A program made the translations under genes and the position numbers. A stretch of 64,000 bases of DNA from Thermoanaerobacterales bacterium. GTDB taxonomy: Bacteria; Bacillota; Thermosediminibacteria; Thermosediminibacterales; Tepidanaerobacteraceae. Shown piece by piece: positions 1 through 64,000 of the stretch. The notes beneath the pieces were generated by a model. It had not been told where the DNA came from, ran no database searches, and was given only the letters and a program-made list of their open reading frames with translations. The DNA lies in the NCBI GenBank assembly GCA_012840135.1, contig DUMA01000018.1, positions 119,150 through 183,149 of the forward strand, written 5' to 3'. Numbering within the stretch: the stretch's first letter is position 1; each line of letters opens with the position of its first letter.

Positions 1-13
1 AACTTTCATCAAT

Positions 14-109
14 TAAGTCATTGATTCTAGTGTAGAGACCCTACTTTTTTACTTCTTTATAGAAAGAAAAATAGAAATTCCCATCTATGATTTAAAAAGT
101 TTTGTTTGA
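14..109 (+). pseudogene. 3' remnant of a PIN-domain (VapC-like) gene
   Basis: Translates to ..IERKIEIPIYDLKSFV*. This matches the C-terminus (..FRKIEIPIYDLKSFDTT*) of the intact PIN gene at 24212-24664. There is an in-frame stop at 11-13 and no usable start. Confidence 0.4.
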
Positions 110-381
110 AGCGCCATTTTATTTTCAAAATCATTCACCTATAAATATTTTCAAAATAGATTAGCCGCGTCGCACTGCAACCTGGCACATGCAAAGGCTG
201 TTATTGCCTGTTATGAGCTGGTCGAAGGCGGAAAAATAGGCCCGTAAAATTGAAATAAACATCATGGACTGAGCAAATAATATATTATCCGTCATCGTCA
301 ATATACAAAAGGTTTTTTAGATTAAATGCAGAATATAGAAGATATGATTTTTAAATATAATTGATAAGGGGGAGGATTTTT

Positions 382-1017
382 ATGAGCGTAAAATCTAAAT
401 TTTATGAGCAAAGGTGCCAGAGGGCGGTAAAAGCTCTTATAAAAAACGGATTTGATGCCATATATGTGCCCACCAGAGAGGAAGCGGCAAAAAGAGCCAT
501 CGAATTAGTGCCCGAAAAAGCCAGCGTAGGGGTGGGCGGTTCAGTTACCATACATGAACTGGGCATTGTGGATGCATTAAAGGCAAAGGGCCATATAATT
601 TATGATCATTCCCTGGTGGATACTCCCGAAGAAAAAATTGCAGCCCGGAAAGGCCAGCTTACCTGCGATGTTTTCTTTGCCAGCACCAACGCCCTTTCAC
701 TGGATGGAAAGCTGGTAAATATAGATGCCACCGGCAATCGGGTGGCATCGATGATATTTGGCCCCGGGCATGTAGTCCTGGTGGTAGGAGCCAATAAGAT
801 AACGGATGATTTGAATCAAGCCCTGCTCAGGGCAAAACAGGTGGCAGCGCCCATGAACGCCATTAGATTAAAACAAAGGACACTCTGCACGATCACCGGA
901 AATTGTGGCGAATGTTCTTCCGAGGAAAGGATATGCAGGGTAACCACCATAATAGAACATAAACCCGCTTTGACTCCATTTACAGTAATAGTCGTCGGTG
1001 AGGAGATAGGATTCTAA
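382..1017 (+). CDS. LUD-domain protein (LutC/YkgG-like, DUF162)
   Basis: ORF 361-1017; the ATG at 382 follows GGGGGAGG (368-375). The GVGGS...NALSLDGKLVNIDATGNR...GPGHVVLVVGANKI pattern is typical of the LUD family. C-terminal Cys cluster CTITGNCGEC. Confidence 0.7.
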   Translation: MSVKSKFYEQRCQRAVKALIKNGFDAIYVPTREEAAKRAIELVPEKASVGVGGSVTIHELGIVDALKAKGHIIYDHSLVDTPEEKIAARKGQLTCDVFFASTNALSLDGKLVNIDATGNRVASMIFGPGHVVLVVGANKITDDLNQALLRAKQVAAPMNAIRLKQRTLCTITGNCGECSSEERICRVTTIIEHKPALTPFTVIVVGEEIGF

Positions 1018-1097
1018 AGTGCAATTGAGGGGCGGTTCTACCTTTTCTGACCTTTCTTCTACCCGAGATTTTTTTATCACCGGTTATATTACTTTGA

Positions 1098-1436
1098 AAA
1101 CGACTTATAGTTACACATTCAAACCCTCTTGAATATGAGGCCATCCATTTTGCGCCGGAAAAGAAAATCACAAGACAGGAGATGGTGGTGATAATAGTCA
1201 AGGCTTATTCATATGCCACCGGCAAAAAGATGAGCGATATATACACCACATCCGAAGTTAAGTTCATGGATGAGGGTGCTGTAAAAAGCTGGGCCCGAAG
1301 CTATGTAAGGCTGGCCGATGCGCTGGGCCTCATGAACGGAAATCCTGACGGTACTTTTGCACCCGGCGACGGCGCCACCAGGGCTCAGGCTGCAGTCATT
1401 ATAAGGAGATTGCTGGAAAAATCGGGCAAACTTTAA
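1098..1436 (+). pseudogene. C-terminal remnant of an S-layer-homology (SLH) domain protein
   Basis: The frame is open from 1098 with no start. It reads ..HFAPEKKITRQEMVVIIVKAY...MNGNPDGTFAPGDGATRAQAAVIIRRLLE, i.e. typical SLH repeats. The listed ORF 1182-1436 is only its tail. Confidence 0.6.
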
Positions 1437-1492
1437 ACGCTTTATGCACAGTAACTTTTAGACAAGAATTTACTTCTGTCTTCTGAAATCTT

Positions 1493-1533
1493 CTGCCGGC
1501 GCTAACCATCGGGTCTGTTGCCGGCAGATTTTT
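1493..1533 (+). terminator. Intrinsic terminator-like hairpin
   Basis: CTGCCGGC (1493-1500) pairs with GCCGGCAG (1520-1527) and is followed by ATTTTT. The loop is rather long. Confidence 0.45.
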
Positions 1534-1553
1534 AACAGAAAATTAATAAAAAC

Positions 1554-2109
1554 GGAGATAAATATCTAAAGCAAGTTGCATTGATATTAATATTTTGGAA
1601 GAGTTGTTTTCTATAGTATAAAATCAAAACCAAGCCCGACTCGGCCGCAGTGTGCCTGTTATAAAAGCATTGATATTGGGGTTTATAATACTTGCCCGCA
1701 TGGTTGCTAGTATTGTTGAGTCTTTTTTAAATATCTTGCCGGTTACTCTTGAACGAGTATTAGAAAACAGGCGTGGTTTTCAAGAGGTGTAGCCCTTTCT
1801 GTTCCATGCTGCGGAATATAGAAAATTTAGAAGACCACTAAAATCAATTGATACCGGTCAACCAAAGTAATATAATAAATATAGGAGAATGAAACATGAA
1901 CGACTGGCACAGCGACTTTTACGCCGCGATAAAACAACTGTTCAAAGACGAAGACCTAAAAATAATACAAGAAGAGTATCTCTCAAAAGGCCCCCTGCGC
2001 ATAGACGTAATCATCATAAAAAACCTGGACAGCCATCAGATAAAAAAGCAGATCGGAAAGATATTCAAAAAATACAACAACATAGAATACAAATCCCCCA
2101 CAGACTACA
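1554..2109 (+). repeat. Decayed left copy of the DUF1848-3'/spacer/Rpn-like-5' segment (partner 18114-18810)
   Basis: Near-identical to 18114-18810 by direct reading. It carries a TGG->TAG change and a ~135-bp internal deletion near 1717. Confidence 0.85.
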
Positions 2110-2168
2110 AGTTGTTACAGATTACGAATCCGGTGGGTACGCCTGGCATCATTAAAAACATGCAATAG
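1896..2168 (+). pseudogene. Truncated PD-(D/E)XK Rpn-like gene (first ~71 codons of the 18597-19631 paralog)
   Basis: MNDWHSDFYAAIKQLFKDEDLKIIQEEYLSK.PLRIDVIIIKNL..EYKSPTDY is shared with the 344-aa paralog. Homology stops at 2109, after which the ORF runs into unrelated sequence. Confidence 0.75.
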
Positions 2169-2285
2169 TTTTATTAAAGTTACGGATACATCCTAATTTT
2201 TCAGCTTATGACATTATGTTGAGTTCATTTTAAAATAAAGATTTTAGGATTTAATAAATTGCAGCAGGAAAATAGAATTTTGTAG

Positions 2286-2299
2286 CGAACATATATTCT
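2286..2299. promoter_or_regulatory. LexA (Cheo/DinR) box-like site CGAACATATATTCT
   Basis: Matches CGAAC-N4-GTTC(G/C) except for G->A in the right half. It lies 46 nt upstream of the HD gene start, and an identical 14-mer occurs at 4725-4738 upstream of the paralogous HD remnant. Confidence 0.5.
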
Positions 2300-2344
2300 A
2301 GAGTAATTTATATATTTAGAAAAAGGAAAAGGCTGGAATATCTA

Positions 2345-3634
2345 ATGGCAAAAAGGATAAAGAAGATTCAAGGATCGGATAATTTTAAAAAATATTTTCG
2401 AGATCCAATTTATAATTTCATATCTATAACTGAAAGATGGATTCTTGATTTGATAAATAGTAGAGAATTTCAAAGATTACGGTATATCAAGCAATTGGGC
2501 ACATCAGATGTTACGTATTATGGAGCAAATCATACCAGATTTTCACATTCTATAGGGACTATGTATCTTATGGATAGGGCATTATCCCAGTTGAAAAGAG
2601 TTATAAATATTAATAATGAAACAAGAATGATAGGGTTAGCAGCGGCTTTATTACATGATGTAGGGCATGGACCTTTTTCACATGTATTTGAAAAAGTTGT
2701 AAGCACAAAACATGAGACTTGGACAAATGATATTATTCTTGGAGATACTGAGATAAATAAAACTTTAAAAAACATAGATAAGGCTTTTCCACAGAAAGTT
2801 GCAAGTGTTATCAAGAAAGAATACCGTCATAGGTACCTTAGCTATTTATTATCCAGCCAACTCGATGTAGACAGAATGGATTATCTTTTAAGGGATAGCT
2901 ATTACGTAGGCGTTAAATATGGGCTTTTTGATGTAGATATGTTAATAAAATCTCTGTTGGTAGATGCTGATAAAATAACTTTGGATTATAAAGGATTATA
3001 TTCCGTAGAGCAATATGTTTACGCCAGATATTATATGTATTGGCAGGTATATTATCATAAAACTACTAGGGGATATGAGCTTTTGCTGCAAAATATTCTA
3101 AAAAGGGCGAAGTACTTATATAAAACAGACTCATTAGATTTAAAAGTGGATATATTAACTCCAATTTTTAGAAAAGAGAAAATGGAATTAGATGACTATT
3201 TGCGTTTAAATGATAATGTAATTTTATATGCAATCTTACTATGGAAAGATTCGAGGGATAAGATATTGAGCGATTTGTGCAATAAATATCTTAATAGAAA
3301 TTTGTATAAAGCCTATGAACTAAGCAGTCTCGTAAGTTTGGATGAAATAAAAGAAAAAATAAAATCATATGGAATGTGCGATGATTATTATCTTGCTATT
3401 GATAAACCTAGTAACGTTACTTATGATTATTATGTTGAAGGGGAAGAAGGAGAAAAACCACCTATTTTAATAAATAAAAAAGGTAAAATTAATTCAATCA
3501 CTAGATTTTCAGAATCTATTAAAGCAATTTCAGGTAACCGGGAAATTAAGTATTTTTTATATTTCCCAAGAGAAAGTTATGATGGTAAAAATATTTCTGA
3601 TGAAATAATTAGTTATCTGGAGGGGTTAGAATGA
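2345..3634 (+). CDS. HD-domain phosphohydrolase, YwfO/SAMHD1-like (COG1078-type putative dNTP triphosphohydrolase)
   Basis: FQRLRYIKQLG...HTRFSHSIGT...LLHDVGHGPFSH...QLDVDRMDYLLRDSYY are the canonical H..HD..D motifs of this family. Confidence 0.9.
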   Translation: MAKRIKKIQGSDNFKKYFRDPIYNFISITERWILDLINSREFQRLRYIKQLGTSDVTYYGANHTRFSHSIGTMYLMDRALSQLKRVININNETRMIGLAAALLHDVGHGPFSHVFEKVVSTKHETWTNDIILGDTEINKTLKNIDKAFPQKVASVIKKEYRHRYLSYLLSSQLDVDRMDYLLRDSYYVGVKYGLFDVDMLIKSLLVDADKITLDYKGLYSVEQYVYARYYMYWQVYYHKTTRGYELLLQNILKRAKYLYKTDSLDLKVDILTPIFRKEKMELDDYLRLNDNVILYAILLWKDSRDKILSDLCNKYLNRNLYKAYELSSLVSLDEIKEKIKSYGMCDDYYLAIDKPSNVTYDYYVEGEEGEKPPILINKKGKINSITRFSESIKAISGNREIKYFLYFPRESYDGKNISDEIISYLEGLE

Positions 3635-4158
3635 AAAGTATACTGAATGATTATTGCAGCATTATTGAATTGCTGCATATTGCAGGAGAAATAAAAGGAC
3701 GCAAAAAGTTACAAAAAATGGTATATATATTAAAAAGTTTAGGAGCAAATTTTACTGAAGACTTTTATTTTCATTATTATGGTCCTTATTCCGATACATT
3801 AACAATTAAACTTGAAGAGCTCAAATCTATGAATATAATTGAAGAAATAAAAGATGAGAGCGGGGCATTTCCACAGTATACGTACAGACTAAAAGCGGAA
3901 AAAGATATAAAAGATGGCCTTGAAAGATATAGAGATTTAATCGGTATACTTAATAGCCAAAATGCAAGATTTTTAGAGTTGTTAGCAACGGTAATATACT
4001 TCCAGCAAGAAGGATATCAACGGGAAGAAATATATGAAAAAGTAAAAATAGTGAAATCAGATAAAAATTATACTGATGACGAAATAGCTTTTTCTTTTGA
4101 TTTTTTAAAAGAAATTTGCGCCGACAGCAGTAACAACGGAGTGGAGGGTTTAGCTTGA
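3631..4158 (+). CDS. YwgA-like / Panacea (DUF4065)-like small protein, translationally coupled to the HD gene
   Basis: ATGA start/stop overlap with the HD gene. GRKKLQKMVYILKSLG...FHYYGPYS resembles YwgA, which sits next to the HD protein YwfO in Bacillus subtilis, and the SocA/Panacea fold. Confidence 0.6.
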   Translation: MKSILNDYCSIIELLHIAGEIKGRKKLQKMVYILKSLGANFTEDFYFHYYGPYSDTLTIKLEELKSMNIIEEIKDESGAFPQYTYRLKAEKDIKDGLERYRDLIGILNSQNARFLELLATVIYFQQEGYQREEIYEKVKIVKSDKNYTDDEIAFSFDFLKEICADSSNNGVEGLA

Positions 4159-4216
4159 AAAATAACTTTTCATTACTATTTGTGTCGCCAGCGGTAGCGG
4201 CGGAATGGAGGCTATA

Positions 4217-4654
4217 ATGAAGATTTCTAAAAGATTGCTTGATGAGCTCGTCGATGCATATGAGGATAATGATCCTATGCACCAATATTTTTTGAATATC
4301 AAGACGGGGGAAGTTGAATTTTTGACAGATTATGAGCCTGACGAAGAGCTATCCGATAGAATAGAAGAAGGTTTCGGCGAAATCTACTTCAGGGTTCCCC
4401 GAATATCGTCATCTGAGGGTTATGATGTAATGGAAGAATTTGCAGAAACAGTTGCTTCATCAAAGATAAGGCACAGGCTTTATGAGGCATTAAACAGGTC
4501 CAAAAAAGTATTCAGAAGGTTCAAAGATGTTCTGGATGACTATCCAGAAGAACGTGACCGCTATTATAAGTTCCTCCGAAAATACTGCGAAGAACAGATA
4601 ATAGAATGGCTGAAAGAGGAAGAGATAGATATGGAAATAACAATAGATGATTGA
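4217..4654 (+). CDS. Acidic hypothetical protein, possibly UPF0158-like
   Basis: ORF 4205-4654; the ATG at 4217 lies 5-6 nt after GGAGG. ..KTGEVEFL...VFRRFKDVLDDYPEERDRYYKF..EWL recalls UPF0158. Assigned from memory only. Confidence 0.45.
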   Translation: MKISKRLLDELVDAYEDNDPMHQYFLNIKTGEVEFLTDYEPDEELSDRIEEGFGEIYFRVPRISSSEGYDVMEEFAETVASSKIRHRLYEALNRSKKVFRRFKDVLDDYPEERDRYYKFLRKYCEEQIIEWLKEEEIDMEITIDD

Positions 4655-4724
4655 TTAATAGACGTTTGGTGTAAAAAGAATTTTGAACTTGCATATTTTC
4701 TGGCAGGAAATTTCAATTTTATGG

Positions 4725-4738
4725 CGAACATATATTCT
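4725..4738. promoter_or_regulatory. LexA box-like site CGAACATATATTCT (second copy)
   Basis: Same 14-mer and similar flanks (AATTTT.T.GCGAACATATATTCT) as 2286-2299. It lies 27 nt upstream of the HD remnant. Confidence 0.5.
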
Positions 4739-4764
4739 CATAGGCATTAAGAGGGGGGAGGTAT

Positions 4765-4932
4765 TTGGAGGATAAAATTTGGGAAATTAGGGATCCCATT
4801 TATGGCTTTATTGAGATAAATGAGTGGGAAAGAGAGATAATAAACCATCCTGTGTTTCAAAGATTAAAAAGGATAAGCCAATTGGCTTTAACGGATATGG
4901 TATATCCCGGTGCTGTTCATACAAGGGAGTAA
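4765..4932 (+). pseudogene. HD-phosphohydrolase remnant (N-terminal 55 codons only)
   Basis: LEDKIWEIRDPIYGFIEINEWEREIINHPVFQRLKRISQLALTDMVYPGAVHTRE* parallels residues ~19-66 of the intact HD protein. It then stops just before the next gene start, implying a ~1.1-kb internal deletion. Confidence 0.7.
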
Positions 4933-4939
4933 GGTTATT

Positions 4940-5065
4940 ATGGAAAATAAAGAATTTATAAGATACGCTTCCATTATACAATTAATTAAAGAAACACAAA
5001 AACACGCTTACAGGTTGGGGAGAACAGCCCTAGTCAACACACTTTATGAATCGCTCAAATTTTGA
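4940..5065 (+). pseudogene. 5' part of a second YwgA/Panacea-like gene, interrupted by the integrative element
   Basis: MENKEFIRYASIIQLIKETQKHAYRLGRTALVNTLY is host-derived up to TAT (5045-5047). The frame then reads into element DNA (ESLKF*). The 3' part is at 14114-14560. Confidence 0.7.
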
Positions 5066-5098
5066 ATCACTACCGTTCCTCCTGCTCCTCAACATTCG

Positions 5099-5614
5099 TT
5101 AACCAGCCTTTCTGAATACTGTGGATGTGAGGACGTGGAGGAGTTCCTTCGTGAACCGACGTGCCTCAGCGTAGTCCTTGAAGTAGACGTATACGCTCGT
5201 CCCACCTTCGTTGGAGCAGAGTTCGTCAATTTTTATGGCATTCTTCGCAACGTCCTCCAAGTACTGAAGCCCTGCGTCTGTCAGAGGAAAGTCAGCGGTG
5301 CCTTCCACATCGTAGTGAGAGCTCTCCTTTTGTACAAGGAGGTGGGGTCGGTAGAGGATGACCTTCGGAATGCCAAGCATCGTGCAGTAGACTTTGTAAC
5401 GAGCTGTCACTCTCTGGAACCGCTTGTATTCTTCCTCCAACTCCTCCCACTCGTCATCTGTAAGCTCCCGCTCGGGGAAGTTTATCGCTAGCTCGGAGTG
5501 GTCAATCTCCAGCCACCCATCCAGCAGAGCCTGTCCTAGACGCTCGTCCAACTCACCTTTGAGGACGGCAAGGGCAATCTCCTGACGCTTCTCAGGACTC
5601 CAGTTAACAAACAT
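5099..5614 (-). CDS. Hypothetical protein (element cargo)
   Basis: 171-aa ORF with the codon usage of the element. No recognisable motif. Confidence 0.55.
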   Translation of the reverse strand: MFVNWSPEKRQEIALAVLKGELDERLGQALLDGWLEIDHSELAINFPERELTDDEWEELEEEYKRFQRVTARYKVYCTMLGIPKVILYRPHLLVQKESSHYDVEGTADFPLTDAGLQYLEDVAKNAIKIDELCSNEGGTSVYVYFKDYAEARRFTKELLHVLTSTVFRKAG

Positions 5615-5715
5615 GTCTGAACACTCCTTTCATGGGGATTCTTAAACTGATAGTTTCTGTAATCGTCTCCGGTTTACATTCTCCTCACCTCCTCAACGGG
5701 GTGGAGTAGAACCGT

Positions 5716-5964
5716 TAGGTTTTTAGCTTTTAGGTTTTGAAGCTAAACCTCGGCAAATACTTCTAAATAGTAAGGTTTGTTAGCTTTTAGCTTTTGAAGC
5801 TTTTGTTATTCCCCCGTTATATAATAAATATCATTCTTCCATACTATATCTCTCCTCTCTTTGTATATATTTTCTTTCTAGAAGCTAAAAAAGCTAAAAA
5901 GCTAACTAACACTTGAATTGCAAGAGTTTGCAGTGTTAGCTTTCATTAGCTTTTTAGCTTTCGG
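5716..5964. repeat. Iteron-like field of TTAGCTTT(T)/AAAAGCTAA repeats around an AT-rich spacer (candidate replication origin)
   Basis: About 10 copies in both orientations: 5723-5731, 5780-5795 and 5796-5804; the inverse copies at 5883-5910; and 5936-5961. An AT-rich block lies at 5820-5880. The field is immediately downstream of, and overlaps the stop of, the primase-helicase gene. Confidence 0.55.
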
Positions 5965-8326
5965 ATTTTGGAAGTATCTCGTACAAGTTTCGATTGCCAA
6001 GCGAAACTAGCTTCAAGCCAGCAATCTTCTCAACGTCTGTTCTATGCTTGGACAAGAACCAACCAAGTCTCTTCCCGTTCTCAAACGGATACTCTTTCCC
6101 GTTCAGCTCTACCCATGCACGCATGCAAATGTCTTCTGCGGAGAGCCTATGCCCAACTCCTTTCTCCTGTCTGTAGTAGTCTGCGATGTCTCGCAGCGTT
6201 GACAATGCATTGTCAGCTTGCTCTGCTTCGGCATAGAACGTGCGCGGTAGCTTCCGAATGATACTCTCTGTGACCTTCAGCATCTCTCCACTCTTGTCAA
6301 GAGCTTCTGCCATTATGCGGAGTGCGCGTTCCAATCCGGAAAGTCTCAACTGTGACCTCTCTCCAGCCTTCCAACGCTTGTCTGCAATCTGGAGAAACCA
6401 GCACGCAGCAGACAGAATGTCTGTCAGAAGCTCTTTCCTACGGCGTGACCAGTTGTAGAACCAGTCTGGGTCGTACCGTCCCTCTAATGCCTTGAAGTAG
6501 AGCCGGATAGACCTCTGCAGTACGTCACTCTCCTTAACCGGAACAGCGATACCTGTAATCGCTACGCACGTCTCTGGATGGAATCGGCTAACACTTGCCG
6601 TAGTGTAGAGTGTCCTCATTTCAATAACTCCACCGGTTACAATGCGGGCAAGACTCACCTCTACGGCCTTTCGTAGCTCCGGAGGGAGAGAGTCCACGTT
6701 GTCTAGTATCAGTAGCCCCGGAGAGTTAACGAGCATCGCTTCGAAATCTCTCTTGTCGGACGGCTGACCCTTTAACCACTTGTCGCTGTAGTCTCCGGTA
6801 AAGGTAAATATCCTCAGTCGGTAGAAGTCCGTCTTACCGGAACCTCTTTCACCAATGGCTAGCTCGAGTGGTAGCTGGAGCCCTCTCCAGTTTCTAAAGA
6901 TTGGTGTCAGGTAGCAGAGAAGTTCAAGAAGTGTTCTCTGCTCCTCGTCCGTCAGTACTGGATGAGTATCAAGGCTCAACTGATTGACAACCTCTCTCCA
7001 CAACCGTCTAGGTCTCATTCCGACGGCGTCTAAATCGATTTCGCACTCCTCAGTTATGAACCCCCGTTTGAACAAGACACTATCAGTCCCGTTCGGTCTT
7101 ACCTCTACTCCGAGAGGAGTCACTTTGTAGAACTCCGAGTCGCTCTTCGCTACGTAGACCACATTTTCGCGAGCGAAGAAGAGGTTGTGTGGGGTGACAA
7201 GCTCCACGCCTTGACGGAATTCATCAGCAACCCTCTTTAGCAGCTCCTTATCGGATGTTCCTATCTCGTAAACTCTCTTCAGGTACTGTGCAAGTGACTT
7301 CTCCGGGAACTCTGCGGAATCGACCTTCCACTCGGCGTCGTACAGTGAATACTCCTCATTGTCAAAGAAGTAGTATTCTGGGAGCTCCGGATGCTTGTAG
7401 CGCTTGCCACGATGGTCTAAATCCGCAACTGTCGCTTTAGCGGCAGCAAGAATGTCAGAGCGACTTTTTTTACGGTCAAGGAGCAACTGTAGCCACGAGC
7501 GCAGGTTGGGAATCGTTGGAAAAAGAGCTGCATCAGCGAGCTCCCAAAATTCGTCTGCGGAGTGTTCGAGCAGAAAATCATCCAACCCAACTTTCTTGTC
7601 TGGTCTGTCAGATGGAAGAACAACCTGATAAACCTCAGCACCGTGCCGATGCAGCCATAGAGCCAGTTCGAATGCGGCTCTCTGCACATTCTCTCTCGAA
7701 GAGAGCTTTGCCATCGGGTCATTGTCGAAAACAATATAGACCTTACGACCACTCCAACGAAACTCTAGCAGCTCTGGAGCTACGTGCTCTTCTACCCTTC
7801 GAATGTTCTCCGGTTTGATGCTGACCAGTACCTCTTTGTCGAGCTGTTTAACGCTTGTTGGCAAGAGTCTGTACTGCTGTCGCTTCCAGTTGTCTACTCC
7901 TCCGAGACCGATAGTAGGGATTCCCTCTTGCACTGATTTAGCAGCTTTCTTCTCGCCCTCGGTTATGACAATCGGTTCCAAGGTATTCGCTACGGACCAC
8001 ACCTCAGGTAAAACGTAGAGGTGCGTTCCTGCGTACTTCGGTTGTACGTAACGGACAGTGTCTCCATCGGGTGTCGTAATCGGAGGAAACAACCGGACTC
8101 TGACAAATGGTATCGGTTCGGCGTCTTCCTCCAGACCTTTGTCAGTTAACGGCTTACCATGTCTGTCAAAATACGGTATGAGGTAGCCTACCGCATTCTT
8201 CCAGCCCGTAAGCTTCTCAACCTCTTCTATTGAGAGCGAGCGTATTCCCATACGAGCAATCGTCTCATCGGAGAGTCCGCTATCCCTCAGGTTCTGGAGA
8301 TGCGCTGGTGCTATGCGACTTAACAT
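5954..8326 (-). CDS. Replication protein: Toprim/DUF3854-like primase domain + P-loop NTPase
   Basis: The ..ITEGEKKAAKSVQEGIPTIGLGGVDNW...VYIVFDND pattern is Toprim-like. Walker A is AIGERGSGKTDF, and a Walker B-like LLILDNVD follows. Confidence 0.7.
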   Translation of the reverse strand: MLSRIAPAHLQNLRDSGLSDETIARMGIRSLSIEEVEKLTGWKNAVGYLIPYFDRHGKPLTDKGLEEDAEPIPFVRVRLFPPITTPDGDTVRYVQPKYAGTHLYVLPEVWSVANTLEPIVITEGEKKAAKSVQEGIPTIGLGGVDNWKRQQYRLLPTSVKQLDKEVLVSIKPENIRRVEEHVAPELLEFRWSGRKVYIVFDNDPMAKLSSRENVQRAAFELALWLHRHGAEVYQVVLPSDRPDKKVGLDDFLLEHSADEFWELADAALFPTIPNLRSWLQLLLDRKKSRSDILAAAKATVADLDHRGKRYKHPELPEYYFFDNEEYSLYDAEWKVDSAEFPEKSLAQYLKRVYEIGTSDKELLKRVADEFRQGVELVTPHNLFFARENVVYVAKSDSEFYKVTPLGVEVRPNGTDSVLFKRGFITEECEIDLDAVGMRPRRLWREVVNQLSLDTHPVLTDEEQRTLLELLCYLTPIFRNWRGLQLPLELAIGERGSGKTDFYRLRIFTFTGDYSDKWLKGQPSDKRDFEAMLVNSPGLLILDNVDSLPPELRKAVEVSLARIVTGGVIEMRTLYTTASVSRFHPETCVAITGIAVPVKESDVLQRSIRLYFKALEGRYDPDWFYNWSRRRKELLTDILSAACWFLQIADKRWKAGERSQLRLSGLERALRIMAEALDKSGEMLKVTESIIRKLPRTFYAEAEQADNALSTLRDIADYYRQEKGVGHRLSAEDICMRAWVELNGKEYPFENGKRLGWFLSKHRTDVEKIAGLKLVSLGNRNLYEILPKSES

Positions 8327-8354
8327 CTCTCATTCGCCTCCCTCTCTTCGAGTC

Positions 8355-8606
8355 TTACTCTTTGTATATCCTGTCAGCCATCTCATGATACTGTTTCACC
8401 CAATCCTCGAACTCTGCGAGGTAGAGCACCGGAGCGTTTACTCCGTTGACCTTCCGGAGGGACATCTTCAGGATTCCCTCATCGACCAGCTTCTCGATTT
8501 CCTCCCTCGCTCCGGGAAAGAAATCCATTCGTGATACATTGAGGACTGGATACGTCCTGAACAGCTCTAACAGCCTGTCACGCTTGTTCAATCCACCTCT
8601 TGGCAT
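8355..8606 (-). CDS. Small hypothetical protein (83 aa)
   Basis: Internal ATG (8606) of ORF 8355-8753, preceded by GAAAGGGG. The upstream part of the listed ORF is AT-rich junk. Confidence 0.5.
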   Translation of the reverse strand: MPRGGLNKRDRLLELFRTYPVLNVSRMDFFPGAREEIEKLVDEGILKMSLRKVNGVNAPVLYLAEFEDWVKQYHEMADRIYKE

Positions 8607-8849
8607 GCTAACAACCCCTTTCAGTATTAAGTGTGTTATTGCTATTATTATATTTGAAACCAAAGGAACTTTTAAGGGAGGAACTTTTTTTGTTGAGCGA
8701 TTGGAAAGCGAAGAAAAACAAGCTACCTCTATAAAGTTGCGACCAAGTATCATAAAATATAATCAAGACAGAGTCAGGAGTATAGCTCCGGAGCCTCAAA
8801 GAGGCTCGCTCGTCGATAAAAGTTCCTAGGTGCAGGCTTAACATAAAGT

Positions 8850-9206
8850 GCATCTTCTTTCTGATACGCACTCTCATTCGCTTCTCTCACGAACAGGAGG
8901 GAAGGTTTGGCATTTGACAGTCCTCGAACCTCCTGCACAGTACTTCCTCCTCTTTGGTGGATCTCTCAGAGGAACGACAGGAGGTAGAGAGACGTCTGGC
9001 AAAACCTCCTAGGAATCGGAGTCAGTAGACTCGACCTCCCTAGGGGTAGTAAGGGTTTCTGTGAGGTAGAGAGAAGTGGCCTAGACGGCAAACAGGACCT
9101 CACAAGAGAGTCCTCGATTACAAGAGAGACCTCTGTGGTGTAGTACTCATTCTACACCTTTCGGTTTTCGGTAGGGAGTACTGGCAGTAGCCAGTGCTCT
9201 CTTTTT
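8850..9206 (+). ncRNA. Candidate structured non-coding RNA inside the element (boundaries approximate)
   Basis: No ORF of 60 codons or more. Stacked helices include CAGGAGG 8894-8900/CCTCCTG 8929-8935, CCTCCT 8946-8951/AGGAGG 8979-8984, GTGAGGT 9061-9067/ACCTCAC 9096-9102 and GGTGTAG 9136-9142/CTACACC 9152-9158. The region ends in a plus-strand-specific terminator, while the flanking genes are on the minus strand. Confidence 0.3.
9177..9206 (+). terminator. Intrinsic terminator (plus strand only)
   Basis: GAGTACTGGC-AGTA-GCCAGTGCTC followed by TCTTTTT. There is no U-run on the opposite strand. Confidence 0.6.
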
Positions 9207-9312
9207 ATGCTCCAAGAAAAAGTTCCATTCTTTCGTCGAAGTATAAAATAGTTGATGAAAAAAGTGCCTAGGTGCAAATCGGTTTATAATTGGGTATGAA
9301 ACCAAGAAAATC

Positions 9313-9341
9313 GGTGGGAACCACGTGTCCCACCTGTTTTT
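9313..9341. terminator. Bidirectional terminator-like hairpin
   Basis: GGTGGGA (9313-9319)/TCCCACC (9328-9334) with TGTTTTT on the plus strand and GATTTTCTT on the minus strand. It sits just downstream of the minus-strand gene 9362-9646. Confidence 0.55.
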
Positions 9342-9361
9342 ATGAGAGAAAAGGAGTGTGA

Positions 9362-9646
9362 CTACTTCTTGCTAGTGGCTCTACTTGCCTGAGCAAGCTT
9401 CTTCCGAAGTGAAAGGAACTTCCCCACAGAGACAGTGAGAGAGGCATCGTACCTCATCCGCTTCGTGGCGAACTCGAAGACATCTACGCCATCCTCTCTG
9501 TTCGTGAAGGTAAACTCTGTCCCACGGTCAGTCTGACGTGTCGTGTACGGAAAGTTGAAGTAGGCAAGCACTGTGGCGACATTCAGGTCACCAGTTACAA
9601 ATCCAGTTCTCTCCTTGATAGGAGCTCCCTGTTTCTTCTCACTCAT
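9362..9646 (-). CDS. Hypothetical protein (94 aa)
   Basis: Clean ORF with element-type codon usage, followed by a terminator hairpin. Confidence 0.55.
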   Translation of the reverse strand: MSEKKQGAPIKERTGFVTGDLNVATVLAYFNFPYTTRQTDRGTEFTFTNREDGVDVFEFATKRMRYDASLTVSVGKFLSLRKKLAQASRATSKK

Positions 9647-9671
9647 TTGAACAACCTCCTCTTGAAAAAGT

Positions 9672-9926
9672 TTAACCTTTCAGAGCTTCTTGACGGTACT
9701 TCTGAAAGGCTCTGTTGGCTTCCTCACAGGCTTCTCGGACCGCTTCTTCCTCTTCGTCATAGACCGGTTCGTCTAAATCTGCGGTGAAGAGACCAGTGCC
9801 GAGCAAGTACTCGGCTTCATGCATGGGGACATCGATGATATCTCCGGCTTTGCAGAACACCTTCGTCTTCTTGTTTTTGTAGTCCACCAAAGAGAAGGAC
9901 CTACCTCTGACGAGTTTCAGTTTCAT
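9672..9926 (-). CDS. Hypothetical protein (84 aa)
   Basis: ATG at 9926 preceded by AGGAGGTGAG. The longer listed ORF (to 10052) overlaps the upstream gene. Confidence 0.55.
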   Translation of the reverse strand: MKLKLVRGRSFSLVDYKNKKTKVFCKAGDIIDVPMHEAEYLLGTGLFTADLDEPVYDEEEEAVREACEEANRAFQKYRQEALKG

Positions 9927-10005
9927 AGGCTCACCTCCTGAATCACGCTTGGTCTTACGAGTAGACCACGTACACGGAGCAGTTAGACACCTCTCCTCAT
10001 CTCGC

Positions 10006-10854
10006 TTACCTCCCTCCGTACTGCTTTTCGATTTTCTCAATGGTCTCCTCAATCTTGTTAATCGGGGTCACTTCCGCAGGAGCGGTTATCTCTTTGTACT
10101 TGATGCTACGCCAGATTTCCAGCCCCTTCTGTGTCTGTGAGAGAGCAGTGTTCAACCGCTTCATCAAAGCCTCACGCACCTTCTGGTATGGCAGTCTGTC
10201 GATGGTAGCGTAGAGCTTTGCGATGTCGTGAATGTCGATAGGACGCTCGGACTTCTGCATCGTGGAAGAGAGCATCGCATTCGTCAACGCAGATGCAGTA
10301 GCCTGCTGATGCTTCAACGAAGCGGTAATACCAAGTGCGTCCATGTTCTTCTGACGGTTCTCTGTTCGCTGCTTTCGCTCGTTTTCAGCCTCTTGCTCTT
10401 TACGCTGTTTGAGAGCTTCCCATTCAGGCGGTTGCATACCTTTGATGAGCTCTGCAACTTCCTCCCTCTCAATCTCCTCACGTACCTTCTGTGGGTTGGT
10501 GAGGGCTTTCAGTAAATCACGTCTGAGACTCTGGAATTGTTCATTTGTCAACGCCATATCGGAATCATCCTCCTTTCCTGATTTGCGAAGGCTCTCATCA
10601 ATTGCCTTCTGTTGCTTGACAACAACTTCAATAAGCTTCTCGACCTGCTCCGGTGGGAGTTCTCCAATGGCTCTCCGAGCCTTCTCAATAAGCGGTTTTA
10701 GTACTAGTGGAGGATAGAAGAACCTTTTTGAAGTTGTTCCCACAGGAGTCGGCTTCTCCTCAACGATGTTCGCATCTTTGGTGATGTGGTACAGTGCGTT
10801 GTCGATGCTGAAAAGAGTGTACTCCAGCTTCGACTTTGGAGTGTTGTTGCTCAC
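10006..10854 (-). CDS. Hypothetical coiled-coil protein
   Basis: GTG at 10854 lies 7 nt after GGAGG. The central region is rich in E/K/R/Q heptad-like sequence. Confidence 0.55.
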   Translation of the reverse strand: MSNNTPKSKLEYTLFSIDNALYHITKDANIVEEKPTPVGTTSKRFFYPPLVLKPLIEKARRAIGELPPEQVEKLIEVVVKQQKAIDESLRKSGKEDDSDMALTNEQFQSLRRDLLKALTNPQKVREEIEREEVAELIKGMQPPEWEALKQRKEQEAENERKQRTENRQKNMDALGITASLKHQQATASALTNAMLSSTMQKSERPIDIHDIAKLYATIDRLPYQKVREALMKRLNTALSQTQKGLEIWRSIKYKEITAPAEVTPINKIEETIEKIEKQYGGR

Positions 10855-10858
10855 GTTA

Positions 10859-11254
10859 TCACCTCCCCACTGACTCGTAGATTTTGTCAACATCCTTCGT
10901 GCTCGTGAACAACTCCACGGTTGCTACTAGCGACTGCATCTCCAACAGTCTGTCAAGCTCCTTCTCGTCTTTTGGTAAGTCCTCTACGTAAAGGAGTCCG
11001 ATGCCTCTTCCTCGTGGGTCTTTCTTAATCGGCAGATTGTCAAGTGCAATCGCAGTGGTAGAGAGCTCCAGCATCAGGTCCATTGCTTGACAGAACTTCT
11101 CCCACCAGTCTTCACGGATGACGATGGGAGTACCAGGCTTCCTCAACCTCAATGCTGGCAACCGATGTGTGGCGATGAGGTACTTGATAAACTCTCTACT
11201 GTAACCCCAGTACTCTTCAATTTCCTTAAGTGTCAGCCATTGTTTCTGCTTCAT
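10859..11254 (-). CDS. Excisionase/MerR-like HTH DNA-binding protein (candidate recombination directionality factor or regulator)
   Basis: N-terminal WLTLKEIEEYWGYSREFIKYLIATHRLPALRLRKPGTPIVIREDW fits the excisionase-family HTH_17 pattern. Strong RBS GAGAGGAGGGAG. Confidence 0.6.
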   Translation of the reverse strand: MKQKQWLTLKEIEEYWGYSREFIKYLIATHRLPALRLRKPGTPIVIREDWWEKFCQAMDLMLELSTTAIALDNLPIKKDPRGRGIGLLYVEDLPKDEKELDRLLEMQSLVATVELFTSTKDVDKIYESVGR

Positions 11255-11272
11255 CGTACTCCCTCCTCTCGT

Positions 11273-11286
11273 CGAACGTATGTTCT
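11273..11286. promoter_or_regulatory. LexA box-like site CGAACGTATGTTCT (reads AGAACATACGTTCG on the minus strand)
   Basis: Both half-sites are intact (GAAC-N4-GTTC). It lies 19 nt upstream of the excisionase-like start codon and abuts a TAATAG -10-like hexamer on the minus strand. Confidence 0.5.
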
Positions 11287-11325
11287 ATTATGTAAAAATT
11301 CTATAATAGGTCACCGGAACTTTAT

Positions 11326-11380
11326 AGAGGGCCTTGTAAAAATTTTCTACGAATTTTGACAAAATTTTACAAGACCCTCT
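11326..11380. promoter_or_regulatory. 20-bp inverted repeat (operator or leader hairpin) in the divergent control region of the element
   Basis: AGAGGGCCTTGTAAAAATTTT (11326-11346) against AAAATTTTACAAGACCCTCT (11361-11380). Further TTGTAAA-type half-sites occur at ~11290 and ~11389, and TTGACA at 11356-11361. Confidence 0.55.
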
Positions 11381-11451
11381 TTATTTTTCTTGTAAAGTTC
11401 ATTATAATATTATCATAAGCAGTTAGAAAATTTTAGTAGAGGAGGAAGATT

Positions 11452-11811
11452 TTGATGGCACGTAACCAGAGTGTTCAACAGCAAAATAACGAGAGGGAGG
11501 TCCAGACAGTGAAAGTCGAGTTCGTCGTTTCCACCGACAAGAAGGAAGTTGACCCGAAGCTGGAGGAACTTCGGAAGCGGAGAGATACCTACAAAGGGAA
11601 TCTCGCGTATGCAATTGCACAACAAGACAAGTACAGCAAGGATTACACCGAGGCTCTCAACCGGGGTGCTGACCAGCTTACACTTGACCGGTTGGAGTTG
11701 AAACTTCGGGAGGCTGACTTGCGAATCACCTTCTACAAAGAGAAGCTGGCGAAGGTCGAAGAGGAAATCATTCGGTACAAGCTTGAAAGGAAGAAAGAGG
11801 CGGTTGCGTAA
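11452..11811 (+). CDS. Hypothetical coiled-coil protein (119 aa)
   Basis: ATG follows GGAGGAAG. It is the first gene of the plus-strand operon that ends with the recombinase. Confidence 0.55.
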   Translation: MMARNQSVQQQNNEREVQTVKVEFVVSTDKKEVDPKLEELRKRRDTYKGNLAYAIAQQDKYSKDYTEALNRGADQLTLDRLELKLREADLRITFYKEKLAKVEEEIIRYKLERKKEAVA

Positions 11812-12414
11812 ATGAAACGAGCAACTGCCTCTCTCACTTTTCGGAGGAGGATAGGAGTACTGTTCGTTCTTATCCTCCTTTCCTTTTTGGTACTGGTACT
11901 CCGACTGGCGTACATCATTTTCTGGTGGTACCCTTACCACGAGTACAAGCGAAATCCACCACCTCCCGCAGACAGTGGGATAGTCTATACAGTCAAGAAC
12001 GGAGACTACTTGTTCGCCATCAGTAAGAGGTTTCAGGTTCCACTGAAGAGCGTTATCCGACTGAACGACATTAAGAATCCAGACCTCATTCATCCAGGCG
12101 ACAAGATACGGATTCCAGAGCCGCTTCCAGCTTATCCGAATGAGGAGATAATCGTTGCTCTGGAGAGTCCAGCGAACTTTTGGAAGGGAGTGAAGACAGT
12201 GTGGGGAAAAACACGTTGTCGCTTCGCAATCTTCGGAGTGAAGAAAGACGGAAAGGAAATCCTCTGCGGCAATTGCACCTACGGGACGAGAGAGGAAGCA
12301 GAGAAAAAGCTTCCTCTCTTTCGTCTCATTTTTGAGGTGAGAGGCTACCAGTTGGAGATACGACCGTTCGACATTCGTGAAAACTTGTCCACATTCAAGC
12401 ATATAATGCAGTAA
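11812..12414 (+). CDS. Membrane-anchored LysM-domain protein
   Basis: N-terminal TM segment IGVLFVLILLSFLVLVL. LysM motif YTVKNGDYLFAISKRFQVPLKSVIRLNDIKNPDLIHPGDKIRIP. Confidence 0.75.
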   Translation: MKRATASLTFRRRIGVLFVLILLSFLVLVLRLAYIIFWWYPYHEYKRNPPPPADSGIVYTVKNGDYLFAISKRFQVPLKSVIRLNDIKNPDLIHPGDKIRIPEPLPAYPNEEIIVALESPANFWKGVKTVWGKTRCRFAIFGVKKDGKEILCGNCTYGTREEAEKKLPLFRLIFEVRGYQLEIRPFDIRENLSTFKHIMQ

Positions 12415-12437
12415 GAAAATGTTTAGGAGGGAGAAAA

Positions 12438-14108
12438 ATGAAACGAGCAGCGATTTACGCCAGGGTCTCCACAGAAGACCAGACAGACAATACCTCATTC
12501 GACACGCAAGTAACGGACTGCCGAAGAGAGGCAGAACGTCGAGGATACATCACAACAGAAACCGATGTCTACTTGGAGGACGTGTCAGGAGCTTACGGCA
12601 TTGACCGTAGACCAGTCCTCCGTACCGTGTGGGAGAAGTACCAGACAGGATTCTACGATGCCATCATCGTCTGGCACACTGACCGATTGAGCAGGAACCT
12701 AACCGTGTTCACTGCTCTCGTTAACAGTGCACGAGAGAAACGTCAGTGTGGAACAAAAGGAGACGGATTCATCTTCGCCAGAGTTCCCACAGAGGATACT
12801 GCCGAAGGACGACTCCTCCTCAACCAACTGGCAAGCTTCGCAGAGTACGAGAGGGAGAGAATCCGTCTCCGGACTCTCACTGGTAAACACAGTCGAGCGA
12901 AGGAAGGAGCATTCTTCGGTGGAGGAGAGCTTCTCGGTTATCGGTGGAACAGAGAGAAGCGGAGATGGGAAGTCGTTGAGGAAGAAGCAAACATCGTCCG
13001 TCTCATCTACCAGATGTACGTCTACGGTATGGACGGTGAGGGACCTATGGGTACGATGAGGATTGCAGAGAGACTCCAGCAACTCGGGATACCCACACCC
13101 AACCAGATGAAGGGAACTCGTCTTGGTAGACCGAGCAAGAACGGTAAGGTTGGTGAGGTCTGGTCAGAGACCACCGTCCTACGCATCCTCACGAACACCG
13201 CATACGTCGGAGAGCACTACTTCTGGAGAGAGTCGAAACCCATTACACCGGAGAGCATCAAAGAGGAGTGGATACCAGTCGAGTTTCCAGCAATCGTTGA
13301 CCGTGACCTGTTCGAGAAGGCTCAGGAGAAGCGGAAGAACGCTCGTGGAGGGTTCAACCGCAAGAAGCCAAAGCCGCTCCTTGCAGGACGTATCCGTTGT
13401 GGTCTCTGCGGTCACGCGTACGGTGTCTGCGTTAGTGGGAAGAAGGATGCGTACAAGTGCAACGGACGACTGAAGAAGTACCACCTTGACGGCTCTCCTC
13501 GCTGTACCTCACCAATCCTCTTACAGGAACCGTTCGAGCAAGCGGTGAAGGAACTCCTTCTCAATGCCTTGTCGAGTCCTGAATCAGCACGGAAGGCGGT
13601 GGAGGAGTACCTTTCCAGTCTGGAGAGGAAGAAGGTCGAGCTTGAGACCATCCTCGGTCCAGCAAACGAGCAGCTCTCTACGGTACAGGAGAAGATGCGG
13701 AGGTTGGCAAAGGTCTACCTCTCCGGAGTGCTTGATGACGAAGAGTACCACAGAGAGCAAGAAGCGTTGAGGGAGCAGGAGCAAGCCATCCGTCAGAGAT
13801 TTGAACGTTACGGTACCGAGTTCGATACTCTTACCAATGTTCAACGACACATCGAAGACGTAAAAGTCGTTCTGGAGTCCGGACTGTTCGATGTCCGCTA
13901 CTCCGGTGATGAGCACGTGGTGGAGGAAGTTGCTTTCGTCAGAGTCAAGGACGAGAAACACTTGACGGTAGGATTCCCACAGAGAGCAATAACATGGGAA
14001 GAGCTCCTCGACCTCTTTCAAGTGACGTGTTGGGTCTACGAAGACCGTATCGAGGTGAGAGGACTCTTCCCACTCAAAAATCTACCAATTCATAAAGCAT
14101 TAAATTAA
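12438..14108 (+). CDS. Large serine recombinase (resolvase catalytic domain + recombinase domain + zinc ribbon + coiled coil)
   Basis: MKRAAIYARVSTEDQ (catalytic Ser motif)...DRLSRN...; zinc ribbon CGLCGHAYG..YKCNG; C-terminal coiled coil; 556 aa. Confidence 0.95.
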   Translation: MKRAAIYARVSTEDQTDNTSFDTQVTDCRREAERRGYITTETDVYLEDVSGAYGIDRRPVLRTVWEKYQTGFYDAIIVWHTDRLSRNLTVFTALVNSAREKRQCGTKGDGFIFARVPTEDTAEGRLLLNQLASFAEYERERIRLRTLTGKHSRAKEGAFFGGGELLGYRWNREKRRWEVVEEEANIVRLIYQMYVYGMDGEGPMGTMRIAERLQQLGIPTPNQMKGTRLGRPSKNGKVGEVWSETTVLRILTNTAYVGEHYFWRESKPITPESIKEEWIPVEFPAIVDRDLFEKAQEKRKNARGGFNRKKPKPLLAGRIRCGLCGHAYGVCVSGKKDAYKCNGRLKKYHLDGSPRCTSPILLQEPFEQAVKELLLNALSSPESARKAVEEYLSSLERKKVELETILGPANEQLSTVQEKMRRLAKVYLSGVLDDEEYHREQEALREQEQAIRQRFERYGTEFDTLTNVQRHIEDVKVVLESGLFDVRYSGDEHVVEEVAFVRVKDEKHLTVGFPQRAITWEELLDLFQVTCWVYEDRIEVRGLFPLKNLPIHKALN

Positions 14109-14113
14109 TTTAT

Positions 14114-14560
14114 TTGCTTCAAGAAAAATTTGGTGTGCCTGTAGGATATGATTTTAGGTTATATACGTATGGTCCTTTTGCAAAAGGAATATTGGATGAT
14201 CTTGATTATTTATCCTTTTTAGAAGCTGCAAAGATTAATACAAGTGATGGGAAATATGAAATATTACCTGGTGACGATTCTGTCATAGATTATATTTATG
14301 GAAAGGCTAAACCATTTATTGATGAAAATAAAGATATCATAAGCCGTATAGTTAAAGAATTTGGTCATTTACCCGCAAAATCCCTTGAATTAATAACCAC
14401 GATACATTATATTATAAACGATTATAAGGAAAACAATATTGATTTCACAAAAAAGGATATATCCACCTTAATACATGAAATTAAACCATACTTCAGCGAG
14501 GAAGAAATTTTAGACAAAATTAATGAACTTGAACATGAAAAGTTTATTGAAATTTTATAG
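14114..14560 (+). pseudogene. 3' part of the interrupted YwgA/Panacea-like gene
   Basis: LLQEKFGVPVGYDFRLYTYGPFAKGILDDLDYL.. continues the frame of 4940-5047. It parallels ..FHYYGPYSDTLTIKLEEL of the intact paralog. Confidence 0.7.
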
Positions 14561-14808
14561 GACTATTTTACAAAAGGACATTGCCAAGAGGACGGGAAAC
14601 GGCCTTTTCATTTTCTCATGAAAACCTTTGGTTCTTTTTAGGCGCTGTATAGAGGGGGGAGCCCAAAACGGCAGCAGTAAATAATACTTCTGGTGCACAA
14701 TATATTTTAAAAGCCTCTAAAGAACTTGATGAATTATATAATGAACTCATAAAAGAATTTGAATCGGATAGCGAATGCGGTAATTTTAAAAGTTATAATA
14801 ACCCTGGA

Positions 14809-17460
14809 ATGGTTACAAATAAAATGCAAATGGCCGGAAATATATACTGGTGGTTTTCTACACATTTTTGTAAAGCAAAGGATGCAATTGATAAATATGA
14901 AAAAGAAAATAAAAATGATTTAACTTCGATATTAAAGCAAAAAAATATTACTGTTGTAGATATAGGTGCAGGTCCCGGCACGTTTTGTTTAGCATTATTG
15001 GATACATTGTATCAAACTCAACGCACTGAAAATAAAGATATAGATTTTATTTTGGTTGAGCCAAATGAATTATTTCATCCTATTGCCAGAAAACTGATTA
15101 CATCATTTTCGGAAAAAATCTCTATAAAGTCAAATATAGAAATAATAAAAGGCTTTTTTCCTGAAAAAACCTGTCTGGAGCAAGTGTTAAATGTATTAAA
15201 AAATAAAAATGTAGATTTCATGATATTTTCTTTGTGTAATCTATTAAACTGGCTAAATGTTATTCAGATGATTCGATCTTGTCGAGAATTCATTGATGAA
15301 ATAATAAATAAAATCAATCCTTATTATTCTGTGATATTATCGGTAGAAACAAATAATATAAAGTTATATTTTAAATTAATGTTTTTCTACTACATTATAA
15401 ATAAATTAACTTCTGATAATTATTGTTTAATGCCTCAACGATTTAATGCAATTGGTTGGAATTTTTCTGGTTCGCGCTATTATATATCAGAGTTAGACGA
15501 TCATAGCTTTGATATTTTTTATTATTTTGCTTATACTGGTATCGATTCGTTAATTTCCAAAATATCTAGTCCGGATACATTAAAAGTAGCCTTCTACAAA
15601 GCCAGGATGGCTTTGCGCAGAGAATTTCCATGTGACGATGTCGAAATAAAACTTTTTGAAGAAAATCTTGATGACAATATCGATTTTTGTTCAAAAGAAA
15701 TAAAAAAAGGATATCAATTCTGCAATAAACCTGTAGCATATCGTGCTCCAAAAAATGATAAGGATGATCGACCTAAAATAATGGATAACATTTATGACGC
15801 AATAGTAGGGGCATCTTTTCTGGATATAATAGGTCGAAAGATAGATAATAATTTTTTAGATATATGCCATGGGAATCGATTGAATAGAAAAGTTAAAACA
15901 GAATTTACATATGAATATTTTTGGTATGCATGGTATTTTAAATTTTATAGATCGGCTTTAAAATATGCAAAAAATAAAAGATTTACTCATTTTATGAAGC
16001 TTGATATAAAATCCTTTTATACTAATATTTCTCAGAATTTACTTTTTAAGAAAATATATGAAAGACTTCCAAATAAAAATAAGAAACTGATATGTTTAGT
16101 CAATTCTCTTATCAGAAGAGATTTCCCTGAATTATCTAAAGGGAAGGGGTTACCTCAAGGGCCGCTTACTTCTGGATTTTTAGCTAATCTGTATCTGGAT
16201 GATTTTGATAGATATATGGTTAAATTATCGGATAATGGTTATAGAAGATATGTTGATGATATGATGATTTTTACAAAGGAAGAACAATATTTAAAGAATA
16301 TAAAGAATCAGGCAGATAATTTTTTAAAGAAAAAGCTAGGATTAGAACTTAAAGAAGACAAGACTCAGTGCGGAAAAATCGAAGAATTGGAAAGTGTTGC
16401 AAACGATAAAGATATGGATTCGTTTGACAAGCATTTAAAAAAGATTCTTAGAAGTTTATATTGTCTTGATAGAAAAACTTATGATAAGTATGTTGAAGAT
16501 CCGGGAAAATTTCTTGAACTATATTCTCATTGCTTAAAGGAATTAAACATTATAATTAATGTTAACTGGTTGCACCGAAAATTATATTATGAGCATAATA
16601 GATTAAAAAGTATTTATCATAGGGTTATAGGCAGGTATTTTTCTATAAAATTCCCTATACCTGCTGAAGATAATTCTGATATAGAAAGATGGAAGCAAGA
16701 TTTTATTTCAAAAAACCCTAAAATAATGAATGAAATAGAAAAATTACGAAAGCAGCTGGTTACTGAGCTAGAATGTTTGTATGAGCAATATGGACTGTTG
16801 GATAAAACTCAGTGTGATGAAAACACAAAGAAAAAAATAAGAGCAAAGTACCGCTTTTATACATTTCGAGCCGGAATATTGCATAACCCGGATGTAATAA
16901 ATATAATAAAATGTTTGATAGACCATCCATGGCTATATAATATAAATGTTTTAAGAGCCTACCATGAATTAGTAAGTGACATGATAATAAAATTAAAGCA
17001 GACAAAATCGAATTATCTTAAATATGCATTGATATGGGCTTTGGGAGAGATAAAGGATTCTTCTGCTGTTAATATATTACAAGAAATTTTGTTTGATAAC
17101 AATTCATCACATATATTAAAGTTGATGTGTTCTCAATCTCTGTTAAAAATTAATTGTCGTTATAATATAGATTATAATCGTCTATTAAAAGAAATAGATA
17201 TCCAATATAAAAGTGGCCAATCGAAAATCCTTAAAAATTTAATACTTTTGCTTCCTGATTCTATAATTGAAGATGTAATAAATAAATATGATTTTAATAT
17301 TTTCAATGAATATGATCAACGTTTATTAAATGCTGCAATTTCTTGGGTCAAAGAAAATAAAGGAGATTTCATGAAACAATTGGATATCTTACCTGAATAT
17401 TTTAATCCAGATGATTATCCGGAAATAGAAGCTGAGCCTGAAGTAATTCCCTTTTCATGA
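14809..17460 (+). CDS. Reverse transcriptase with an N-terminal class-I SAM-methyltransferase-like domain and a C-terminal HEAT/alpha-repeat domain (defence-type UG/Abi-like RT)
   Basis: The RT motifs are KLDIKSFYTNI, GLPQGPLTSGFLANLYLDDFD (L448-) and YRRYVDDMMIF (Y481VDD). The N-terminal Rossmann motif is VVDIGAGPGT (D51-G57), followed by ILVEPN. The C-terminal HEAT-like stretch is ALIWALGEIKDSSAVNILQEIL. The frame is open from 14653 without ATG, GTG or TTG. Confidence 0.9.
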   Translation: MVTNKMQMAGNIYWWFSTHFCKAKDAIDKYEKENKNDLTSILKQKNITVVDIGAGPGTFCLALLDTLYQTQRTENKDIDFILVEPNELFHPIARKLITSFSEKISIKSNIEIIKGFFPEKTCLEQVLNVLKNKNVDFMIFSLCNLLNWLNVIQMIRSCREFIDEIINKINPYYSVILSVETNNIKLYFKLMFFYYIINKLTSDNYCLMPQRFNAIGWNFSGSRYYISELDDHSFDIFYYFAYTGIDSLISKISSPDTLKVAFYKARMALRREFPCDDVEIKLFEENLDDNIDFCSKEIKKGYQFCNKPVAYRAPKNDKDDRPKIMDNIYDAIVGASFLDIIGRKIDNNFLDICHGNRLNRKVKTEFTYEYFWYAWYFKFYRSALKYAKNKRFTHFMKLDIKSFYTNISQNLLFKKIYERLPNKNKKLICLVNSLIRRDFPELSKGKGLPQGPLTSGFLANLYLDDFDRYMVKLSDNGYRRYVDDMMIFTKEEQYLKNIKNQADNFLKKKLGLELKEDKTQCGKIEELESVANDKDMDSFDKHLKKILRSLYCLDRKTYDKYVEDPGKFLELYSHCLKELNIIINVNWLHRKLYYEHNRLKSIYHRVIGRYFSIKFPIPAEDNSDIERWKQDFISKNPKIMNEIEKLRKQLVTELECLYEQYGLLDKTQCDENTKKKIRAKYRFYTFRAGILHNPDVINIIKCLIDHPWLYNINVLRAYHELVSDMIIKLKQTKSNYLKYALIWALGEIKDSSAVNILQEILFDNNSSHILKLMCSQSLLKINCRYNIDYNRLLKEIDIQYKSGQSKILKNLILLLPDSIIEDVINKYDFNIFNEYDQRLLNAAISWVKENKGDFMKQLDILPEYFNPDDYPEIEAEPEVIPFS

Positions 17461-17483
17461 TTTTATAAAAAGGTTGATTAAAA

Positions 17484-18425
17484 ATGATTATATCTGCAAG
17501 CAGAAGGACAGATATTCCTGCTTTTTATAGCAAGTGGTTTATGAATAGAATTTATGAGGGGAAGGTAGTTGTTTATAACCCCTATAATAAATGCGGTTAT
17601 GAAGTATCTTTAAATCCGAAAAATATAGATGCAATAGTTTTCTGGTCTAAAAATTACGGTCCGCTGATTCCTAAACTTGACGAACTGAAAAGGGAGTATA
17701 ATCTTTATTTTCTTTTTACTATAACTGGCCTTAAAGATATATTAGAAGATAATGTAATACCGCCTGAAAAAGCGATTGAGCAGCTAAAATATATATCAAG
17801 AAGTTTTTCGCCCAATCATATTCAATGGAGATTTGATCCTATAGTGCTTACAAATAAGACTCCTAAGGAGTTTTATATTGATAAATTTTATCAATTAGCG
17901 AAGGAACTTAAAGGTTATACCAGAAGATGCTATATTAGCTTTGCCAATATATATAAAAAGAATGAGAAAAACTTCAAATTACTCGAAAAAAAGAGAGGAA
18001 TTCATTTATTAGAATCAGATGAAAAAAATATGAAAGATATAGCTAATGAAATAGCAGACATAGGGGAGAATTTTGGGATTAAAATTTTAAGTTGCTGTAA
18101 TGATTTTTTAGTAGGAGATAAGATATCTAAAGCAAGGTGCATTGATATTAATATTTTGGAAGAGTTATTTTCTATAGATATAAAATCAAAACCAAGCCCG
18201 ACTCGGCCGCAGTGTGCCTGTTATAAAAGCATTGATATTGGAGTTTATAATACTTGCCCGCATGGTTGCTGGTATTGTTATGCCAATTATGATAAAGAAA
18301 CCGCCACCAAAAATTTTCAACAGCATGATCCCGATTCTGATTTTTTGCTGAATAGAAAAATTAAAGTAATAAAAGAGTTAAAAGAAGATGAAAAAGAGAA
18401 GGAAACCCAGTTGAGTCTTTTTTAA
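17484..18425 (+). CDS. DUF1848 family protein (radical-SAM-like CX3CX2C cluster near the C-terminus)
   Basis: MIISASRRTDIPAFYSKWFMNRI is the typical DUF1848 N-terminus. C258-PHG-C262-WY-C265 plus the upstream CAC. It starts 24 nt after the RT stop. Confidence 0.85.
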   Translation: MIISASRRTDIPAFYSKWFMNRIYEGKVVVYNPYNKCGYEVSLNPKNIDAIVFWSKNYGPLIPKLDELKREYNLYFLFTITGLKDILEDNVIPPEKAIEQLKYISRSFSPNHIQWRFDPIVLTNKTPKEFYIDKFYQLAKELKGYTRRCYISFANIYKKNEKNFKLLEKKRGIHLLESDEKNMKDIANEIADIGENFGIKILSCCNDFLVGDKISKARCIDINILEELFSIDIKSKPSPTRPQCACYKSIDIGVYNTCPHGCWYCYANYDKETATKNFQQHDPDSDFLLNRKIKVIKELKEDEKEKETQLSLF

Positions 18426-18810
18426 ATATCTTGCCGGTTACTCTTGAACAAGTATTAGAAATGAAGGAACAGGCGTGGTTTTCAAGAGGTGTAGCCCTTT
18501 CTGTTCCATGCTGCGAATATAGAAAATTTAGAAGACCGATAAAATCAATTGATAACGGACAACCAAAATAATATAATAAAAACGGGAGAATGAAACATGA
18601 ACGACTGGCACAGCGACTTTTACGCCGCGATAAAACAACTGTTCAAAGACGAAGACCTGAAAATAATACAGGAAGAGTACCTGTCAAAAGAACCCCTTAG
18701 AATAGACGTAATCATCATAAAAAACCTGGACAGCCATCAGATAAAAAAGCAGATCGGAAAGATATTCAAAAAATACAACATAATAGAATACAAATCCCCA
18801 ACAGACTACA
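18114..18810 (+). repeat. Intact right copy of the DUF1848-3'/spacer/Rpn-like-5' segment (partner 1554-2109)
   Basis: Direct alignment with 1554-2109. Confidence 0.85.
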
Positions 18811-19631
18811 TATCCATCGACGACTACTTCAAAGGACTGAGCTACACGTACCTGTACAAATCCACAATGAACGCTGAAGGGAAAAACAAAAAAGAAATAA
18901 ACGACATAAACATTGAAGAAATGACCTTGAGCTTTGTATGCAACAAATTTCCGGAAAAACTCATATCGTATCTAAAAAAACACGACAAAAAAATAGAAAA
19001 ACCCATAGACGGCATATATTATATAAACGGTGAATGGATTCCTGTACAGATAATAGTTCAGAGCGAAATAAGAAATGTCGAAGAAAACTTCGCTCTAATG
19101 CTGCTGAGCGACAATGAATATTTTCAGGAAGCACTGAAAAAATACTTTCAAACAATAACAGGCGAAAAAAGTTCATCAGAAGCGAAAAGGCTTCTAGAAG
19201 CCGCCTTCAGGAAAAACATAATAAAAGCGGTGGAGGTGTATAAGATGTATGAGGATATGATAAATGAAGAGGTTCAGGAGTATGTGATAAAGACATTAAA
19301 ACAGACCAAGCTAAAAATCTATACCGAGCAGGAACTAAAGGAGAGGGAAGAAAAGTCCAAAAAAGAGGGGATGGAACTGGGGCTGGAGAAAGGCATAGAG
19401 AAAGGAATCGAAAAAGGCATAGAAAAAGGTATAGAGAAAGGTATAGAGAAAGGCATAGAGAAAAGGACTAAGGAACTTGCCGTAAAGCTGCTTAAAAAGA
19501 AGCTTTCAAATATTCCGGATGATATTATAGAAATCATCGGTAAATCAAAAGATGTTCAGAAAATCGAAAAAATGGTGGAGGATATCTTCAATATAAATAA
19601 TGTAGATGATGTAAGAAAGTATTTGAATTAA
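18597..19631 (+). CDS. PD-(D/E)XK nuclease-like protein (Rpn/YhgA-related 'putative transposase') with GIEK repeats and a DUF4351-like tail
   Basis: The RIDVIIIK...IEYKSPTDY pattern fits a D...E-x-K nuclease core. Seven tandem G(I/L)EK units lie at 19380-19463. The C-terminal KLLKKKLSNIPDDIIEIIGKS... tail is like the other Rpn paralogs in the window. Confidence 0.65.
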   Translation: MNDWHSDFYAAIKQLFKDEDLKIIQEEYLSKEPLRIDVIIIKNLDSHQIKKQIGKIFKKYNIIEYKSPTDYISIDDYFKGLSYTYLYKSTMNAEGKNKKEINDINIEEMTLSFVCNKFPEKLISYLKKHDKKIEKPIDGIYYINGEWIPVQIIVQSEIRNVEENFALMLLSDNEYFQEALKKYFQTITGEKSSSEAKRLLEAAFRKNIIKAVEVYKMYEDMINEEVQEYVIKTLKQTKLKIYTEQELKEREEKSKKEGMELGLEKGIEKGIEKGIEKGIEKGIEKGIEKRTKELAVKLLKKKLSNIPDDIIEIIGKSKDVQKIEKMVEDIFNINNVDDVRKYLN

Positions 19632-19655
19632 AATTGATAGCAAAGACAATGTTAA

Positions 19656-20648
<993 letters not shown>

Positions 20649-20841
20649 GACGTAGACGGGGAATTGCAATCCGGAACAAATGAGTCCACCACAAGTGAGG
20701 TTAAACATTTCCGGCAAAAGGACAAAGGTTCTAAGCTTAAATGTCTTTATTGCGATATTTACGCTTGGGGCCTTTTTTGTGTCATAAATTTAAAAATAAA
20801 TATTGAACTTTTTGATTGAATATTATATACTATAATCATAG

Positions 20842-20855
20842 CGAACATACGTTCC
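20842..20855. promoter_or_regulatory. LexA box CGAACATACGTTCC directly after a TATAAT hexamer (20831-20836)
   Basis: Full GAAC-N4-GTTC match, 52 nt upstream of the Rpn gene start. The whole leader is conserved with 27485-27604. Confidence 0.6.
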
Positions 20856-20907
20856 ATGCAAAACTATTTACAAAAAATTAAATAATTGATATGATGGAGT
20901 TGATAAG

Positions 20908-21888
20908 ATGGATGAAAAACAGAGAGATATATCCTATCATAACTATGACATTGTATTCAAATACGCCACCCAGACCTTACAGGGCAGAATGCTGGATTTC
21001 TTGGGACTTCATATGGCACCGATAGTAGAAGTATTACCCACCGAACTGCCATATATAGAAGCACGGAAAATCAATGAAGATTACATATTTAGACTTCAGG
21101 ATGATACTTTGCTGCACCTTGAATACCAGTCCAATATAACCCTGGAAGACATGATCAGATTCATGATATATGATGCCAGACTATACGAGCAGTATAAAAA
21201 AACCATAAAAACGGCCATCATATGCTGGAAAGACATAGACACTTCAAATATGGGTAAAATTGATGCAGGATCAATAACCTATAAAACTGACATAATAAAA
21301 ATAAAAATACAAGATCCAGGAAAAATACTCCTGGAAGAAGAAAACAAAATACTGAAAAACGAAGAACCTGACATAGCCAGAATAATATTTTTACCCGTCA
21401 TGAGCGGTAAAGAAAACATAAAAGATGTAACCCTAAAAACTATAGAAATCATAAAAAAAATAAAAAACAGACGGTATGAGATTGATAAGCTGATAGCTAC
21501 GGTGATAGTCCTTGTAGATAAAATGCTGGATGTAGAAACCATAGAAAAATTATGGGAGGAATTTAAAATGCTGAATGTATTTAAATATGCCGAGGAAAGG
21601 GGAAAAAAAGAAGGTTTTCAAGAGGGTATTGAAGTAGGAATAGAAAAGGGAATAGAAAAAGGAATAGAAAAGGGAATTGAAAAGGGAATAGAAAAGGGAA
21701 TAGAAAAAGGTTTTGGAAAGGGTATGGCAGAGACCATAATCAGACTTCTTTGCAAAAAAATGGGAGATTTACCCGCAGAATGTAAAGAAAGGATCTTAAG
21801 TCAGGATAGGCCGACTTTAGAACTCATTGCGGACCACATTTTTGATATAGAATCATTGGCCGATCTCGAAAAGTTTTTGAAACAGTAA
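20908..21888 (+). CDS. Rpn-family recombination-promoting nuclease / putative transposase (PD-(D/E)XK, YhgA-like)
   Basis: YDIVFKY...DYIFRLQDDTLLHLEYQSN is the D...E-x-Q/K core typical of Rpn/YhgA. An eight-unit G-x-E/G-K repeat lies at 21625-21720. DUF4351-like tail IIRLLCKKMGDLP... Confidence 0.8.
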   Translation: MDEKQRDISYHNYDIVFKYATQTLQGRMLDFLGLHMAPIVEVLPTELPYIEARKINEDYIFRLQDDTLLHLEYQSNITLEDMIRFMIYDARLYEQYKKTIKTAIICWKDIDTSNMGKIDAGSITYKTDIIKIKIQDPGKILLEEENKILKNEEPDIARIIFLPVMSGKENIKDVTLKTIEIIKKIKNRRYEIDKLIATVIVLVDKMLDVETIEKLWEEFKMLNVFKYAEERGKKEGFQEGIEVGIEKGIEKGIEKGIEKGIEKGIEKGFGKGMAETIIRLLCKKMGDLPAECKERILSQDRPTLELIADHIFDIESLADLEKFLKQ

Positions 21889-21952
21889 AGAAAAATTTTT
21901 ATTAAATATAGAGAAATTAATAACATAGTAAAAAGTATTTAAATTAATTGAT

Positions 21953-21976
21953 AGCCGCGCAAAAGCGCGGCTTTTT
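21953..21976 (+). terminator. Intrinsic terminator
   Basis: AGCCGCGC-AAAA-GCGCGGCT followed by TTTTT. Confidence 0.7.
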
Positions 21977-22021
21977 AAATAAATATATAGGCTATTTTAG
22001 TACCGAATTTCGCACCCATAC

Positions 22022-22351
22022 ATGATGAGCGAACTTCATGCGGTGCTGGGTCTGGTCCAGCTGGAAAGGCTTGATGAGTTTATACGAAAGAGGGCTGTGG
22101 TGGCGGAAAAATACAACAAGAAGTTCAAAGACGTTGAAGGGGTAAGGGTGTCTTATATAGATAAAAAGGTCACCAGGATGAGCTGGTTTGTATATGTGAT
22201 ACAGCTCGATTCTTCCATAGACAGGGATAGAGTCATGAAGCATTTACTGGACAGCGGCATCGGCTGCCGCCTACGTGGTGGAAAAAGTGAGGGAAGGGAT
22301 AAAGAAGTTCGGGGGATGAGGGAGCACTGGAATGCCATTGGCCTGGTTTAA
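22022..22351 (+). pseudogene. Fragment of a DegT/DnrJ/EryC1-type aminotransferase
   Basis: MSELHAVLGLVQLERLDEFIRKRAVVAEKYNKKF..VSYIDKK...SWFVYVIQL matches the C-terminal third of this family. The N-terminus is missing and the tail diverges after ..DSGIGC. Confidence 0.6.
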
Positions 22352-22764
22352 CCATCAGAAGTTTTAGCTGTTTGTTTTCTAAAATAATGGATTGCCAGGA
22401 ACATCAATGCTCCGGCTGAATCCAGAATCACATCCCGTATGGATGCGCTTCTGCCCGGAACGAAAGCCTGATGCCATTCATCGGATAGGGCATAAAGAGT
22501 AGTAAATACCCATGCCAGCATATATTTATGGCGGCTGGGGTTTATCGCCCGATAAAAAAGGAGGGCCAGAATGCCGAAGACCATGAAATGGGCATTTTTT
22601 CGCACCAGTGTATTGACGATTTCCACTCCGCTGTAAGCCATACGCGTGTTTTGAGCAATAATTCTGGCGGTGTTATCCCCGGTAGCCAGGGGAGATTCAG
22701 TGAAGTAAAAAATTATAAAACACCACAATATTATCGGAAGCCATTTCGACCATATTATTTTCAA
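22348..22764 (-). CDS. VanZ-family membrane protein
   Basis: RKNAHFMVFGILALLFYRA...DEWHQAFVPGRSASIRDVILDSAGAL is the VanZ signature. About four TM segments. Confidence 0.8.
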   Translation of the reverse strand: MKIIWSKWLPIILWCFIIFYFTESPLATGDNTARIIAQNTRMAYSGVEIVNTLVRKNAHFMVFGILALLFYRAINPSRHKYMLAWVFTTLYALSDEWHQAFVPGRSASIRDVILDSAGALMFLAIHYFRKQTAKTSDG

Positions 22765-22850
22765 AATCCTTCACCCTTATCTATTTTAACAGAAAATCCG
22801 TTTTTATAATCGTAAATCTATAAAAATCATAAAAAAAATAAAAACCAGGC

Positions 22851-22948
22851 AAAATCCCCGCCGGCGGCAAAACGGGCGACCTTTTGAAATTTAAAACCGG
22901 AACCCTTTCTCCCGAAGAAGTGGAGTTGATTTTCAATTACCTGCCCGT
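22851..22948 (+). repeat. Orphan copy of an internal fragment of the DUF438 gene (partner 25806-25903)
   Basis: AAAATCCCCGCCGGCGGCAAAACGGGCGACCTTTTGAAATTTAAAACCGGA.CCCTTTCTCCCGAAGAAGTGGAGTTGATTTTCAAT.. is shared almost base-for-base. Confidence 0.8.
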
Positions 22949-22951
22949 TCT

Positions 22952-23800
22952 CAAGATAACATTCCAAAAGTAAGCATTGACAAACCAAACGAGGAGGACA
23001 TTGGCCAAAACGGCGATTTAGATGAGACCCAGGATAAGGAAGAAGGTAAGGATGTCGAAGATGAAGATGCGGATGAAAACAACCAGGACGACAAAAACGC
23101 AAATGATATAGATGAAGGCGACCAGGAAAATAAAGATGACGGCAATGTAAAAATTGATGTAGAAGACGGCAAAGAAATACAACTTGAAACCGAAAAAGGA
23201 AAAGATCCTGAAAAAATCATAGGTGAACTTGAACAGAAGTTAAAAGAAAATCCGAACGATGAAGAGGTTTTAATCAAACTGGCTCTTGCTTATAAATTGC
23301 TGGGCAACTATGACCAGGTTATCGATATGGCCAATAAAGCACTCAGCATTGATCCCCAAAACCATAAAGCCATGATATTACTGGCCCAGAGTTATGAATC
23401 AAAGGGAGATGTTCAATCCGCCATATCCTATCTGGAGGAACTATTGAAGGTAAATCCCGATGCAAAGGTGCAAGCATATCTTGCAATACTCAATGAAAAA
23501 GAAGGAAACCTGGAAAAAGCCCTTGAAAATATGGAAGAAGCCATTCAAAAAGAACCTGAAGATGATGGGCTTTACAATGAAATCGGAAAACTTTATGAAG
23601 AAATGGGTTTGGAGGGCATAAAGCTATTCATAAAAGGTCAAAAAGTAGAGTCTGACGTGAAACCTCTCGTAAAAGGCGGCACGACATTGGTCCCCGTAAG
23701 AATCATCGTTGCCGCCCAGCAAAAACTCGGTACAGCCCTGACGAGCACTGCAGTTGTCGGCTTGGTAGCGGATGCGCTTCTGCCTGGAACGAAAAATTGA
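22952..23800 (+). pseudogene. 5'-truncated TPR-repeat protein with an acidic linker and a copper-amine-oxidase-N-like tail
   Basis: The frame is open with no start from ~22952. An acidic D/E/N-rich stretch is followed by TPR repeats (LALAYKLLGNYDQVIDMANKALSIDPQNHKAM..) and then VKPLVKGGTTLVPVRII. The listed ORF 23297-23800 is only its tail. Confidence 0.55.
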
Positions 23801-23815
23801 TGCCATTCGTCGGAT
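23770..23815. repeat. Orphan copy of a VanZ gene fragment (partner 22441-22486)
   Basis: GGATGCGCTTCTGCC.GGAACGAAA...TGATGCCATTC.TCGGATA is shared between the two loci. Confidence 0.6.
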
Positions 23816-23981
23816 ATGAAGAATGCGAAGATTAGTTATTGAGTATTTGAAAAAATTAAGCTGTAGAATTTCCACAGCTTTTTTATCCTAGTCGATGCGA
23901 AGAACTGATATTGAAGTTGAAGTTCTTGAAAGTAAAGATTATAATTAAAAGTAAAGAAACATTGAAGGAGGTAAAGAAATC

Positions 23982-24221
23982 ATGCATATTGTAAAACTAT
24001 CAAGCAAAAACCAAATTACTATTCCGGCGCAAATATGCAGGGCACTAAAAATAAAAAAAGGCAATAAACTTTGGATAGAACAAAAAGATAATAGAATTAT
24101 ATTAACACCGGAGCCGCAAGATTATGTAGAATACTATTATGGAATCGCAAAGGGAACCTATGGCAAATGCGCTGAAGAGATGGATGAGTATGTTAAAAAG
24201 GAGAGAGAAGATTGGGAATAG
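23982..24221 (+). CDS. vapB: AbrB/MazE/SpoVT-family antitoxin
   Basis: KLSSKNQITIPAQICRALKIKKGNKLWIEQKDNRIILTP is a swapped-hairpin AbrB motif. It overlaps the downstream PIN gene. Confidence 0.8.
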   Translation: MHIVKLSSKNQITIPAQICRALKIKKGNKLWIEQKDNRIILTPEPQDYVEYYYGIAKGTYGKCAEEMDEYVKKEREDWE

Positions 24222-24664
24222 ACATCTTGATTGACCGCATTAAACAGGATAAAAAAGTGCTGATAGATACAAATGTCCTTATTTATTTTTTAGAAGGAAA
24301 TGATGAATTTGGCTTGGCTTCAAAAAAAGTTCTAACATTAATAAAAAATGCCGAAGTGAAAGGCTATGTTTCTGTCATCTCTCTTGCTGAACTGCTCGTG
24401 AAACCCTTGAAGATGAAAGATGCAAAATTGGTTACTGAAATAAATAAGTTTATTAATAATTTTCCTAATTTGAACCTGGTTTCTGTAGATAAACATGTGG
24501 CTACTGTAGCTGCACAGATAAGGGCAGAGTACGGGCTAAAAATGCCCGATGCTTTGATAGTATCGTCCGCAATATCATTAAAATGCGGTATCATTACAGT
24601 GGATACAGGATTTAGAAAAATAGAAATCCCCATCTATGATTTAAAGAGTTTTGACACAACATAA
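24212..24664 (+). CDS. vapC: PIN-domain ribonuclease toxin
   Basis: VLIDTNVLIYFLEGND...SLAELL...MPDALIVSSA are the conserved acidic PIN residues. There is a 10-nt overlap with the antitoxin gene. Confidence 0.85.
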   Translation: MGIDILIDRIKQDKKVLIDTNVLIYFLEGNDEFGLASKKVLTLIKNAEVKGYVSVISLAELLVKPLKMKDAKLVTEINKFINNFPNLNLVSVDKHVATVAAQIRAEYGLKMPDALIVSSAISLKCGIITVDTGFRKIEIPIYDLKSFDTT

Positions 24665-24694
24665 ATAGTAAAATAAAAACAAATGGAGTAAAAA

Positions 24695-24830
24695 ATGGGG
24701 AACGGAGAGAAAAAAAACCATACACTACGACAAAACCCTCAAAAACCTTTTCAACATCTCAACGAGACACAATATATGCATTGCCATGAAGACCCAAAGC
24801 GAAAAGCTTTTACCACTATTTGATGCCCGG
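24695..24830 (+). pseudogene. Frameshifted N-terminal remnant of an Rpn-family gene
   Basis: ATGGGGAACGGAGAGAAAAAAAACCATACACTACGACAAAACCCTCAAAAACCTTTTCAACATCTCAA.. parallels 60763-60830 (MEDGEKKVIHYDKILKNLFNIS). Confidence 0.5.
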
Positions 24831-25007
24831 GAAGTTATAGATAGCACAAGGCCTAAAAAGGCTAAGCAAGGTAATGACTAAAATTATTAGGTATACGAAA
24901 TGGCCAATATATGGTCTATTAAGCTGCCTTTTTTTATAGATGCTTTAACAAATGGGCAAGCTATAAAAGCAAGCTATAAAAAATATAAATTGAAAGGGGG
25001 ATATATT

Positions 25008-26234
25008 GTGTGCGAACTGATAACCAACCGTGAATACCGGATAAAGCTTTTGAAGGATGTGATAATGGACCTTCACAGGGGAAAAAGTGTGGATGAGGTT
25101 AAGGAGAGATTCCGGGAGGTGGTGAAAGACCTTTCCCACGACGAGGTGGCAGCCATGGAACAGGCCCTCATCCAGGAAGGTATGCCTGTGGAGGAGATCC
25201 AGCGAATGTGCGATGTCCACGCCTCCATATTTAAAGAAAGCCTGGAGAGCAAACAAGAACCCGAAACCGCACCGGGTCATCCCCTTCACACATTTAAACT
25301 GGAAAACACTGCCATAAACAGGCTTATTTCCGGGGAAATACTGCCCGGCATACAAGCGCTAAAAGCCGTCGGAGGCGATGAAGAAAGACAGGCGGCTGCA
25401 AAGCTTTTAGAAAGTTTTAAACTCCTTATGGAAGTGGACCGGCACTATAAGCGGAAAGAAAACCTCCTCTTCCCTTACCTGGAAAAATACGGTATAACGG
25501 CGCCACCCAAGGTCATGTGGGGGGTGGACGACGAGATAAGAGGCGCGCTGAAAGAGGCGGTAAGCCTCCTTACAAATTACGAACCCGGTAGCAAGGCAGA
25601 AGTTACGGAAAAGCTGGAAAACGCCGTAAGCCGGGTGCAGGAAATGGTCTTTAAAGAAGAGAAAATCCTCTTTCCAATGGCCCTCCAGACCCTCACCGAG
25701 GATGAGTGGTATGAAATCTACAGGCAAAGCGACGAGATAGGCTACTGCCTCGTAAATCCGGCCGGGGAGTGGCGGCCTCCGAGGATACCTCTGGAGGAAA
25801 CGGGAAAAATCCCCGCCGGCGGCAAAACGGGCGACCTTTTGAAATTTAAAACCGGAGCCCTTTCTCCCGAAGAAGTGGAGTTGATTTTCAATCATCTGCC
25901 TGTGGACATTACCTTTGTAGACAAAAATGACGTGGTAAAATACTTTTCCGCCGGAAAGGAAAGGATCTTCACCCGAACGGCAGCGGTCATCGGCAGGACG
26001 GTGCAGAACTGCCACCCGCCGGCCAGCGTGCACGTGGTGGAAAGGCTCCTGCAGGACTTCAAAGAGGGTAAAAAAGACTCGGAGGAGTTCTGGATTAACT
26101 TCCAGGGGAAATTGGTGTACATCCGCTATTTCGCCGTCAGGGATGGAAAGGGCGATTATGTGGGGACGCTGGAAGTGACCCAGGAAATAGGCAGAATTAA
26201 AGAGCTGAAGGGAGAGAAAAGACTCATGGATTAA
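25008..26234 (+). CDS. DUF438-family protein (hemerythrin-like + PAS-like domains)
   Basis: GTG at 25008 lies 7 nt after AAAGGGGG. ..RIKLLKDVIMDLHRGKSVDEVKERF...HPLHTF..EN...FVDKNDVVKYFS...HPP.. is typical of DUF438/DUF1858-type proteins. Confidence 0.7.
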   Translation: MCELITNREYRIKLLKDVIMDLHRGKSVDEVKERFREVVKDLSHDEVAAMEQALIQEGMPVEEIQRMCDVHASIFKESLESKQEPETAPGHPLHTFKLENTAINRLISGEILPGIQALKAVGGDEERQAAAKLLESFKLLMEVDRHYKRKENLLFPYLEKYGITAPPKVMWGVDDEIRGALKEAVSLLTNYEPGSKAEVTEKLENAVSRVQEMVFKEEKILFPMALQTLTEDEWYEIYRQSDEIGYCLVNPAGEWRPPRIPLEETGKIPAGGKTGDLLKFKTGALSPEEVELIFNHLPVDITFVDKNDVVKYFSAGKERIFTRTAAVIGRTVQNCHPPASVHVVERLLQDFKEGKKDSEEFWINFQGKLVYIRYFAVRDGKGDYVGTLEVTQEIGRIKELKGEKRLMD

Positions 26235-26238
26235 AATT

Positions 26239-26261
26239 GACCGCTCCGGCGGTCTTTTTTT
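26239..26261 (+). terminator. Intrinsic terminator
   Basis: GACCGC-TCCG-GCGGTC followed by TTTTTTT. Confidence 0.7.
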
Positions 26262-26324
26262 ATAAATCACCCTTCCGGCCTGAATCGGGCTCCGGTCCAT
26301 ATCTTTTAATTAAAGAAGATACCC

Positions 26325-26490
26325 GGGGGCGGATTGAAAAAATAGAGGAGATCCTGATAGTCACGGGCAGGAACAACATGGTGGACATCCACTACATAAG
26401 GCAGATTTGAGGGAAAAAGATACGATGTGGGGGACAGGCTGGGTTATCTCATCGCCACGGTAGAATACGCCTTAAAAAGAAATGGTGCTG
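26325..26490 (+). pseudogene. Internally deleted remnant of UTP-glucose-1-phosphate uridylyltransferase (GalU-like)
   Basis: ..RIEKIEEILIVTGRN.. is an N-terminal GalU block. It is juxtaposed with ..GKRYDVGDRLGYLIATVEYALKRN, a C-terminal GalU block, with stops in between. Confidence 0.55.
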
Positions 26491-26698
26491 GTATTGTATT
26501 CCGAAGGCTTTATGGAAAAGCTTTCTTTTGAGATTGCTTTTTCTTCGTAATTTACATCATGCTCCATTTCAACCTTCGTATTACCATAGCTCGTCAGCGC
26601 CACATACAGGTTTTCCGTGGAAGCGTATATGTTTTCACCCGCTCCCGGGTAGGTGAAAATGTCGGCCTTTTCTCCGGGTCTGTTGCAAGACTACTTGA

Positions 26699-26785
26699 GC
26701 TATATTATCAAGACGGCCCGGGAGTGGGAGAAGAAAATTAATTCATGTTTACAAAAGACTAAATAATTGATATGATGAAAAAACG
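26699..26785 (+). repeat. Second, shortened copy of the galE-3'-end / Rpn-leader junction
   Basis: ..ATCAAGACGGCCCGGGAGTGGGAGAAGAAAATTAA resembles 20605-20648. TTTACAAAAGACTAAATAATTGATATGATG resembles 20866-20897. The promoter/LexA-box part is missing. Confidence 0.55.
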
Positions 26786-26820
26786 AAATGGATATAAATT
26801 TAAATTATGGAGGTTGACAA

Positions 26821-27195
26821 ATGCCATCTGAGGTGTTCAATGTCGAGCGAAACGATGAGTGTGTGTGTGGGAGCGGTAAAAAATATAAGAAATGCTGCCT
26901 GCCAAAAGTGGAAAAAATTCAGTCCAGCCTTATGAAAGCTATTGAAGGGGAGGTGGGCGTCACCGCAGAGGGTAGGGAATTTTTGCGGATTATCAGCATA
27001 ATGTACGGTATTGATCTGGACATTGATGAAGCCGAAACCGATACTGAAAGACTGTCTCGAATAATTCTGCAGGCATGGGAAGAGGAGGAACAGGTTCTTA
27101 CAGGCAGTACTGAGAAATTTATGGAAGCCGTTGAAAAAATACTGAGGGACAAGCCTGAAATGAAAAGTGTAAGAATACCGGGTTTCCTCCTTTGA
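26821..27195 (+). CDS. SEC-C metal-binding motif protein (possibly frameshifted; the coding signal continues to 27328)
   Basis: NDECVCGSGKKYKKCC is the SEC-C motif. A second frame, open over 27173-27328, encodes ..FEQYVSYLESRGLKKEVDYIKELYGEIENK.. Confidence 0.65.
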   Translation: MPSEVFNVERNDECVCGSGKKYKKCCLPKVEKIQSSLMKAIEGEVGVTAEGREFLRIISIMYGIDLDIDEAETDTERLSRIILQAWEEEEQVLTGSTEKFMEAVEKILRDKPEMKSVRIPGFLL

Positions 27196-27354
27196 GCAAT
27201 ATGTTTCATACCTGGAGTCCAGGGGCTTGAAGAAAGAGGTCGATTATATAAAGGAACTTTACGGGGAAATAGAAAATAAGACGGTTCCAGACGTTCTGAA
27301 TAGTATTTTCAGCAAAAAAATGAAGTAAAAGGGTGACAGGCACTACTTTTTAAT

Positions 27355-27383
27355 ATGAGTCAGGGTACGGTTCTCTGACTCAT
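27355..27383. repeat. Hairpin repeat ATGAGTCAGGGTACGGTTCTCTGACTCAT (left member of an inverted pair flanking the Rpn gene)
   Basis: Its reverse complement matches 28819-28845 at 25 of 27 positions. Confidence 0.6.
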
Positions 27384-27538
27384 TTTTGTATTTTAGTCAA
27401 GGAATTGTCCTCTAACTCATTGGAATGTGTACCCTATGAAACTTACCGAGACAATTTTCTCGCCAGGAGATATGCTGTCAATATATTTAAAAATAAATAT
27501 TGAACTTTATGATTAAATGATATATACTATAATCATAG

Positions 27539-27552
27539 CGAACAAACGTTCC
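27539..27552. promoter_or_regulatory. LexA box CGAACAAACGTTCC after TATAAT (27528-27533)
   Basis: GAAC-N4-GTTC match, 52 nt upstream of the Rpn start. The leader is paralogous to 20790-20907. Confidence 0.6.
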
Positions 27553-27604
27553 ATACAATACTATTTACAAAAAATTAAATAATTGATATGATGGAGTTGA
27601 TAAA

Positions 27605-28537
27605 ATGAATGAAAAACAAAGAGAAATTTCTTATCAGAATTATGACATCGTATTCAAATATGCCACCCAGACATTACAGGGTAAAATGCTAGATTTTCTT
27701 GGGCTTCATACAGCACCAATAGTAGAAGTAGTACCCACCGAACTGCCATATATAGAGGCACGGAGAATCAATGAAGATTACATATTTAGACTTCAGGATG
27801 ATACTTTGCTGCACCTTGAATACCAGTCTAATATAACCCTAGAAGACATGATAAGATTCATGATATATGATGCAAGACTATATGAACAATACAGAAAAAC
27901 CATAAAAACAGCCATCATATGCTGGAAAGATATAGATACCTCTGATATAGGTAAAATTTATGCAGGATCTATAACCTATAAAACCGATATAATAAAAGTA
28001 AGGGTAGAAGACCCGGACCAAATTCTTAAAGAAGAAGAAAGCAAGATACGAAAAAATGAAGAACCCGATATAGCCAGAATAGTATTCTTGCCTGTCATGA
28101 GCGGTAAGAATAAGGTTAAAGATATAACTCTAAAAACAATAGAAATCATAAAGAAAATGAAAAACAGACAGCATGAGATTGATCAACTGATAGCCACGGT
28201 GATAATCCTTGTAGATAAGCTGCTGGATGAAGAAACCATAGAAAAATTATGGGAGGAATTTAAAATGCTGAATGTATTTAAATATGCCGAGGAAAGAGGA
28301 AAAAAAGAAGGCTTTCAAGAGGGCATTGAAAAAGGGATTGAAAAAGGAATTGAAAGAGGTGTAGGAAAAGGTATAGCTGAGACCATAATCAGGCTGCTTT
28401 GCAAGAAACTTGGAGAGCTGCCCTGCGGGTACAAAGAAAGAATTCTGGGCCAGGATAGGCAGACTCTTGAATTGATTGCGGAAAACATTTTTGAGATTGA
28501 ATCGCTAAGTGATCTTGACAGATTCTTGAAGCAGTGA
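27605..28537 (+). CDS. Rpn-family recombination-promoting nuclease / putative transposase
   Basis: Close paralog of 20908-21888 with the same N-terminus and LHLEYQSN core. It has only four G-x-E/G-K/R repeat units (28322-28369). Confidence 0.8.
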   Translation: MNEKQREISYQNYDIVFKYATQTLQGKMLDFLGLHTAPIVEVVPTELPYIEARRINEDYIFRLQDDTLLHLEYQSNITLEDMIRFMIYDARLYEQYRKTIKTAIICWKDIDTSDIGKIYAGSITYKTDIIKVRVEDPDQILKEEESKIRKNEEPDIARIVFLPVMSGKNKVKDITLKTIEIIKKMKNRQHEIDQLIATVIILVDKLLDEETIEKLWEEFKMLNVFKYAEERGKKEGFQEGIEKGIEKGIERGVGKGIAETIIRLLCKKLGELPCGYKERILGQDRQTLELIAENIFEIESLSDLDRFLKQ

Positions 28538-28818
28538 AAATAAACTCAGCCGCGCAAAAATTGAGGGTGGTTACGGTACCGGTACTTACGATGACGCAAC
28601 AGTCGTGTAAAAAGTATAATCAAATAAGACTTAAATTAAAACAAAAGACAAGGAACGCTTTCCCTGTCTATTTTTTTATGCTTCATTCAGGAAGTAATAC
28701 GTGAAGATATACGAACCTGATATAATCTTCCACGACGACGGGCCGCTCATCCTGCCGCACATCAGTTTGCCCGCAGCATATTTTTTGTTAAGAAATTGTA
28801 ATTGAGTCATGAGTCAGC

Positions 28819-28845
28819 ATGAGTCACAGAACCGTCCCCTGACTC
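28819..28845. repeat. Right member of the inverted hairpin-repeat pair, preceded by tandem (A/T)TGAGTCA units
   Basis: ATGAGTCACAGAACCGTCCCCTGACTC. GAGTCA also occurs three times in 28803-28826. Confidence 0.6.
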
Positions 28846-28976
28846 CCATCTAATCGATGTAACTCATTATAATTTTATTATCATATTATGTAGTAACCGA
28901 CAAAGAAGATAAGTCAATGACCTTCAATAAAAGTGCAGTGGACTTGATTTATTTTAAGGGGAGGTGTAGACCTATA

Positions 28977-31900
28977 ATGGCTGACGGAAGCGTGACCATT
29001 ATTGTTAAAGATGTTAATGACAATCTAATAAATGGTTTCAAGTATATTATCAATTTAAACAATATAGGAGACCCTCAAGTGGAACTCCCTGAGAATAGCA
29101 GAGATCCATCTTTGTTTCCATCGTTAAAACCGGGAGAAAGCTACAGTCCTGTAATCTTGACGGGAGAGAGTGCAACTTCTCAAGCAAACGTGACAATACC
29201 CGAGGGAAAATATATAATTTCTGTTTTGGCACCCGGGTATAAGATGGGTGGCAATTGGGTGACGGTGCTGCCGGGTGCTGATACTATTATAGAAGTAAAA
29301 CTATATCCAAATCCACTGCCGCTGTCAAAAATAAGGGTCCGTGTTTTTGAAGACAACCACCCTGTAAATGGGGAAGATGATATACCCCTGGAACGTGGAT
29401 TAAAAGGGTTTCGGGTAGTAATTAGCGATGCTGTCGGTGAAGTAACCGTAGACTATTTTAGGAATCCACTAGGAACCCAATACGAGAAGGATATAAATGG
29501 GGATATAGTGTTCGATTCTTCAGGAAACCCAATTCCCATACCTAATACAGGAGGAGTTGTTCTTACAGATGAAAATGGCTTGGCCTTGATAGACAATATT
29601 CCGCCCGGGAAATATGCAGTTCAGGCAATACCGCCGGATGGAACGGATTGGATACAAACTACCACTATTGAAGGAACTCATGAAATCGATGTATGGATTC
29701 AAGAGGGCAACGATGGATATAGCCCGAGGGAAGGTTTTATGGTTCCATTAGTATGGATAGGTTTTGTGAAACCCATGAAGTTTGAAGTAAAGCCTCCTTC
29801 AGAAGTGGGAACCATAACCGGCAGGATAATGACAGTTATAGAATTTGTACCACCTTTTAGACCTTTAACTTTAGGAAGACCCGTGGAAAGACCCTGGATT
29901 GCCCTTACGGACATTGGAGCAAATGACCAGCAGGTATATACGGGAAGAGGAAATGTTGATGGTACCTTTACAATAGAAAACGTACCGCCGGGCATATATC
30001 AAATGGCCATATGGGATGAACCTTTAGACTATATTATTTCTTTCCGTACAGTCCAGGTTGCAGCCGGACAAACGGTAAATATGGGGGATATAGGCATACC
30101 GAGATGGTACGGATATATTGAAGGCGATGTATTTTATGACGAGAACGAAGACGCTGAACCGGAACCTGGAGATACAGCGATACCAAATGTCGAAATGTTT
30201 ACAAGATTTAAAGATGGCAGTATTCAATATATGACCATATCTGATATGAAAGGAAAATATCTGTTTAACGAGGTATTTGAATTAGAGCGTTTTGCAGTAG
30301 CTGAAGTCGGTTTCACCAGGTTTAAAAAAACCGGGGGAACAGCCATACCGGATTATGGCAACCCTGCACAGAAGCCACCTATAACAGAGCAGGGAGCACT
30401 GACTATGGCGGAGTTAACCTGGGCTGCCAAGACCAATAAGATTGACTGGGGTAAAAAAGCTTACCGCTCGGCGGAAAACGGTGGAATTTCAGGTATGGTT
30501 TATTATGCCACCATGAGAAATGAAACGGATCCAAGGATGGCAGCAGCCGAAGATTATGAACCCGGGATACCCAATGTGACGGTAAATCTTTATGCCACTG
30601 AAGAAATAGACGGGCAAATAGTTCAGGGACAGCTGATTAGCACGGTGACCACCGATGCATGGCAGCATCCCACAGGCTGTACGGATGCGGACAATAATCC
30701 TGTACCTTGTTTGGAAGTCCCCAATATATCAAATCAAATCAGGCCTGGAGTGTTCGACGGAAGATATGCTTTTGAACCATTACCGAGTGGCACTTATATA
30801 GTGGAGGTAGTACCGCCGGCCGGATATAAGGTAATAGACCAAACGGGTTCCGTAAATACCGGCGAGGGAGATGAATATTTTATAGATACAACCATAACTT
30901 CTAGGGCACAAGGCTTGAAGGAAGGGATTTCCGCTATCGGCTGTATAGATGAATGGGCCCGGGACAAAAAAGACCTTATGACACCACCGCCTTACTATGA
31001 GCCGCCGGAAACTCCCGGGTCAATAGATATCTATAAAAAGATAGTCAAAGTTATAGAGGGCAGAAATAGTACGGCAGATTTCTTCCTGTATACAGATGTA
31101 CCGGTGCCGGGAAGAATAGTAGGTTTCTTATTGGATGATGTGAATATAGAAACGGACCCCGCCAGGATATATTTTGGGGAAAAGAGGGGGATACCGGATA
31201 CTCCGGTTGGAATAAGGGATTTTAAAGGAAAGCTGATTACCACGGTCCATTCGGATATAAATGGGGTTTTTGAAGTTTTGCTGCCGTCAACTTATACACG
31301 GAATGTTCCCATACCGTCGGGAGTGGCTCCCGGAATGTATTTAGTGGTTGGAAATGATCCTGGAGACCCGGACCGTCCCAACCCATTATATAATCCAAAT
31401 TACCAATCTTTAACATTGGTGTTTGATGTATGGCCGGGAAAAACCACTTATGCAGATGTAGCATTGTTCCCGATCACAGCGTTTACTGGAGAAGTAGGTG
31501 GAGCCCAATTTTCACAACCACCTCAATGCAACCTGAAAGATGATGTTCCGCAGGTATTTAAGCTAAGCAGAGTTGAAGTAGATGCAGATAGTTTAAATGA
31601 CATGGATAGAACCTTTACTATTTACGGGAGAGGATTTGGCAGCTCCGGGAAGGTGACTTTAGATGGTGTGGAAATTGATATTATTGACTGGACCCCTACA
31701 AATATTGAGGCAAAAATTCCTCCAGGCTTTACAACCACAGGACCTGCCCAATTGATAGTGACCAATGCCCTGGGGAACAGGAGTATAAATGGCATCACCT
31801 TCCATGTTCGTAAGAACAATATTTATTGGCCAGATATCCTTCGTGTAAAAAAAGATGGAACCGGGGATTATACCACGATTCAAGATGCTATAGATAATGC

Positions 31901-32312
31901 ACCGGACGGAACCATTATAGTTGTACATGAAGGGACATTTTATGAAAGTCCGATCCTGTACAAGAATGTGAAGCTTCAGGGCCTGGGGCCGGGAGGATTA
32001 GACCCGAACAATAATCCGGTAATCGGTTCCGTTATAGATGGCAGGTTCTTCTTATCTTATCTAGATCAATGGCTGGCAAAGCTTGATAGTATAGATTTTG
32101 ACGGGCCGGAACTGATAGAACCGGGTCAAGTAAAGGAGATAAGCAGAGGGCAAGTAATTACGGTTGTAGCTAAGGAAAACCGGTTTTCATCCGGCTTTAG
32201 ACCTCAAATTGACGGGTTTAAGATAACGGGAGCAAGAGGAGAAGACGGAGGAGGAATCTATATCAATGCCCACTGTTGTCGAGGGCTCGGTGCCCGATTT
32301 CAAAGTGGATGA
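28977..32312 (+). CDS. Very large surface-type protein (Cna-B/SdrD-like and carboxypeptidase-regulatory-like repeats, IPT/TIG domain, start of a right-handed beta-helix), 3'-truncated
   Basis: ATG at 28977 follows AAGGGGAGG. The repeats show VRVFEDNHPVNGEDD-type and PPGKY/PPGIY motifs. The IPT-like stretch is TFTIYGRGFGSSGKVTLDGVEI. The beta-helix start is DGTGDYTTIQDAIDNAPDGTIIVV. The reading frame breaks inside the helix (..GGGIYINAHC/CRGLGARFQSG*). Confidence 0.6.
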   Translation: MADGSVTIIVKDVNDNLINGFKYIINLNNIGDPQVELPENSRDPSLFPSLKPGESYSPVILTGESATSQANVTIPEGKYIISVLAPGYKMGGNWVTVLPGADTIIEVKLYPNPLPLSKIRVRVFEDNHPVNGEDDIPLERGLKGFRVVISDAVGEVTVDYFRNPLGTQYEKDINGDIVFDSSGNPIPIPNTGGVVLTDENGLALIDNIPPGKYAVQAIPPDGTDWIQTTTIEGTHEIDVWIQEGNDGYSPREGFMVPLVWIGFVKPMKFEVKPPSEVGTITGRIMTVIEFVPPFRPLTLGRPVERPWIALTDIGANDQQVYTGRGNVDGTFTIENVPPGIYQMAIWDEPLDYIISFRTVQVAAGQTVNMGDIGIPRWYGYIEGDVFYDENEDAEPEPGDTAIPNVEMFTRFKDGSIQYMTISDMKGKYLFNEVFELERFAVAEVGFTRFKKTGGTAIPDYGNPAQKPPITEQGALTMAELTWAAKTNKIDWGKKAYRSAENGGISGMVYYATMRNETDPRMAAAEDYEPGIPNVTVNLYATEEIDGQIVQGQLISTVTTDAWQHPTGCTDADNNPVPCLEVPNISNQIRPGVFDGRYAFEPLPSGTYIVEVVPPAGYKVIDQTGSVNTGEGDEYFIDTTITSRAQGLKEGISAIGCIDEWARDKKDLMTPPPYYEPPETPGSIDIYKKIVKVIEGRNSTADFFLYTDVPVPGRIVGFLLDDVNIETDPARIYFGEKRGIPDTPVGIRDFKGKLITTVHSDINGVFEVLLPSTYTRNVPIPSGVAPGMYLVVGNDPGDPDRPNPLYNPNYQSLTLVFDVWPGKTTYADVALFPITAFTGEVGGAQFSQPPQCNLKDDVPQVFKLSRVEVDADSLNDMDRTFTIYGRGFGSSGKVTLDGVEIDIIDWTPTNIEAKIPPGFTTTGPAQLIVTNALGNRSINGITFHVRKNNIYWPDILRVKKDGTGDYTTIQDAIDNAPDGTIIVVHEGTFYESPILYKNVKLQGLGPGGLDPNNNPVIGSVIDGRFFLSYLDQWLAKLDSIDFDGPELIEPGQVKEISRGQVITVVAKENRFSSGFRPQIDGFKITGARGEDGGGIYINAHCCRGLGARFQSG

Positions 32313-32958
32313 CAGAAGGCTCCTGGAATGGTATATAAACGAGATTAATGAGCTCAAAGTAAATGTCAGACTAAATACGGAAGTTACCCCGGACATGGTG
32401 GCAAACGAAAAACCCGATGAGGTTGTTGTGGCCACGGGATCGGTACCCATAATACTGGACATACCGGGAATAAATAGGGACAATGTGGTCACGGCGTCGG
32501 ATCTGCTTCTGGGCAAAAAGAAGGCTGGGAATACAGTGGTGGTGCTGGGCGGAGGTCTGGTGGGGTCGGAAACGGCCCTGTGGCTTGCAAAGCAGGGGAA
32601 GAAAGTGACTATAGTGGAAGCGCTGTCGGATATTATCCGGGCGGGCAAATATGTACCGCACATGAACAGGATTATGCTCATAGACCTCCTGAAATTCCAC
32701 GGGGTGGATATCATGACATCCGCATATCTCCTGGAAGTGACGGATGGCGGTGCCGTTGTCATGAGGAAAGACTCCGGCACCAGGACCACCATCCCGACGG
32801 ACACCGTTGTCCTGGCTACCGGGTACAGGCCGGATAATGCCCTTTACCGTTCGCTATCCGGGAAAATTGCGAATCTATATCTCATCGGCGATGCGAGAGA
32901 CCCGCAAAACATTATGAACGCCATCTGGGATGCCTACGAGGTGGCGCAAAATATGTGA
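32266..32958 (+). pseudogene. C-terminal fragment of an FAD/NAD(P)-dependent oxidoreductase (2-enoate/2,4-dienoyl-CoA reductase type)
   Basis: ..PDEVVVATGSVP...VVVLGGGLVGSETALWLAKQGKKVTIVE.. is the second Rossmann GxGxxG motif, and ..LIGDA.. follows. The whole OYE/TIM-barrel N-terminal half is absent. Confidence 0.6.
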
Positions 32959-32972
32959 TTTGTCCGATTTTG

Positions 32973-33003
32973 CCGCCCCGGCTCAAAAGCCGGGGCGGTT
33001 TTT
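32973..33003 (+). terminator. Intrinsic terminator
   Basis: CCGCCCCGGC-TCAAAA-GCCGGGGCGG followed by TTTTT. Confidence 0.75.
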
Positions 33004-33121
33004 CAATGTTTGATTTCTATTCAGGGCGGGGTAATGGCGGAATTTTTTTTTGTTGAATTATTTAAAAACATGTGCTATAATTAAAATCCAACATATAGTA
33101 TATTGTATGGGTGAAAATTCA

Positions 33122-34054
33122 ATGATAGACAGACAGCTTTTGACTAAAAATGGAATAGCCGTTCTTCGGCTTGCCAGGGAGTTCCTGTCCCTGAAATCTG
33201 GGGATAGGATAGAAACTGTGGGTGACTATGCCGAGAAAATGAACCTGGGCCGCGGTACCATACAGTCGGCCATGAGATATCTGGAGGAAACCGGAGCTAT
33301 AAGATTAGAGGCAAGAGGCCATCTCGGAACTTACATTGAAAAAATCGACTATAAAAAACTCTGGGGAGTTTCCGGGTTGAGTAGTATAACAGGTGTTATG
33401 CCGCTGCCGTATTCCAGAAGATATGAAGGGCTGGCCACGGGGCTTTATAAAGCTTTTGAAAAAGCCAGCATCCCCTTTAACATGGCATATCTGAGGGGCG
33501 GTTACAACAGGATTGAAGCATTAGAGCAGGGCAAGTATGATTTTGCAGTCATGTCAAAGTTGGCAGCAGACATTAACATTGCTGAGGGTAGAGATATAGC
33601 GATAATATTCAGTCTTGGCAAGTATTCTTATGTCAAAGGCCACAAGGTTTTATTTGCCGACCCTGAATATAGAGAGATAACGGACGGCATGAAAGTTGCC
33701 ATAGACAATACTTCCATAGACCATTATGTTCTCACCAGATATGAATGTGAGGGGAAATCTGTAGAATATGTTCAGCTTTCATACAACCAGATTTTAAAGA
33801 GCCTGCTGGAGAAAAGGATTGATGCCGCTGTATGGAATATCGATGAAACGGAAGATCGCAATATGAATCTTCCCTATTATGATCTAACAAATCCCAAGGT
33901 GTTGAAATTAAACGAAGATGATACCGAGGCGGTTTTTGTGGTCAAAAAGACCAATTGGGGCGTTGACGGAGTCTTAAGGCATGCCATCGATAGGCAATTT
34001 GTATTGGACGTACAGAGGCAAGTCCTGGACGGCCATATTTTGCCCGAGTACTGA
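33122..34054 (+). CDS. yhfZ: YhfZ-like protein (HTH + substrate-binding-like domain)
   Basis: 310 aa from ATG 33122. ..GDYAEKMNLGRGTIQSAMRYLEETGAIRLEARGHLGTYI.. It is part of a complete yhf/php gene set whose sizes match the E. coli proteins. Confidence 0.6.
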   Translation: MIDRQLLTKNGIAVLRLAREFLSLKSGDRIETVGDYAEKMNLGRGTIQSAMRYLEETGAIRLEARGHLGTYIEKIDYKKLWGVSGLSSITGVMPLPYSRRYEGLATGLYKAFEKASIPFNMAYLRGGYNRIEALEQGKYDFAVMSKLAADINIAEGRDIAIIFSLGKYSYVKGHKVLFADPEYREITDGMKVAIDNTSIDHYVLTRYECEGKSVEYVQLSYNQILKSLLEKRIDAAVWNIDETEDRNMNLPYYDLTNPKVLKLNEDDTEAVFVVKKTNWGVDGVLRHAIDRQFVLDVQRQVLDGHILPEY

Positions 34055-34115
34055 TATTTATATTTAGGATACAATACAAAATTCTGTAGATTGAATAATA
34101 CTTGGGGGTAAAAAA

Positions 34116-35204
34116 ATGGAGATATTTCCTTTGGAATCTATAAATTTAGAAGAGGCAAAAGAGCTTCAGTTCAAACTGGTAGATATAATCACACGCCATT
34201 TTTCCGGTACCGAGTTTCTTTCGATGGGAGATGTAGGAGTGGTTCCGGGATTGGGCAGGCCCAGGACCACCGCCAGGGTTGAAAGGGTAATAGCCGAGTT
34301 TTTCGGGGCGGAGGATGTAGCCTTGGTTCGAGGTGCCGGTACGGGTTCCATACGTTTTGCTTTGCAAGCCTTGTTAAAACCCGGGGATAAAATACTAGTC
34401 CATGATGCTCCTGTTTATTCCACTACCGATACCACTTTCAGGACCATGGGCCTTGACATTGTGAAAGTCGATATGAATGAGACACAAAAAGTTTTGGAAG
34501 CCCTTACTTCCGATATCGATATGGTTTACATCCAACATTCGCGCCAGAAGATTTCTGACAGGTATGACATGTATGAAATCATAAGAGCAATAAGAAAGAT
34601 CTCCGGTGTTCCGATTGTCACCGATGAAAATTATACCGTTTTCAAGACCCGCTATATTGGGACCCAGTTAGGAGCTAATGCTTCATGTTTTTCACTATTC
34701 AAGCTATTGGGCCCTGAAGGTATAGGCTGTGTGGTGGGGGATAAGAAGGTCGTCGAAAGAGTCAGAGAGATGAATTATTCCGGCGGCGGGCAGGTTCAGG
34801 GGCCGGAGGCCATGGAAGCCCTCAGAGCTATGGTATATGTCCCCGTCATGCTGGCCATTCAGAGCGAGGAGATAGAAAAGGTGGCAAAGGCCGTAAACGA
34901 AGGTAAGATACCTGGAGCTATTGCCGCATATATAGCCAATGCCCAGTCGCGAACGGTGCTGGTGGAGCTAAAAGAACCTATTTCTCAAAAAGTCATTGAA
35001 GAAGCCAATAAATTGGGAGCTGCTCCCTATCCCGTCGGTGCAGAATCAAGGTATGAAATAACTCCAATGTTTTACAGGGCGTCGGGCACATTTATTAAGG
35101 ATAACCCTAAAATGAAGGACTACCTCATAAGGGTGAACCCCATGCGTGCCGGGAGTGGTACCGTGCTGCGGATTTTAAAACAAGCCATTGAGAAAGTCAG
35201 GTGA
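34116..35204 (+). CDS. yhfS: YhfS-like PLP-dependent aminotransferase-fold protein
   Basis: 362 aa. MEIFPLESINLEEAKELQFKLVDIITRHF...GAGTGSIRFAL follows the YhfS pattern recalled from E. coli. Confidence 0.6.
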   Translation: MEIFPLESINLEEAKELQFKLVDIITRHFSGTEFLSMGDVGVVPGLGRPRTTARVERVIAEFFGAEDVALVRGAGTGSIRFALQALLKPGDKILVHDAPVYSTTDTTFRTMGLDIVKVDMNETQKVLEALTSDIDMVYIQHSRQKISDRYDMYEIIRAIRKISGVPIVTDENYTVFKTRYIGTQLGANASCFSLFKLLGPEGIGCVVGDKKVVERVREMNYSGGGQVQGPEAMEALRAMVYVPVMLAIQSEEIEKVAKAVNEGKIPGAIAAYIANAQSRTVLVELKEPISQKVIEEANKLGAAPYPVGAESRYEITPMFYRASGTFIKDNPKMKDYLIRVNPMRAGSGTVLRILKQAIEKVR

Positions 35205-35209
35205 TTCAA

Positions 35210-36367
35210 ATGTTTTTAGAGGCAACTTTGAAGAACAATCCAGAACTGATAGAAGCTGCTGCGGCTTTTCATAAAAAAGGTTTAATAGAGCCCAATACCT
35301 ATTGTATAGATCTGGATTCGGTCGGGAAAAACGCGAATTTAATAGCAGAAACGGGCAAAAAGCTTGGAATAAATTTATACTTTATGACAAAACAGTTTGG
35401 CAGAAATCCTGTAGTGGCGAAGACTATAGTGCAGGCGGGCATTGAAAGTGCTGTAGCAGTGGATATGGATGAAGCCAGGGTTCTCTATAAAAACGGTATT
35501 ACTATAGGACACATGGGCCACATAGTCCAGGTGCCCCGAGCATTGTTAAAGGAAGCTTTGCAGATGAAACCTGAAGTTGTCACCTGCTTCAGCCTGGAAA
35601 AAGCTCGGGAGATAAATGATGCGGCCAGTGAGCTGGGGATAGTGCAAAATATTCTTTTAAGGGTTGTAGATGATGGCGACTGCATATATCCGGGGCAGGA
35701 GGGAGGAATCCCTTTAAAAGATCTGGAAAGGACTGCATTGGCCATAAAAAAGTTTGCAAACGTTAGGATCGTAGGAGTAACATCTTTCCCATGTCTGCTG
35801 TATGACTATGATTCTGCAAAAATAGAGCCTACGGCAAATTTATACACTATAACAACGGCGGCACGGCAGTTAAAGGATATGGGCTTTGATATTACCCAGA
35901 TCAATGCTCCCAGCGTCACCTGTGTATCAACTATGCCTCTTTTAAAGGAGACGGGAGCCACACACGGAGAACCCGGCCATTCCCTTACGGGCACCACGCC
36001 GCTTCATTCAAGGGGGCAGGAGCCGGAAGTTCAGTCCATGGTTTATGTTACGGAAGTTTCCCATAGTAATGAAAAAAGAGCTTATGTGTTCGGCGGCGGT
36101 TTCTACCCACGCTCCCGGTTGGAAAAGGCGTATATTCCCGATAAAAAACTTATATTAGAGGCAAGAGATATTTCTCCTGAATCCATCGATTATTATACTT
36201 CACTGGAAACCGAAGGTACCAAACTCTACCCCGGTGAAACGGTGATATATTCTTTCAGGACCCAGATCTTCGTTACCAGGTCAAAGGTGGCAATCATAGA
36301 GGGGATACACAAAGGTGAACCCAGAATTCTGGGCATATTCAACTCTATGGGAGATAGAATAAGATGA
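35210..36367 (+). CDS. yhfX: YhfX-like alanine-racemase-N-terminal-domain protein
   Basis: MFLEATLKNNPELIEAA...YFMTKQFGRNP.. About 385 aa. A GTG at 35201 is an alternative start overlapping the yhfS-like stop. Confidence 0.6.
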   Translation: MFLEATLKNNPELIEAAAAFHKKGLIEPNTYCIDLDSVGKNANLIAETGKKLGINLYFMTKQFGRNPVVAKTIVQAGIESAVAVDMDEARVLYKNGITIGHMGHIVQVPRALLKEALQMKPEVVTCFSLEKAREINDAASELGIVQNILLRVVDDGDCIYPGQEGGIPLKDLERTALAIKKFANVRIVGVTSFPCLLYDYDSAKIEPTANLYTITTAARQLKDMGFDITQINAPSVTCVSTMPLLKETGATHGEPGHSLTGTTPLHSRGQEPEVQSMVYVTEVSHSNEKRAYVFGGGFYPRSRLEKAYIPDKKLILEARDISPESIDYYTSLETEGTKLYPGETVIYSFRTQIFVTRSKVAIIEGIHKGEPRILGIFNSMGDRIR

Positions 36368-37569
36368 AGAGGGTTATATTGCTGGTAATAGATAGTCTGG
36401 GTGTCGGTGAAATGGAGGATGTGATGAAAGTGCGGCCGCAAGATAAGGGAGCCAATACCTTAAAGCATGTGGCCGAAGCTGTAAAAGATTTTAACATTCC
36501 GAGCCTTGAGGCCCTGGGCGTCGGGTATCTGGTGGATTCGGAGAAAATAAAAAGGCCGGCAAACCCTCTTGGAAGTTATGGCAAAAGCAAGCTTGCCCAT
36601 TTTGGAGCCGACACCTATCAGGGGCATCAGGAGATAATGGGGAGCAAGCCCAGAATGCCGGTAGTAAAACCTTTTATTAAATTTATGGACCGGGTCGAAA
36701 AAGCCCTTAAAAAAGCAGGATATGATGTAAAAATACTGGATCCGGAACACCCTTTCCTCCTCGTGAACGGCCTTGTGACAGTGGCGGACAACATAGAGGC
36801 GGACCCCGGGCAAAACTACAATGTCACCGCACCCCTGGATTATATATCTTTTGAGGAAGAATTGGCCATAGGCAGGATTGTCAGGGAAAATGTGGAAGTC
36901 GGCAGGGTTATTGTCCTGGGTGGAAGGGATATTGCCGTGGATGATATTTTAAAAGCTGTTGAATTCAAGGATGGTTCCATTACCGGCATCGATTGCCCCA
37001 AATCCGGGGTTTACAGGAGCGGCTACATGGTAAGACACCTGGGATACGGTGTAAACCCCGAAGTTCAGGTCCCGACACTGCTTCACCGGCAAGGCTATCC
37101 CGTATCACTCATCGGCAAGATGGCAGATGTGATAGAGTGTGATGGTGCGGAATATCTTCCCATGGTGGAGACGGAAGGAGTCATGGAATTAATTCTGGAA
37201 AAAATGATTTCCCAGAAAACCGGCCTTATCGCCGCCAATGTCCAGGAGACGGACCTGGCAGGCCATGCTATGGATGCCTCAAGATATGCTGAAAGGTTGA
37301 TGACGGCGGACCTTTATCTTAAAAGTATTTTAGAGCAGATGAAAGAGCAGGACTTGCTTATTATCACAGGAGATCACGGCAATGATCCCACCATAGGCCA
37401 CAGCCATCACACCAGGGAAAAAGCCCTTTTGCTGGTGTATGGAAAGAAACTGAAGGCCGTGAATCTGGGAGAAAGGGATACCCTTTCCGACATAGGTGCC
37501 ACCATATCCGATTATTTCGGCATACAAAAGCCCGAACACGGGAGTAGTTTTCTAAACTTGATTGGTTAA
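36364..37569 (+). CDS. yhfW: YhfW-like phosphopentomutase/metalloenzyme-superfamily protein
   Basis: MKRVILLVIDSLGVGEM...ETDLAGH...ITGDHGNDPT..HSHHTRE are alkaline-phosphatase-superfamily mutase motifs. ATGA overlap with the previous gene. Confidence 0.7.
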   Translation: MKRVILLVIDSLGVGEMEDVMKVRPQDKGANTLKHVAEAVKDFNIPSLEALGVGYLVDSEKIKRPANPLGSYGKSKLAHFGADTYQGHQEIMGSKPRMPVVKPFIKFMDRVEKALKKAGYDVKILDPEHPFLLVNGLVTVADNIEADPGQNYNVTAPLDYISFEEELAIGRIVRENVEVGRVIVLGGRDIAVDDILKAVEFKDGSITGIDCPKSGVYRSGYMVRHLGYGVNPEVQVPTLLHRQGYPVSLIGKMADVIECDGAEYLPMVETEGVMELILEKMISQKTGLIAANVQETDLAGHAMDASRYAERLMTADLYLKSILEQMKEQDLLIITGDHGNDPTIGHSHHTREKALLLVYGKKLKAVNLGERDTLSDIGATISDYFGIQKPEHGSSFLNLIG

Positions 37570-37581
37570 AGGGGAGTCAAG

Positions 37582-37938
37582 ATGGACAGCGAGATTCTTG
37601 AAAGACTTGAGATATTGCATACATCGGGTCAAATAAGCAAAGAGGATAAGGACAAGACCCTAAAGGCTATAAAATATTTAGAAAATAAACTAAAGATTAA
37701 GGTGGAAAAAGAAATAGGCGGGATGTTTGCCACTCATCTGGCTAAGGCCCTTTCCCGTATTGCCTGCAATGAAGCCATAGAGGAGAGTAGTGAGGAAGCT
37801 GAAGTTGCCGTAAGAGAACATCCTGAGATTTTACGAGAGGCCGAAATACTTTTTGAGGATACTCTTGGTATAAAAGATGTTCCAAAAGGTGAAATAAACT
37901 TTATAGCTATGTATATGAATTTACTGTTGAACTCATAA
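37582..37938 (+). CDS. yhfY: Small PRD-domain protein (YhfY-like)
   Basis: 118 aa, all-helical, with ..FATHLAKALSRI... Size and position fit YhfY. Confidence 0.5.
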   Translation: MDSEILERLEILHTSGQISKEDKDKTLKAIKYLENKLKIKVEKEIGGMFATHLAKALSRIACNEAIEESSEEAEVAVREHPEILREAEILFEDTLGIKDVPKGEINFIAMYMNLLLNS

Positions 37939-38018
37939 TTTTATAAGGAGGTGGTGGGCGGTTCATAAAAGTTCAAAACCATCGGAGGAAATTTTTTTAA
38001 AGAAAGGAGTTGGGAATA

Positions 38019-38396
38019 ATGCCTATACGCATTGTTGTGGGAGGCCTGAATAAGGATGCTATTGAAAGAGCCGCAAGATCTGCGGGAGGGGATAATGTTA
38101 CCGTGGCTGTAATGTCAGACTTTGAAGCCGCAAAAAAGATAAAACAGGGCCAGGCCGATTACTATTTCGGTGCCTGCAACAGCGGGGGCGGTGCTGCTCT
38201 GTCGATTCCAATAGGAATATTAGGTTATGGCAACTGTGCCACTGTGGCAAAGGCTGGTGGCCGCCCTAAAGCTGAAGAAATAGACAAGCTTGTTCAGGCC
38301 GGCAAGATTGCCTTCGGTATGTCAGTTGAAGCTATTGACGAGGCGGTGCCCATGTTGGTAAAAAGCATCCTTAAAAAACATGGAATTTTAAATTAG
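38019..38396 (+). CDS. yhfU: DUF2620 protein (YhfU-like)
   Basis: The ATG at 38019 follows AAGGAG. MPIRIVVGGLNKD...GACNSGGGAAL.. Confidence 0.55.
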   Translation: MPIRIVVGGLNKDAIERAARSAGGDNVTVAVMSDFEAAKKIKQGQADYYFGACNSGGGAALSIPIGILGYGNCATVAKAGGRPKAEEIDKLVQAGKIAFGMSVEAIDEAVPMLVKSILKKHGILN

Positions 38397-38416
38397 TGTA
38401 AAGGGGGAACAAACAA

Positions 38417-39742
38417 ATGTTTATCAAGTTAGGTGTGGTAGCGGTTCTGTGTGCTCTTACTTCTTTAGCTTCTCACTACGGTCGCGCGGTATTTCATGAT
38501 GGTATACGTCCCATCATGCCGGAGTATTATCAAGGGCGCATGAAAAGGGCTGAAATGAGCTCGGTAGCTTTTGGCTTGAGTGCGGGATTTATCGTGTCGG
38601 TTGGATTTGCTTTTACGCTTTCTTCAAACCTTCTCAACCCCTGGCTGCTATTTTTGCCCACGGATATTCTGGGGGTCGTAGCCCCGTATTCATGGCTGGC
38701 GGCAGTCCTGGGCGCAGGTTGGGGTATAGGTGTGACGGCATTTTTTGGTGCATTGAACACCCTGTTCAAATTAATGCCTGTCAATATGCTGGATGCCTTA
38801 GGAGCACTGTCATCCCCGGTTATAGCAGGATTTGCCCTATTTCCTGTGCTGGCTATTTTTTCCCAGTTTGGTTGGAAGAAAGGTGCCATTACTCTTGTCC
38901 TTGAACTTATCGCAAGGCAGCTGGCGGCATTAAAAATCATTACCGTAGGCGGAACCCCAATATATGCGGAAGCTCTGGAAATGTTCATTGGTGTAATAAT
39001 GTTGATAATCTTTGCGATATCTAAAGATATGGGGGCAAAAGACAAAGCATCAGGTGAAAATATTTTTGAGGCTAACACCAGACGTATATTTAATTCACTG
39101 CCTTTATTGATGGTCATTGGCGGTCTTGTGGCACTCATCAGCAACATGAAATGGTTTGCGGGTTCCGAAGTTGACTTTCAGCTCTTAAGTCAGATATATG
39201 CAACGGGAAATAAAGGCCAGCTCATAAGTGTGGCGGCTGCTGACTTCGTCCGTGGATTGGCGTTTCTACCGCTGATTGTCACGACATCACTGGCATCCGG
39301 TGTTTACGGAGTTGTGGGTTTGACTTTCGTATATCCTGTAGGTTACTGGCTCGCGCCAACGCTATTTGGCGAAGGTTTCTTTGGTCATATTATGGCCTTT
39401 GTACTGGGAGCTTTGACAATACTGGCCGAGGTGTCCGCTCTCCGATTGGTGGGCGTGGGCCTGGAAAAATTCCCTTCAATCCGTGAAGCATCTGACAATA
39501 TAAGGACTTCCATGAATAATGTGCTGGAAATTGCCCTTCTCGTAGGTTCTGCCATGGCGGTGCTCAACATGAACCCGCCGGGAGTGCAGGGTCAGAACTG
39601 GCTTGCCTTTGCTATATTTGCATCACTTTATATGATAAACGAAACTCTTGGCCGTCCTATCATAAGGCTCGCATCATCACCGCTGGCGGCTATAATTACA
39701 GGGATTCTGGTAAATATCTTCTATTTGATTCATCTAATGTAG
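38417..39742 (+). CDS. yhfT: YhfT-like polytopic membrane transporter
   Basis: 441 aa, about 11-12 hydrophobic segments. It is adjacent to the DUF2620 gene, as in E. coli yhfT-yhfU. Confidence 0.55.
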   Translation: MFIKLGVVAVLCALTSLASHYGRAVFHDGIRPIMPEYYQGRMKRAEMSSVAFGLSAGFIVSVGFAFTLSSNLLNPWLLFLPTDILGVVAPYSWLAAVLGAGWGIGVTAFFGALNTLFKLMPVNMLDALGALSSPVIAGFALFPVLAIFSQFGWKKGAITLVLELIARQLAALKIITVGGTPIYAEALEMFIGVIMLIIFAISKDMGAKDKASGENIFEANTRRIFNSLPLLMVIGGLVALISNMKWFAGSEVDFQLLSQIYATGNKGQLISVAAADFVRGLAFLPLIVTTSLASGVYGVVGLTFVYPVGYWLAPTLFGEGFFGHIMAFVLGALTILAEVSALRLVGVGLEKFPSIREASDNIRTSMNNVLEIALLVGSAMAVLNMNPPGVQGQNWLAFAIFASLYMINETLGRPIIRLASSPLAAIITGILVNIFYLIHLM

Positions 39743-39814
39743 TAAAGTTTTTGGGGAGGGGTATTGGGTTTGCCAATTTTCTCCTCCCCTTTTTTCCTAA
39801 GGAGGTTTTTTAGA

Positions 39815-40738
39815 ATGGATAAAAAAATCCAAACCGTCACCGGCGAAGTAAAGAAGGATAAAATCAAGGGAGCCATGGTACATGAACATCTGGCTATGGA
39901 CCTTTCCGGTGTGAGGGGAGAAACCACGTCGATTCTTGGCAACCAGGAAACCCTTCCGGCTATCAGTGAAGAGCTTAATACTCTTAAGGAACTAGGGGTA
40001 AATACCATCGTTGAGCTGACAAACATAGGAATGGGCAGAAATCCTGGACTTCTTAAAGAATTGGCGGAGAAAAATGAACTATATATCGTAGCGGGAACCG
40101 GTTATTACAAAGAAGAATACTATCCTCCGGAAGTTGTTGAGTTATCTTTAGAAGAATTGGCGGAAAAGTTGACGAATGAGATTTTGTCAGATATGGAGAA
40201 TACCGGGATAAAAGCAGGTGTATATGGCGAAATAGGCAGTAGCTACAACGTTATAACTCCGTCGGAACAAAAGGTTTTCCGGGCCGTAGCAAGATCCCAT
40301 AAGGTTACCGGAGCACCTATAAGTACTCATTGCGAACTTGGAACTATGGGACTTGAGCAGAGAAAGATTTTCGATGAAGAAGACATTTCACCTGAAAAAA
40401 TTTCTTTTGGCCACCAGGATCTAAACGAAAATATTCATGAGCAATTAGAGCTGTTAAGGTGGGGTGCTTTTATACAATTTGACACTATAGGGAAGGTCCG
40501 ATATCGCACTGATGAAGCGAGGATTCAAAATTTGCTTGAGCTGTTAGATAAAGGTTTTGAAAACAATATATTGCTTTCCTGTGATATTACAAGGAAAACT
40601 TATTTAAAAAAATTCGGAGGCCATGGATATGTATATTTATATGAGTCTTTCCTGGAAAAACTGCAAAAGCAGGGGGTGACCTGTGACATCATTAAAAAAA
40701 TGACTGTAGAAAATCCGAGCAGATTCCTCGCTTTTTAG
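39815..40738 (+). CDS. php: Phosphotriesterase-homology protein (amidohydrolase superfamily)
   Basis: ATG at 39815 follows AAGGAGG. ..GAMVHEHL.. is the HxH metal motif. ..STHCE.. and ..FGHQD.. are further metal-ligand blocks. 307 aa. Confidence 0.75.
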   Translation: MDKKIQTVTGEVKKDKIKGAMVHEHLAMDLSGVRGETTSILGNQETLPAISEELNTLKELGVNTIVELTNIGMGRNPGLLKELAEKNELYIVAGTGYYKEEYYPPEVVELSLEELAEKLTNEILSDMENTGIKAGVYGEIGSSYNVITPSEQKVFRAVARSHKVTGAPISTHCELGTMGLEQRKIFDEEDISPEKISFGHQDLNENIHEQLELLRWGAFIQFDTIGKVRYRTDEARIQNLLELLDKGFENNILLSCDITRKTYLKKFGGHGYVYLYESFLEKLQKQGVTCDIIKKMTVENPSRFLAF

Positions 40739-40759
40739 GAACTGATTAGGAGGAATTTC

Positions 40760-41899
40760 ATGTCTCAAAGAACTTCTTTTGAAAAATCTACTGAAATGAT
40801 TAGACTGGTAGGAGCCCTTATGAGGGCCCAAAAACATTTACTCACTTCGGTAGTTTCTATAGTTGGAGATATTCAGGAACAGGCAGAAAGGTATGTGAAA
40901 AGTGATATAGAACGCCCCCTTTGCCTTTTGGGCATAAAGGAAAAAGGAGTGCCTACCTGGGTAAAAGATCGCCTTACTCCAGAAAAGGGTTACATTCATA
41001 TCACGGTGGATAGGATGGCACCCGGCGGAAGAGCTATTGATACGGGACTTATAAACCCTCTCACAGGGAAGATGATGACCGGTTCCACCAGCGGTGCTGC
41101 TGTTAATCTGCTAAAGGGCATAACCGATATTGCTATAGGAACCGATGGCGGTGGTTCGGTACTGGGGCCTGCTCTGGCTACACAGCTTTTTGCGGTAATG
41201 GGGAAAGGACTGGGCTTAGGAACCGGCGAGCACCATAAAGCTACTGATGGAAAATGGTTTGAGCCTGCAATAGGAATACTGGGGCGAAATCTTGAAGAAA
41301 TACTAAAAACGGTAGAAGATTTAATGGATATGCCAGGGGAGTTTCTGAGAGAAAGGCAAAATAAAGATTTATCAGGAATCAAGATCGGGTATCCATGGCC
41401 CGGCATTACTTTGCCAGACGGTAAAGACATGGCTGATGCCCTCAGACCTGCAGCAAGAAACCTGGAGGCACGAGGGGCCGAAACTTTCGAAATCAAAGCT
41501 CCTGATGGTCTATGGGACAGGCAACAATCCTTATCATGGCTTCGTTCCATATGGAGCGAAAAAAACAGTTGTGAAAATCCCTGTGATGTTATTGTTACCA
41601 GAGAAGGGCCTGTAGACCTTTTTGGAATTGGTGATTCGGTGGCAGGATTGTTGGGAGAAACGGGAGAGCTTTTGCAAAAATCCTCCGGTAAATATCTATT
41701 GAGATCGGCAAATATGGCCGGATGCACAGCCCTGGCGATACCCGGCAGGGAACTTGCTTCTGGATATATAGTTATTTGCCCGCAAGGAGTTGAGAGTGCA
41801 AAAAAAGCAGTAAGGGTTGCCGGATGCCTGGTTGAATATGATGAGCGCCCGGCGCTTTTTGAAGAGTATTTTGGAAAGAAATTGTTTGACCTTCCATGA
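40760..41899 (+). CDS. Amidase-signature-like protein
   Basis: GSTSGAAVNLLKGITDIAIGTDGGGSVLGPA resembles the G-S-S-G / GTDxGGS core of amidase-signature enzymes. It is shorter than typical members. Confidence 0.45.
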   Translation: MSQRTSFEKSTEMIRLVGALMRAQKHLLTSVVSIVGDIQEQAERYVKSDIERPLCLLGIKEKGVPTWVKDRLTPEKGYIHITVDRMAPGGRAIDTGLINPLTGKMMTGSTSGAAVNLLKGITDIAIGTDGGGSVLGPALATQLFAVMGKGLGLGTGEHHKATDGKWFEPAIGILGRNLEEILKTVEDLMDMPGEFLRERQNKDLSGIKIGYPWPGITLPDGKDMADALRPAARNLEARGAETFEIKAPDGLWDRQQSLSWLRSIWSEKNSCENPCDVIVTREGPVDLFGIGDSVAGLLGETGELLQKSSGKYLLRSANMAGCTALAIPGRELASGYIVICPQGVESAKKAVRVAGCLVEYDERPALFEEYFGKKLFDLP

Positions 41900-41932
41900 T
41901 GTTGGAATTAAAATAATTTAAAAGTATGAAAG

Positions 41933-41991
41933 AAAGCCGCTGCCGTGAGCTTCACGGTTCAGCGGCTTTAAAAACTGCTGTGAAAATGCAC
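41933..41991. repeat. Terminator-like hairpin repeat element (copies at 61735-61793; partial at 54676-54705)
   Basis: AAAGCCGCTG..CAGCGGCTTT stem plus a conserved tail AAAAA(C)TGCTGT(G/A)AAAATGCAC. It sits between convergent genes. Confidence 0.6.
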
Positions 41992-42537
41992 CTCCCTGTT
42001 GGAGACGGGAATATGATGTGCCGCCGGTGGCTGGGGAGATGCTGCCGCCACAGTTGGCTGTAACGCAGGCTGTGAAGAAGGCACCTGTACTGCCGGCACC
42101 TCCACCGTCGGTGGCGGTGATGGTTTCGACGCTGAAGGCATTTCTATCCCTGGTGCCTCAGCTTGTGGTACTTCAACTTTCAATGCACCGGCTACCGGTG
42201 CACGGGATACCGGGGGTTCCATTTGAACGCCCGGGGTGTCATTTCTATAGATCATCACACCGCCGTCTTCCACGATCAGCTCCCTGTAAATCAACTTGTT
42301 ATATATGAGCTCGCCGGAAGAATGTATTACCAGACTGTAGGCTTCGACATTTCCCTGGACCTTTCCGGCAATTACCAGCGCCCTGGTTTTTATGTTGCCT
42401 TTTATATGGCCCGAAGGGGCAACGAATACATTCATGCCGTTGCTGATATCTCCGTTGAAGGCTCCACTGATTTCCACGTAGCCGCAGTCTTCTTGGGAAG
42501 GGGATTGCGGATGCAGGAAATTATTTAATAAATTCAT
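41968..42537 (-). CDS. Bactofilin-domain protein with a Pro/Ala-rich C-terminal tail
   Basis: ..GHIKGNIKTRALVIAGKVQGNVEAYSLVIHSSGELIY.. is a beta-helical bactofilin repeat. ATG at 42537; the listed ORF extends to 42585. Confidence 0.65.
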   Translation of the reverse strand: MNLLNNFLHPQSPSQEDCGYVEISGAFNGDISNGMNVFVAPSGHIKGNIKTRALVIAGKVQGNVEAYSLVIHSSGELIYNKLIYRELIVEDGGVMIYRNDTPGVQMEPPVSRAPVAGALKVEVPQAEAPGIEMPSASKPSPPPTVEVPAVQVPSSQPALQPTVAAASPQPPAAHHIPVSNREVHFHSSF

Positions 42538-42562
42538 TATATTCCTGTTCAAGCATATCACC

Positions 42563-43603
42563 CTAAAGCTGCGGTATGTATTCATTTTGCAGCTGTCCGG
42601 CCCGGGTCGGAGGGTTCCAGAGCCGATTTGCCCAGGCTAAATATCCCCGGCAGTTGGCTGTGATGGGGTCGGAAACGAGCTTGGCTTGGGAAATCTGTGG
42701 CAGCAGGTACTGGCTTATGGCTTGTCCACCGCCGCCGCTTATTATTATGCTGTCGAAATCCGATATCCTCCACTGGGAGTTAATTTCCACCAGGATATTT
42801 GTGGCCAGCTTTTCGAAAGCATCGCTGACGATGTCGGTGATGTCTATGGACTCTCCCGCTACGTTGATCTTGCGCTTGATGACTATACCGTCCAGGGCAT
42901 AGCTTTCCTTTTCCAGCCCGTACCGCGAGGCAAGGCTCAGGCCTATCTCGCTGTAAGCGGTGGCCAGGCCTACAGAGAGCGATTTGCTTTTTTCCGGGAT
43001 GTATTCGGAGTCCTCGATGGCGGCAAGGTCCGATGTCCTGAAACCTATATCGACGACCCCTATGCGGCCTTCGGGCAGGGATTCCATCTCCTGTCCCCAG
43101 AGGCCGGAAAATTGGGACCAGTAAGTCCCCAGGGGTTGGGGCACGATTTCTACATCCCTTACATTGAGCGTGATTTCCCTGCTCCCCGAGTCGCCGTACA
43201 GAGTAATGGAGCGTTCGCCTTTGACCCTTCTTACGAGGTCGGCGGCCATATGCATCCTTTCGATGGGAAGGCCCGTAACCACCTTGAATTCGGTGGAAGC
43301 GCCGCCGGAAAAGAAGCTGAGAGCACTGAAGAACAGGATTTCAAAGTCTTCTCCAACGGAACGGCTGTACGACAGGTCGCGGTAGACGAATCTGGAGTGC
43401 CTGATAGCGGCTTTTCCCACAAAATATATCCTTTTGCCTATGCCCACCTTGAGATGGTCGATTGCCGGAAACTGCTCCGCCCTCGTGCTGAACGTGGGTT
43501 TTGTATGGCCTTCGCCCACGACGCTCGGGAAAGAATAGCCAGATTCACCATCAGTCACCTTTACAAAACCGTACCCGACATCGATGCCGATCAATTGAGC
43601 CAT
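42563..43603 (-). CDS. Actin-like ATPase of the ParM/StbA (Alp) type
   Basis: ATG at 43603 follows AAAGGAGG. MAQLIGIDVGYGFVKV is phosphate-1, ..VVDIGFRTSD.. is phosphate-2 and ..IIISGGGG.. is the adenosine motif. Confidence 0.7.
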   Translation of the reverse strand: MAQLIGIDVGYGFVKVTDGESGYSFPSVVGEGHTKPTFSTRAEQFPAIDHLKVGIGKRIYFVGKAAIRHSRFVYRDLSYSRSVGEDFEILFFSALSFFSGGASTEFKVVTGLPIERMHMAADLVRRVKGERSITLYGDSGSREITLNVRDVEIVPQPLGTYWSQFSGLWGQEMESLPEGRIGVVDIGFRTSDLAAIEDSEYIPEKSKSLSVGLATAYSEIGLSLASRYGLEKESYALDGIVIKRKINVAGESIDITDIVSDAFEKLATNILVEINSQWRISDFDSIIISGGGGQAISQYLLPQISQAKLVSDPITANCRGYLAWANRLWNPPTRAGQLQNEYIPQL

Positions 43604-43944
43604 TGTCCAACCTCCTTTTAAATATGAGTATTGACAATTGCCCCCTGTCTTCTCTGCTCCCCCAGCATGTTTGAATAATGCATTGCCGCATGCGACTGCC
43701 GTTATTTTTCTCTCCGGCCGGATATATCGCAATTATCCATCTTATTCCTATCATATCAATTATCGAGTATTTTGTAAATATGCTTTATTTTTGTACATCT
43801 TGTAAGCAAAAAAGGGATTTGATATGATAAATTAAAGATATAAATGGCGATACTCGGAAGATGGCGCAAAGAACAGAAAATGCATTATCTGGTTTTTAAG
43901 TTAGAATGATAAATTCTAAAACTAGCCATGACAAATAAATAGCA

Positions 43945-46698
43945 GTGGGGGTGAAGCGCTTGAAAGAAAGAATTGGAATAAAAAGCGGGAACATTAAACC
44001 ACTGAAGAGGAAAGATAAAGTGCAAAAGAAACTCAGGGAGCTCACAGAGTCGTTAGAACCGGAAAAATGCGGGGATGGTAGAGCAGGCTTTGATGCGAGC
44101 TTTATCGGGGGGCTTATCGGTGTAAGCCGAAATAACACCAGCAAGGAATTGAACCGCCTTGTACGGGAGGGCAGGGCAATAAAAATAGAGGGCAAACCGG
44201 TGCTGTATCTTGATAAATATGTTCTGGAATCGAAATGGGGGCTGAAATTAGACGGCACAATAATAAAAAAAGAACAAACTTTCAGAAAAACATTCCATAG
44301 TATCGACGATTACCACCGAACCGATAATAAAAATAAAGAAGTATTTAAATTTAAAGAAATCGTCGGTATGCATAAGTCTGAAAATAGATCGACTTGTTCT
44401 TGGCCACAAGAAAAATTCAATATTAATAACATGGATAGTAATAGTCTCGCTGATAAAAGTGTACTGGACCAAATGATAGGAGCGCAGGAAAGTTTAAAAA
44501 GCCAGGTGGAGCAGGCCAAAGCCGCCGTGCTGTATCCGCCCAGCGGGCTTCATACACTGATCGTGGGTCCCACCGGTGTGGGAAAGACCACCTTTGCCGA
44601 GGCTATGTACAGGTATGCGGTGGAAGTGAAAAGATTGCCACCGGCGGCGCCCTTTGTCGTGTTTAACTGTGCGGACTATGCCGAGAACCCACAGTTATTG
44701 ATGTCGCAGCTCTTCGGTCATGTAAAGGGTGCTTTCACCGGGGCCGACAGGGAGAAGCAGGGTCTGGTGGACAATGCCAATGGCGGTATATTATTTCTGG
44801 ATGAGGTTCATCGTCTGCCGCCGGAAGGGCAGGAGATGATGTTTTTGCTGATGGATAAAGGAATCTACCGCCGCCTGGGAGAATCGGAGAACACCAGAAA
44901 AGTCAGAATTCTCATCATTGCGGCCACTACCGAGGAACCTGAGACAGCCATGCTCCAAACTTTTTTGCGAAGGATTCCTGTAGTCATAAGGTTGCCCGGT
45001 CTTGATGAACGCACCCTTCAGGAGCGAATGGCTCTCATCTGCCGGTTTTTCCGGGATGAATCCGCCAGGATAAAAGCTCCTATAAAGGTATCAAAGGAAG
45101 TAATTAAAGCATTCATGCTTTATGATTGCCCGGGAAATATCGGCCAGCTCAGAAGCGACATTCAGCTTATATGCGCCAGGGCATTCTTAGACTTTATAAC
45201 TTTTAAAAAAGAAATTATGGAAGTAAAATTATCGCAACTTTCCCAGAGGGTAAGGGAAGGTTTCTTTAAGATCGGTGAAAAGAGAGAAGAACTTATAAAA
45301 AATTTCAATCTAAACGATAGCGGAGAGATTGTTTTTGATGGTCAGGACACTAGTAACGGAAGTTTTAATGATGTTCTGCTATTAGATAAATACAACACCG
45401 GAGAAGATTTTTACGGCATAATTCAGAATACATGGAAGAGATATGCTGGTGAAGGGCTCTCCGATAAACAGATCCGGGAAAAGATCGATGAACATATAAA
45501 AGATTATTTTGAAAGTTTCTTTTCCCAGATAAAACCAAGAGATACTAATGTAGATCGAGAGGCGCTGACCAAAGTGGTCAGCCCACGCGTTCTGGAAGCG
45601 GTGGAAGAAGTACTGCAGAATGTCAGTGATGAATTTAAAGGAACGTTAAGCAGAAAAGTCATATATGGCATAGCTCTGCATGTGGGGACGCTTATGGAAA
45701 GGCTCCGGCTGGGTGCGGTAATATCCCATCCTGACAAAAACATTGCAAAAGAACATGAAAAAGAATATGAAGCAGCAACAAAAATAAGACGGGGTCTCCA
45801 GGAAAGACTGAACGTAAAAATTCCCGAAGATGAGGTTGCATATCTTGCCATGTTTCTATATGCTGTAAAATCTGAAAAAAGCCAGGGCAATATTGGCGTC
45901 CTGGTGATTGCCCACGGAGATGCGGCAGCGAGTACCATGGCCAAAGTAGCCAATGCGCTGCTGGGGGTGGATCACGCCAGGGCTCTGGACATGCCCCTTG
46001 AAGAAAAAGTAGAGGTAATACTTGATAAGGCTGTGGAAGAAGTCAGAAAGATAGACCGGGGAAAAGGAGTTCTCATCCTGGTGGATATGGGTTCTTTAGT
46101 TACTTTTTCTGAGTTAATAACAGAAAAAACCGGCATTCCTACAAGGGTCGTTGAAATGGTCAGCACTCCCATGGTCATTGAAGCCACCCGCAAATCCCTG
46201 ATGCCGGATATGGACCTGGATACCCTTGTGGAGGATGTTAAAAGCTTGAGCCCGTACATAGGAAAGGATCGGGGTACTAAGTATACAACTCATGTCAATG
46301 AATACGGGGGTCGTTTTTTTCAGGGAATCCTAGTAGATATCCTCGGCAATACACTGACCTTTTTAAACCCTCAAAAGGCGTGCAATATTTTGAACGATGT
46401 CTTGGAAAAAATACTGGCGGAATTTGGAGAAAGAATCGACGAAGACATCACCATAAAATTTTTATTTCACTGCTCTTGTATGGTGGAAAGAATCATTAAA
46501 GGGGAGCCTTTACCTTATAACAATCTGGAGGAACTTAAAAAAGAACGAAATAATGTATTTGCTGTTTTGAAGAAGCACTTTGAGTTGATAGAGGAAGTTT
46601 TCGGCATAAACATTCCCGATGCGGAACTGGCCTATGTGGTGGAAATGCTTGATACACATTTTGATACACTTGCTATAAAAACCGACGCACATGCCTGA
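43945..46698 (+). CDS. LevR-type sigma-54-dependent activator (HTH, AAA+, PRD, EIIA-Man-like, PRD)
   Basis: The AAA+ motifs are GPTGVGKTTFAEAMY, GAFTGA and LFLDEVHRL. PRD regions follow, and ..GVLVIAHGDAAAS.. is an EIIA(Man)-like domain. The start (GTG 43945 or TTG 43960) is uncertain. Confidence 0.85.
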   Translation: MGVKRLKERIGIKSGNIKPLKRKDKVQKKLRELTESLEPEKCGDGRAGFDASFIGGLIGVSRNNTSKELNRLVREGRAIKIEGKPVLYLDKYVLESKWGLKLDGTIIKKEQTFRKTFHSIDDYHRTDNKNKEVFKFKEIVGMHKSENRSTCSWPQEKFNINNMDSNSLADKSVLDQMIGAQESLKSQVEQAKAAVLYPPSGLHTLIVGPTGVGKTTFAEAMYRYAVEVKRLPPAAPFVVFNCADYAENPQLLMSQLFGHVKGAFTGADREKQGLVDNANGGILFLDEVHRLPPEGQEMMFLLMDKGIYRRLGESENTRKVRILIIAATTEEPETAMLQTFLRRIPVVIRLPGLDERTLQERMALICRFFRDESARIKAPIKVSKEVIKAFMLYDCPGNIGQLRSDIQLICARAFLDFITFKKEIMEVKLSQLSQRVREGFFKIGEKREELIKNFNLNDSGEIVFDGQDTSNGSFNDVLLLDKYNTGEDFYGIIQNTWKRYAGEGLSDKQIREKIDEHIKDYFESFFSQIKPRDTNVDREALTKVVSPRVLEAVEEVLQNVSDEFKGTLSRKVIYGIALHVGTLMERLRLGAVISHPDKNIAKEHEKEYEAATKIRRGLQERLNVKIPEDEVAYLAMFLYAVKSEKSQGNIGVLVIAHGDAAASTMAKVANALLGVDHARALDMPLEEKVEVILDKAVEEVRKIDRGKGVLILVDMGSLVTFSELITEKTGIPTRVVEMVSTPMVIEATRKSLMPDMDLDTLVEDVKSLSPYIGKDRGTKYTTHVNEYGGRFFQGILVDILGNTLTFLNPQKACNILNDVLEKILAEFGERIDEDITIKFLFHCSCMVERIIKGEPLPYNNLEELKKERNNVFAVLKKHFELIEEVFGINIPDAELAYVVEMLDTHFDTLAIKTDAHA

Positions 46699-46896
46699 TA
46701 CACATCCTTTTCAAATTGTAGCCTTTCTTTTAAGGACCGCTTTTTTGATACACAGAGGCAGACTGCGGCGTTCATCTTGCCCCAGGTGCAAGATGAACGC
46801 CGCATAAAGTTTTTATCGAATAACCTTTTAAATAACTTCGAGGCCTGCCTCGAAGAATAAAATCGAAGGTTTGATATTTTATCAATGTTGATACAC
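46649..46896 (+). promoter_or_regulatory. Five direct (T/C)TGATACAC repeats, a candidate upstream activating sequence for the LevR-type activator
   Basis: Copies at 46649-46657, 46661-46669, 46695-46703, 46745-46753 and 46888-46896. All have the same orientation and lie upstream of the -24/-12 promoter. Confidence 0.4.
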
Positions 46897-46913
46897 ATCA
46901 AATGAAAAAAGCC

Positions 46914-46929
46914 TGGCATGAAACTTGCT
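46914..46929 (+). promoter_or_regulatory. Sigma-54 (-24/-12) promoter TGGCATGAAACTTGCT
   Basis: GG-N10-GC spacing is exact and the site is close to TGGCAC-N5-TTGCW. It lies ~80 nt upstream of the PTS EIIA start and downstream of a sigma-54 activator gene. Confidence 0.7.
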
Positions 46930-47007
46930 TAGTAATTTTAACAAGACTCAAAAAAGGTCATTAAACAATTGTCAGAACGAATTTCTGCAGCAAGAGAGGA
47001 TGGTTTC

Positions 47008-47454
47008 ATGATTGGAGTATTGATTGTAACCCACGGCGATTTCGGAAAGGAACTTTTAAAAAGCGCTGAACTGATTATAGGGAAACAAAATCGCACCATG
47101 ACACTGGGTCTTTTCCACGGTGACAGCGTTGATAGTTTAAAAGATAATATTTCAAAGGCTATTGACGAACTGAATGAAGGCGATGGAGTGTTGATATTTG
47201 TGGATTTATATGGTGGCAGTCCATCCAATGCTGCTGCCATGAATCTCAAAAAAAACATAATGGATTCAAAGGTTGAATGTATAACCGGGGTTAACTTACC
47301 CATGATCTTGGAAGCTTTAACAATGAGAGCTTCATACACACTGAGTCGGTTAAAAGAACATTGTATAGAAATTGGCCATTTGGGTATCAAAGATCTATAT
47401 CAGCAGATTTACCCAACAGAAGAAAGTATAAAAAAAGTTGCAGATGGGAGGTAG
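47008..47454 (+). CDS. PTS mannose/fructose/sorbose-family EIIA
   Basis: MIGVLIVTHGDFGKELLKSAELIIG, with the phosphorylatable His in VTHG. ATG 47008 follows AGAGAGGA. Confidence 0.85.
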   Translation: MIGVLIVTHGDFGKELLKSAELIIGKQNRTMTLGLFHGDSVDSLKDNISKAIDELNEGDGVLIFVDLYGGSPSNAAAMNLKKNIMDSKVECITGVNLPMILEALTMRASYTLSRLKEHCIEIGHLGIKDLYQQIYPTEESIKKVADGR

Positions 47455-47458
47455 AAAT

Positions 47459-47932
47459 ATGTTGAATATAGTTCTCATGAGGATAGATGATAGGCTGATT
47501 CACGGGCAGGTAATGGCTGGATGGGTTAAATATACTCAGGCAAATAGAATTATTATAGCGGACGACGGAGTTGCGCAAGACCCTTTCATGGAAAAAGTAC
47601 TGAAAATGGCAGCGCCCCCAGGAATAAAAGTGGAGGTTTATAGTATTGAAAAAGCTATCAATATATTAAAAGGAGATGGTCAACCAGGAGAAAAAGTGAT
47701 AGTTTTGGTAAAATACCCTAAAGCTGTTTATGCTTTGTTAGAAGGAGGTGTAGAAATTAAGGAATTAAACATAGGAGGAATAGGTGCGGGTCCTGGAAGA
47801 AAACAATTGTACAGGAATATTTCATTGTCATTGGATGAAAAAGATGTCTTGAATAAAATTGTTTCTATGGGTGTTAAAGTTTATATAAAAATAGTTCCCG
47901 ATGATAAAAAGATCGAAGTCAAAAAATTTTAA
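47459..47932 (+). CDS. PTS mannose-family EIIB
   Basis: IVLMRIDDRLIHGQV is the EIIB(Man) signature. ATG 47459 follows GGGAGG. Confidence 0.85.
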   Translation: MLNIVLMRIDDRLIHGQVMAGWVKYTQANRIIIADDGVAQDPFMEKVLKMAAPPGIKVEVYSIEKAINILKGDGQPGEKVIVLVKYPKAVYALLEGGVEIKELNIGGIGAGPGRKQLYRNISLSLDEKDVLNKIVSMGVKVYIKIVPDDKKIEVKKF

Positions 47933-47971
47933 GAATGTCTTATTACAATAGAATTAAAAGGGGTGAAAGCT

Positions 47972-48739
47972 ATGTTATTCCAAGCTTTTATAATTGCTTT
48001 AATTACCTGGATAGTTGCCACTTTTATGCCTATGTGTTTCCGCTGGTCCTTATATTTTGGAGCACCACTGGTGGCAGGACTGGTTGATGGCATCATTCTT
48101 GGCGATATACCTTATGGATTACAGGTAGGCGCAACTATCCAGATGGCTTATATCGGACTGGTCGCTGCGGGAGGGGCCCTGCCATCAGACCTAGCGTTGG
48201 CTGGCTATTTGGGTGTCGCCATGACAATGCTCGCAAAAGCTCCCCCATCGGTAGGGCTTACGTTAGCCGTGCCCATAGGATTTTTAGGCTTATTATCTTT
48301 CAACGCTCGTATGACATTAAATGCATTATGGGTTCACAGAGCGGAAAAATACGCAGAAAATGCCGATACAAAAGGTATCATATGGATGAATTTGGGAGCC
48401 TCACAGATAGTGCCGTTTTTAACATATTTTATCCCTACTTTTCTTGCAATATATTATGGTGCAGGTTCCCTGGAAAATTTCATGAAAATAGTGCCGCAAT
48501 CACTGATAACAGCATTAAAAGTTACCGGTGGATTAATTCCGGCAGTAGGTCTTGGCATGCTTCTCAAATTTTTATGGAGATCTGCTCTAGTTCCATTTTT
48601 GTTCATAGGATTTATACTGGCAAGTTACCTAAAACTAGATATTGTTGGTGTGGCAGTTTTAGGAGGAGCTTTGGGTTTCCTGCATCTGATGTACAGCAAA
48701 GATAAGGCAGGAGGTGTCAGCGATGGATTTGGCCAATAA
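47972..48739 (+). CDS. PTS mannose-family EIIC
   Basis: Polytopic membrane protein in the canonical position; ..GDIPYGLQVGATIQMAYIG.. Confidence 0.8.
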   Translation: MLFQAFIIALITWIVATFMPMCFRWSLYFGAPLVAGLVDGIILGDIPYGLQVGATIQMAYIGLVAAGGALPSDLALAGYLGVAMTMLAKAPPSVGLTLAVPIGFLGLLSFNARMTLNALWVHRAEKYAENADTKGIIWMNLGASQIVPFLTYFIPTFLAIYYGAGSLENFMKIVPQSLITALKVTGGLIPAVGLGMLLKFLWRSALVPFLFIGFILASYLKLDIVGVAVLGGALGFLHLMYSKDKAGGVSDGFGQ

Positions 48740-49559
48740 TAAGGCATTGCAACGAAAAAGCCTGGGGAAAAAAGAATTAATAAAATCTTGGCTTATCTGG
48801 ACCATGTTTGCTCAAACCACTTACAATTTTGAGAGGTTACAAGCCCTTGGTTTTTGCCATAGCATGATTCCCATACTTACTCGTTTGTATGAAAAGAAAG
48901 AAGATCTTGCGAGCGGATTGAAAAGACATTTAGCTTTTTTTAACACTGAATCCAACTGGGGATCTATGATTCCAGGAATTGTTGCCGCCATGGAAGAAGA
49001 AAGGGCAAATGGTGCTGAAATCAATGACGATATGATTAATAGTACAAAAACCGCATTGATGGGGCCATTAGCCGGTATAGGAGATTCCATAACCCAAGGC
49101 TTGGTTAAAGTTATTTTATTAAGCTTGGGAGTGGATTTGGCAGTAAAAGGTAATGTCTTGGGACCTATATTATTCTTCACCATATTTTCGGTATATACAT
49201 TAGGCTTAAGTTACATCATGTATATGTCAGGATATCGTATTGGAAAGAATGCTGTTATAAAATTATTAGAAACAAATATTTTGGAGCGGGCCACCAATGG
49301 GCTTGGCGCCATAGGAATGATGGTCGTCGGGGCGCTGGCTTCTACAATGATTAAAATAAATGTCCCTTTAGTTTTTAAAATCGGGGGTTCTTCTATAAAG
49401 GTTCAGGATATTTTCAATCAGATAATGCCTAATCTTTTACCACTGGCTTTGCTATTTTTAGCCTTTTATTGGTTAAAAAAAGGCAAATCTCCTTTATGGA
49501 CATTGTGCATGATGTTTATAATAGGCTTTGTATGCTCTTATTTAAAGATACTTGCCTAA
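48723..49559 (+). CDS. PTS mannose-family EIID
   Basis: ..LIWTMFAQTTYNFERLQALGFCHSM.. is the EIID signature. ATG 48723 follows GGCAGGAGG. Confidence 0.85.
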   Translation: MDLANNKALQRKSLGKKELIKSWLIWTMFAQTTYNFERLQALGFCHSMIPILTRLYEKKEDLASGLKRHLAFFNTESNWGSMIPGIVAAMEEERANGAEINDDMINSTKTALMGPLAGIGDSITQGLVKVILLSLGVDLAVKGNVLGPILFFTIFSVYTLGLSYIMYMSGYRIGKNAVIKLLETNILERATNGLGAIGMMVVGALASTMIKINVPLVFKIGGSSIKVQDIFNQIMPNLLPLALLFLAFYWLKKGKSPLWTLCMMFIIGFVCSYLKILA

Positions 49560-49592
49560 AACTTTTAAAAATAGAAGAAAGGAGAAAACTAA

Positions 49593-50393
49593 ATGGTAAA
49601 ATTCTCGGAAATCTTTAATTCAACTAAACCAATTATTGGTGTTGTCCACCTACTACCGCTACCTGGAACCCCACACTATGATCCAAATGTTCCAGTTGGA
49701 GATGTAATCGAGCGAGCTAAAAGAGAAACTAAGACATTAATAGAAAATGGATTTGATGGAATTGTCTTTGCAAATGAAGGTGATAGGCCATATATTACGC
49801 AGGTTGGTCCAGAAATTATAGCAAGTTATGTCAGAATCGTCACAGAAGTATTACCAAATGTAACTATACCGTATGGCTGCGGAGTGTTAATGGATCCGAT
49901 AGCGACATTTGCTATTGCAAAAGCCATAGATGCAAAATTTGTAAGGACCTATGTTAATGGGACCTTTACTGGGACCTTTGGTTATCATAATTTCAACCCT
50001 GGCTCGATTTTTAGGTATAGAAAAATGATAGATGCAGATAACATTCCAATGTTTTGTAACTTTACTGCACATGCGGGGGTGTCCTTTGACTCAAGGCCTC
50101 TTGAAGAAATAGTAGATGGCGTATTACCGGTAATTGAGCCTGATGCTGTTTTAGTTCCCGGTCCAAGGGCAGGTTTACCACCAAATTTTAACGATGTAGA
50201 AAATCTCAAAAATAGATTTCCCGCTGTTCCAATTTTAATAACAAGTGGCATCAATACAGAAAACGTAAAAGAAGCTATGGAGATTTGTGATGGTATAATA
50301 GTCGGAACAAATATTAAAAAAGACGGAGTAATATGGAATGAGATATGCCCAAAGCGTGCTGAAAAATTTATTAAAATAGCCAAAGATTTATAA
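49593..50393 (+). CDS. BtpA/SgcQ-family TIM-barrel protein
   Basis: ..KPIIGVVHLLPLPGTPHY...FDGIVFANEGDRPY.. is typical of BtpA/SgcQ. It is the last gene of the PTS operon. Confidence 0.75.
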   Translation: MVKFSEIFNSTKPIIGVVHLLPLPGTPHYDPNVPVGDVIERAKRETKTLIENGFDGIVFANEGDRPYITQVGPEIIASYVRIVTEVLPNVTIPYGCGVLMDPIATFAIAKAIDAKFVRTYVNGTFTGTFGYHNFNPGSIFRYRKMIDADNIPMFCNFTAHAGVSFDSRPLEEIVDGVLPVIEPDAVLVPGPRAGLPPNFNDVENLKNRFPAVPILITSGINTENVKEAMEICDGIIVGTNIKKDGVIWNEICPKRAEKFIKIAKDL

Positions 50394-50416
50394 GCAGGCG
50401 TGAGCCTGCTTTTTTA
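50392..50416 (+). terminator. Intrinsic terminator
   Basis: AAGCAGGC-GTGA-GCCTGCTT followed by TTTTT. Confidence 0.75.
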
Positions 50417-50576
50417 TTGACTTAATGGAGAGGTGAAATAAAGAGTAGATTTGTAATTAAAAAAATATGAAATAATTTTGCTTAGCAGGAGGAATTTAAA
50501 TATTTTTGTAGAAATATAAATAAAAAATGGTTAAACCATTTAACAATATAACTATTTAACCAAAGGAGTATGATCG

Positions 50577-51290
50577 ATGCATTTTAAGAGTTTAAAGTCT
50601 GAAAAACTTTCAGAAAAAGTAATAAAAGAATTTGAAGAAATGATAGAAAAAGGTGCTTTGAAACCAGGAGACAAACTACCATCTGAAAGGGATTTATCGC
50701 AGCAGATGGGCATCAGCAGGGGAATTTTAAGAGAAGCTTTGAGAACTCTCGAGAGTAAAGGATATATAAATAGAAAACCGGGGGGTGGAACATATATAAG
50801 GGAATTAACTTACAGTCAAAATACTGGTCAAAAGTTGATAAATGCTTTAAAGCATGCTACCTATTTAGATCTACTTGAGATAAGAGAGATTTTAGAGCAG
50901 AAAATTGTTGAACTTGCTGTAGAACGTGCGACTGATGAAGACATTTTAGAAATGGAAAAAATTCTGGAACATTGTCAAAATGCTAATGAGTACGATCCTA
51001 AAATGGATCATGCCTTTCATCTAAGTATAGCTTCGGCTACAAAAAATGCTTTAATGGCTAATTTCATGGCAGCAAACCTGGAATTAATAAAAGATATAAC
51101 AACTAGAACTCACAATAACCCCAACCGTTTGAAAGAAATGATAAATGAGCATAAGAAGATAATGGACGCTATCAAGGCTAGGAATGCAGAAAAAGCTCAG
51201 AAGGCTTTGCTAGAGCATCTGCATAATGTTAGAAAAGCGATTGAGAAATCATTTGAAGAAACGGAGGAAAAGGAAGATGCAAAAAATTGA
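50577..51290 (+). CDS. GntR-family regulator (FadR/FCD subfamily)
   Basis: ..LKPGDKLPSERDLSQQMGISRGILREALRTLESKGYI.. is a wHTH motif. The C-terminal domain is helical and FCD-like. Confidence 0.85.
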   Translation: MHFKSLKSEKLSEKVIKEFEEMIEKGALKPGDKLPSERDLSQQMGISRGILREALRTLESKGYINRKPGGGTYIRELTYSQNTGQKLINALKHATYLDLLEIREILEQKIVELAVERATDEDILEMEKILEHCQNANEYDPKMDHAFHLSIASATKNALMANFMAANLELIKDITTRTHNNPNRLKEMINEHKKIMDAIKARNAEKAQKALLEHLHNVRKAIEKSFEETEEKEDAKN

Positions 51291-52686
51291 CGAGATGAGG
51301 ATTTATTCGGCGACATCTTTTGTAGGCCATGGTGTTGATGAGAAATCTATCCAGAAAGCATTAGAGTATAACCCATATGCCATTGTTGCTCAGGGAACGA
51401 CGACTGATGCGGGTCCATATTATCTGGGTACCGGAAAACCTGTAATGGCCAGAGAGGCTTTAGAACGTGATCTTGAAATTATAGTATGTGCGGCTCAAAA
51501 GGCAAAGATTCCCTTTATAGTTTCAGTTGGCGGTTCGGGTTCCAATCCAACCACCAAATTGGGTCTGGAAATTTTAAGAAATATATGCCAAAAATACAAT
51601 TATAAACTCAAGATCGGTGTGATATGGAGTGAAATAAATCCTGAATGGTTAATTGAAAAAATAGAAGGGGGGTTAAAGGTAAACCGAATAGTTCCCCATC
51701 CCCGTTTGGAGGAATATTTATCTGCAAATACAGTAAAAAAAGCCAAACGAATAGTTGCACAGGTGGGTCCTGAAGTTATCATGAACCTTTTTAAAGAAAA
51801 TCCAGATCTTGACGGTATTATAACGGGTAGGGCTCTTGATATTGGACTGTATGCTGCATTACCTTTGTTAAATGGTTTTGACAGAGGCCTTTCGATGCAT
51901 TTTGGAAAAATAATGGAGGATGGGGCGCTTGCTGCCACACCGGGAAGTGGAAACGATGGTTTATTGGGTATAATCAGAAAAGATCATTTTGATTTAGTTC
52001 CTATGAATCCAAAGCGTCGCTGTACTCCTGCTAGTGTTGTAGGGCATGCTTTTTACGAAAGGAGGGATCCGAGTAGAGAAACAAACCCAGGCGGTGATTT
52101 AGATATCAGCCAGGCCATATATAAGCAACTAGATGAGCGAACAGTTCGGGTATCCGGAAGCCGCTGGGTTCCAGCCGAGGATTATAGAGTGAAGCTGGAA
52201 GGTGTGGCCAAGATAGGCTACCGTAGTATTTGCATTGCTGGTATAAGAGATCCTCAATTTATCAAACGTACCGAGAAAAATCTTGAAGAGTGCAGAGAAA
52301 TTATTGAAGATTATTTTCATATTCTTCCAAAAGATTCCTATAAACTCATGTTTAGGGTTTATGGAAAAAATGCTGTCATGGGTGAATGTGAGCCTAGGCC
52401 TGTTATGGAAGGACATGAAATATGTATCTTGATAGACGTTGTAGCCGATTCACAGGATAAAGCAGATAGCATTTGTTCTTTTGCAAGTTCAACTTTATCA
52501 CACCATGGTTTTCCGGGACGTCTGAGTACAGCAGGCAACCTTGCCATGCCTTTCTCACCTGGTAGAGCTATATCAGTAGGAGAAGTTTATCAATTTAATA
52601 TTTGGCATGCACTACCATTAAGAGATCCGGAAGAACCTTTTAGAAAAGAAGTTAAAATTATATCTACAGAGTCAAAGGAGGTTTAG
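51277..52686 (+). CDS. AtuA-like (DUF1446) protein
   Basis: The ATG at 51277 follows GGAGGAAAAGGAAG. About 469 aa. It is followed by the characteristic small DUF4387 partner. Confidence 0.6.
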   Translation: MQKIDEMRIYSATSFVGHGVDEKSIQKALEYNPYAIVAQGTTTDAGPYYLGTGKPVMAREALERDLEIIVCAAQKAKIPFIVSVGGSGSNPTTKLGLEILRNICQKYNYKLKIGVIWSEINPEWLIEKIEGGLKVNRIVPHPRLEEYLSANTVKKAKRIVAQVGPEVIMNLFKENPDLDGIITGRALDIGLYAALPLLNGFDRGLSMHFGKIMEDGALAATPGSGNDGLLGIIRKDHFDLVPMNPKRRCTPASVVGHAFYERRDPSRETNPGGDLDISQAIYKQLDERTVRVSGSRWVPAEDYRVKLEGVAKIGYRSICIAGIRDPQFIKRTEKNLEECREIIEDYFHILPKDSYKLMFRVYGKNAVMGECEPRPVMEGHEICILIDVVADSQDKADSICSFASSTLSHHGFPGRLSTAGNLAMPFSPGRAISVGEVYQFNIWHALPLRDPEEPFRKEVKIISTESKEV

Positions 52687-52690
52687 CAGG

Positions 52691-52999
52691 ATGAAATTAA
52701 AAGATCTTGCAGTTACTATACGCAGCAAGAACGCTTCGCCATTTATAACTACCCTGGATGTTTTCTTTGATGATGTCAAAAAATATGAGCATGTTAGGAA
52801 CTCTAATGTAATAACCAAAAGTAATATAGCAAAGTTATATAACATCCCCGAAGAGTCAATATTTGGTATATGGTTTGTAGACCTTTGCAATGGAATTAAA
52901 ATTTCTTTTTTAAAGCCAAGGGCTGCTGATGATATAGATGGTACTGATGTATATGGGGCACAACAGAATGCTCCGCTTATCGATCTGGAAATACCATAA
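52691..52999 (+). CDS. DUF4387 protein (AtuA partner)
   Basis: MKLKDLAVTIRSKNASPFITTLDVFFDD.. is typical of DUF4387. Confidence 0.65.
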   Translation: MKLKDLAVTIRSKNASPFITTLDVFFDDVKKYEHVRNSNVITKSNIAKLYNIPEESIFGIWFVDLCNGIKISFLKPRAADDIDGTDVYGAQQNAPLIDLEIP

Positions 53000-53012
53000 A
53001 GGAGGGGGTTTC

Positions 53013-54368
53013 ATGGGCTTAGGAGTTTGGGTTTTAATAGCCTATATAGCGGCTATAATTTTCTGGAACACTGCGGTTAAGAGAAACATTGGTGAAGCTA
53101 TGGGGGTTGGTCTTCTAGCGGTAGTATTATTCAGCGGTAAATCCGCCGTAAAATTGATATGGGATAGCTTCATATATGCAGCAAAGCAGGAAACGGTTTT
53201 TGCAGCACTTGCTTTTGTATTTATGGCTTATGTAATGACGAAGACAGGATTGGTAAAACGGTTGGTAGATATTTTGAATTCTATTTTGGGAAGACTTCCC
53301 GGTGGCGCTGGTTATATTTCAACACTGGCTAGTGCACTTTTCGGATTGATTTCCGGTTCCGGATCGGGCAATGCAGCTTCGGTTGGAGCCATAGCAATCC
53401 CATGGATGACAAACTCCAACTGGTCACCGGAACTGGCAGCCACTGTAATCGCGGGTAACGCAGGTTTGGGGATTGCGTTGCCTCCATGCTCCTCAATGTT
53501 TATTTTAATGGGATCAGCGATAGTAGCAGAAAAAGTTAGTCCTGGTGCGTTGTATATTGCTCTTCTGGGGGCTGGCCTATGGACTTTGGTTTACAGGTTG
53601 ATTCTTGTGCGCTATTTTGTTTACAAATATCACATTAAACCACTGCCAAATGAGATGATAAGTCCTTTAAGGAAAACATTTTCCGAAGGCTGGTCATCAT
53701 TGCTTATATTTATCGGGATAATTTTACCAGTCATATTGACAATAGGTCCAGTATCAGAATATTTAAAGTCTGTGAAAAATTTTGGTCCCGATGCATTGGA
53801 TTCAATTTCGATCATTGTGTGGATACCAGTTTTAATAAGTTGGATAGCTATAATTGAAGGTAGAAAATATTTGCCTACGACAGTTAGTGGATGGTTTGAT
53901 TTTGTAAAGGATGCAGCGCAAAGATATATTGTAGTTGGTGCTACATTATTCTTTGCTTTTGCAGCCAGCTATGCAATGAATAAGCTTGGATTAGCTAAAG
54001 ATTTAACTTCATTACTTCAGAGTTTAAATGCTTCAAGGGTCTTAATGACAATACTGGTCGGAATTTTAGTTACTCTTGTATCTGCACCTTTAACTTCTAC
54101 TGCTACAATAGCCGCTATAGGTGCAGTAGGGTTTTCTGCTTTGACAAATGTTGGAATAAACCCTGCAGTTGCAGCAGCCTCGGTACTAATTTTTGCTTCT
54201 ACTGAAGGAGCTTCTCCTCCAAACTCGGCGCCTATATTTATTGCATGTGGTATGGCCGATGTCAACCCTGTGAAAACCTTCGTTCCCCTGATTATTTATT
54301 ATGTAATACCAATAGTAGCAATAGGTTGTTTGATTGCACTTGGTATTTTACCTATTTTCAATCTGTAG
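53013..54368 (+). CDS. DctM-like large permease (TRAP-type), without adjacent DctP or DctQ
   Basis: The ATG at 53013 follows AAGGAGGGGG. Polytopic, with ..LISGSGSGNAASVGAIAIPWM.. Confidence 0.5.
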   Translation: MGLGVWVLIAYIAAIIFWNTAVKRNIGEAMGVGLLAVVLFSGKSAVKLIWDSFIYAAKQETVFAALAFVFMAYVMTKTGLVKRLVDILNSILGRLPGGAGYISTLASALFGLISGSGSGNAASVGAIAIPWMTNSNWSPELAATVIAGNAGLGIALPPCSSMFILMGSAIVAEKVSPGALYIALLGAGLWTLVYRLILVRYFVYKYHIKPLPNEMISPLRKTFSEGWSSLLIFIGIILPVILTIGPVSEYLKSVKNFGPDALDSISIIVWIPVLISWIAIIEGRKYLPTTVSGWFDFVKDAAQRYIVVGATLFFAFAASYAMNKLGLAKDLTSLLQSLNASRVLMTILVGILVTLVSAPLTSTATIAAIGAVGFSALTNVGINPAVAAASVLIFASTEGASPPNSAPIFIACGMADVNPVKTFVPLIIYYVIPIVAIGCLIALGILPIFNL

Positions 54369-54380
54369 GAGGGTAAGTTT

Positions 54381-54614
54381 ATGCAGGGTTTAATAAAGTT
54401 AATGGATATTCTTTTTGTCATTGGAATAATTTTATTCATGTTACTCGGTTCTATAATAGTTTTAGTTCAGATCTTTGGAGTTATAACACTTAATGGCTCA
54501 CTAACTATAAATATAACAAAGGTTATTGGTAATACAACCTTTATAATCGCTTCGATAACTGGCCTGATTGGTTTTATCGAAGGATATTTACACAACTGGA
54601 AAGCAAGTGAATAA
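54381..54614 (+). CDS. Small two-TM membrane protein
   Basis: 77 aa with two hydrophobic helices. It is coupled to the permease gene by a 12-nt gap and an AGGAGGG RBS. Confidence 0.5.
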   Translation: MQGLIKLMDILFVIGIILFMLLGSIIVLVQIFGVITLNGSLTINITKVIGNTTFIIASITGLIGFIEGYLHNWKASE

Positions 54615-54627
54615 CACATTGTTTAAA

Positions 54628-54654
54628 GCCGTTAACATTTGTTAACGGCATTTT
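54628..54654 (+). terminator. Intrinsic terminator
   Basis: GCCGTTAAC-ATTT-GTTAACGGC followed by ATTTT. Confidence 0.7.
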
Positions 54655-54907
54655 GTATGTCACGGAGACGGTTCGCACAATTCAGCGGCTTTGAATTGCT
54701 ATAAAGAGGGGCCCCATGCACCTGCCGAAAGACTTTATGGATAACCTAGGCGTTCAAGTATGGCTTTTACAGCTAGAAAAAAATAGACTCATATCACATC
54801 ATGTTTATAAAATTTTATTTAAAAAAGAAGGAATTTAAAAATATGTGTAGAATATTTTTATATATGTAGACGTTTTCATAAATTATTTTTTTCGGGAAGG
54901 AGGCCAA

Positions 54908-55906
54908 ATGGCTACAATTAAAGATATTGCCCAAAAACTTGGGATTTCTGATGCAACCGTATCAAGAGCTTTTACGGGAAATTCTTATGTAAGTGACGAG
55001 TTAAAAAAGAAAATATTCGAAGTTGCGAAAGAACTAAATTACCGCCCCAATACATTGGCCATAGGTTTAAGGACGCGTAAAACTAATATAATAGCACTCA
55101 TAGTGCCGAATATAAGTAACCCCATCTATATAGAATTAGTAAAACATATCGAAAGATTTTCTAGTAATGATGGATATAGTGTCATTTTATGCAACACGGA
55201 TGAAAATATTGAAAAGGAGAAAGCCCATCTCGAAATGTTGAGCGCAGGACTTGTGGATGGCGTAATTTTAGTTCCATGCACAAGGGAAAAACCTGAAGAG
55301 GAATATATAAATTCAATTAGTTTGAGTAAAATTGTATTGTTTAATAGAAATATAAATAATTGTAAATTTGATATAGTTAAAGCAGATCACTATAAAGGAG
55401 TATTTCTTGCCATTGAGCATTTCATCCAAAAAGGTTATAAAAGGATTGGGGCAATAGCAGGCAATATAAATACTTCTGTTGGTCGAGAAAGGTTTAAAGC
55501 TTTTAATGATGCTCTTAGAAGCTTTGGATTAAAAGTAAATAATGAATTAATAAAATATGGCGATTTTTCCGTTGGAAGTAGTTTCAATATGACAATGGAG
55601 TTATTGAAAATTGAGAATCCACCCGAAGCTATATTGATATTTAATAATGCTTTAACTAAAGGATTTATAGAAGCTTTAAAAAAACAAAAGATCAAAGTTC
55701 CGGAAGATCTTGCCGTAATTGCTATTGATGATATAGAGAATGGTAATCTTGTTGAACCTGTTCTCACCTTTGTTAAACAGCCTTTGTATGAAATGTCAAA
55801 AAAAGTTTATGAAATTCTCATAGAAAAAATAAATGAAAATAAAAAACCAGTGAGGCAGAATATCCACTTATTCCCAGTTGAATTAATCAAAAGGGGTTCA
55901 TGTTAA
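54908..55906 (+). CDS. LacI-family transcriptional regulator
   Basis: MATIKDIAQKLGISDATVSRAF.. is the HTH motif. The C-terminal domain has a periplasmic-binding-protein-like fold. Confidence 0.9.
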   Translation: MATIKDIAQKLGISDATVSRAFTGNSYVSDELKKKIFEVAKELNYRPNTLAIGLRTRKTNIIALIVPNISNPIYIELVKHIERFSSNDGYSVILCNTDENIEKEKAHLEMLSAGLVDGVILVPCTREKPEEEYINSISLSKIVLFNRNINNCKFDIVKADHYKGVFLAIEHFIQKGYKRIGAIAGNINTSVGRERFKAFNDALRSFGLKVNNELIKYGDFSVGSSFNMTMELLKIENPPEAILIFNNALTKGFIEALKKQKIKVPEDLAVIAIDDIENGNLVEPVLTFVKQPLYEMSKKVYEILIEKINENKKPVRQNIHLFPVELIKRGSC

Positions 55907-55974
55907 CCCTTTTAAAAAGCCTTTTTATGAAAACGTCTGCATAAATTTTAAACAGAAAGGAGGGTAAAGAAAAG

Positions 55975-56379
55975 TTGCCCTTTATCGATGCATCATCTAT
56001 AAAAGGAGTCAAAGTTACATCGCCACCGGAACTGAGAAGGATAAACAAAGTTTTTGTAGCACCGGATATCAACAAAATAGCAAAAGATGTTCTAATAGGC
56101 CAGTGTATTTTTGAACCCTATTGTAAATCAGATATGCATACACACTTGGGAGTAGAGATGATTTACGTTTTGTCAGGGAAGGGGAAAAGCAGGGTTGGTG
56201 AAGAAAATATAGATCTTGTACCTGATAGGTTAGTAATTATTCCACCGGGTGTATTACATGACTTTGAAAATACAGAAAACGATAGGTTAAAACTCTTATT
56301 TATTATGACCCCACCTGAAAAGGCTGAAGACATTTATAATAGAGCTGTTAAAGCGGCTCAGAGTTATTCGTTAAGATAA
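55975..56379 (+). CDS. Cupin-domain protein
   Basis: ..DMHTHLGVEMIYVLSGKG...IPPGVLHDFEN.. are the two cupin motifs. Confidence 0.75.
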   Translation: MPFIDASSIKGVKVTSPPELRRINKVFVAPDINKIAKDVLIGQCIFEPYCKSDMHTHLGVEMIYVLSGKGKSRVGEENIDLVPDRLVIIPPGVLHDFENTENDRLKLLFIMTPPEKAEDIYNRAVKAAQSYSLR

Positions 56380-56414
56380 AAAATAATGTAATGGATAAGG
56401 AGGAAAAAAGCGTT

Positions 56415-57446
56415 ATGAGGTTAAAAAACGTCACTATTAGTATTTTCTTAGTTTTGTTCATATCAGTGGTTCTATTATCAGGATGTTCAAATAATGCAAA
56501 ACAATCTTCTCAAGAAAGCAATAATGAGGGTCAGAAAATAGTTTTAAAACTTGGAACCAATACTGCACCTTCACATCCGGAAAATAAGGCTGCAGCAAAA
56601 TTTGCTGAAATAGTCAAAGAAAAAACCAATGGTCAAGTAGAAATACAGGTATTTGACAGTGCAAAACTTGGTGACCATAAGGAACGTCTCGAAGGACTTA
56701 GAATGGGAACTGTAGATATGACTACAACGTCCGTAGGTTATATGGCTACATATGAGAAGGTTATGACCATATTTGAAATGCCGTATTTATTTAAAGACAA
56801 AGCCCATGAATTCAGAGTTTACGATGGAGAAGTAGGGAAAGACATAGATAACCTCCTGCAAAAACATGGTTTCAGGGTCCTGGCATTTTTTGATATGGGA
56901 GCCAGGCAATTGACAAACAATGTAAGGCCGGTGGCAAAGCCGGAAGATATAAAAGGCTTGAAAATAAGGGTTCCAGATACAGAAAGCAGTATTGATGGGT
57001 TAAGAGCTATGGGTGCCTCACCAACTCCTATGGCTTTTTCGGAACTTTACATGGCCTTACAGCAAAAGACAGTTGACGGTCAGGAAAATCCTTTTTCTAT
57101 TATAGATTCGTCCAAGTTTTACGAAGTACAAAAGTATCTTTCACTAACAAACCACCAATTATTTGCACAACTATTATTAATAGGCGAAAAAAGCTGGGAG
57201 AAGCTTTCTCCCGAACACCAGAAGATTATCATGAATGCGGCGAAAGAGGCTGAAAAATACGAACGGGAGATCATGCAAAACGATGAAAACAATCTGTTGA
57301 GCACCTTAAAACAAAAAGGCATGAAAGTAAACGAAGTGGATATAAAAGCATTCCAAGAAATGGTAAAGCCTTTGCGTGAACAATATATACAAAAATATGG
57401 CCAACAGGCAAAGGATTTCTTCGATAAAATTGATAAAGTTCAATAA
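56415..57446 (+). CDS. TRAP transporter substrate-binding lipoprotein (DctP family)
   Basis: Lipobox LLSGCSNN. ..LKLGTNTAPSHPENKAAAKFAEIVKEKTNGQVEIQVF...GLRMGTVDM.. ATG 56415 follows AAGGAGG. Confidence 0.85.
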   Translation: MRLKNVTISIFLVLFISVVLLSGCSNNAKQSSQESNNEGQKIVLKLGTNTAPSHPENKAAAKFAEIVKEKTNGQVEIQVFDSAKLGDHKERLEGLRMGTVDMTTTSVGYMATYEKVMTIFEMPYLFKDKAHEFRVYDGEVGKDIDNLLQKHGFRVLAFFDMGARQLTNNVRPVAKPEDIKGLKIRVPDTESSIDGLRAMGASPTPMAFSELYMALQQKTVDGQENPFSIIDSSKFYEVQKYLSLTNHQLFAQLLLIGEKSWEKLSPEHQKIIMNAAKEAEKYEREIMQNDENNLLSTLKQKGMKVNEVDIKAFQEMVKPLREQYIQKYGQQAKDFFDKIDKVQ

Positions 57447-57490
57447 ATCAACTTAATACCAAATTTTACACAAACAATGGAGGATTTAAG

Positions 57491-57901
57491 ATGAAAATCG
57501 TCAAAGCATGGGAAGAAAAAGGAGTAACAATTCCGGCACCTTATCAGAGGAATATAAAAGTTTTATTTGCACCCGATAAGGAGGGAGTGCAGGAGTTAAC
57601 TTTCAGCCATGCCATAATATACCCTGGATCCCAGACAGATTACCATACACATGATAGGCCAGAATTGATATATATAGTTAACGGCAGGGGCGTAGCGGTA
57701 TGTGAAGGCAAGGAAATACCTATTGAGCCTGATGTAGTGTTATGGGTTGAAAAAGGAGAAAGGCACCAGATGAAAAATACTGGAAGCGAGACTCTGAAGC
57801 TTGCTACAGTATTTATCCCGGCATACACAGCAGAAAGCAATTATGCCAGATGCCTTGAAGCCGCAAGAAAGGTTGAATCGGAAAATGCAATACAAGCTTG
57901 A
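57491..57901 (+). CDS. Cupin-domain protein
   Basis: ..GSQTDYHTHDRPELIYIVNGRG...GERHQMKNTG.. Confidence 0.75.
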   Translation: MKIVKAWEEKGVTIPAPYQRNIKVLFAPDKEGVQELTFSHAIIYPGSQTDYHTHDRPELIYIVNGRGVAVCEGKEIPIEPDVVLWVEKGERHQMKNTGSETLKLATVFIPAYTAESNYARCLEAARKVESENAIQA

Positions 57902-58730
57902 GATATCGCTGGGGACAAATATATTTGATGGGTACTCACTTTTTGATGCTCTAATCTATACTTCGGAAAACGGTTTAAAATCAGTAGAAATAGCATCTAT
58001 TGATGGTGTGTGCGAACATATAAAACCCGAAGATATGAGTGATGAACTTTTGGCCGAAGTTAAATCGAAGTTAAAAAAGCTAAAGTTAAAAATAGTTGCT
58101 TTTTCCGGACATGTAGATCTAACAGTAGAAGAAGGATTAAGGAGATTCTTTAAAAAAATGGAGTTTGCCAAAGGTCTTGGAGCGAAGATAATAAATACCA
58201 ATGCCGGGCCTTTAAGCAGGCTGCAACAATTTAAAGATAATATTAAAGCAGTAATTGAGAAAGCAGAAGAACTAAATATTAAAGTGGGATTAGAATCTCA
58301 TGGGGATATAATAAGCAGCGCTCATGATTCTTTGGGCATTATAAAAGAAATTAACCATCCTCTGATAAGGTTGAACTACGACACCGGAAATGTATATTAC
58401 CACTCAAAGAAAATCATTGACCCTTCGGAAGACATAATCGATGCACTGGATTTCATTGAATATATACACCTAAAAGATATAAGAGTAGAAAGCCGAAAAA
58501 TTGAATACTGTGCTCTCGGAGATGGCTCTATAAAACTCAATGACATCTTTAACATTTTGAAACAATATGACAGGATAATACCCATGACCATTGAAATACC
58601 AATTTATCTATTTTGTTATGGTTGGGGACCTTTAAAAAAAGGGAAAACACCCCTGGAAATCGAAAAGATAAAAGAGGCGATTCAAAAATCGGTGGACTAT
58701 ATTAAAAAATTCGGGATAGAGATAGTCTAA
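57885..58730 (+). CDS. Sugar-phosphate isomerase/epimerase (xylose-isomerase-like TIM barrel)
   Basis: ATG at 57885 overlaps the cupin stop. ..GLKSVEIAS...GLGAKIINTN...GLESHG...NYDTGN...HLKD.. Confidence 0.75.
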   Translation: MQYKLEISLGTNIFDGYSLFDALIYTSENGLKSVEIASIDGVCEHIKPEDMSDELLAEVKSKLKKLKLKIVAFSGHVDLTVEEGLRRFFKKMEFAKGLGAKIINTNAGPLSRLQQFKDNIKAVIEKAEELNIKVGLESHGDIISSAHDSLGIIKEINHPLIRLNYDTGNVYYHSKKIIDPSEDIIDALDFIEYIHLKDIRVESRKIEYCALGDGSIKLNDIFNILKQYDRIIPMTIEIPIYLFCYGWGPLKKGKTPLEIEKIKEAIQKSVDYIKKFGIEIV

Positions 58731-58811
58731 AAGAATAAACCAAAAGGTGAGGTATCATCTAAATATTTTGATACCTCACCCTTAACATTTGTAAACGAGG
58801 ACGGTGAAATA

Positions 58812-59264
58812 ATGCATAAGGCTTACAGGTTTATAAATAAAGCGCTTGATATATTTGCAATATTACTGGTCAGTTTCATCTTTTTACTGATTATTGTACA
58901 GGTAGTAATGCGTTATGTTTTCAACTCTCCGCTGGTATGGTCTGAAGAGCTTGCCAGATATACAATGGTCTGGTTAGCATTTATTGGTTCTGTAATAGCC
59001 ATGAGAAACGGTGAACATATCGATATTACAGTAGTAGTAAACGCTCTGCCGGTTAGAATAAAACATAATGTCATAATTATAAGTAAAGTTATTTCTACAA
59101 TTTTTCTTGTAATGCTGATTTATCTGGGTTTTCAAATGGTAATATTGAATAGTTCCCAGACATCTCCTGCAAATAATATTCCGATGGGTTTAGTTTATCT
59201 GTGTATACCACTTTCGGCATTAGGTATGCTCTTTTTCAACTTGACACATGGGGAGGAAAAATAG
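58812..59264 (+). CDS. TRAP transporter small permease (DctQ family)
   Basis: 150 aa, four TM segments. ..VMRYVFNSPLVWSEELARYTMVWLAFIG.. Confidence 0.8.
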   Translation: MHKAYRFINKALDIFAILLVSFIFLLIIVQVVMRYVFNSPLVWSEELARYTMVWLAFIGSVIAMRNGEHIDITVVVNALPVRIKHNVIIISKVISTIFLVMLIYLGFQMVILNSSQTSPANNIPMGLVYLCIPLSALGMLFFNLTHGEEK

Positions 59265-59265
59265 T

Positions 59266-60546
59266 TTGGAAATACTTATTATATTTTCCATTATGCTTAT
59301 TCTAATGGCATTGAAAGTACCTGTCGCATTTTCTATGGCCACTTCAGCCACTGTGGCTTTATTGCTCAAAGGAGTTCCTCTTATGCTTGTTCCACAGCGG
59401 ATGTTTACTGCACTTGACTCATTTCCTTTGCTTGCTATACCTTTGTTTATTTTTGTCGGTCAAGCTATGAATACTGGTGGTATAACAGATAAAATATTCA
59501 ATTTTGCGAGAGTTTATGTGCGTCATATAAAAGGAAGTCTTGGACATGTAAATGTAATAGCAAGTATTATATTTGCTGGCATGTCAGGGTCTGCTGTGGC
59601 AGATACATCGGGCCTAGGTCTTGTTGAAATTAAGGCAATGAATGAAGACGGTTTTGACCCGGAATTTTCTGCAGCTATTACAGCGGCATCATCGACGATA
59701 GGGCCTATTATACCACCGAGTATTCCTCTAGTTATATATGCAGTCATAGCTGAACAGTCGGTCGGGAGATTATTTCTCGGGGGGGTTATTCCAGGACTTT
59801 TAATGGGGTTAGCTTTAATGGTATATGTTTATGTTATATCTAAAAAAAGAGGTTATAAAGTAGAACCTCGTGCCACATTCAAAGAAAGAATAAATGCTAC
59901 AATTGCTGCTATTCCATCGTTATTGACGCCGGTATTACTTTTAAGTGGTATTGTGTTTGGAATAGTAACCCCTACCGAAGGTGCTGCTATAGCTGCAATA
60001 TATGCTTTATTTTTAGGTTTTATTATTCACAAAGAATTAACATTAAAAGATTTATATAAAATGTTATTATCTACTGCAAGCAGTACAGCAACTATACTAA
60101 TTATAATAAGCAGTGCTTCAATTATAACCTGGGTTATATTATCTTCGGATATGCCTGCCATTGTTGCAAAAACGATTTTTTCAGTTACGAACAACAAATA
60201 TCTCATCCTATTTATAGTAAATATAATCTTGTTAATTCTAGGATGTTTTATGGAAGGCACCTCTATAATAATGATAATGGTTCCTGTATTGCTGCCTATA
60301 ATGAAAATGTTGAATGTCGATTTAGTGCATTTTGGTGTTTTTTTAGTTCTAAATGTTATGATAGGACTTATCACACCGCCTGTTGGTATGTGCTTGTATA
60401 TAGTTAGTAAAATTGCCGGTATATCCTTTGAAAGAACATCGAAAGCAATAATTCCTTTTATTATTGCTTTAATAGTAGTCCTGTTTTTAATAACATATGT
60501 ACCTGAATTTGTCACCTTCCTACCTAATTTAATCATGGACAAATAA
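59266..60546 (+). CDS. TRAP transporter large permease (DctM family)
   Basis: TTG at 59266 lies 9 nt after GGGAGG; ATG 59248 is an alternative start. ..FAGMSGSAVADTSGLG.. is the DctM motif. Confidence 0.85.
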   Translation: MEILIIFSIMLILMALKVPVAFSMATSATVALLLKGVPLMLVPQRMFTALDSFPLLAIPLFIFVGQAMNTGGITDKIFNFARVYVRHIKGSLGHVNVIASIIFAGMSGSAVADTSGLGLVEIKAMNEDGFDPEFSAAITAASSTIGPIIPPSIPLVIYAVIAEQSVGRLFLGGVIPGLLMGLALMVYVYVISKKRGYKVEPRATFKERINATIAAIPSLLTPVLLLSGIVFGIVTPTEGAAIAAIYALFLGFIIHKELTLKDLYKMLLSTASSTATILIIISSASIITWVILSSDMPAIVAKTIFSVTNNKYLILFIVNIILLILGCFMEGTSIIMIMVPVLLPIMKMLNVDLVHFGVFLVLNVMIGLITPPVGMCLYIVSKIAGISFERTSKAIIPFIIALIVVLFLITYVPEFVTFLPNLIMDK

Positions 60547-60685
60547 GTATTTGAGTAACTTGCAAGAACTTCAACCTTTTGATTCATCATTTTTTTTACT
60601 AAAGCTTTTTTATTGTTTTGCAAATATACAGGAAAATTTTAGTACTATATATTGACGGGATGTGAATATGGTTATATAATATAAA

Positions 60686-60699
60686 AGAACATATGTTCG
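60686..60699. promoter_or_regulatory. LexA box AGAACATATGTTCG after TATAAT (60675-60680)
   Basis: Perfect GAAC-ATAT-GTTC palindrome, 63 nt upstream of the Rpn pseudogene ATG. Confidence 0.6.
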
Positions 60700-60762
60700 A
60701 CTACAAAGTATTATTGAAAATCATCCATATGGATGATAATATAATTGTAAAGGGAGTCTAGT

Positions 60763-61655
60763 ATGGAAGACGGAGAGAAAAAGGTTATCCATTATGATAA
60801 GATCCTGAAAAATCTGTTTAACATCTCAAATAGACTTACCATTTACGCCATAAACGCCCTTTTCAAAAATACTTTCATGAAGACACCAGGATTGAACAAC
60901 TGAAACAAGAATACATAAGGGTGGATAAAACCTTTGCTATTGCCGATACGGTACTGAGCATAGAAATAAATGCAAAAGAAACCAAATACCACATAGAATT
61001 TCAGACCTTAAACGACAGGACCATAGTAATCCGCATGATAGATTACGGGTTTAGAATCGCAATAGATAACCTTGACTACAATAAAATTAAAGCAGGTGAA
61101 GAAATAACCATAGAATTCCCCTCTCAAACCGTCATATTCCTGAAACATAATGAATCGATTCCTGCCGAATTAAAACTCTCAATAAAAATGCCATATACAG
61201 AACAAATTATAAAATACATAGTGCCGACCTTCAAAGTCTGGGAACATGATCCGGACTACTATAAAAGACAAAAACTTTACATCATGCTTCCCCTGCGGAT
61301 AATAAACCTTAGCGATGAGCTCAAAGACCTGAAAAAAAGAATACTTCAAGAAGAAGAAAAAACAAAATTACAAAACAAATATCGGAAAAAGATAACACAA
61401 ACAATTGAGGAAATAATCAAAGAAATAAGAGATGCCCTGATATCAAACGAACTAATCATCGAAAAGTGCAACAAAATACTTCTGGAGTTGAGTACCCTGG
61501 CCGGTGAACTTTTTAGTGAAGAGGTAAAGAATATAGAGCAGGAGGTGGATGAAATGGCAAAAATGATAATCGACCCTGAAATGTATAGGAGAGGATTAGA
61601 AGAAGGAATTGAGAAGGGAATTGAGAAAAGGATTGAAAAAGGAATTGAGAGCTGA
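60763..61655 (+). pseudogene. Rpn-family gene with a frameshift and a C-terminal internal deletion
   Basis: MEDGEKKVIHYDKILKNLFNIS.. stops at 60901-60903. The +1 frame continues as FHEDTRIEQLKQEYIRVDKTF..HIEFQ.. to 61655. The usual tail is reduced to an out-of-frame ..DLKDLDKYLNQ*. Confidence 0.7.
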
Positions 61656-61734
61656 TCTCAAAGACCTGGATAAATATTTGAATCAATAGGTGCCGGACAC
61701 TCACTTATTAACATAAAAGAAATTTTAATTAAAA

Positions 61735-61793
61735 AAAGCCGCAGCTGTGGGTATACACAGTTCAGCGGCTTTAAAAATGCTGTAAAAATGCAC
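61735..61793. repeat. Second copy of the terminator-like hairpin repeat element
   Basis: AAAGCCGCAGCTGTGGGTATACACAGTTCAGCGGCTTTAAAAATGCTGTAAAAATGCAC compared with 41933-41991. Confidence 0.6.
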
Positions 61794-61802
61794 ATTAAAT
61801 GT

Positions 61803-62267
61803 TTATTTTTTAAATATGTCTTCCAGGAGCTCCTGGTGATTTTTTAAATACTTTACAAGGTAATCAATTTTTTTTACCGTGCCGGGGCTTATGGTGTGCT
61901 CTATTTTTTCCACCTCATCCAGAAGGATGGTGTTGGGCACCCCCAGCAGTTTGAGAAATTCTTCTATAGTGGCGTGCCGTTTCAGCAGGGCCCTGCCCAA
62001 TCTGGCCCCTTTGGGTTCCAGGGTTATGATATTATATTTTTCATAATTCAATAGCTTGAGTTCGGCCAGTTTCTGGACCATTTTTGTGGCCGAGGGAGGC
62101 TTTATGTTCAGGGCCGATGCCAGCTCGTTTATCCTGGTAAAACCCGTTTCTCTGGATAGCCTGTATATCATCTCCACATAGTCTTCCATGGCGGCGCTGA
62201 GAAGCTGATCTTCCTTTTTCATATATTCCGTAAATGTGAAAAAGTTTTTTTCGGACAATTTTTGCAC
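61803..62267 (-). CDS. mntR: DtxR-family manganese-responsive repressor
   Basis: ..MEDYVEMIYRLSRETGFTRINELASALNIKPPSATKMVQKLAELKLL.. It is divergent from the Nramp transporter gene. Confidence 0.85.
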   Translation of the reverse strand: MQKLSEKNFFTFTEYMKKEDQLLSAAMEDYVEMIYRLSRETGFTRINELASALNIKPPSATKMVQKLAELKLLNYEKYNIITLEPKGARLGRALLKRHATIEEFLKLLGVPNTILLDEVEKIEHTISPGTVKKIDYLVKYLKNHQELLEDIFKK

Positions 62268-62444
62268 CCGCCTTCAAATTTCCGAATTACTAAATTATAT
62301 GCGGAAGGTCACACCTTTAAAACGGGATTCATATTCTGGAATTAAAAGAGGAGTTAGATGAGATTAAAAATTTTAGCCCGGTTTAATTGCCGGCTGTTGA
62401 GAAGGGATGTGACCGTATTGCCGGGCCGTTTGAATGAGGAAATT

Positions 62445-63764
62445 ATGCGGGTGACCGGAAGTATGGAATATAAAGCGGGGGAAACGGGATGGAAGGGGCT
62501 TTTGTGGGATGGGGAGCGGGATTTTAAGTCAAAGGCGCGGCGCTTTAAGTCAAAGGTGCGAGATTTGTTCAAGTTTATTGGTCCCGCCTTTGTGGTGAGC
62601 GTGGCTTACATAGACCCGGGCAATTTTGCCACCAACATAAGCGGAGGCTCCTATTTTAATTACAGCCTGATATGGGTGATACTGTGGAGCAATTTTATGG
62701 CCATTTTTTTGCAGACGATGTCCGCCAAGCTGGGGATAGCCACAGGTTATAACCTGCCGCAGACGTGTGCCAGGACTTTTTCGAGAAATGTCAACCGTTT
62801 TTTGTGGGCTGTAGCCGTCATTGCGGCTATGGCTACGACTCTGGCAGAGTTTCTGGGAGGTGCCCTTGGACTGTACCTGCTGCTGGGCATACCTCTTATA
62901 TACGCCGGTATAATAACAGGAATCATTGCCTTTTTGATAACTTACATAGAAAAATACGGCCAGCGGTTGGTGGAGGTGGTCATAACATTTCTGGTGGCGG
63001 TGATATGCGCCGCCTATGGCATAGAGATGTTTCTGGCAGAGCCCGATTGGCGGAAAGTGGTCCTTCACACTATAGTTCCGTCGCTTCCCGGTGGATATGC
63101 GGTATTGATTGCGGTCGGCATGCTGGGGGCTACGGTGATGCCTCATGTGATTTACCTTCACTCCCAGCTGGTGCAGTGCCGCAATACTTCGGAAAGCATC
63201 AAGCACAAGCTCAACCACTTTCACATGGAAAAGGTAGATATAGCCATAGCCATGAACATAGCCTTTTTGGTAAATGCCGCCATGGTGGTGGTATCCGCCG
63301 CAGTGTTTTATTCAAGGGGAATACCGGTGGATTCCATAGAACAGGCCCATCAGTCCCTGTCACCACTGCTGGGCCGCCTTTCCAGCACGGCCTTTGGCAT
63401 AGCGTTGCTGGCATCGGGGCTGTCTTCCTCAGCCGTGGGCACTATGGCGGGGGAGACGGTGATAGACGGCTTCGTGGGCATAAAGATTCCGCTGAACGCC
63501 AGGCGCCTTGTCATCATGGCTCCGGCCATGGTGGTCATCGCAGCGGGGATAAATCCCATGAAGGCATTAATTTTAAGCCAGGTTACCCTGAGCTTTGCCC
63601 TGCCCGCAGCTGTCATACCCCTCATGCTCATAACCTCCAGAAAAGACATCATGGGGACGATGGTGAACAGCCCGCTGGAAAACATGGTGGGGTGGCTTAT
63701 GGCGGCTGCAATAATAACTTTAAACGTTGTACTTTTGATTTTCACTTTGACGAGAAACCTGTGA
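62445..63764 (+). CDS. mntH: Nramp-family divalent metal (Mn2+) transporter
   Basis: ..GPAFVVSVAYIDPGNFATNISGG.. is the DPGN motif, followed by ..ATVMPHVIYLHS.. The start is uncertain: ATG 62445 follows GAGGA, and ATG 62463 or the listed 62358 are alternatives. Confidence 0.85.
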   Translation: MRVTGSMEYKAGETGWKGLLWDGERDFKSKARRFKSKVRDLFKFIGPAFVVSVAYIDPGNFATNISGGSYFNYSLIWVILWSNFMAIFLQTMSAKLGIATGYNLPQTCARTFSRNVNRFLWAVAVIAAMATTLAEFLGGALGLYLLLGIPLIYAGIITGIIAFLITYIEKYGQRLVEVVITFLVAVICAAYGIEMFLAEPDWRKVVLHTIVPSLPGGYAVLIAVGMLGATVMPHVIYLHSQLVQCRNTSESIKHKLNHFHMEKVDIAIAMNIAFLVNAAMVVVSAAVFYSRGIPVDSIEQAHQSLSPLLGRLSSTAFGIALLASGLSSSAVGTMAGETVIDGFVGIKIPLNARRLVIMAPAMVVIAAGINPMKALILSQVTLSFALPAAVIPLMLITSRKDIMGTMVNSPLENMVGWLMAAAIITLNVVLLIFTLTRNL

Positions 63765-64000
63765 CCTGGTTTCGCACAGCCGTCGGCAGCTCTGCTGCCG
63801 CAAACGGCGTGAGAGCGTGTCCGTAGCGGAATAATACATGCGGGCTTTGTCTACAAACTGCCGTAGGAAACCTGCGCGTTTTTTTCATGATACCATTTTT
63901 ATGCAGGAAAACTTATCTTTTTTGGAGGAAATCCTTTGTCACTGTAGAATAATTAAATATATGATTCAAATGACCGTCACGAACCACAAAAGCTGATTTT

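Follow-up and report, generated by a model that had tools for sequence, protein, structure and literature searches.

The DNA analysed here, referred to as the window, is a 64,000-nucleotide stretch from a thermophilic Thermoanaerobacterales bacterium whose assembly comes from a biogas-fermenter metagenome. Within it, a YwgA/Panacea-like gene (ywgA) is split into two parts by an element carrying a large serine recombinase gene. The features of the locus are:

4765..4932, forward strand: remnant of an HD-domain partner gene; N-terminal ~54 codons fused to the last codon and stop
4940..5037, forward strand: 5' part of the interrupted ywgA (through ..ALV and AA)
5036..5037: AA crossover dinucleotide at attL; common sequence begins at AA
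5038..5065: attP P' arm (CACA-CTTTATGAA..), mirroring the P arm
5038..5102, forward strand: 21-codon extension (THFMNRSNFESLPFLLLLNIR*) of the recombinase reading frame, joined to it only in the excised circle
5099..5614, reverse strand: o171, conserved in the family
5714..5962: putative replication origin, an AT-rich spacer flanked by TTAGCTTT iterons of both orientations
5954..8326, reverse strand: primase-helicase, 790 aa; DUF3854/Toprim N-terminal domain and P-loop NTPase
8355..8606, reverse strand: o83, small gene that lies upstream of the primase-helicase and belongs to the variable replication module
8714..9361: non-coding block conserved in the family
9313..9334: hairpin that reads as terminator-like on either strand, close downstream of o94
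9362..9646, reverse strand: o94, the most conserved core protein
9672..9926, reverse strand: o84, core protein
10006..10854, reverse strand: o282, core protein, all-helical in an AlphaFold2 model
10859..11254, reverse strand: excisionase/AlpA-like HTH protein, 131 aa; may act as a regulator or directionality factor
11255..11451: divergent control region; an inverted repeat resembling an operator, CTTGTAAAAATTTT..AAAATTTTACAAG, encloses a TTGACA hexamer
11452..11811, forward strand: o119, core protein, first gene of the recombinase operon
11812..12414, forward strand: LysM protein, 200 aa, with one hydrophobic (membrane-like) N-terminal segment
12438..14108, forward strand: large serine recombinase, 556 aa as integrated
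14074..14101: attP P arm (..TTCATAAAG-CATT), within the recombinase gene at its 3' end
14102..14103: AA crossover dinucleotide at attR; common sequence ends at AA
14104..14560, forward strand: 3' part of ywgA, by the corrected join

Comparison with uninterrupted relatives confirms that the 9.07-kb element was inserted precisely in ywgA. As the first-pass annotation had proposed for the split ORF, the halves join in frame to give a protein of 184 aa, which matches SocA_Panacea in Pfam, and uninterrupted homologues of the same length were found, including one from Thermoanaerobacterium with 71% identity. The earlier claim that the empty site could be reconstructed is also upheld, as a 955-bp contig from another metagenome (L004) carries the actual empty site and is collinear across the junction, with 95% DNA identity over 856 nt. 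Every assembly of the host organism shows the integrated state. Insertion would inactivate ywgA, a loss that is probably tolerated or compensated because its HD partner gene lacks its catalytic body. Here, an internal deletion has removed ~380 codons, and the 55-aa product of the remnant matches the N-terminus of a 436-aa Thermoanaerobacterium HD protein (L005) up to ..PGAVHTR. The empty-site contig retains the HD C-terminus directly upstream of ywgA.

From the compared junctions, the crossover is placed at the AA dinucleotide, 5036-5037 and 14102-14103, which makes the element 5038-14103. This placement rests on four occupied copies and the empty site. In independent junctions, three of attL and six of attR, element sequence is shared exactly up to AA: in attL, agreement of the window with L014 and L017 starts only at ..TC-AA-CACACTTTATGAA, and attR is common to the window, L015, L016, L017, L022 and L024 through ..GCATT-AA, with divergence immediately after. 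The empty site reads GTC-AA-ATTAATTTAT. The reconstructed attP, TTCATAAAG-CATT-AA-CACA-CTTTATGAA, has arms that form a 9-bp perfect inverted repeat centred on AA, and 42/62 positions are symmetric about AA. The predicted junction of the excised circle is ..AAAGCATT-AA-CACACTTTATG... In the recombinases of the 90%-identity cluster, and in a truncated 99%-identical one (P0039), L555 is followed by N, K, R, T or I, each specified by an ANN codon in which the second core A precedes host bases. For large serine recombinases, a 2-bp crossover is an established rule, as seen with the A118 integrase (PMC3556126).

The crossover had previously been assigned to TTTAT, a 5-bp direct repeat present at both junctions (5043-5047 and 14109-14113), and the sharp G+C step had been taken to mean that the element came recently from a donor of much higher G+C. 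That combination is scarcely credible and is refuted by the comparative junctions. The AA core sits 7 bp upstream of TTTAT, and the empty site has AA-ATTAA-TTTAT where attL has AA-CACAC-TTTAT. CACAC must then be element DNA, since the empty site has ATTAA there and CACAC is common to L014 and L017, which have unrelated flanks. In addition, the symmetry axis of attP falls at AA, and joining at TTTAT breaks a conserved K-L-I motif in the host protein. The earlier joined protein had three wrong residues, reading ALVNTLY; the corrected join restores the conserved ALVKLIYLLQ motif, of which ALVKLIY is present in all close homologues. Against P0001, an uninterrupted 184-aa homologue, identity rises from 92% for the earlier join to 94% (173/184 residues) for the corrected one. 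TTTAT is best read as mere similarity between the B' and P' half-sites. After correction, the boundaries lie 10 bp further left and the length of the element is unchanged at 9,066 bp.

The composition step itself was correctly described, as G+C is 31.8% in 2201-5037, 49.0% in the element and 29.2% in 14104-18600. The donor reading fails, however, as copies of the family keep 48.6-49.0% G+C in flanks and hosts ranging from 29% to 65%, so that element G+C is, across the compared copies, a constant of the family and not the signature of a donor. Elsewhere in the window, G+C is ~41%. What makes the step sharp here is the low-GC defence island that surrounds the target, in a genome of ~41% G+C; the anomalous segment is this island, not the element.

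The recombinase ORF of 556 aa stands as originally called, with Pfam matches to Resolvase, Recombinase and Zn_ribbon_recom, a PHROG integrase match at 4e-86 and PDB relatives that include SprA/YokA and the TP901-1 integrase. An N-terminal YARVSTEDQ motif can be read from its sequence. The gene had been described as ending 5 nt inside the element. Its end, 14104-14108, comprising the last two bases of the final codon and the stop, is host DNA. In the excised circle the frame would continue through 5038..5102, giving a predicted protein of 576 aa. Consistent with translation of this segment, the recombinase frame shows five synonymous and two non-synonymous codon changes between the window and the Thermoclostridium stercorarium copy (1/6 and 0/7 in the other frames), and relatives with a TT core have the same continuation frame and the same stop. 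As the gene spans attP, the integrated and circular forms encode different C-termini, and integration swaps the last 21 codons for whatever the host sequence supplies.

The element belongs to a rare and apparently undescribed family of integrative elements of 9.1-10.1 kb. Syntenic copies were found in Thermincola ferriacetica, T. stercorarium, Hydrogenibacillus schlegelii, metagenomes and the Thermoanaerobacterales MAG, with 95-98% identity between different Firmicutes classes (Clostridia and Bacilli); the copies from Hydrogenibacillus, whose contigs measure ~5 kb, may represent contamination. Judged from these copies, the family consists of shared core genes without known relatives and a replication module that is exchanged. 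Recombinases at least 90% identical (one cluster) occupy at least seven sites, and four insertions in ABC-transporter ATPase genes are at the same codon, just after Walker A (..GKTTLL|NIIAG..). The ywgA site (..GRTALV|KLIYLL..) looks like an off-target that resembles the ABC ATPase site. "Off-target" reflects counts of sites and not a measured preference, because the similarity between the ywgA and ABC attB is weak: 18/40 central bases are alike, and on the two strands of the window, where the halves of ywgA lie apart, 189 AA-centred 40-mers do as well or better.

The replication module includes the putative origin, which lies directly 3' of the primase-helicase gene. In agreement with the iteron field noted earlier, eight exact copies of TTAGCTTT occur in 5723-5961, versus four in the other 63.7 kb of the window, and the total of 12 was reached in 0/100 shuffles. 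The primase-helicase, called previously as a Toprim and P-loop protein, matches Pfam DUF3854 at 1e-18 and the PHROG "DNA primase", with Walker A GERGSGKT at residues 492-499. Its homologues include two Brevundimonas phage proteins (29% identity over 86% of the length) and, for the N-terminal third, annotated phage primases (36% identity); the N-terminal domain also matches cyanobacterial plasmid DUF3854/CyRepA1 proteins. The adjacent o83 has no family match and is absent from relatives with an AAA_25 module. The T. stercorarium copy has a different replication gene, and in the region scanned, its replication module and the adjoining core, no comparable iteron array was found; in relatives, the initiator and its iterons change as a unit.

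The breakpoint between this exchangeable module and the conserved core is placed at 8714, where the identity to L012, L013 and L014 (83-90% over the non-coding block) ends in all three. A non-coding block, now put at ~0.65-0.75 kb, had been recognised in the first pass. Two sub-blocks are also kept in Thermincola and the indels are not multiples of three; the block has no Rfam match, and its RNAalifold covariation term of +4.0 is not supportive.

Core proteins of the family have almost no other relatives. Here, o94 (80-97% identity to relatives; UniRef cluster label DUF5659) has just two matches among 1.84 billion representatives, and o282 falls in only six clusters in 5.8 billion proteins, its AlphaFold2 model (pLDDT 64.8) having no PDB fold match. 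o171 is 30-33% identical to its relatives, with a strongly conserved C-terminus, and has no match in Pfam, PHROG, NCBIfam or PADLOC. The identity of o119 to its relatives is 71-99%; a coiled-coil character was judged by eye from its sequence. Two further early assignments hold. The excisionase-like HTH protein matches Pfam HTH_17 at 8.5e-5, its 23.2 bits falling short of the 27-bit cut-off. It also matches, at 2.5e-4, PHROG 66 ("excisionase and transcriptional regulator"). The LysM membrane protein matches Pfam LysM at 3.4e-14, with a weak, sub-threshold resemblance to YneA; the LysM protein varies in the family, with lengths in relatives of 76 to 200 aa. Among copies in which the recombinase is only 55% identical, the HTH protein is 97-99% identical, so the two do not co-vary. 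The divergent control region 11255..11451 also contains a tandem AATTTTACAA.

Taken together, 5038-14103 is probably an intact copy of a small integrative-element family, which entered by large-serine-recombinase recombination between the palindromic attP and a host site, with exchange at the non-palindromic AA. Excision may be helped by the HTH protein or another small core protein, and the circle would then replicate from the TTAGCTTT iteron origin via its own Toprim/P-loop primase-helicase. Capsid, terminase, relaxase and type IV secretion genes were not found in Pfam, PHROGs or NCBIfam, as had been stated before, and since replication cargo is present, "minimal replicative integrative element" is a fair description. 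Spread would depend on a helper (phage, conjugative element or DNA uptake), since no transfer genes can be recognised and yet copies are 95-98% identical across Firmicutes classes. A phage satellite of the PICI/PLE/PICMI type, in which a helper phage induces excision and replication and packages the DNA in its capsids, is an unlikely but serious alternative. The element is similar to these satellites in its size of 9-10 kb, integrase at one end, divergent control region, AlpA/Xis-like HTH protein, primase-helicase with adjacent iteron origin and lack of structural genes; its primase-helicase has phage homologues, and PLE likewise uses a large serine recombinase (PMC6002521). However, no terminase small subunit, packaging or capsid-remodelling gene was detected, the sole PHROG structural match being a non-significant connector at E = 0.009, and there is no known helper. 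Relatives are absent from 2.9 million IMG/VR contigs and, at the DNA level, from GenBank phages; near-identical copies in Clostridia and Bacilli would be unusual for phage-limited transfer, and the family uses several integration sites, not one attC site.

The idea that the element is kept in ywgA for programmed excision that restores a defence gene, as for skin, SPbeta and gin of spore-formers, is disfavoured and highly improbable. In these systems too a large-serine-recombinase element splits a coding gene; here the insertion is precise and in frame, excision would restore the intact 184-aa ORF, and the split gene shows no decay (pN/pS 0.2 for the corrected join against the empty-site allele). 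Non-prophage intervening elements with site-specific recombinase genes are also known (gin, PMC5595907). Yet the HD partner, from the same operon, is already deleted, and therefore restoring ywgA would not restore the pair. Nor is ywgA the dedicated site that the earlier reading implied, because recombinases of the same 90%-identity cluster are at at least seven other junctions, mostly in ABC ATPase genes. There is no sign of developmental control, the element would replicate, and a published survey saw no enrichment of large-serine-recombinase targets within defence genes or close to them (PMC10083194). That the element is a fixed fragment of a decayed prophage or plasmid, or that its junctions are an assembly chimera, can hardly be sustained. 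Although the source is a metagenome assembly and neither an attP junction nor a circular-form recombinase was found in IMG/VR or the protein collection, the same junctions recur in ENA and Logan contigs from several project runs, and the element proteins in the NCBI MAG (TPA) are identical. The genes are full length relative to copies in isolate genomes, no phage structural remnants were found, and the AA core with its ANN-codon rule is what real recombination predicts.

The intact integrative element can be compared with other systems moved by large serine recombinases. The clostridial mobilisable transposons Tn4451/Tn4453 (TnpX) and Tn5397 (TndX) have a GA core, whereas the core here is AA and no Mob/oriT gene is present. 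These transposons and the "multi-targeting" recombinases (Durrant et al. 2022, PMC10083194) resemble the present case in that a large serine recombinase both excises a small element and places it at various sites, which have in common a 2-bp core and a loose flanking motif; the cluster of the window recombinase is found at at least seven junction types. Unlike all of them, the window element has its own replication module and a target motif that is protein-coding and belongs to a single gene family, the ABC ATPases. Pfam did not detect in its recombinase the DUF4368 domain that is typical of multi-targeting enzymes (PMC10083194).

The staphylococcal cassette chromosome (SCC) is likewise a chromosomal cassette moved by large serine recombinases, with a helicase/primase-type replication module and no transfer machinery, and CcrB is the best NCBIfam match of the window recombinase. 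However, this match scores 94 bits against a family cut-off of 900, and the window element has a target other than rlmH, unrelated replication proteins (DUF3854/Toprim in the window, AAA_25 in relatives) and thermophilic anaerobes as hosts. In myxophage Mx8 (intP/intX) and Sulfolobus SSV1, attP lies inside a tyrosine recombinase gene; integration alters the integrase C-terminus, and the free and integrated forms encode different proteins. The C-terminus of the window recombinase would be changed by integration in the same manner, but the exchange affects only 21 C-terminal codons, of a serine recombinase, and its functional consequence is putative.

The insertion is real and precisely mapped, the copy of the element is intact and the family to which it belongs is rare. 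The first-pass annotation had proposed a step in base composition at both ends of the element and this was borne out by sliding windows, in which G+C rises from ~0.32 to 0.50 across 4800-5200 and falls from 0.52 to 0.34 across 13800-14200, and by the G+C content of the segments themselves:

G+C content of the element and its flanks
2201-5037: 31.8%
5038-14103 (element): 49.0%
14104-18600: 29.2%

Insertion into a YwgA/Panacea-like gene, here called ywgA, was likewise upheld, as the two parts of the host ORF join in frame to encode 184 residues that match SocA_Panacea (Pfam, 26.2 bits against a cut-off of 25.7). The target product also matches the C-terminal region of DarG (PADLOC, 2e-12) and is collinear with intact family members in an alignment of 13 uninterrupted homologues. 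The same annotation had looked to uninterrupted homologues of the joined ORF to decide the matter; such homologues of 184 residues were found, namely P0001, encoded on the contig L004 (92% identity), and a protein of Thermoanaerobacterium thermosaccharolyticum (71%). In the latter species a complete 436-aa HD-domain gene directly precedes the ywgA homologue, and in L004 the 3' end of an HD gene lies immediately upstream of the homologue. L004 (955 bp) is an empty site, with a DNA identity of 95% over 856 nt, collinear through the junction. The corrected ywgA product is identical to P0001 at 173 of 184 positions, with a pN/pS of 0.2, and ywgA reads as a gene that was split without decay.

The crossover had been placed in a TTTAT repeated at the two ends. 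This assignment had to be given up, as comparative junctions, the symmetry of attP and the host motif all put the crossover at AA:

Attachment sites aligned on the AA core
Empty site (L004): ..CCCTAGTC-AA-ATTAATTTATTTGC..
attL in the window: ..CCCTAGTC-AA-CACACTTTATGAATCGC..
attR in the window: ..TTCATAAAGCATT-AA-ATTAATTTATTTGC..
attP junction of the predicted circle: ..CTACCAATTCATAAAGCATTAACACACTTTATGAATCGCTC..
Restored attB, predicted: ..ACAGCCCTAGTCAAATTAATTTATTTGCTTC..

Because attL differs there from the empty site, the CACAC to the left of the TTTAT is element DNA. In attL copies with unrelated flanks, the element end is common from exactly AA-CACACTTTATGAA (L014, inserted in an ABC ATPase gene, and L017/L018 from Thermoclostridium stercorarium). 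At attR, ..TTCATAAAGCATT-AA is common to six copies (the window, L015, L016, L017/L018, L022 and L024), with divergence directly after it. Over nine independent junctions and one empty site the overlap of attP and attB is AA only, the predicted point of cleavage. In the reconstructed attP, TTCATAAAG-CATT-AA-CACA-CTTTATGAA, two perfect 9-bp inverted arms are each set off by a 4-bp spacer from a central AA, and 42 of its 62 positions are symmetric. The same design, with a TT core (AATACTG-TT-CAGTATT), is found in a sister recombinase lineage that is ~55% identical (Thermincola ferriacetica, L010, and the metagenome contig L013).

The proteins agree with this placement. In the 90%-identity recombinase cluster and in P0039, a truncated, 99%-identical recombinase, L555 is followed by N, K, R, T or I, each encoded by an ANN codon, which is expected if the first base is the second A of the core and the remainder is host DNA. 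Joining the host gene at AA gives ALVKLIYLLQ, found in all close homologues; the join proposed initially gives ALVNTLYLLQ. For A118 integrase the 2-bp crossover alone sets orientation, an established rule for this enzyme family (PMC3556126). The TTTAT reflects a resemblance of half-sites B' and P', the element spans 5038-14103 (9,066 bp including one copy of the core), and the last codon and stop of the recombinase (14104-14108) are host DNA. When an island is bounded by a short direct repeat, the repeat can be half-site similarity instead of the crossover, and for serine recombinases the true 2-bp core can be obtained from comparative junctions together with attP symmetry.

The ORF at 12438-14108 encodes a complete large serine recombinase. 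Its N-terminal part matches Pfam Resolvase (1e-24, residues 4-158), with the Y-x-R-x-S-T nucleophile motif and the N-terminus MKRAAIYARVSTEDQ, and its C-terminal part Pfam Recombinase (6e-18) and Zn_ribbon_recom (7.5e-10). It also matches a PHROG integrase family (4e-86), and its relatives in the PDB include SPbeta SprA and TP901-1 integrase. As attP lies inside the 3' end of this gene, only the excised circle would encode the full 576-aa enzyme, which ends ..KAL-THFMNRSNFESLPFLLLLNIR and carries a conserved hydrophobic tail (..SLPFLLLL[N/H]IR). Integrated recombinases stop after 1 to ~65 host-derived residues, and all integrated copies would make a tail-less or randomly tailed enzyme. In the TT-core lineage, frame and stop codon of the readthrough are unchanged, and the product ends ..FNSLPFLLLLNIR.

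When the window is compared with T. stercorarium, nine bases of the 64-nt tail region differ. The codon changes are five synonymous and two non-synonymous in the recombinase frame, against 1/6 and 0/7 in the other frames. The sample is small and conservation at the DNA level could also explain it, but the pattern suggests selection on a translated tail, and with it a role for the circular form. The 576-aa and integrated isoforms could differ in direction or activity; here, the free form could be integration-proficient and the integrated form quiescent or dependent on a directionality factor. That the family is a new type of hitch-hiking replicon in thermophilic Firmicutes, and that its recombinase is designed to sense its own state, is a tentative reading that we consider rather doubtful. 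An exact look-up, a very strict search and so a weak negative, found none of three predicted 576-aa circular-form recombinases in the protein collection. HTH131, the excisionase-like protein, was considered as a recombinase-specific directionality factor and rejected, since in L013 it is 97% identical although identity of the recombinase there is no more than 55%. In one T. stercorarium strain the integrated ORF (L018, 3829-5691) gains 65 host-derived codons and so encodes 620 aa; it runs into the 3' end of the DJ-1/PfpI gene, which lies on the opposite strand, and shows how variable the integrated C-terminus can be.

The window derives from a biogas-fermenter metagenome, and the same proteins are present at NCBI in a 'Thermoanaerobacterales bacterium' MAG. 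As the remaining window has ~41% G+C, the anomalous part is the low-GC stretch of ~2200-18600 around the element. This stretch (~2200-5037 and 14104-18600, 29-32% G+C) is a defence island:

Features of the defence island
2345-4158: HD (dGTPase-like) gene and YwgA-like gene
UPF0158 gene
4765-4932 (HD gene) with 4940-5037 and 14104-14560 (ywgA): second HD-YwgA pair, its ywgA being the target of the element
14809-17460: UG25-class reverse transcriptase (PADLOC, 1e-122)
17484-18425: DUF1848 partner of the reverse transcriptase

The HD gene of the second pair has suffered an internal deletion that fuses ~54 N-terminal codons to the last codon, apparently with its breakpoint at an A(A/G)GG microhomology, and the empty-site contig retains the HD C-terminus. 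The toxin-like partner of the Panacea-type gene is thus gone, and with the element in ywgA the pair has been inactivated twice. Loss of the partner may be the reason that disruption of ywgA was tolerated, or it may be a consequence of that disruption.

The annotation had implied that ywgA is a dedicated target, which does not fit the multiple unrelated targets seen. In ABC-transporter ATPase genes, four independent insertions interrupt one and the same codon position, just past Walker A:

Insertion points in ABC ATPase genes (slash, insertion)
L014 with L022: GKTTLL/NIIAGFLEP
L015: LL/KMIAGL
L016: LL/RMIAGL
L024: LL/NIIAGFERP

In T. stercorarium the element is inserted between a DJ-1/PfpI gene and glpP. 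The ywgA site encodes GRTALV/KLIYLL; the TC-AA context of its core and parts of its two arms recur in the ABC sites. A closer relationship, in which ywgA is a close DNA mimic of the ABC attB, was rejected, as only 18 of the 40 central positions agree, an unexceptional number, and so ywgA is better termed an off-target or look-alike. We take it for an off-target site, hit by an enzyme with either a preference for the ABC motif or relaxed specificity as understood by Durrant et al. (PMC10083194). Within the 64-kb window no ABC-type target site was found. Durrant et al. 2022 report that the targets of large serine recombinases are not enriched near defence genes (PMC10083194), and nothing here points to purposeful targeting of defence genes. 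[quoted passage not shown] Pfam finds no DUF4368 in the recombinase, a domain present in 63% of the multi-targeting clade and not obligatory for the class (Durrant et al. 2022, PMC10083194). A Walker-A-proximal ABC ATPase motif as the aim would offer many target copies in almost any bacterium and would fit the occurrence of the element in different classes. A recombinase from thermophiles with defined attP and attB and a preference for this conserved motif could interest those who seek new integrases.

Both junctions were mapped in four copies of the family:

Family copies with both junctions mapped
Window: 9,066 bp, 49.0% G+C
Thermincola ferriacetica (L010): 9,901 bp, 48.9% G+C
Thermoclostridium stercorarium, two strains (L017/L018): 10,126 bp, 48.6% G+C
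Metagenome contig L013: 9,607 bp, 49.0% G+C

Host flanks have ~41.5% G+C in T. stercorarium and 54-65% around L013. Since the element stays at 48.6-49.0% across the four copies despite these different flanks, the argument for a G+C-rich donor falls away. Several metagenomes contain incomplete copies, as does Hydrogenibacillus schlegelii (L012, with a DNA identity of 95.5% across 4.6 kb). Genes common to the copies are HTH131, o282, o84, o94, o119, a variable LysM protein, the recombinase and o171, together with a 650-bp non-coding block. The recombinase/att module can be exchanged too; in L013 a TT-core recombinase accompanies core genes of the window type (87-97% identity).

Relatives of the core genes are few: o282 has six clusters in 5.8 billion proteins and o94 two hits in 1.84 billion representatives. 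The only distant o94 relative among the latter, P0187 (3,294 aa), contains five stretches resembling the central part of the 94-aa o94 at 29% identity. AlphaFold2 gave a pLDDT of 64.8 for o282 (seven sequences), with no Foldseek match in the PDB below E = 2.6, and an unusable 47.6 for o94 (single sequence). For the uncharacterised ORFs, Pfam at lenient thresholds, PHROGs, NCBIfam and PADLOC returned nothing beyond sub-threshold noise. The whole element found no match by megablast in GenBank phages or PLSDB plasmids, nor did the recombinase, o94 and both attP junction strings in IMG/VR. The family appears to be undescribed and compact, with core genes nearly without relatives and exchangeable replication modules.

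In the window, the replication module consists of a DUF3854/Toprim and P-loop protein with TTAGCTTT iterons, whereas relatives carry an AAA_25 protein without such iterons; alignments to four relatives all break at 8714, the module boundary. The primase-helicase has Toprim motifs and the Walker A sequence GERGSGKT and, across 86% of its length, is 29% identical to Brevundimonas phage proteins. Replication proteins of cyanobacterial plasmids match its N-terminal domain; one such match to the DUF3854 domain is a gene annotated as a MobF relaxase, the relaxase domain being absent here. The control sequences are as follows:

Replication and control sequences
5714-5962: putative iteron/AT-rich origin, directly 3' of the primase-helicase gene
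8714-9361: 650-bp non-coding block
8818-8834 and 9260-9276: AAAAGT[T/G]CCTAGGTGCA, twice in the block
9173-9202: 13-bp hairpin in the block; in its variants, pairing is preserved solely as G-U, on the + strand
11255-11451: divergent region with an operator-like palindrome over a TTGACA hexamer
11334-11373: operator-like inverted repeat, CTTGTAAAAATTTT ... AAAATTTTACAAG, flanking the perfect TTGACA

The palindrome suggests a switch between the recombinase operon and the leftward operon. The 650-bp block is 83-90% identical in L012-L014, is present as two sub-blocks in Thermincola, and is kept whichever replication module adjoins it. Rfam gave no match over 4000-15500 at E up to 0.1. RNAalifold on five copies of the block gave hairpins with a few compensatory changes but a covariation term of +4.0, and no RNA is therefore claimed.

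Together, the att sites (attP, attB, attL and attR) and the intact genes frame a probable life cycle. The recombinase would pair attP with a TC-AA site, make a 2-bp staggered cut at AA and exchange strands; excision would yield a circle, and the circle would replicate from the putative origin at 5714-5962. As copies 95-98% identical occur in different classes, Clostridia and Bacilli, and no recognisable transfer genes were found, movement between hosts would need a helper or DNA uptake.

The element is a small replicative element moved by a serine recombinase, a known kind, of which Tn4451-type elements, SCC elements and phage satellites come nearest to it. With the satellites (PICI/PLE/PICMI) it has in common an integrase and a primase/replicase with its own putative origin, and no phage structural genes. 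It differs from them in the absence of packaging-hijack genes from protein-family searches (cos/pac being unrecognisable from sequence): no element protein matches small terminase or capsid-size redirection genes in PHROGs, Pfam or NCBIfam, and capsid, terminase, relaxase and secretion genes were likewise not found in these collections. Satellites are also induced and transduced by a helper phage, on which the lack of relatives in IMG/VR bears indirectly. Some defining features of the satellite and multi-targeting-recombinase classes are present, and others are absent or lie outside what sequence can show. Those tested for SCC, ICE/IME and dedicated gene-intervening elements are all missing. 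The recombinase scores 93.7 bits for CcrB against an NCBIfam cut-off of 900, and SCC targets the 3' end of rlmH whereas this family targets ywgA and ABC ATPase genes. Relaxase, coupling protein and type IV secretion genes are absent among the 12 element ORFs, and the multiple unrelated targets contrast with the dedicated target, rebuilt by programmed excision, of a sporulation-type or regulatory gene-intervening element.

Several contigs carry further detail. The H. schlegelii copies (L012, L020) lie on ~5-kb contigs; L012, which is contig_43 of strain MA 48 (4,874 bp), matches the window only from 8714, the module boundary, to 13320, inside the recombinase gene, with ~128 nt unmatched at each end. 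This pattern suggests several element variants in the genome, or assembly contamination. L024 (SRR24392716, 9,939 bp) is essentially the whole element alone, ending near both att sites without terminal overlap, as expected for an element in more than one context per sample (several sites, or circle and integrated copy). In L013, a further segment of 34-41% G+C (2001-4000) adjoins the element copy in a 65% G+C host, and this insertion may lie beside or in another foreign island.
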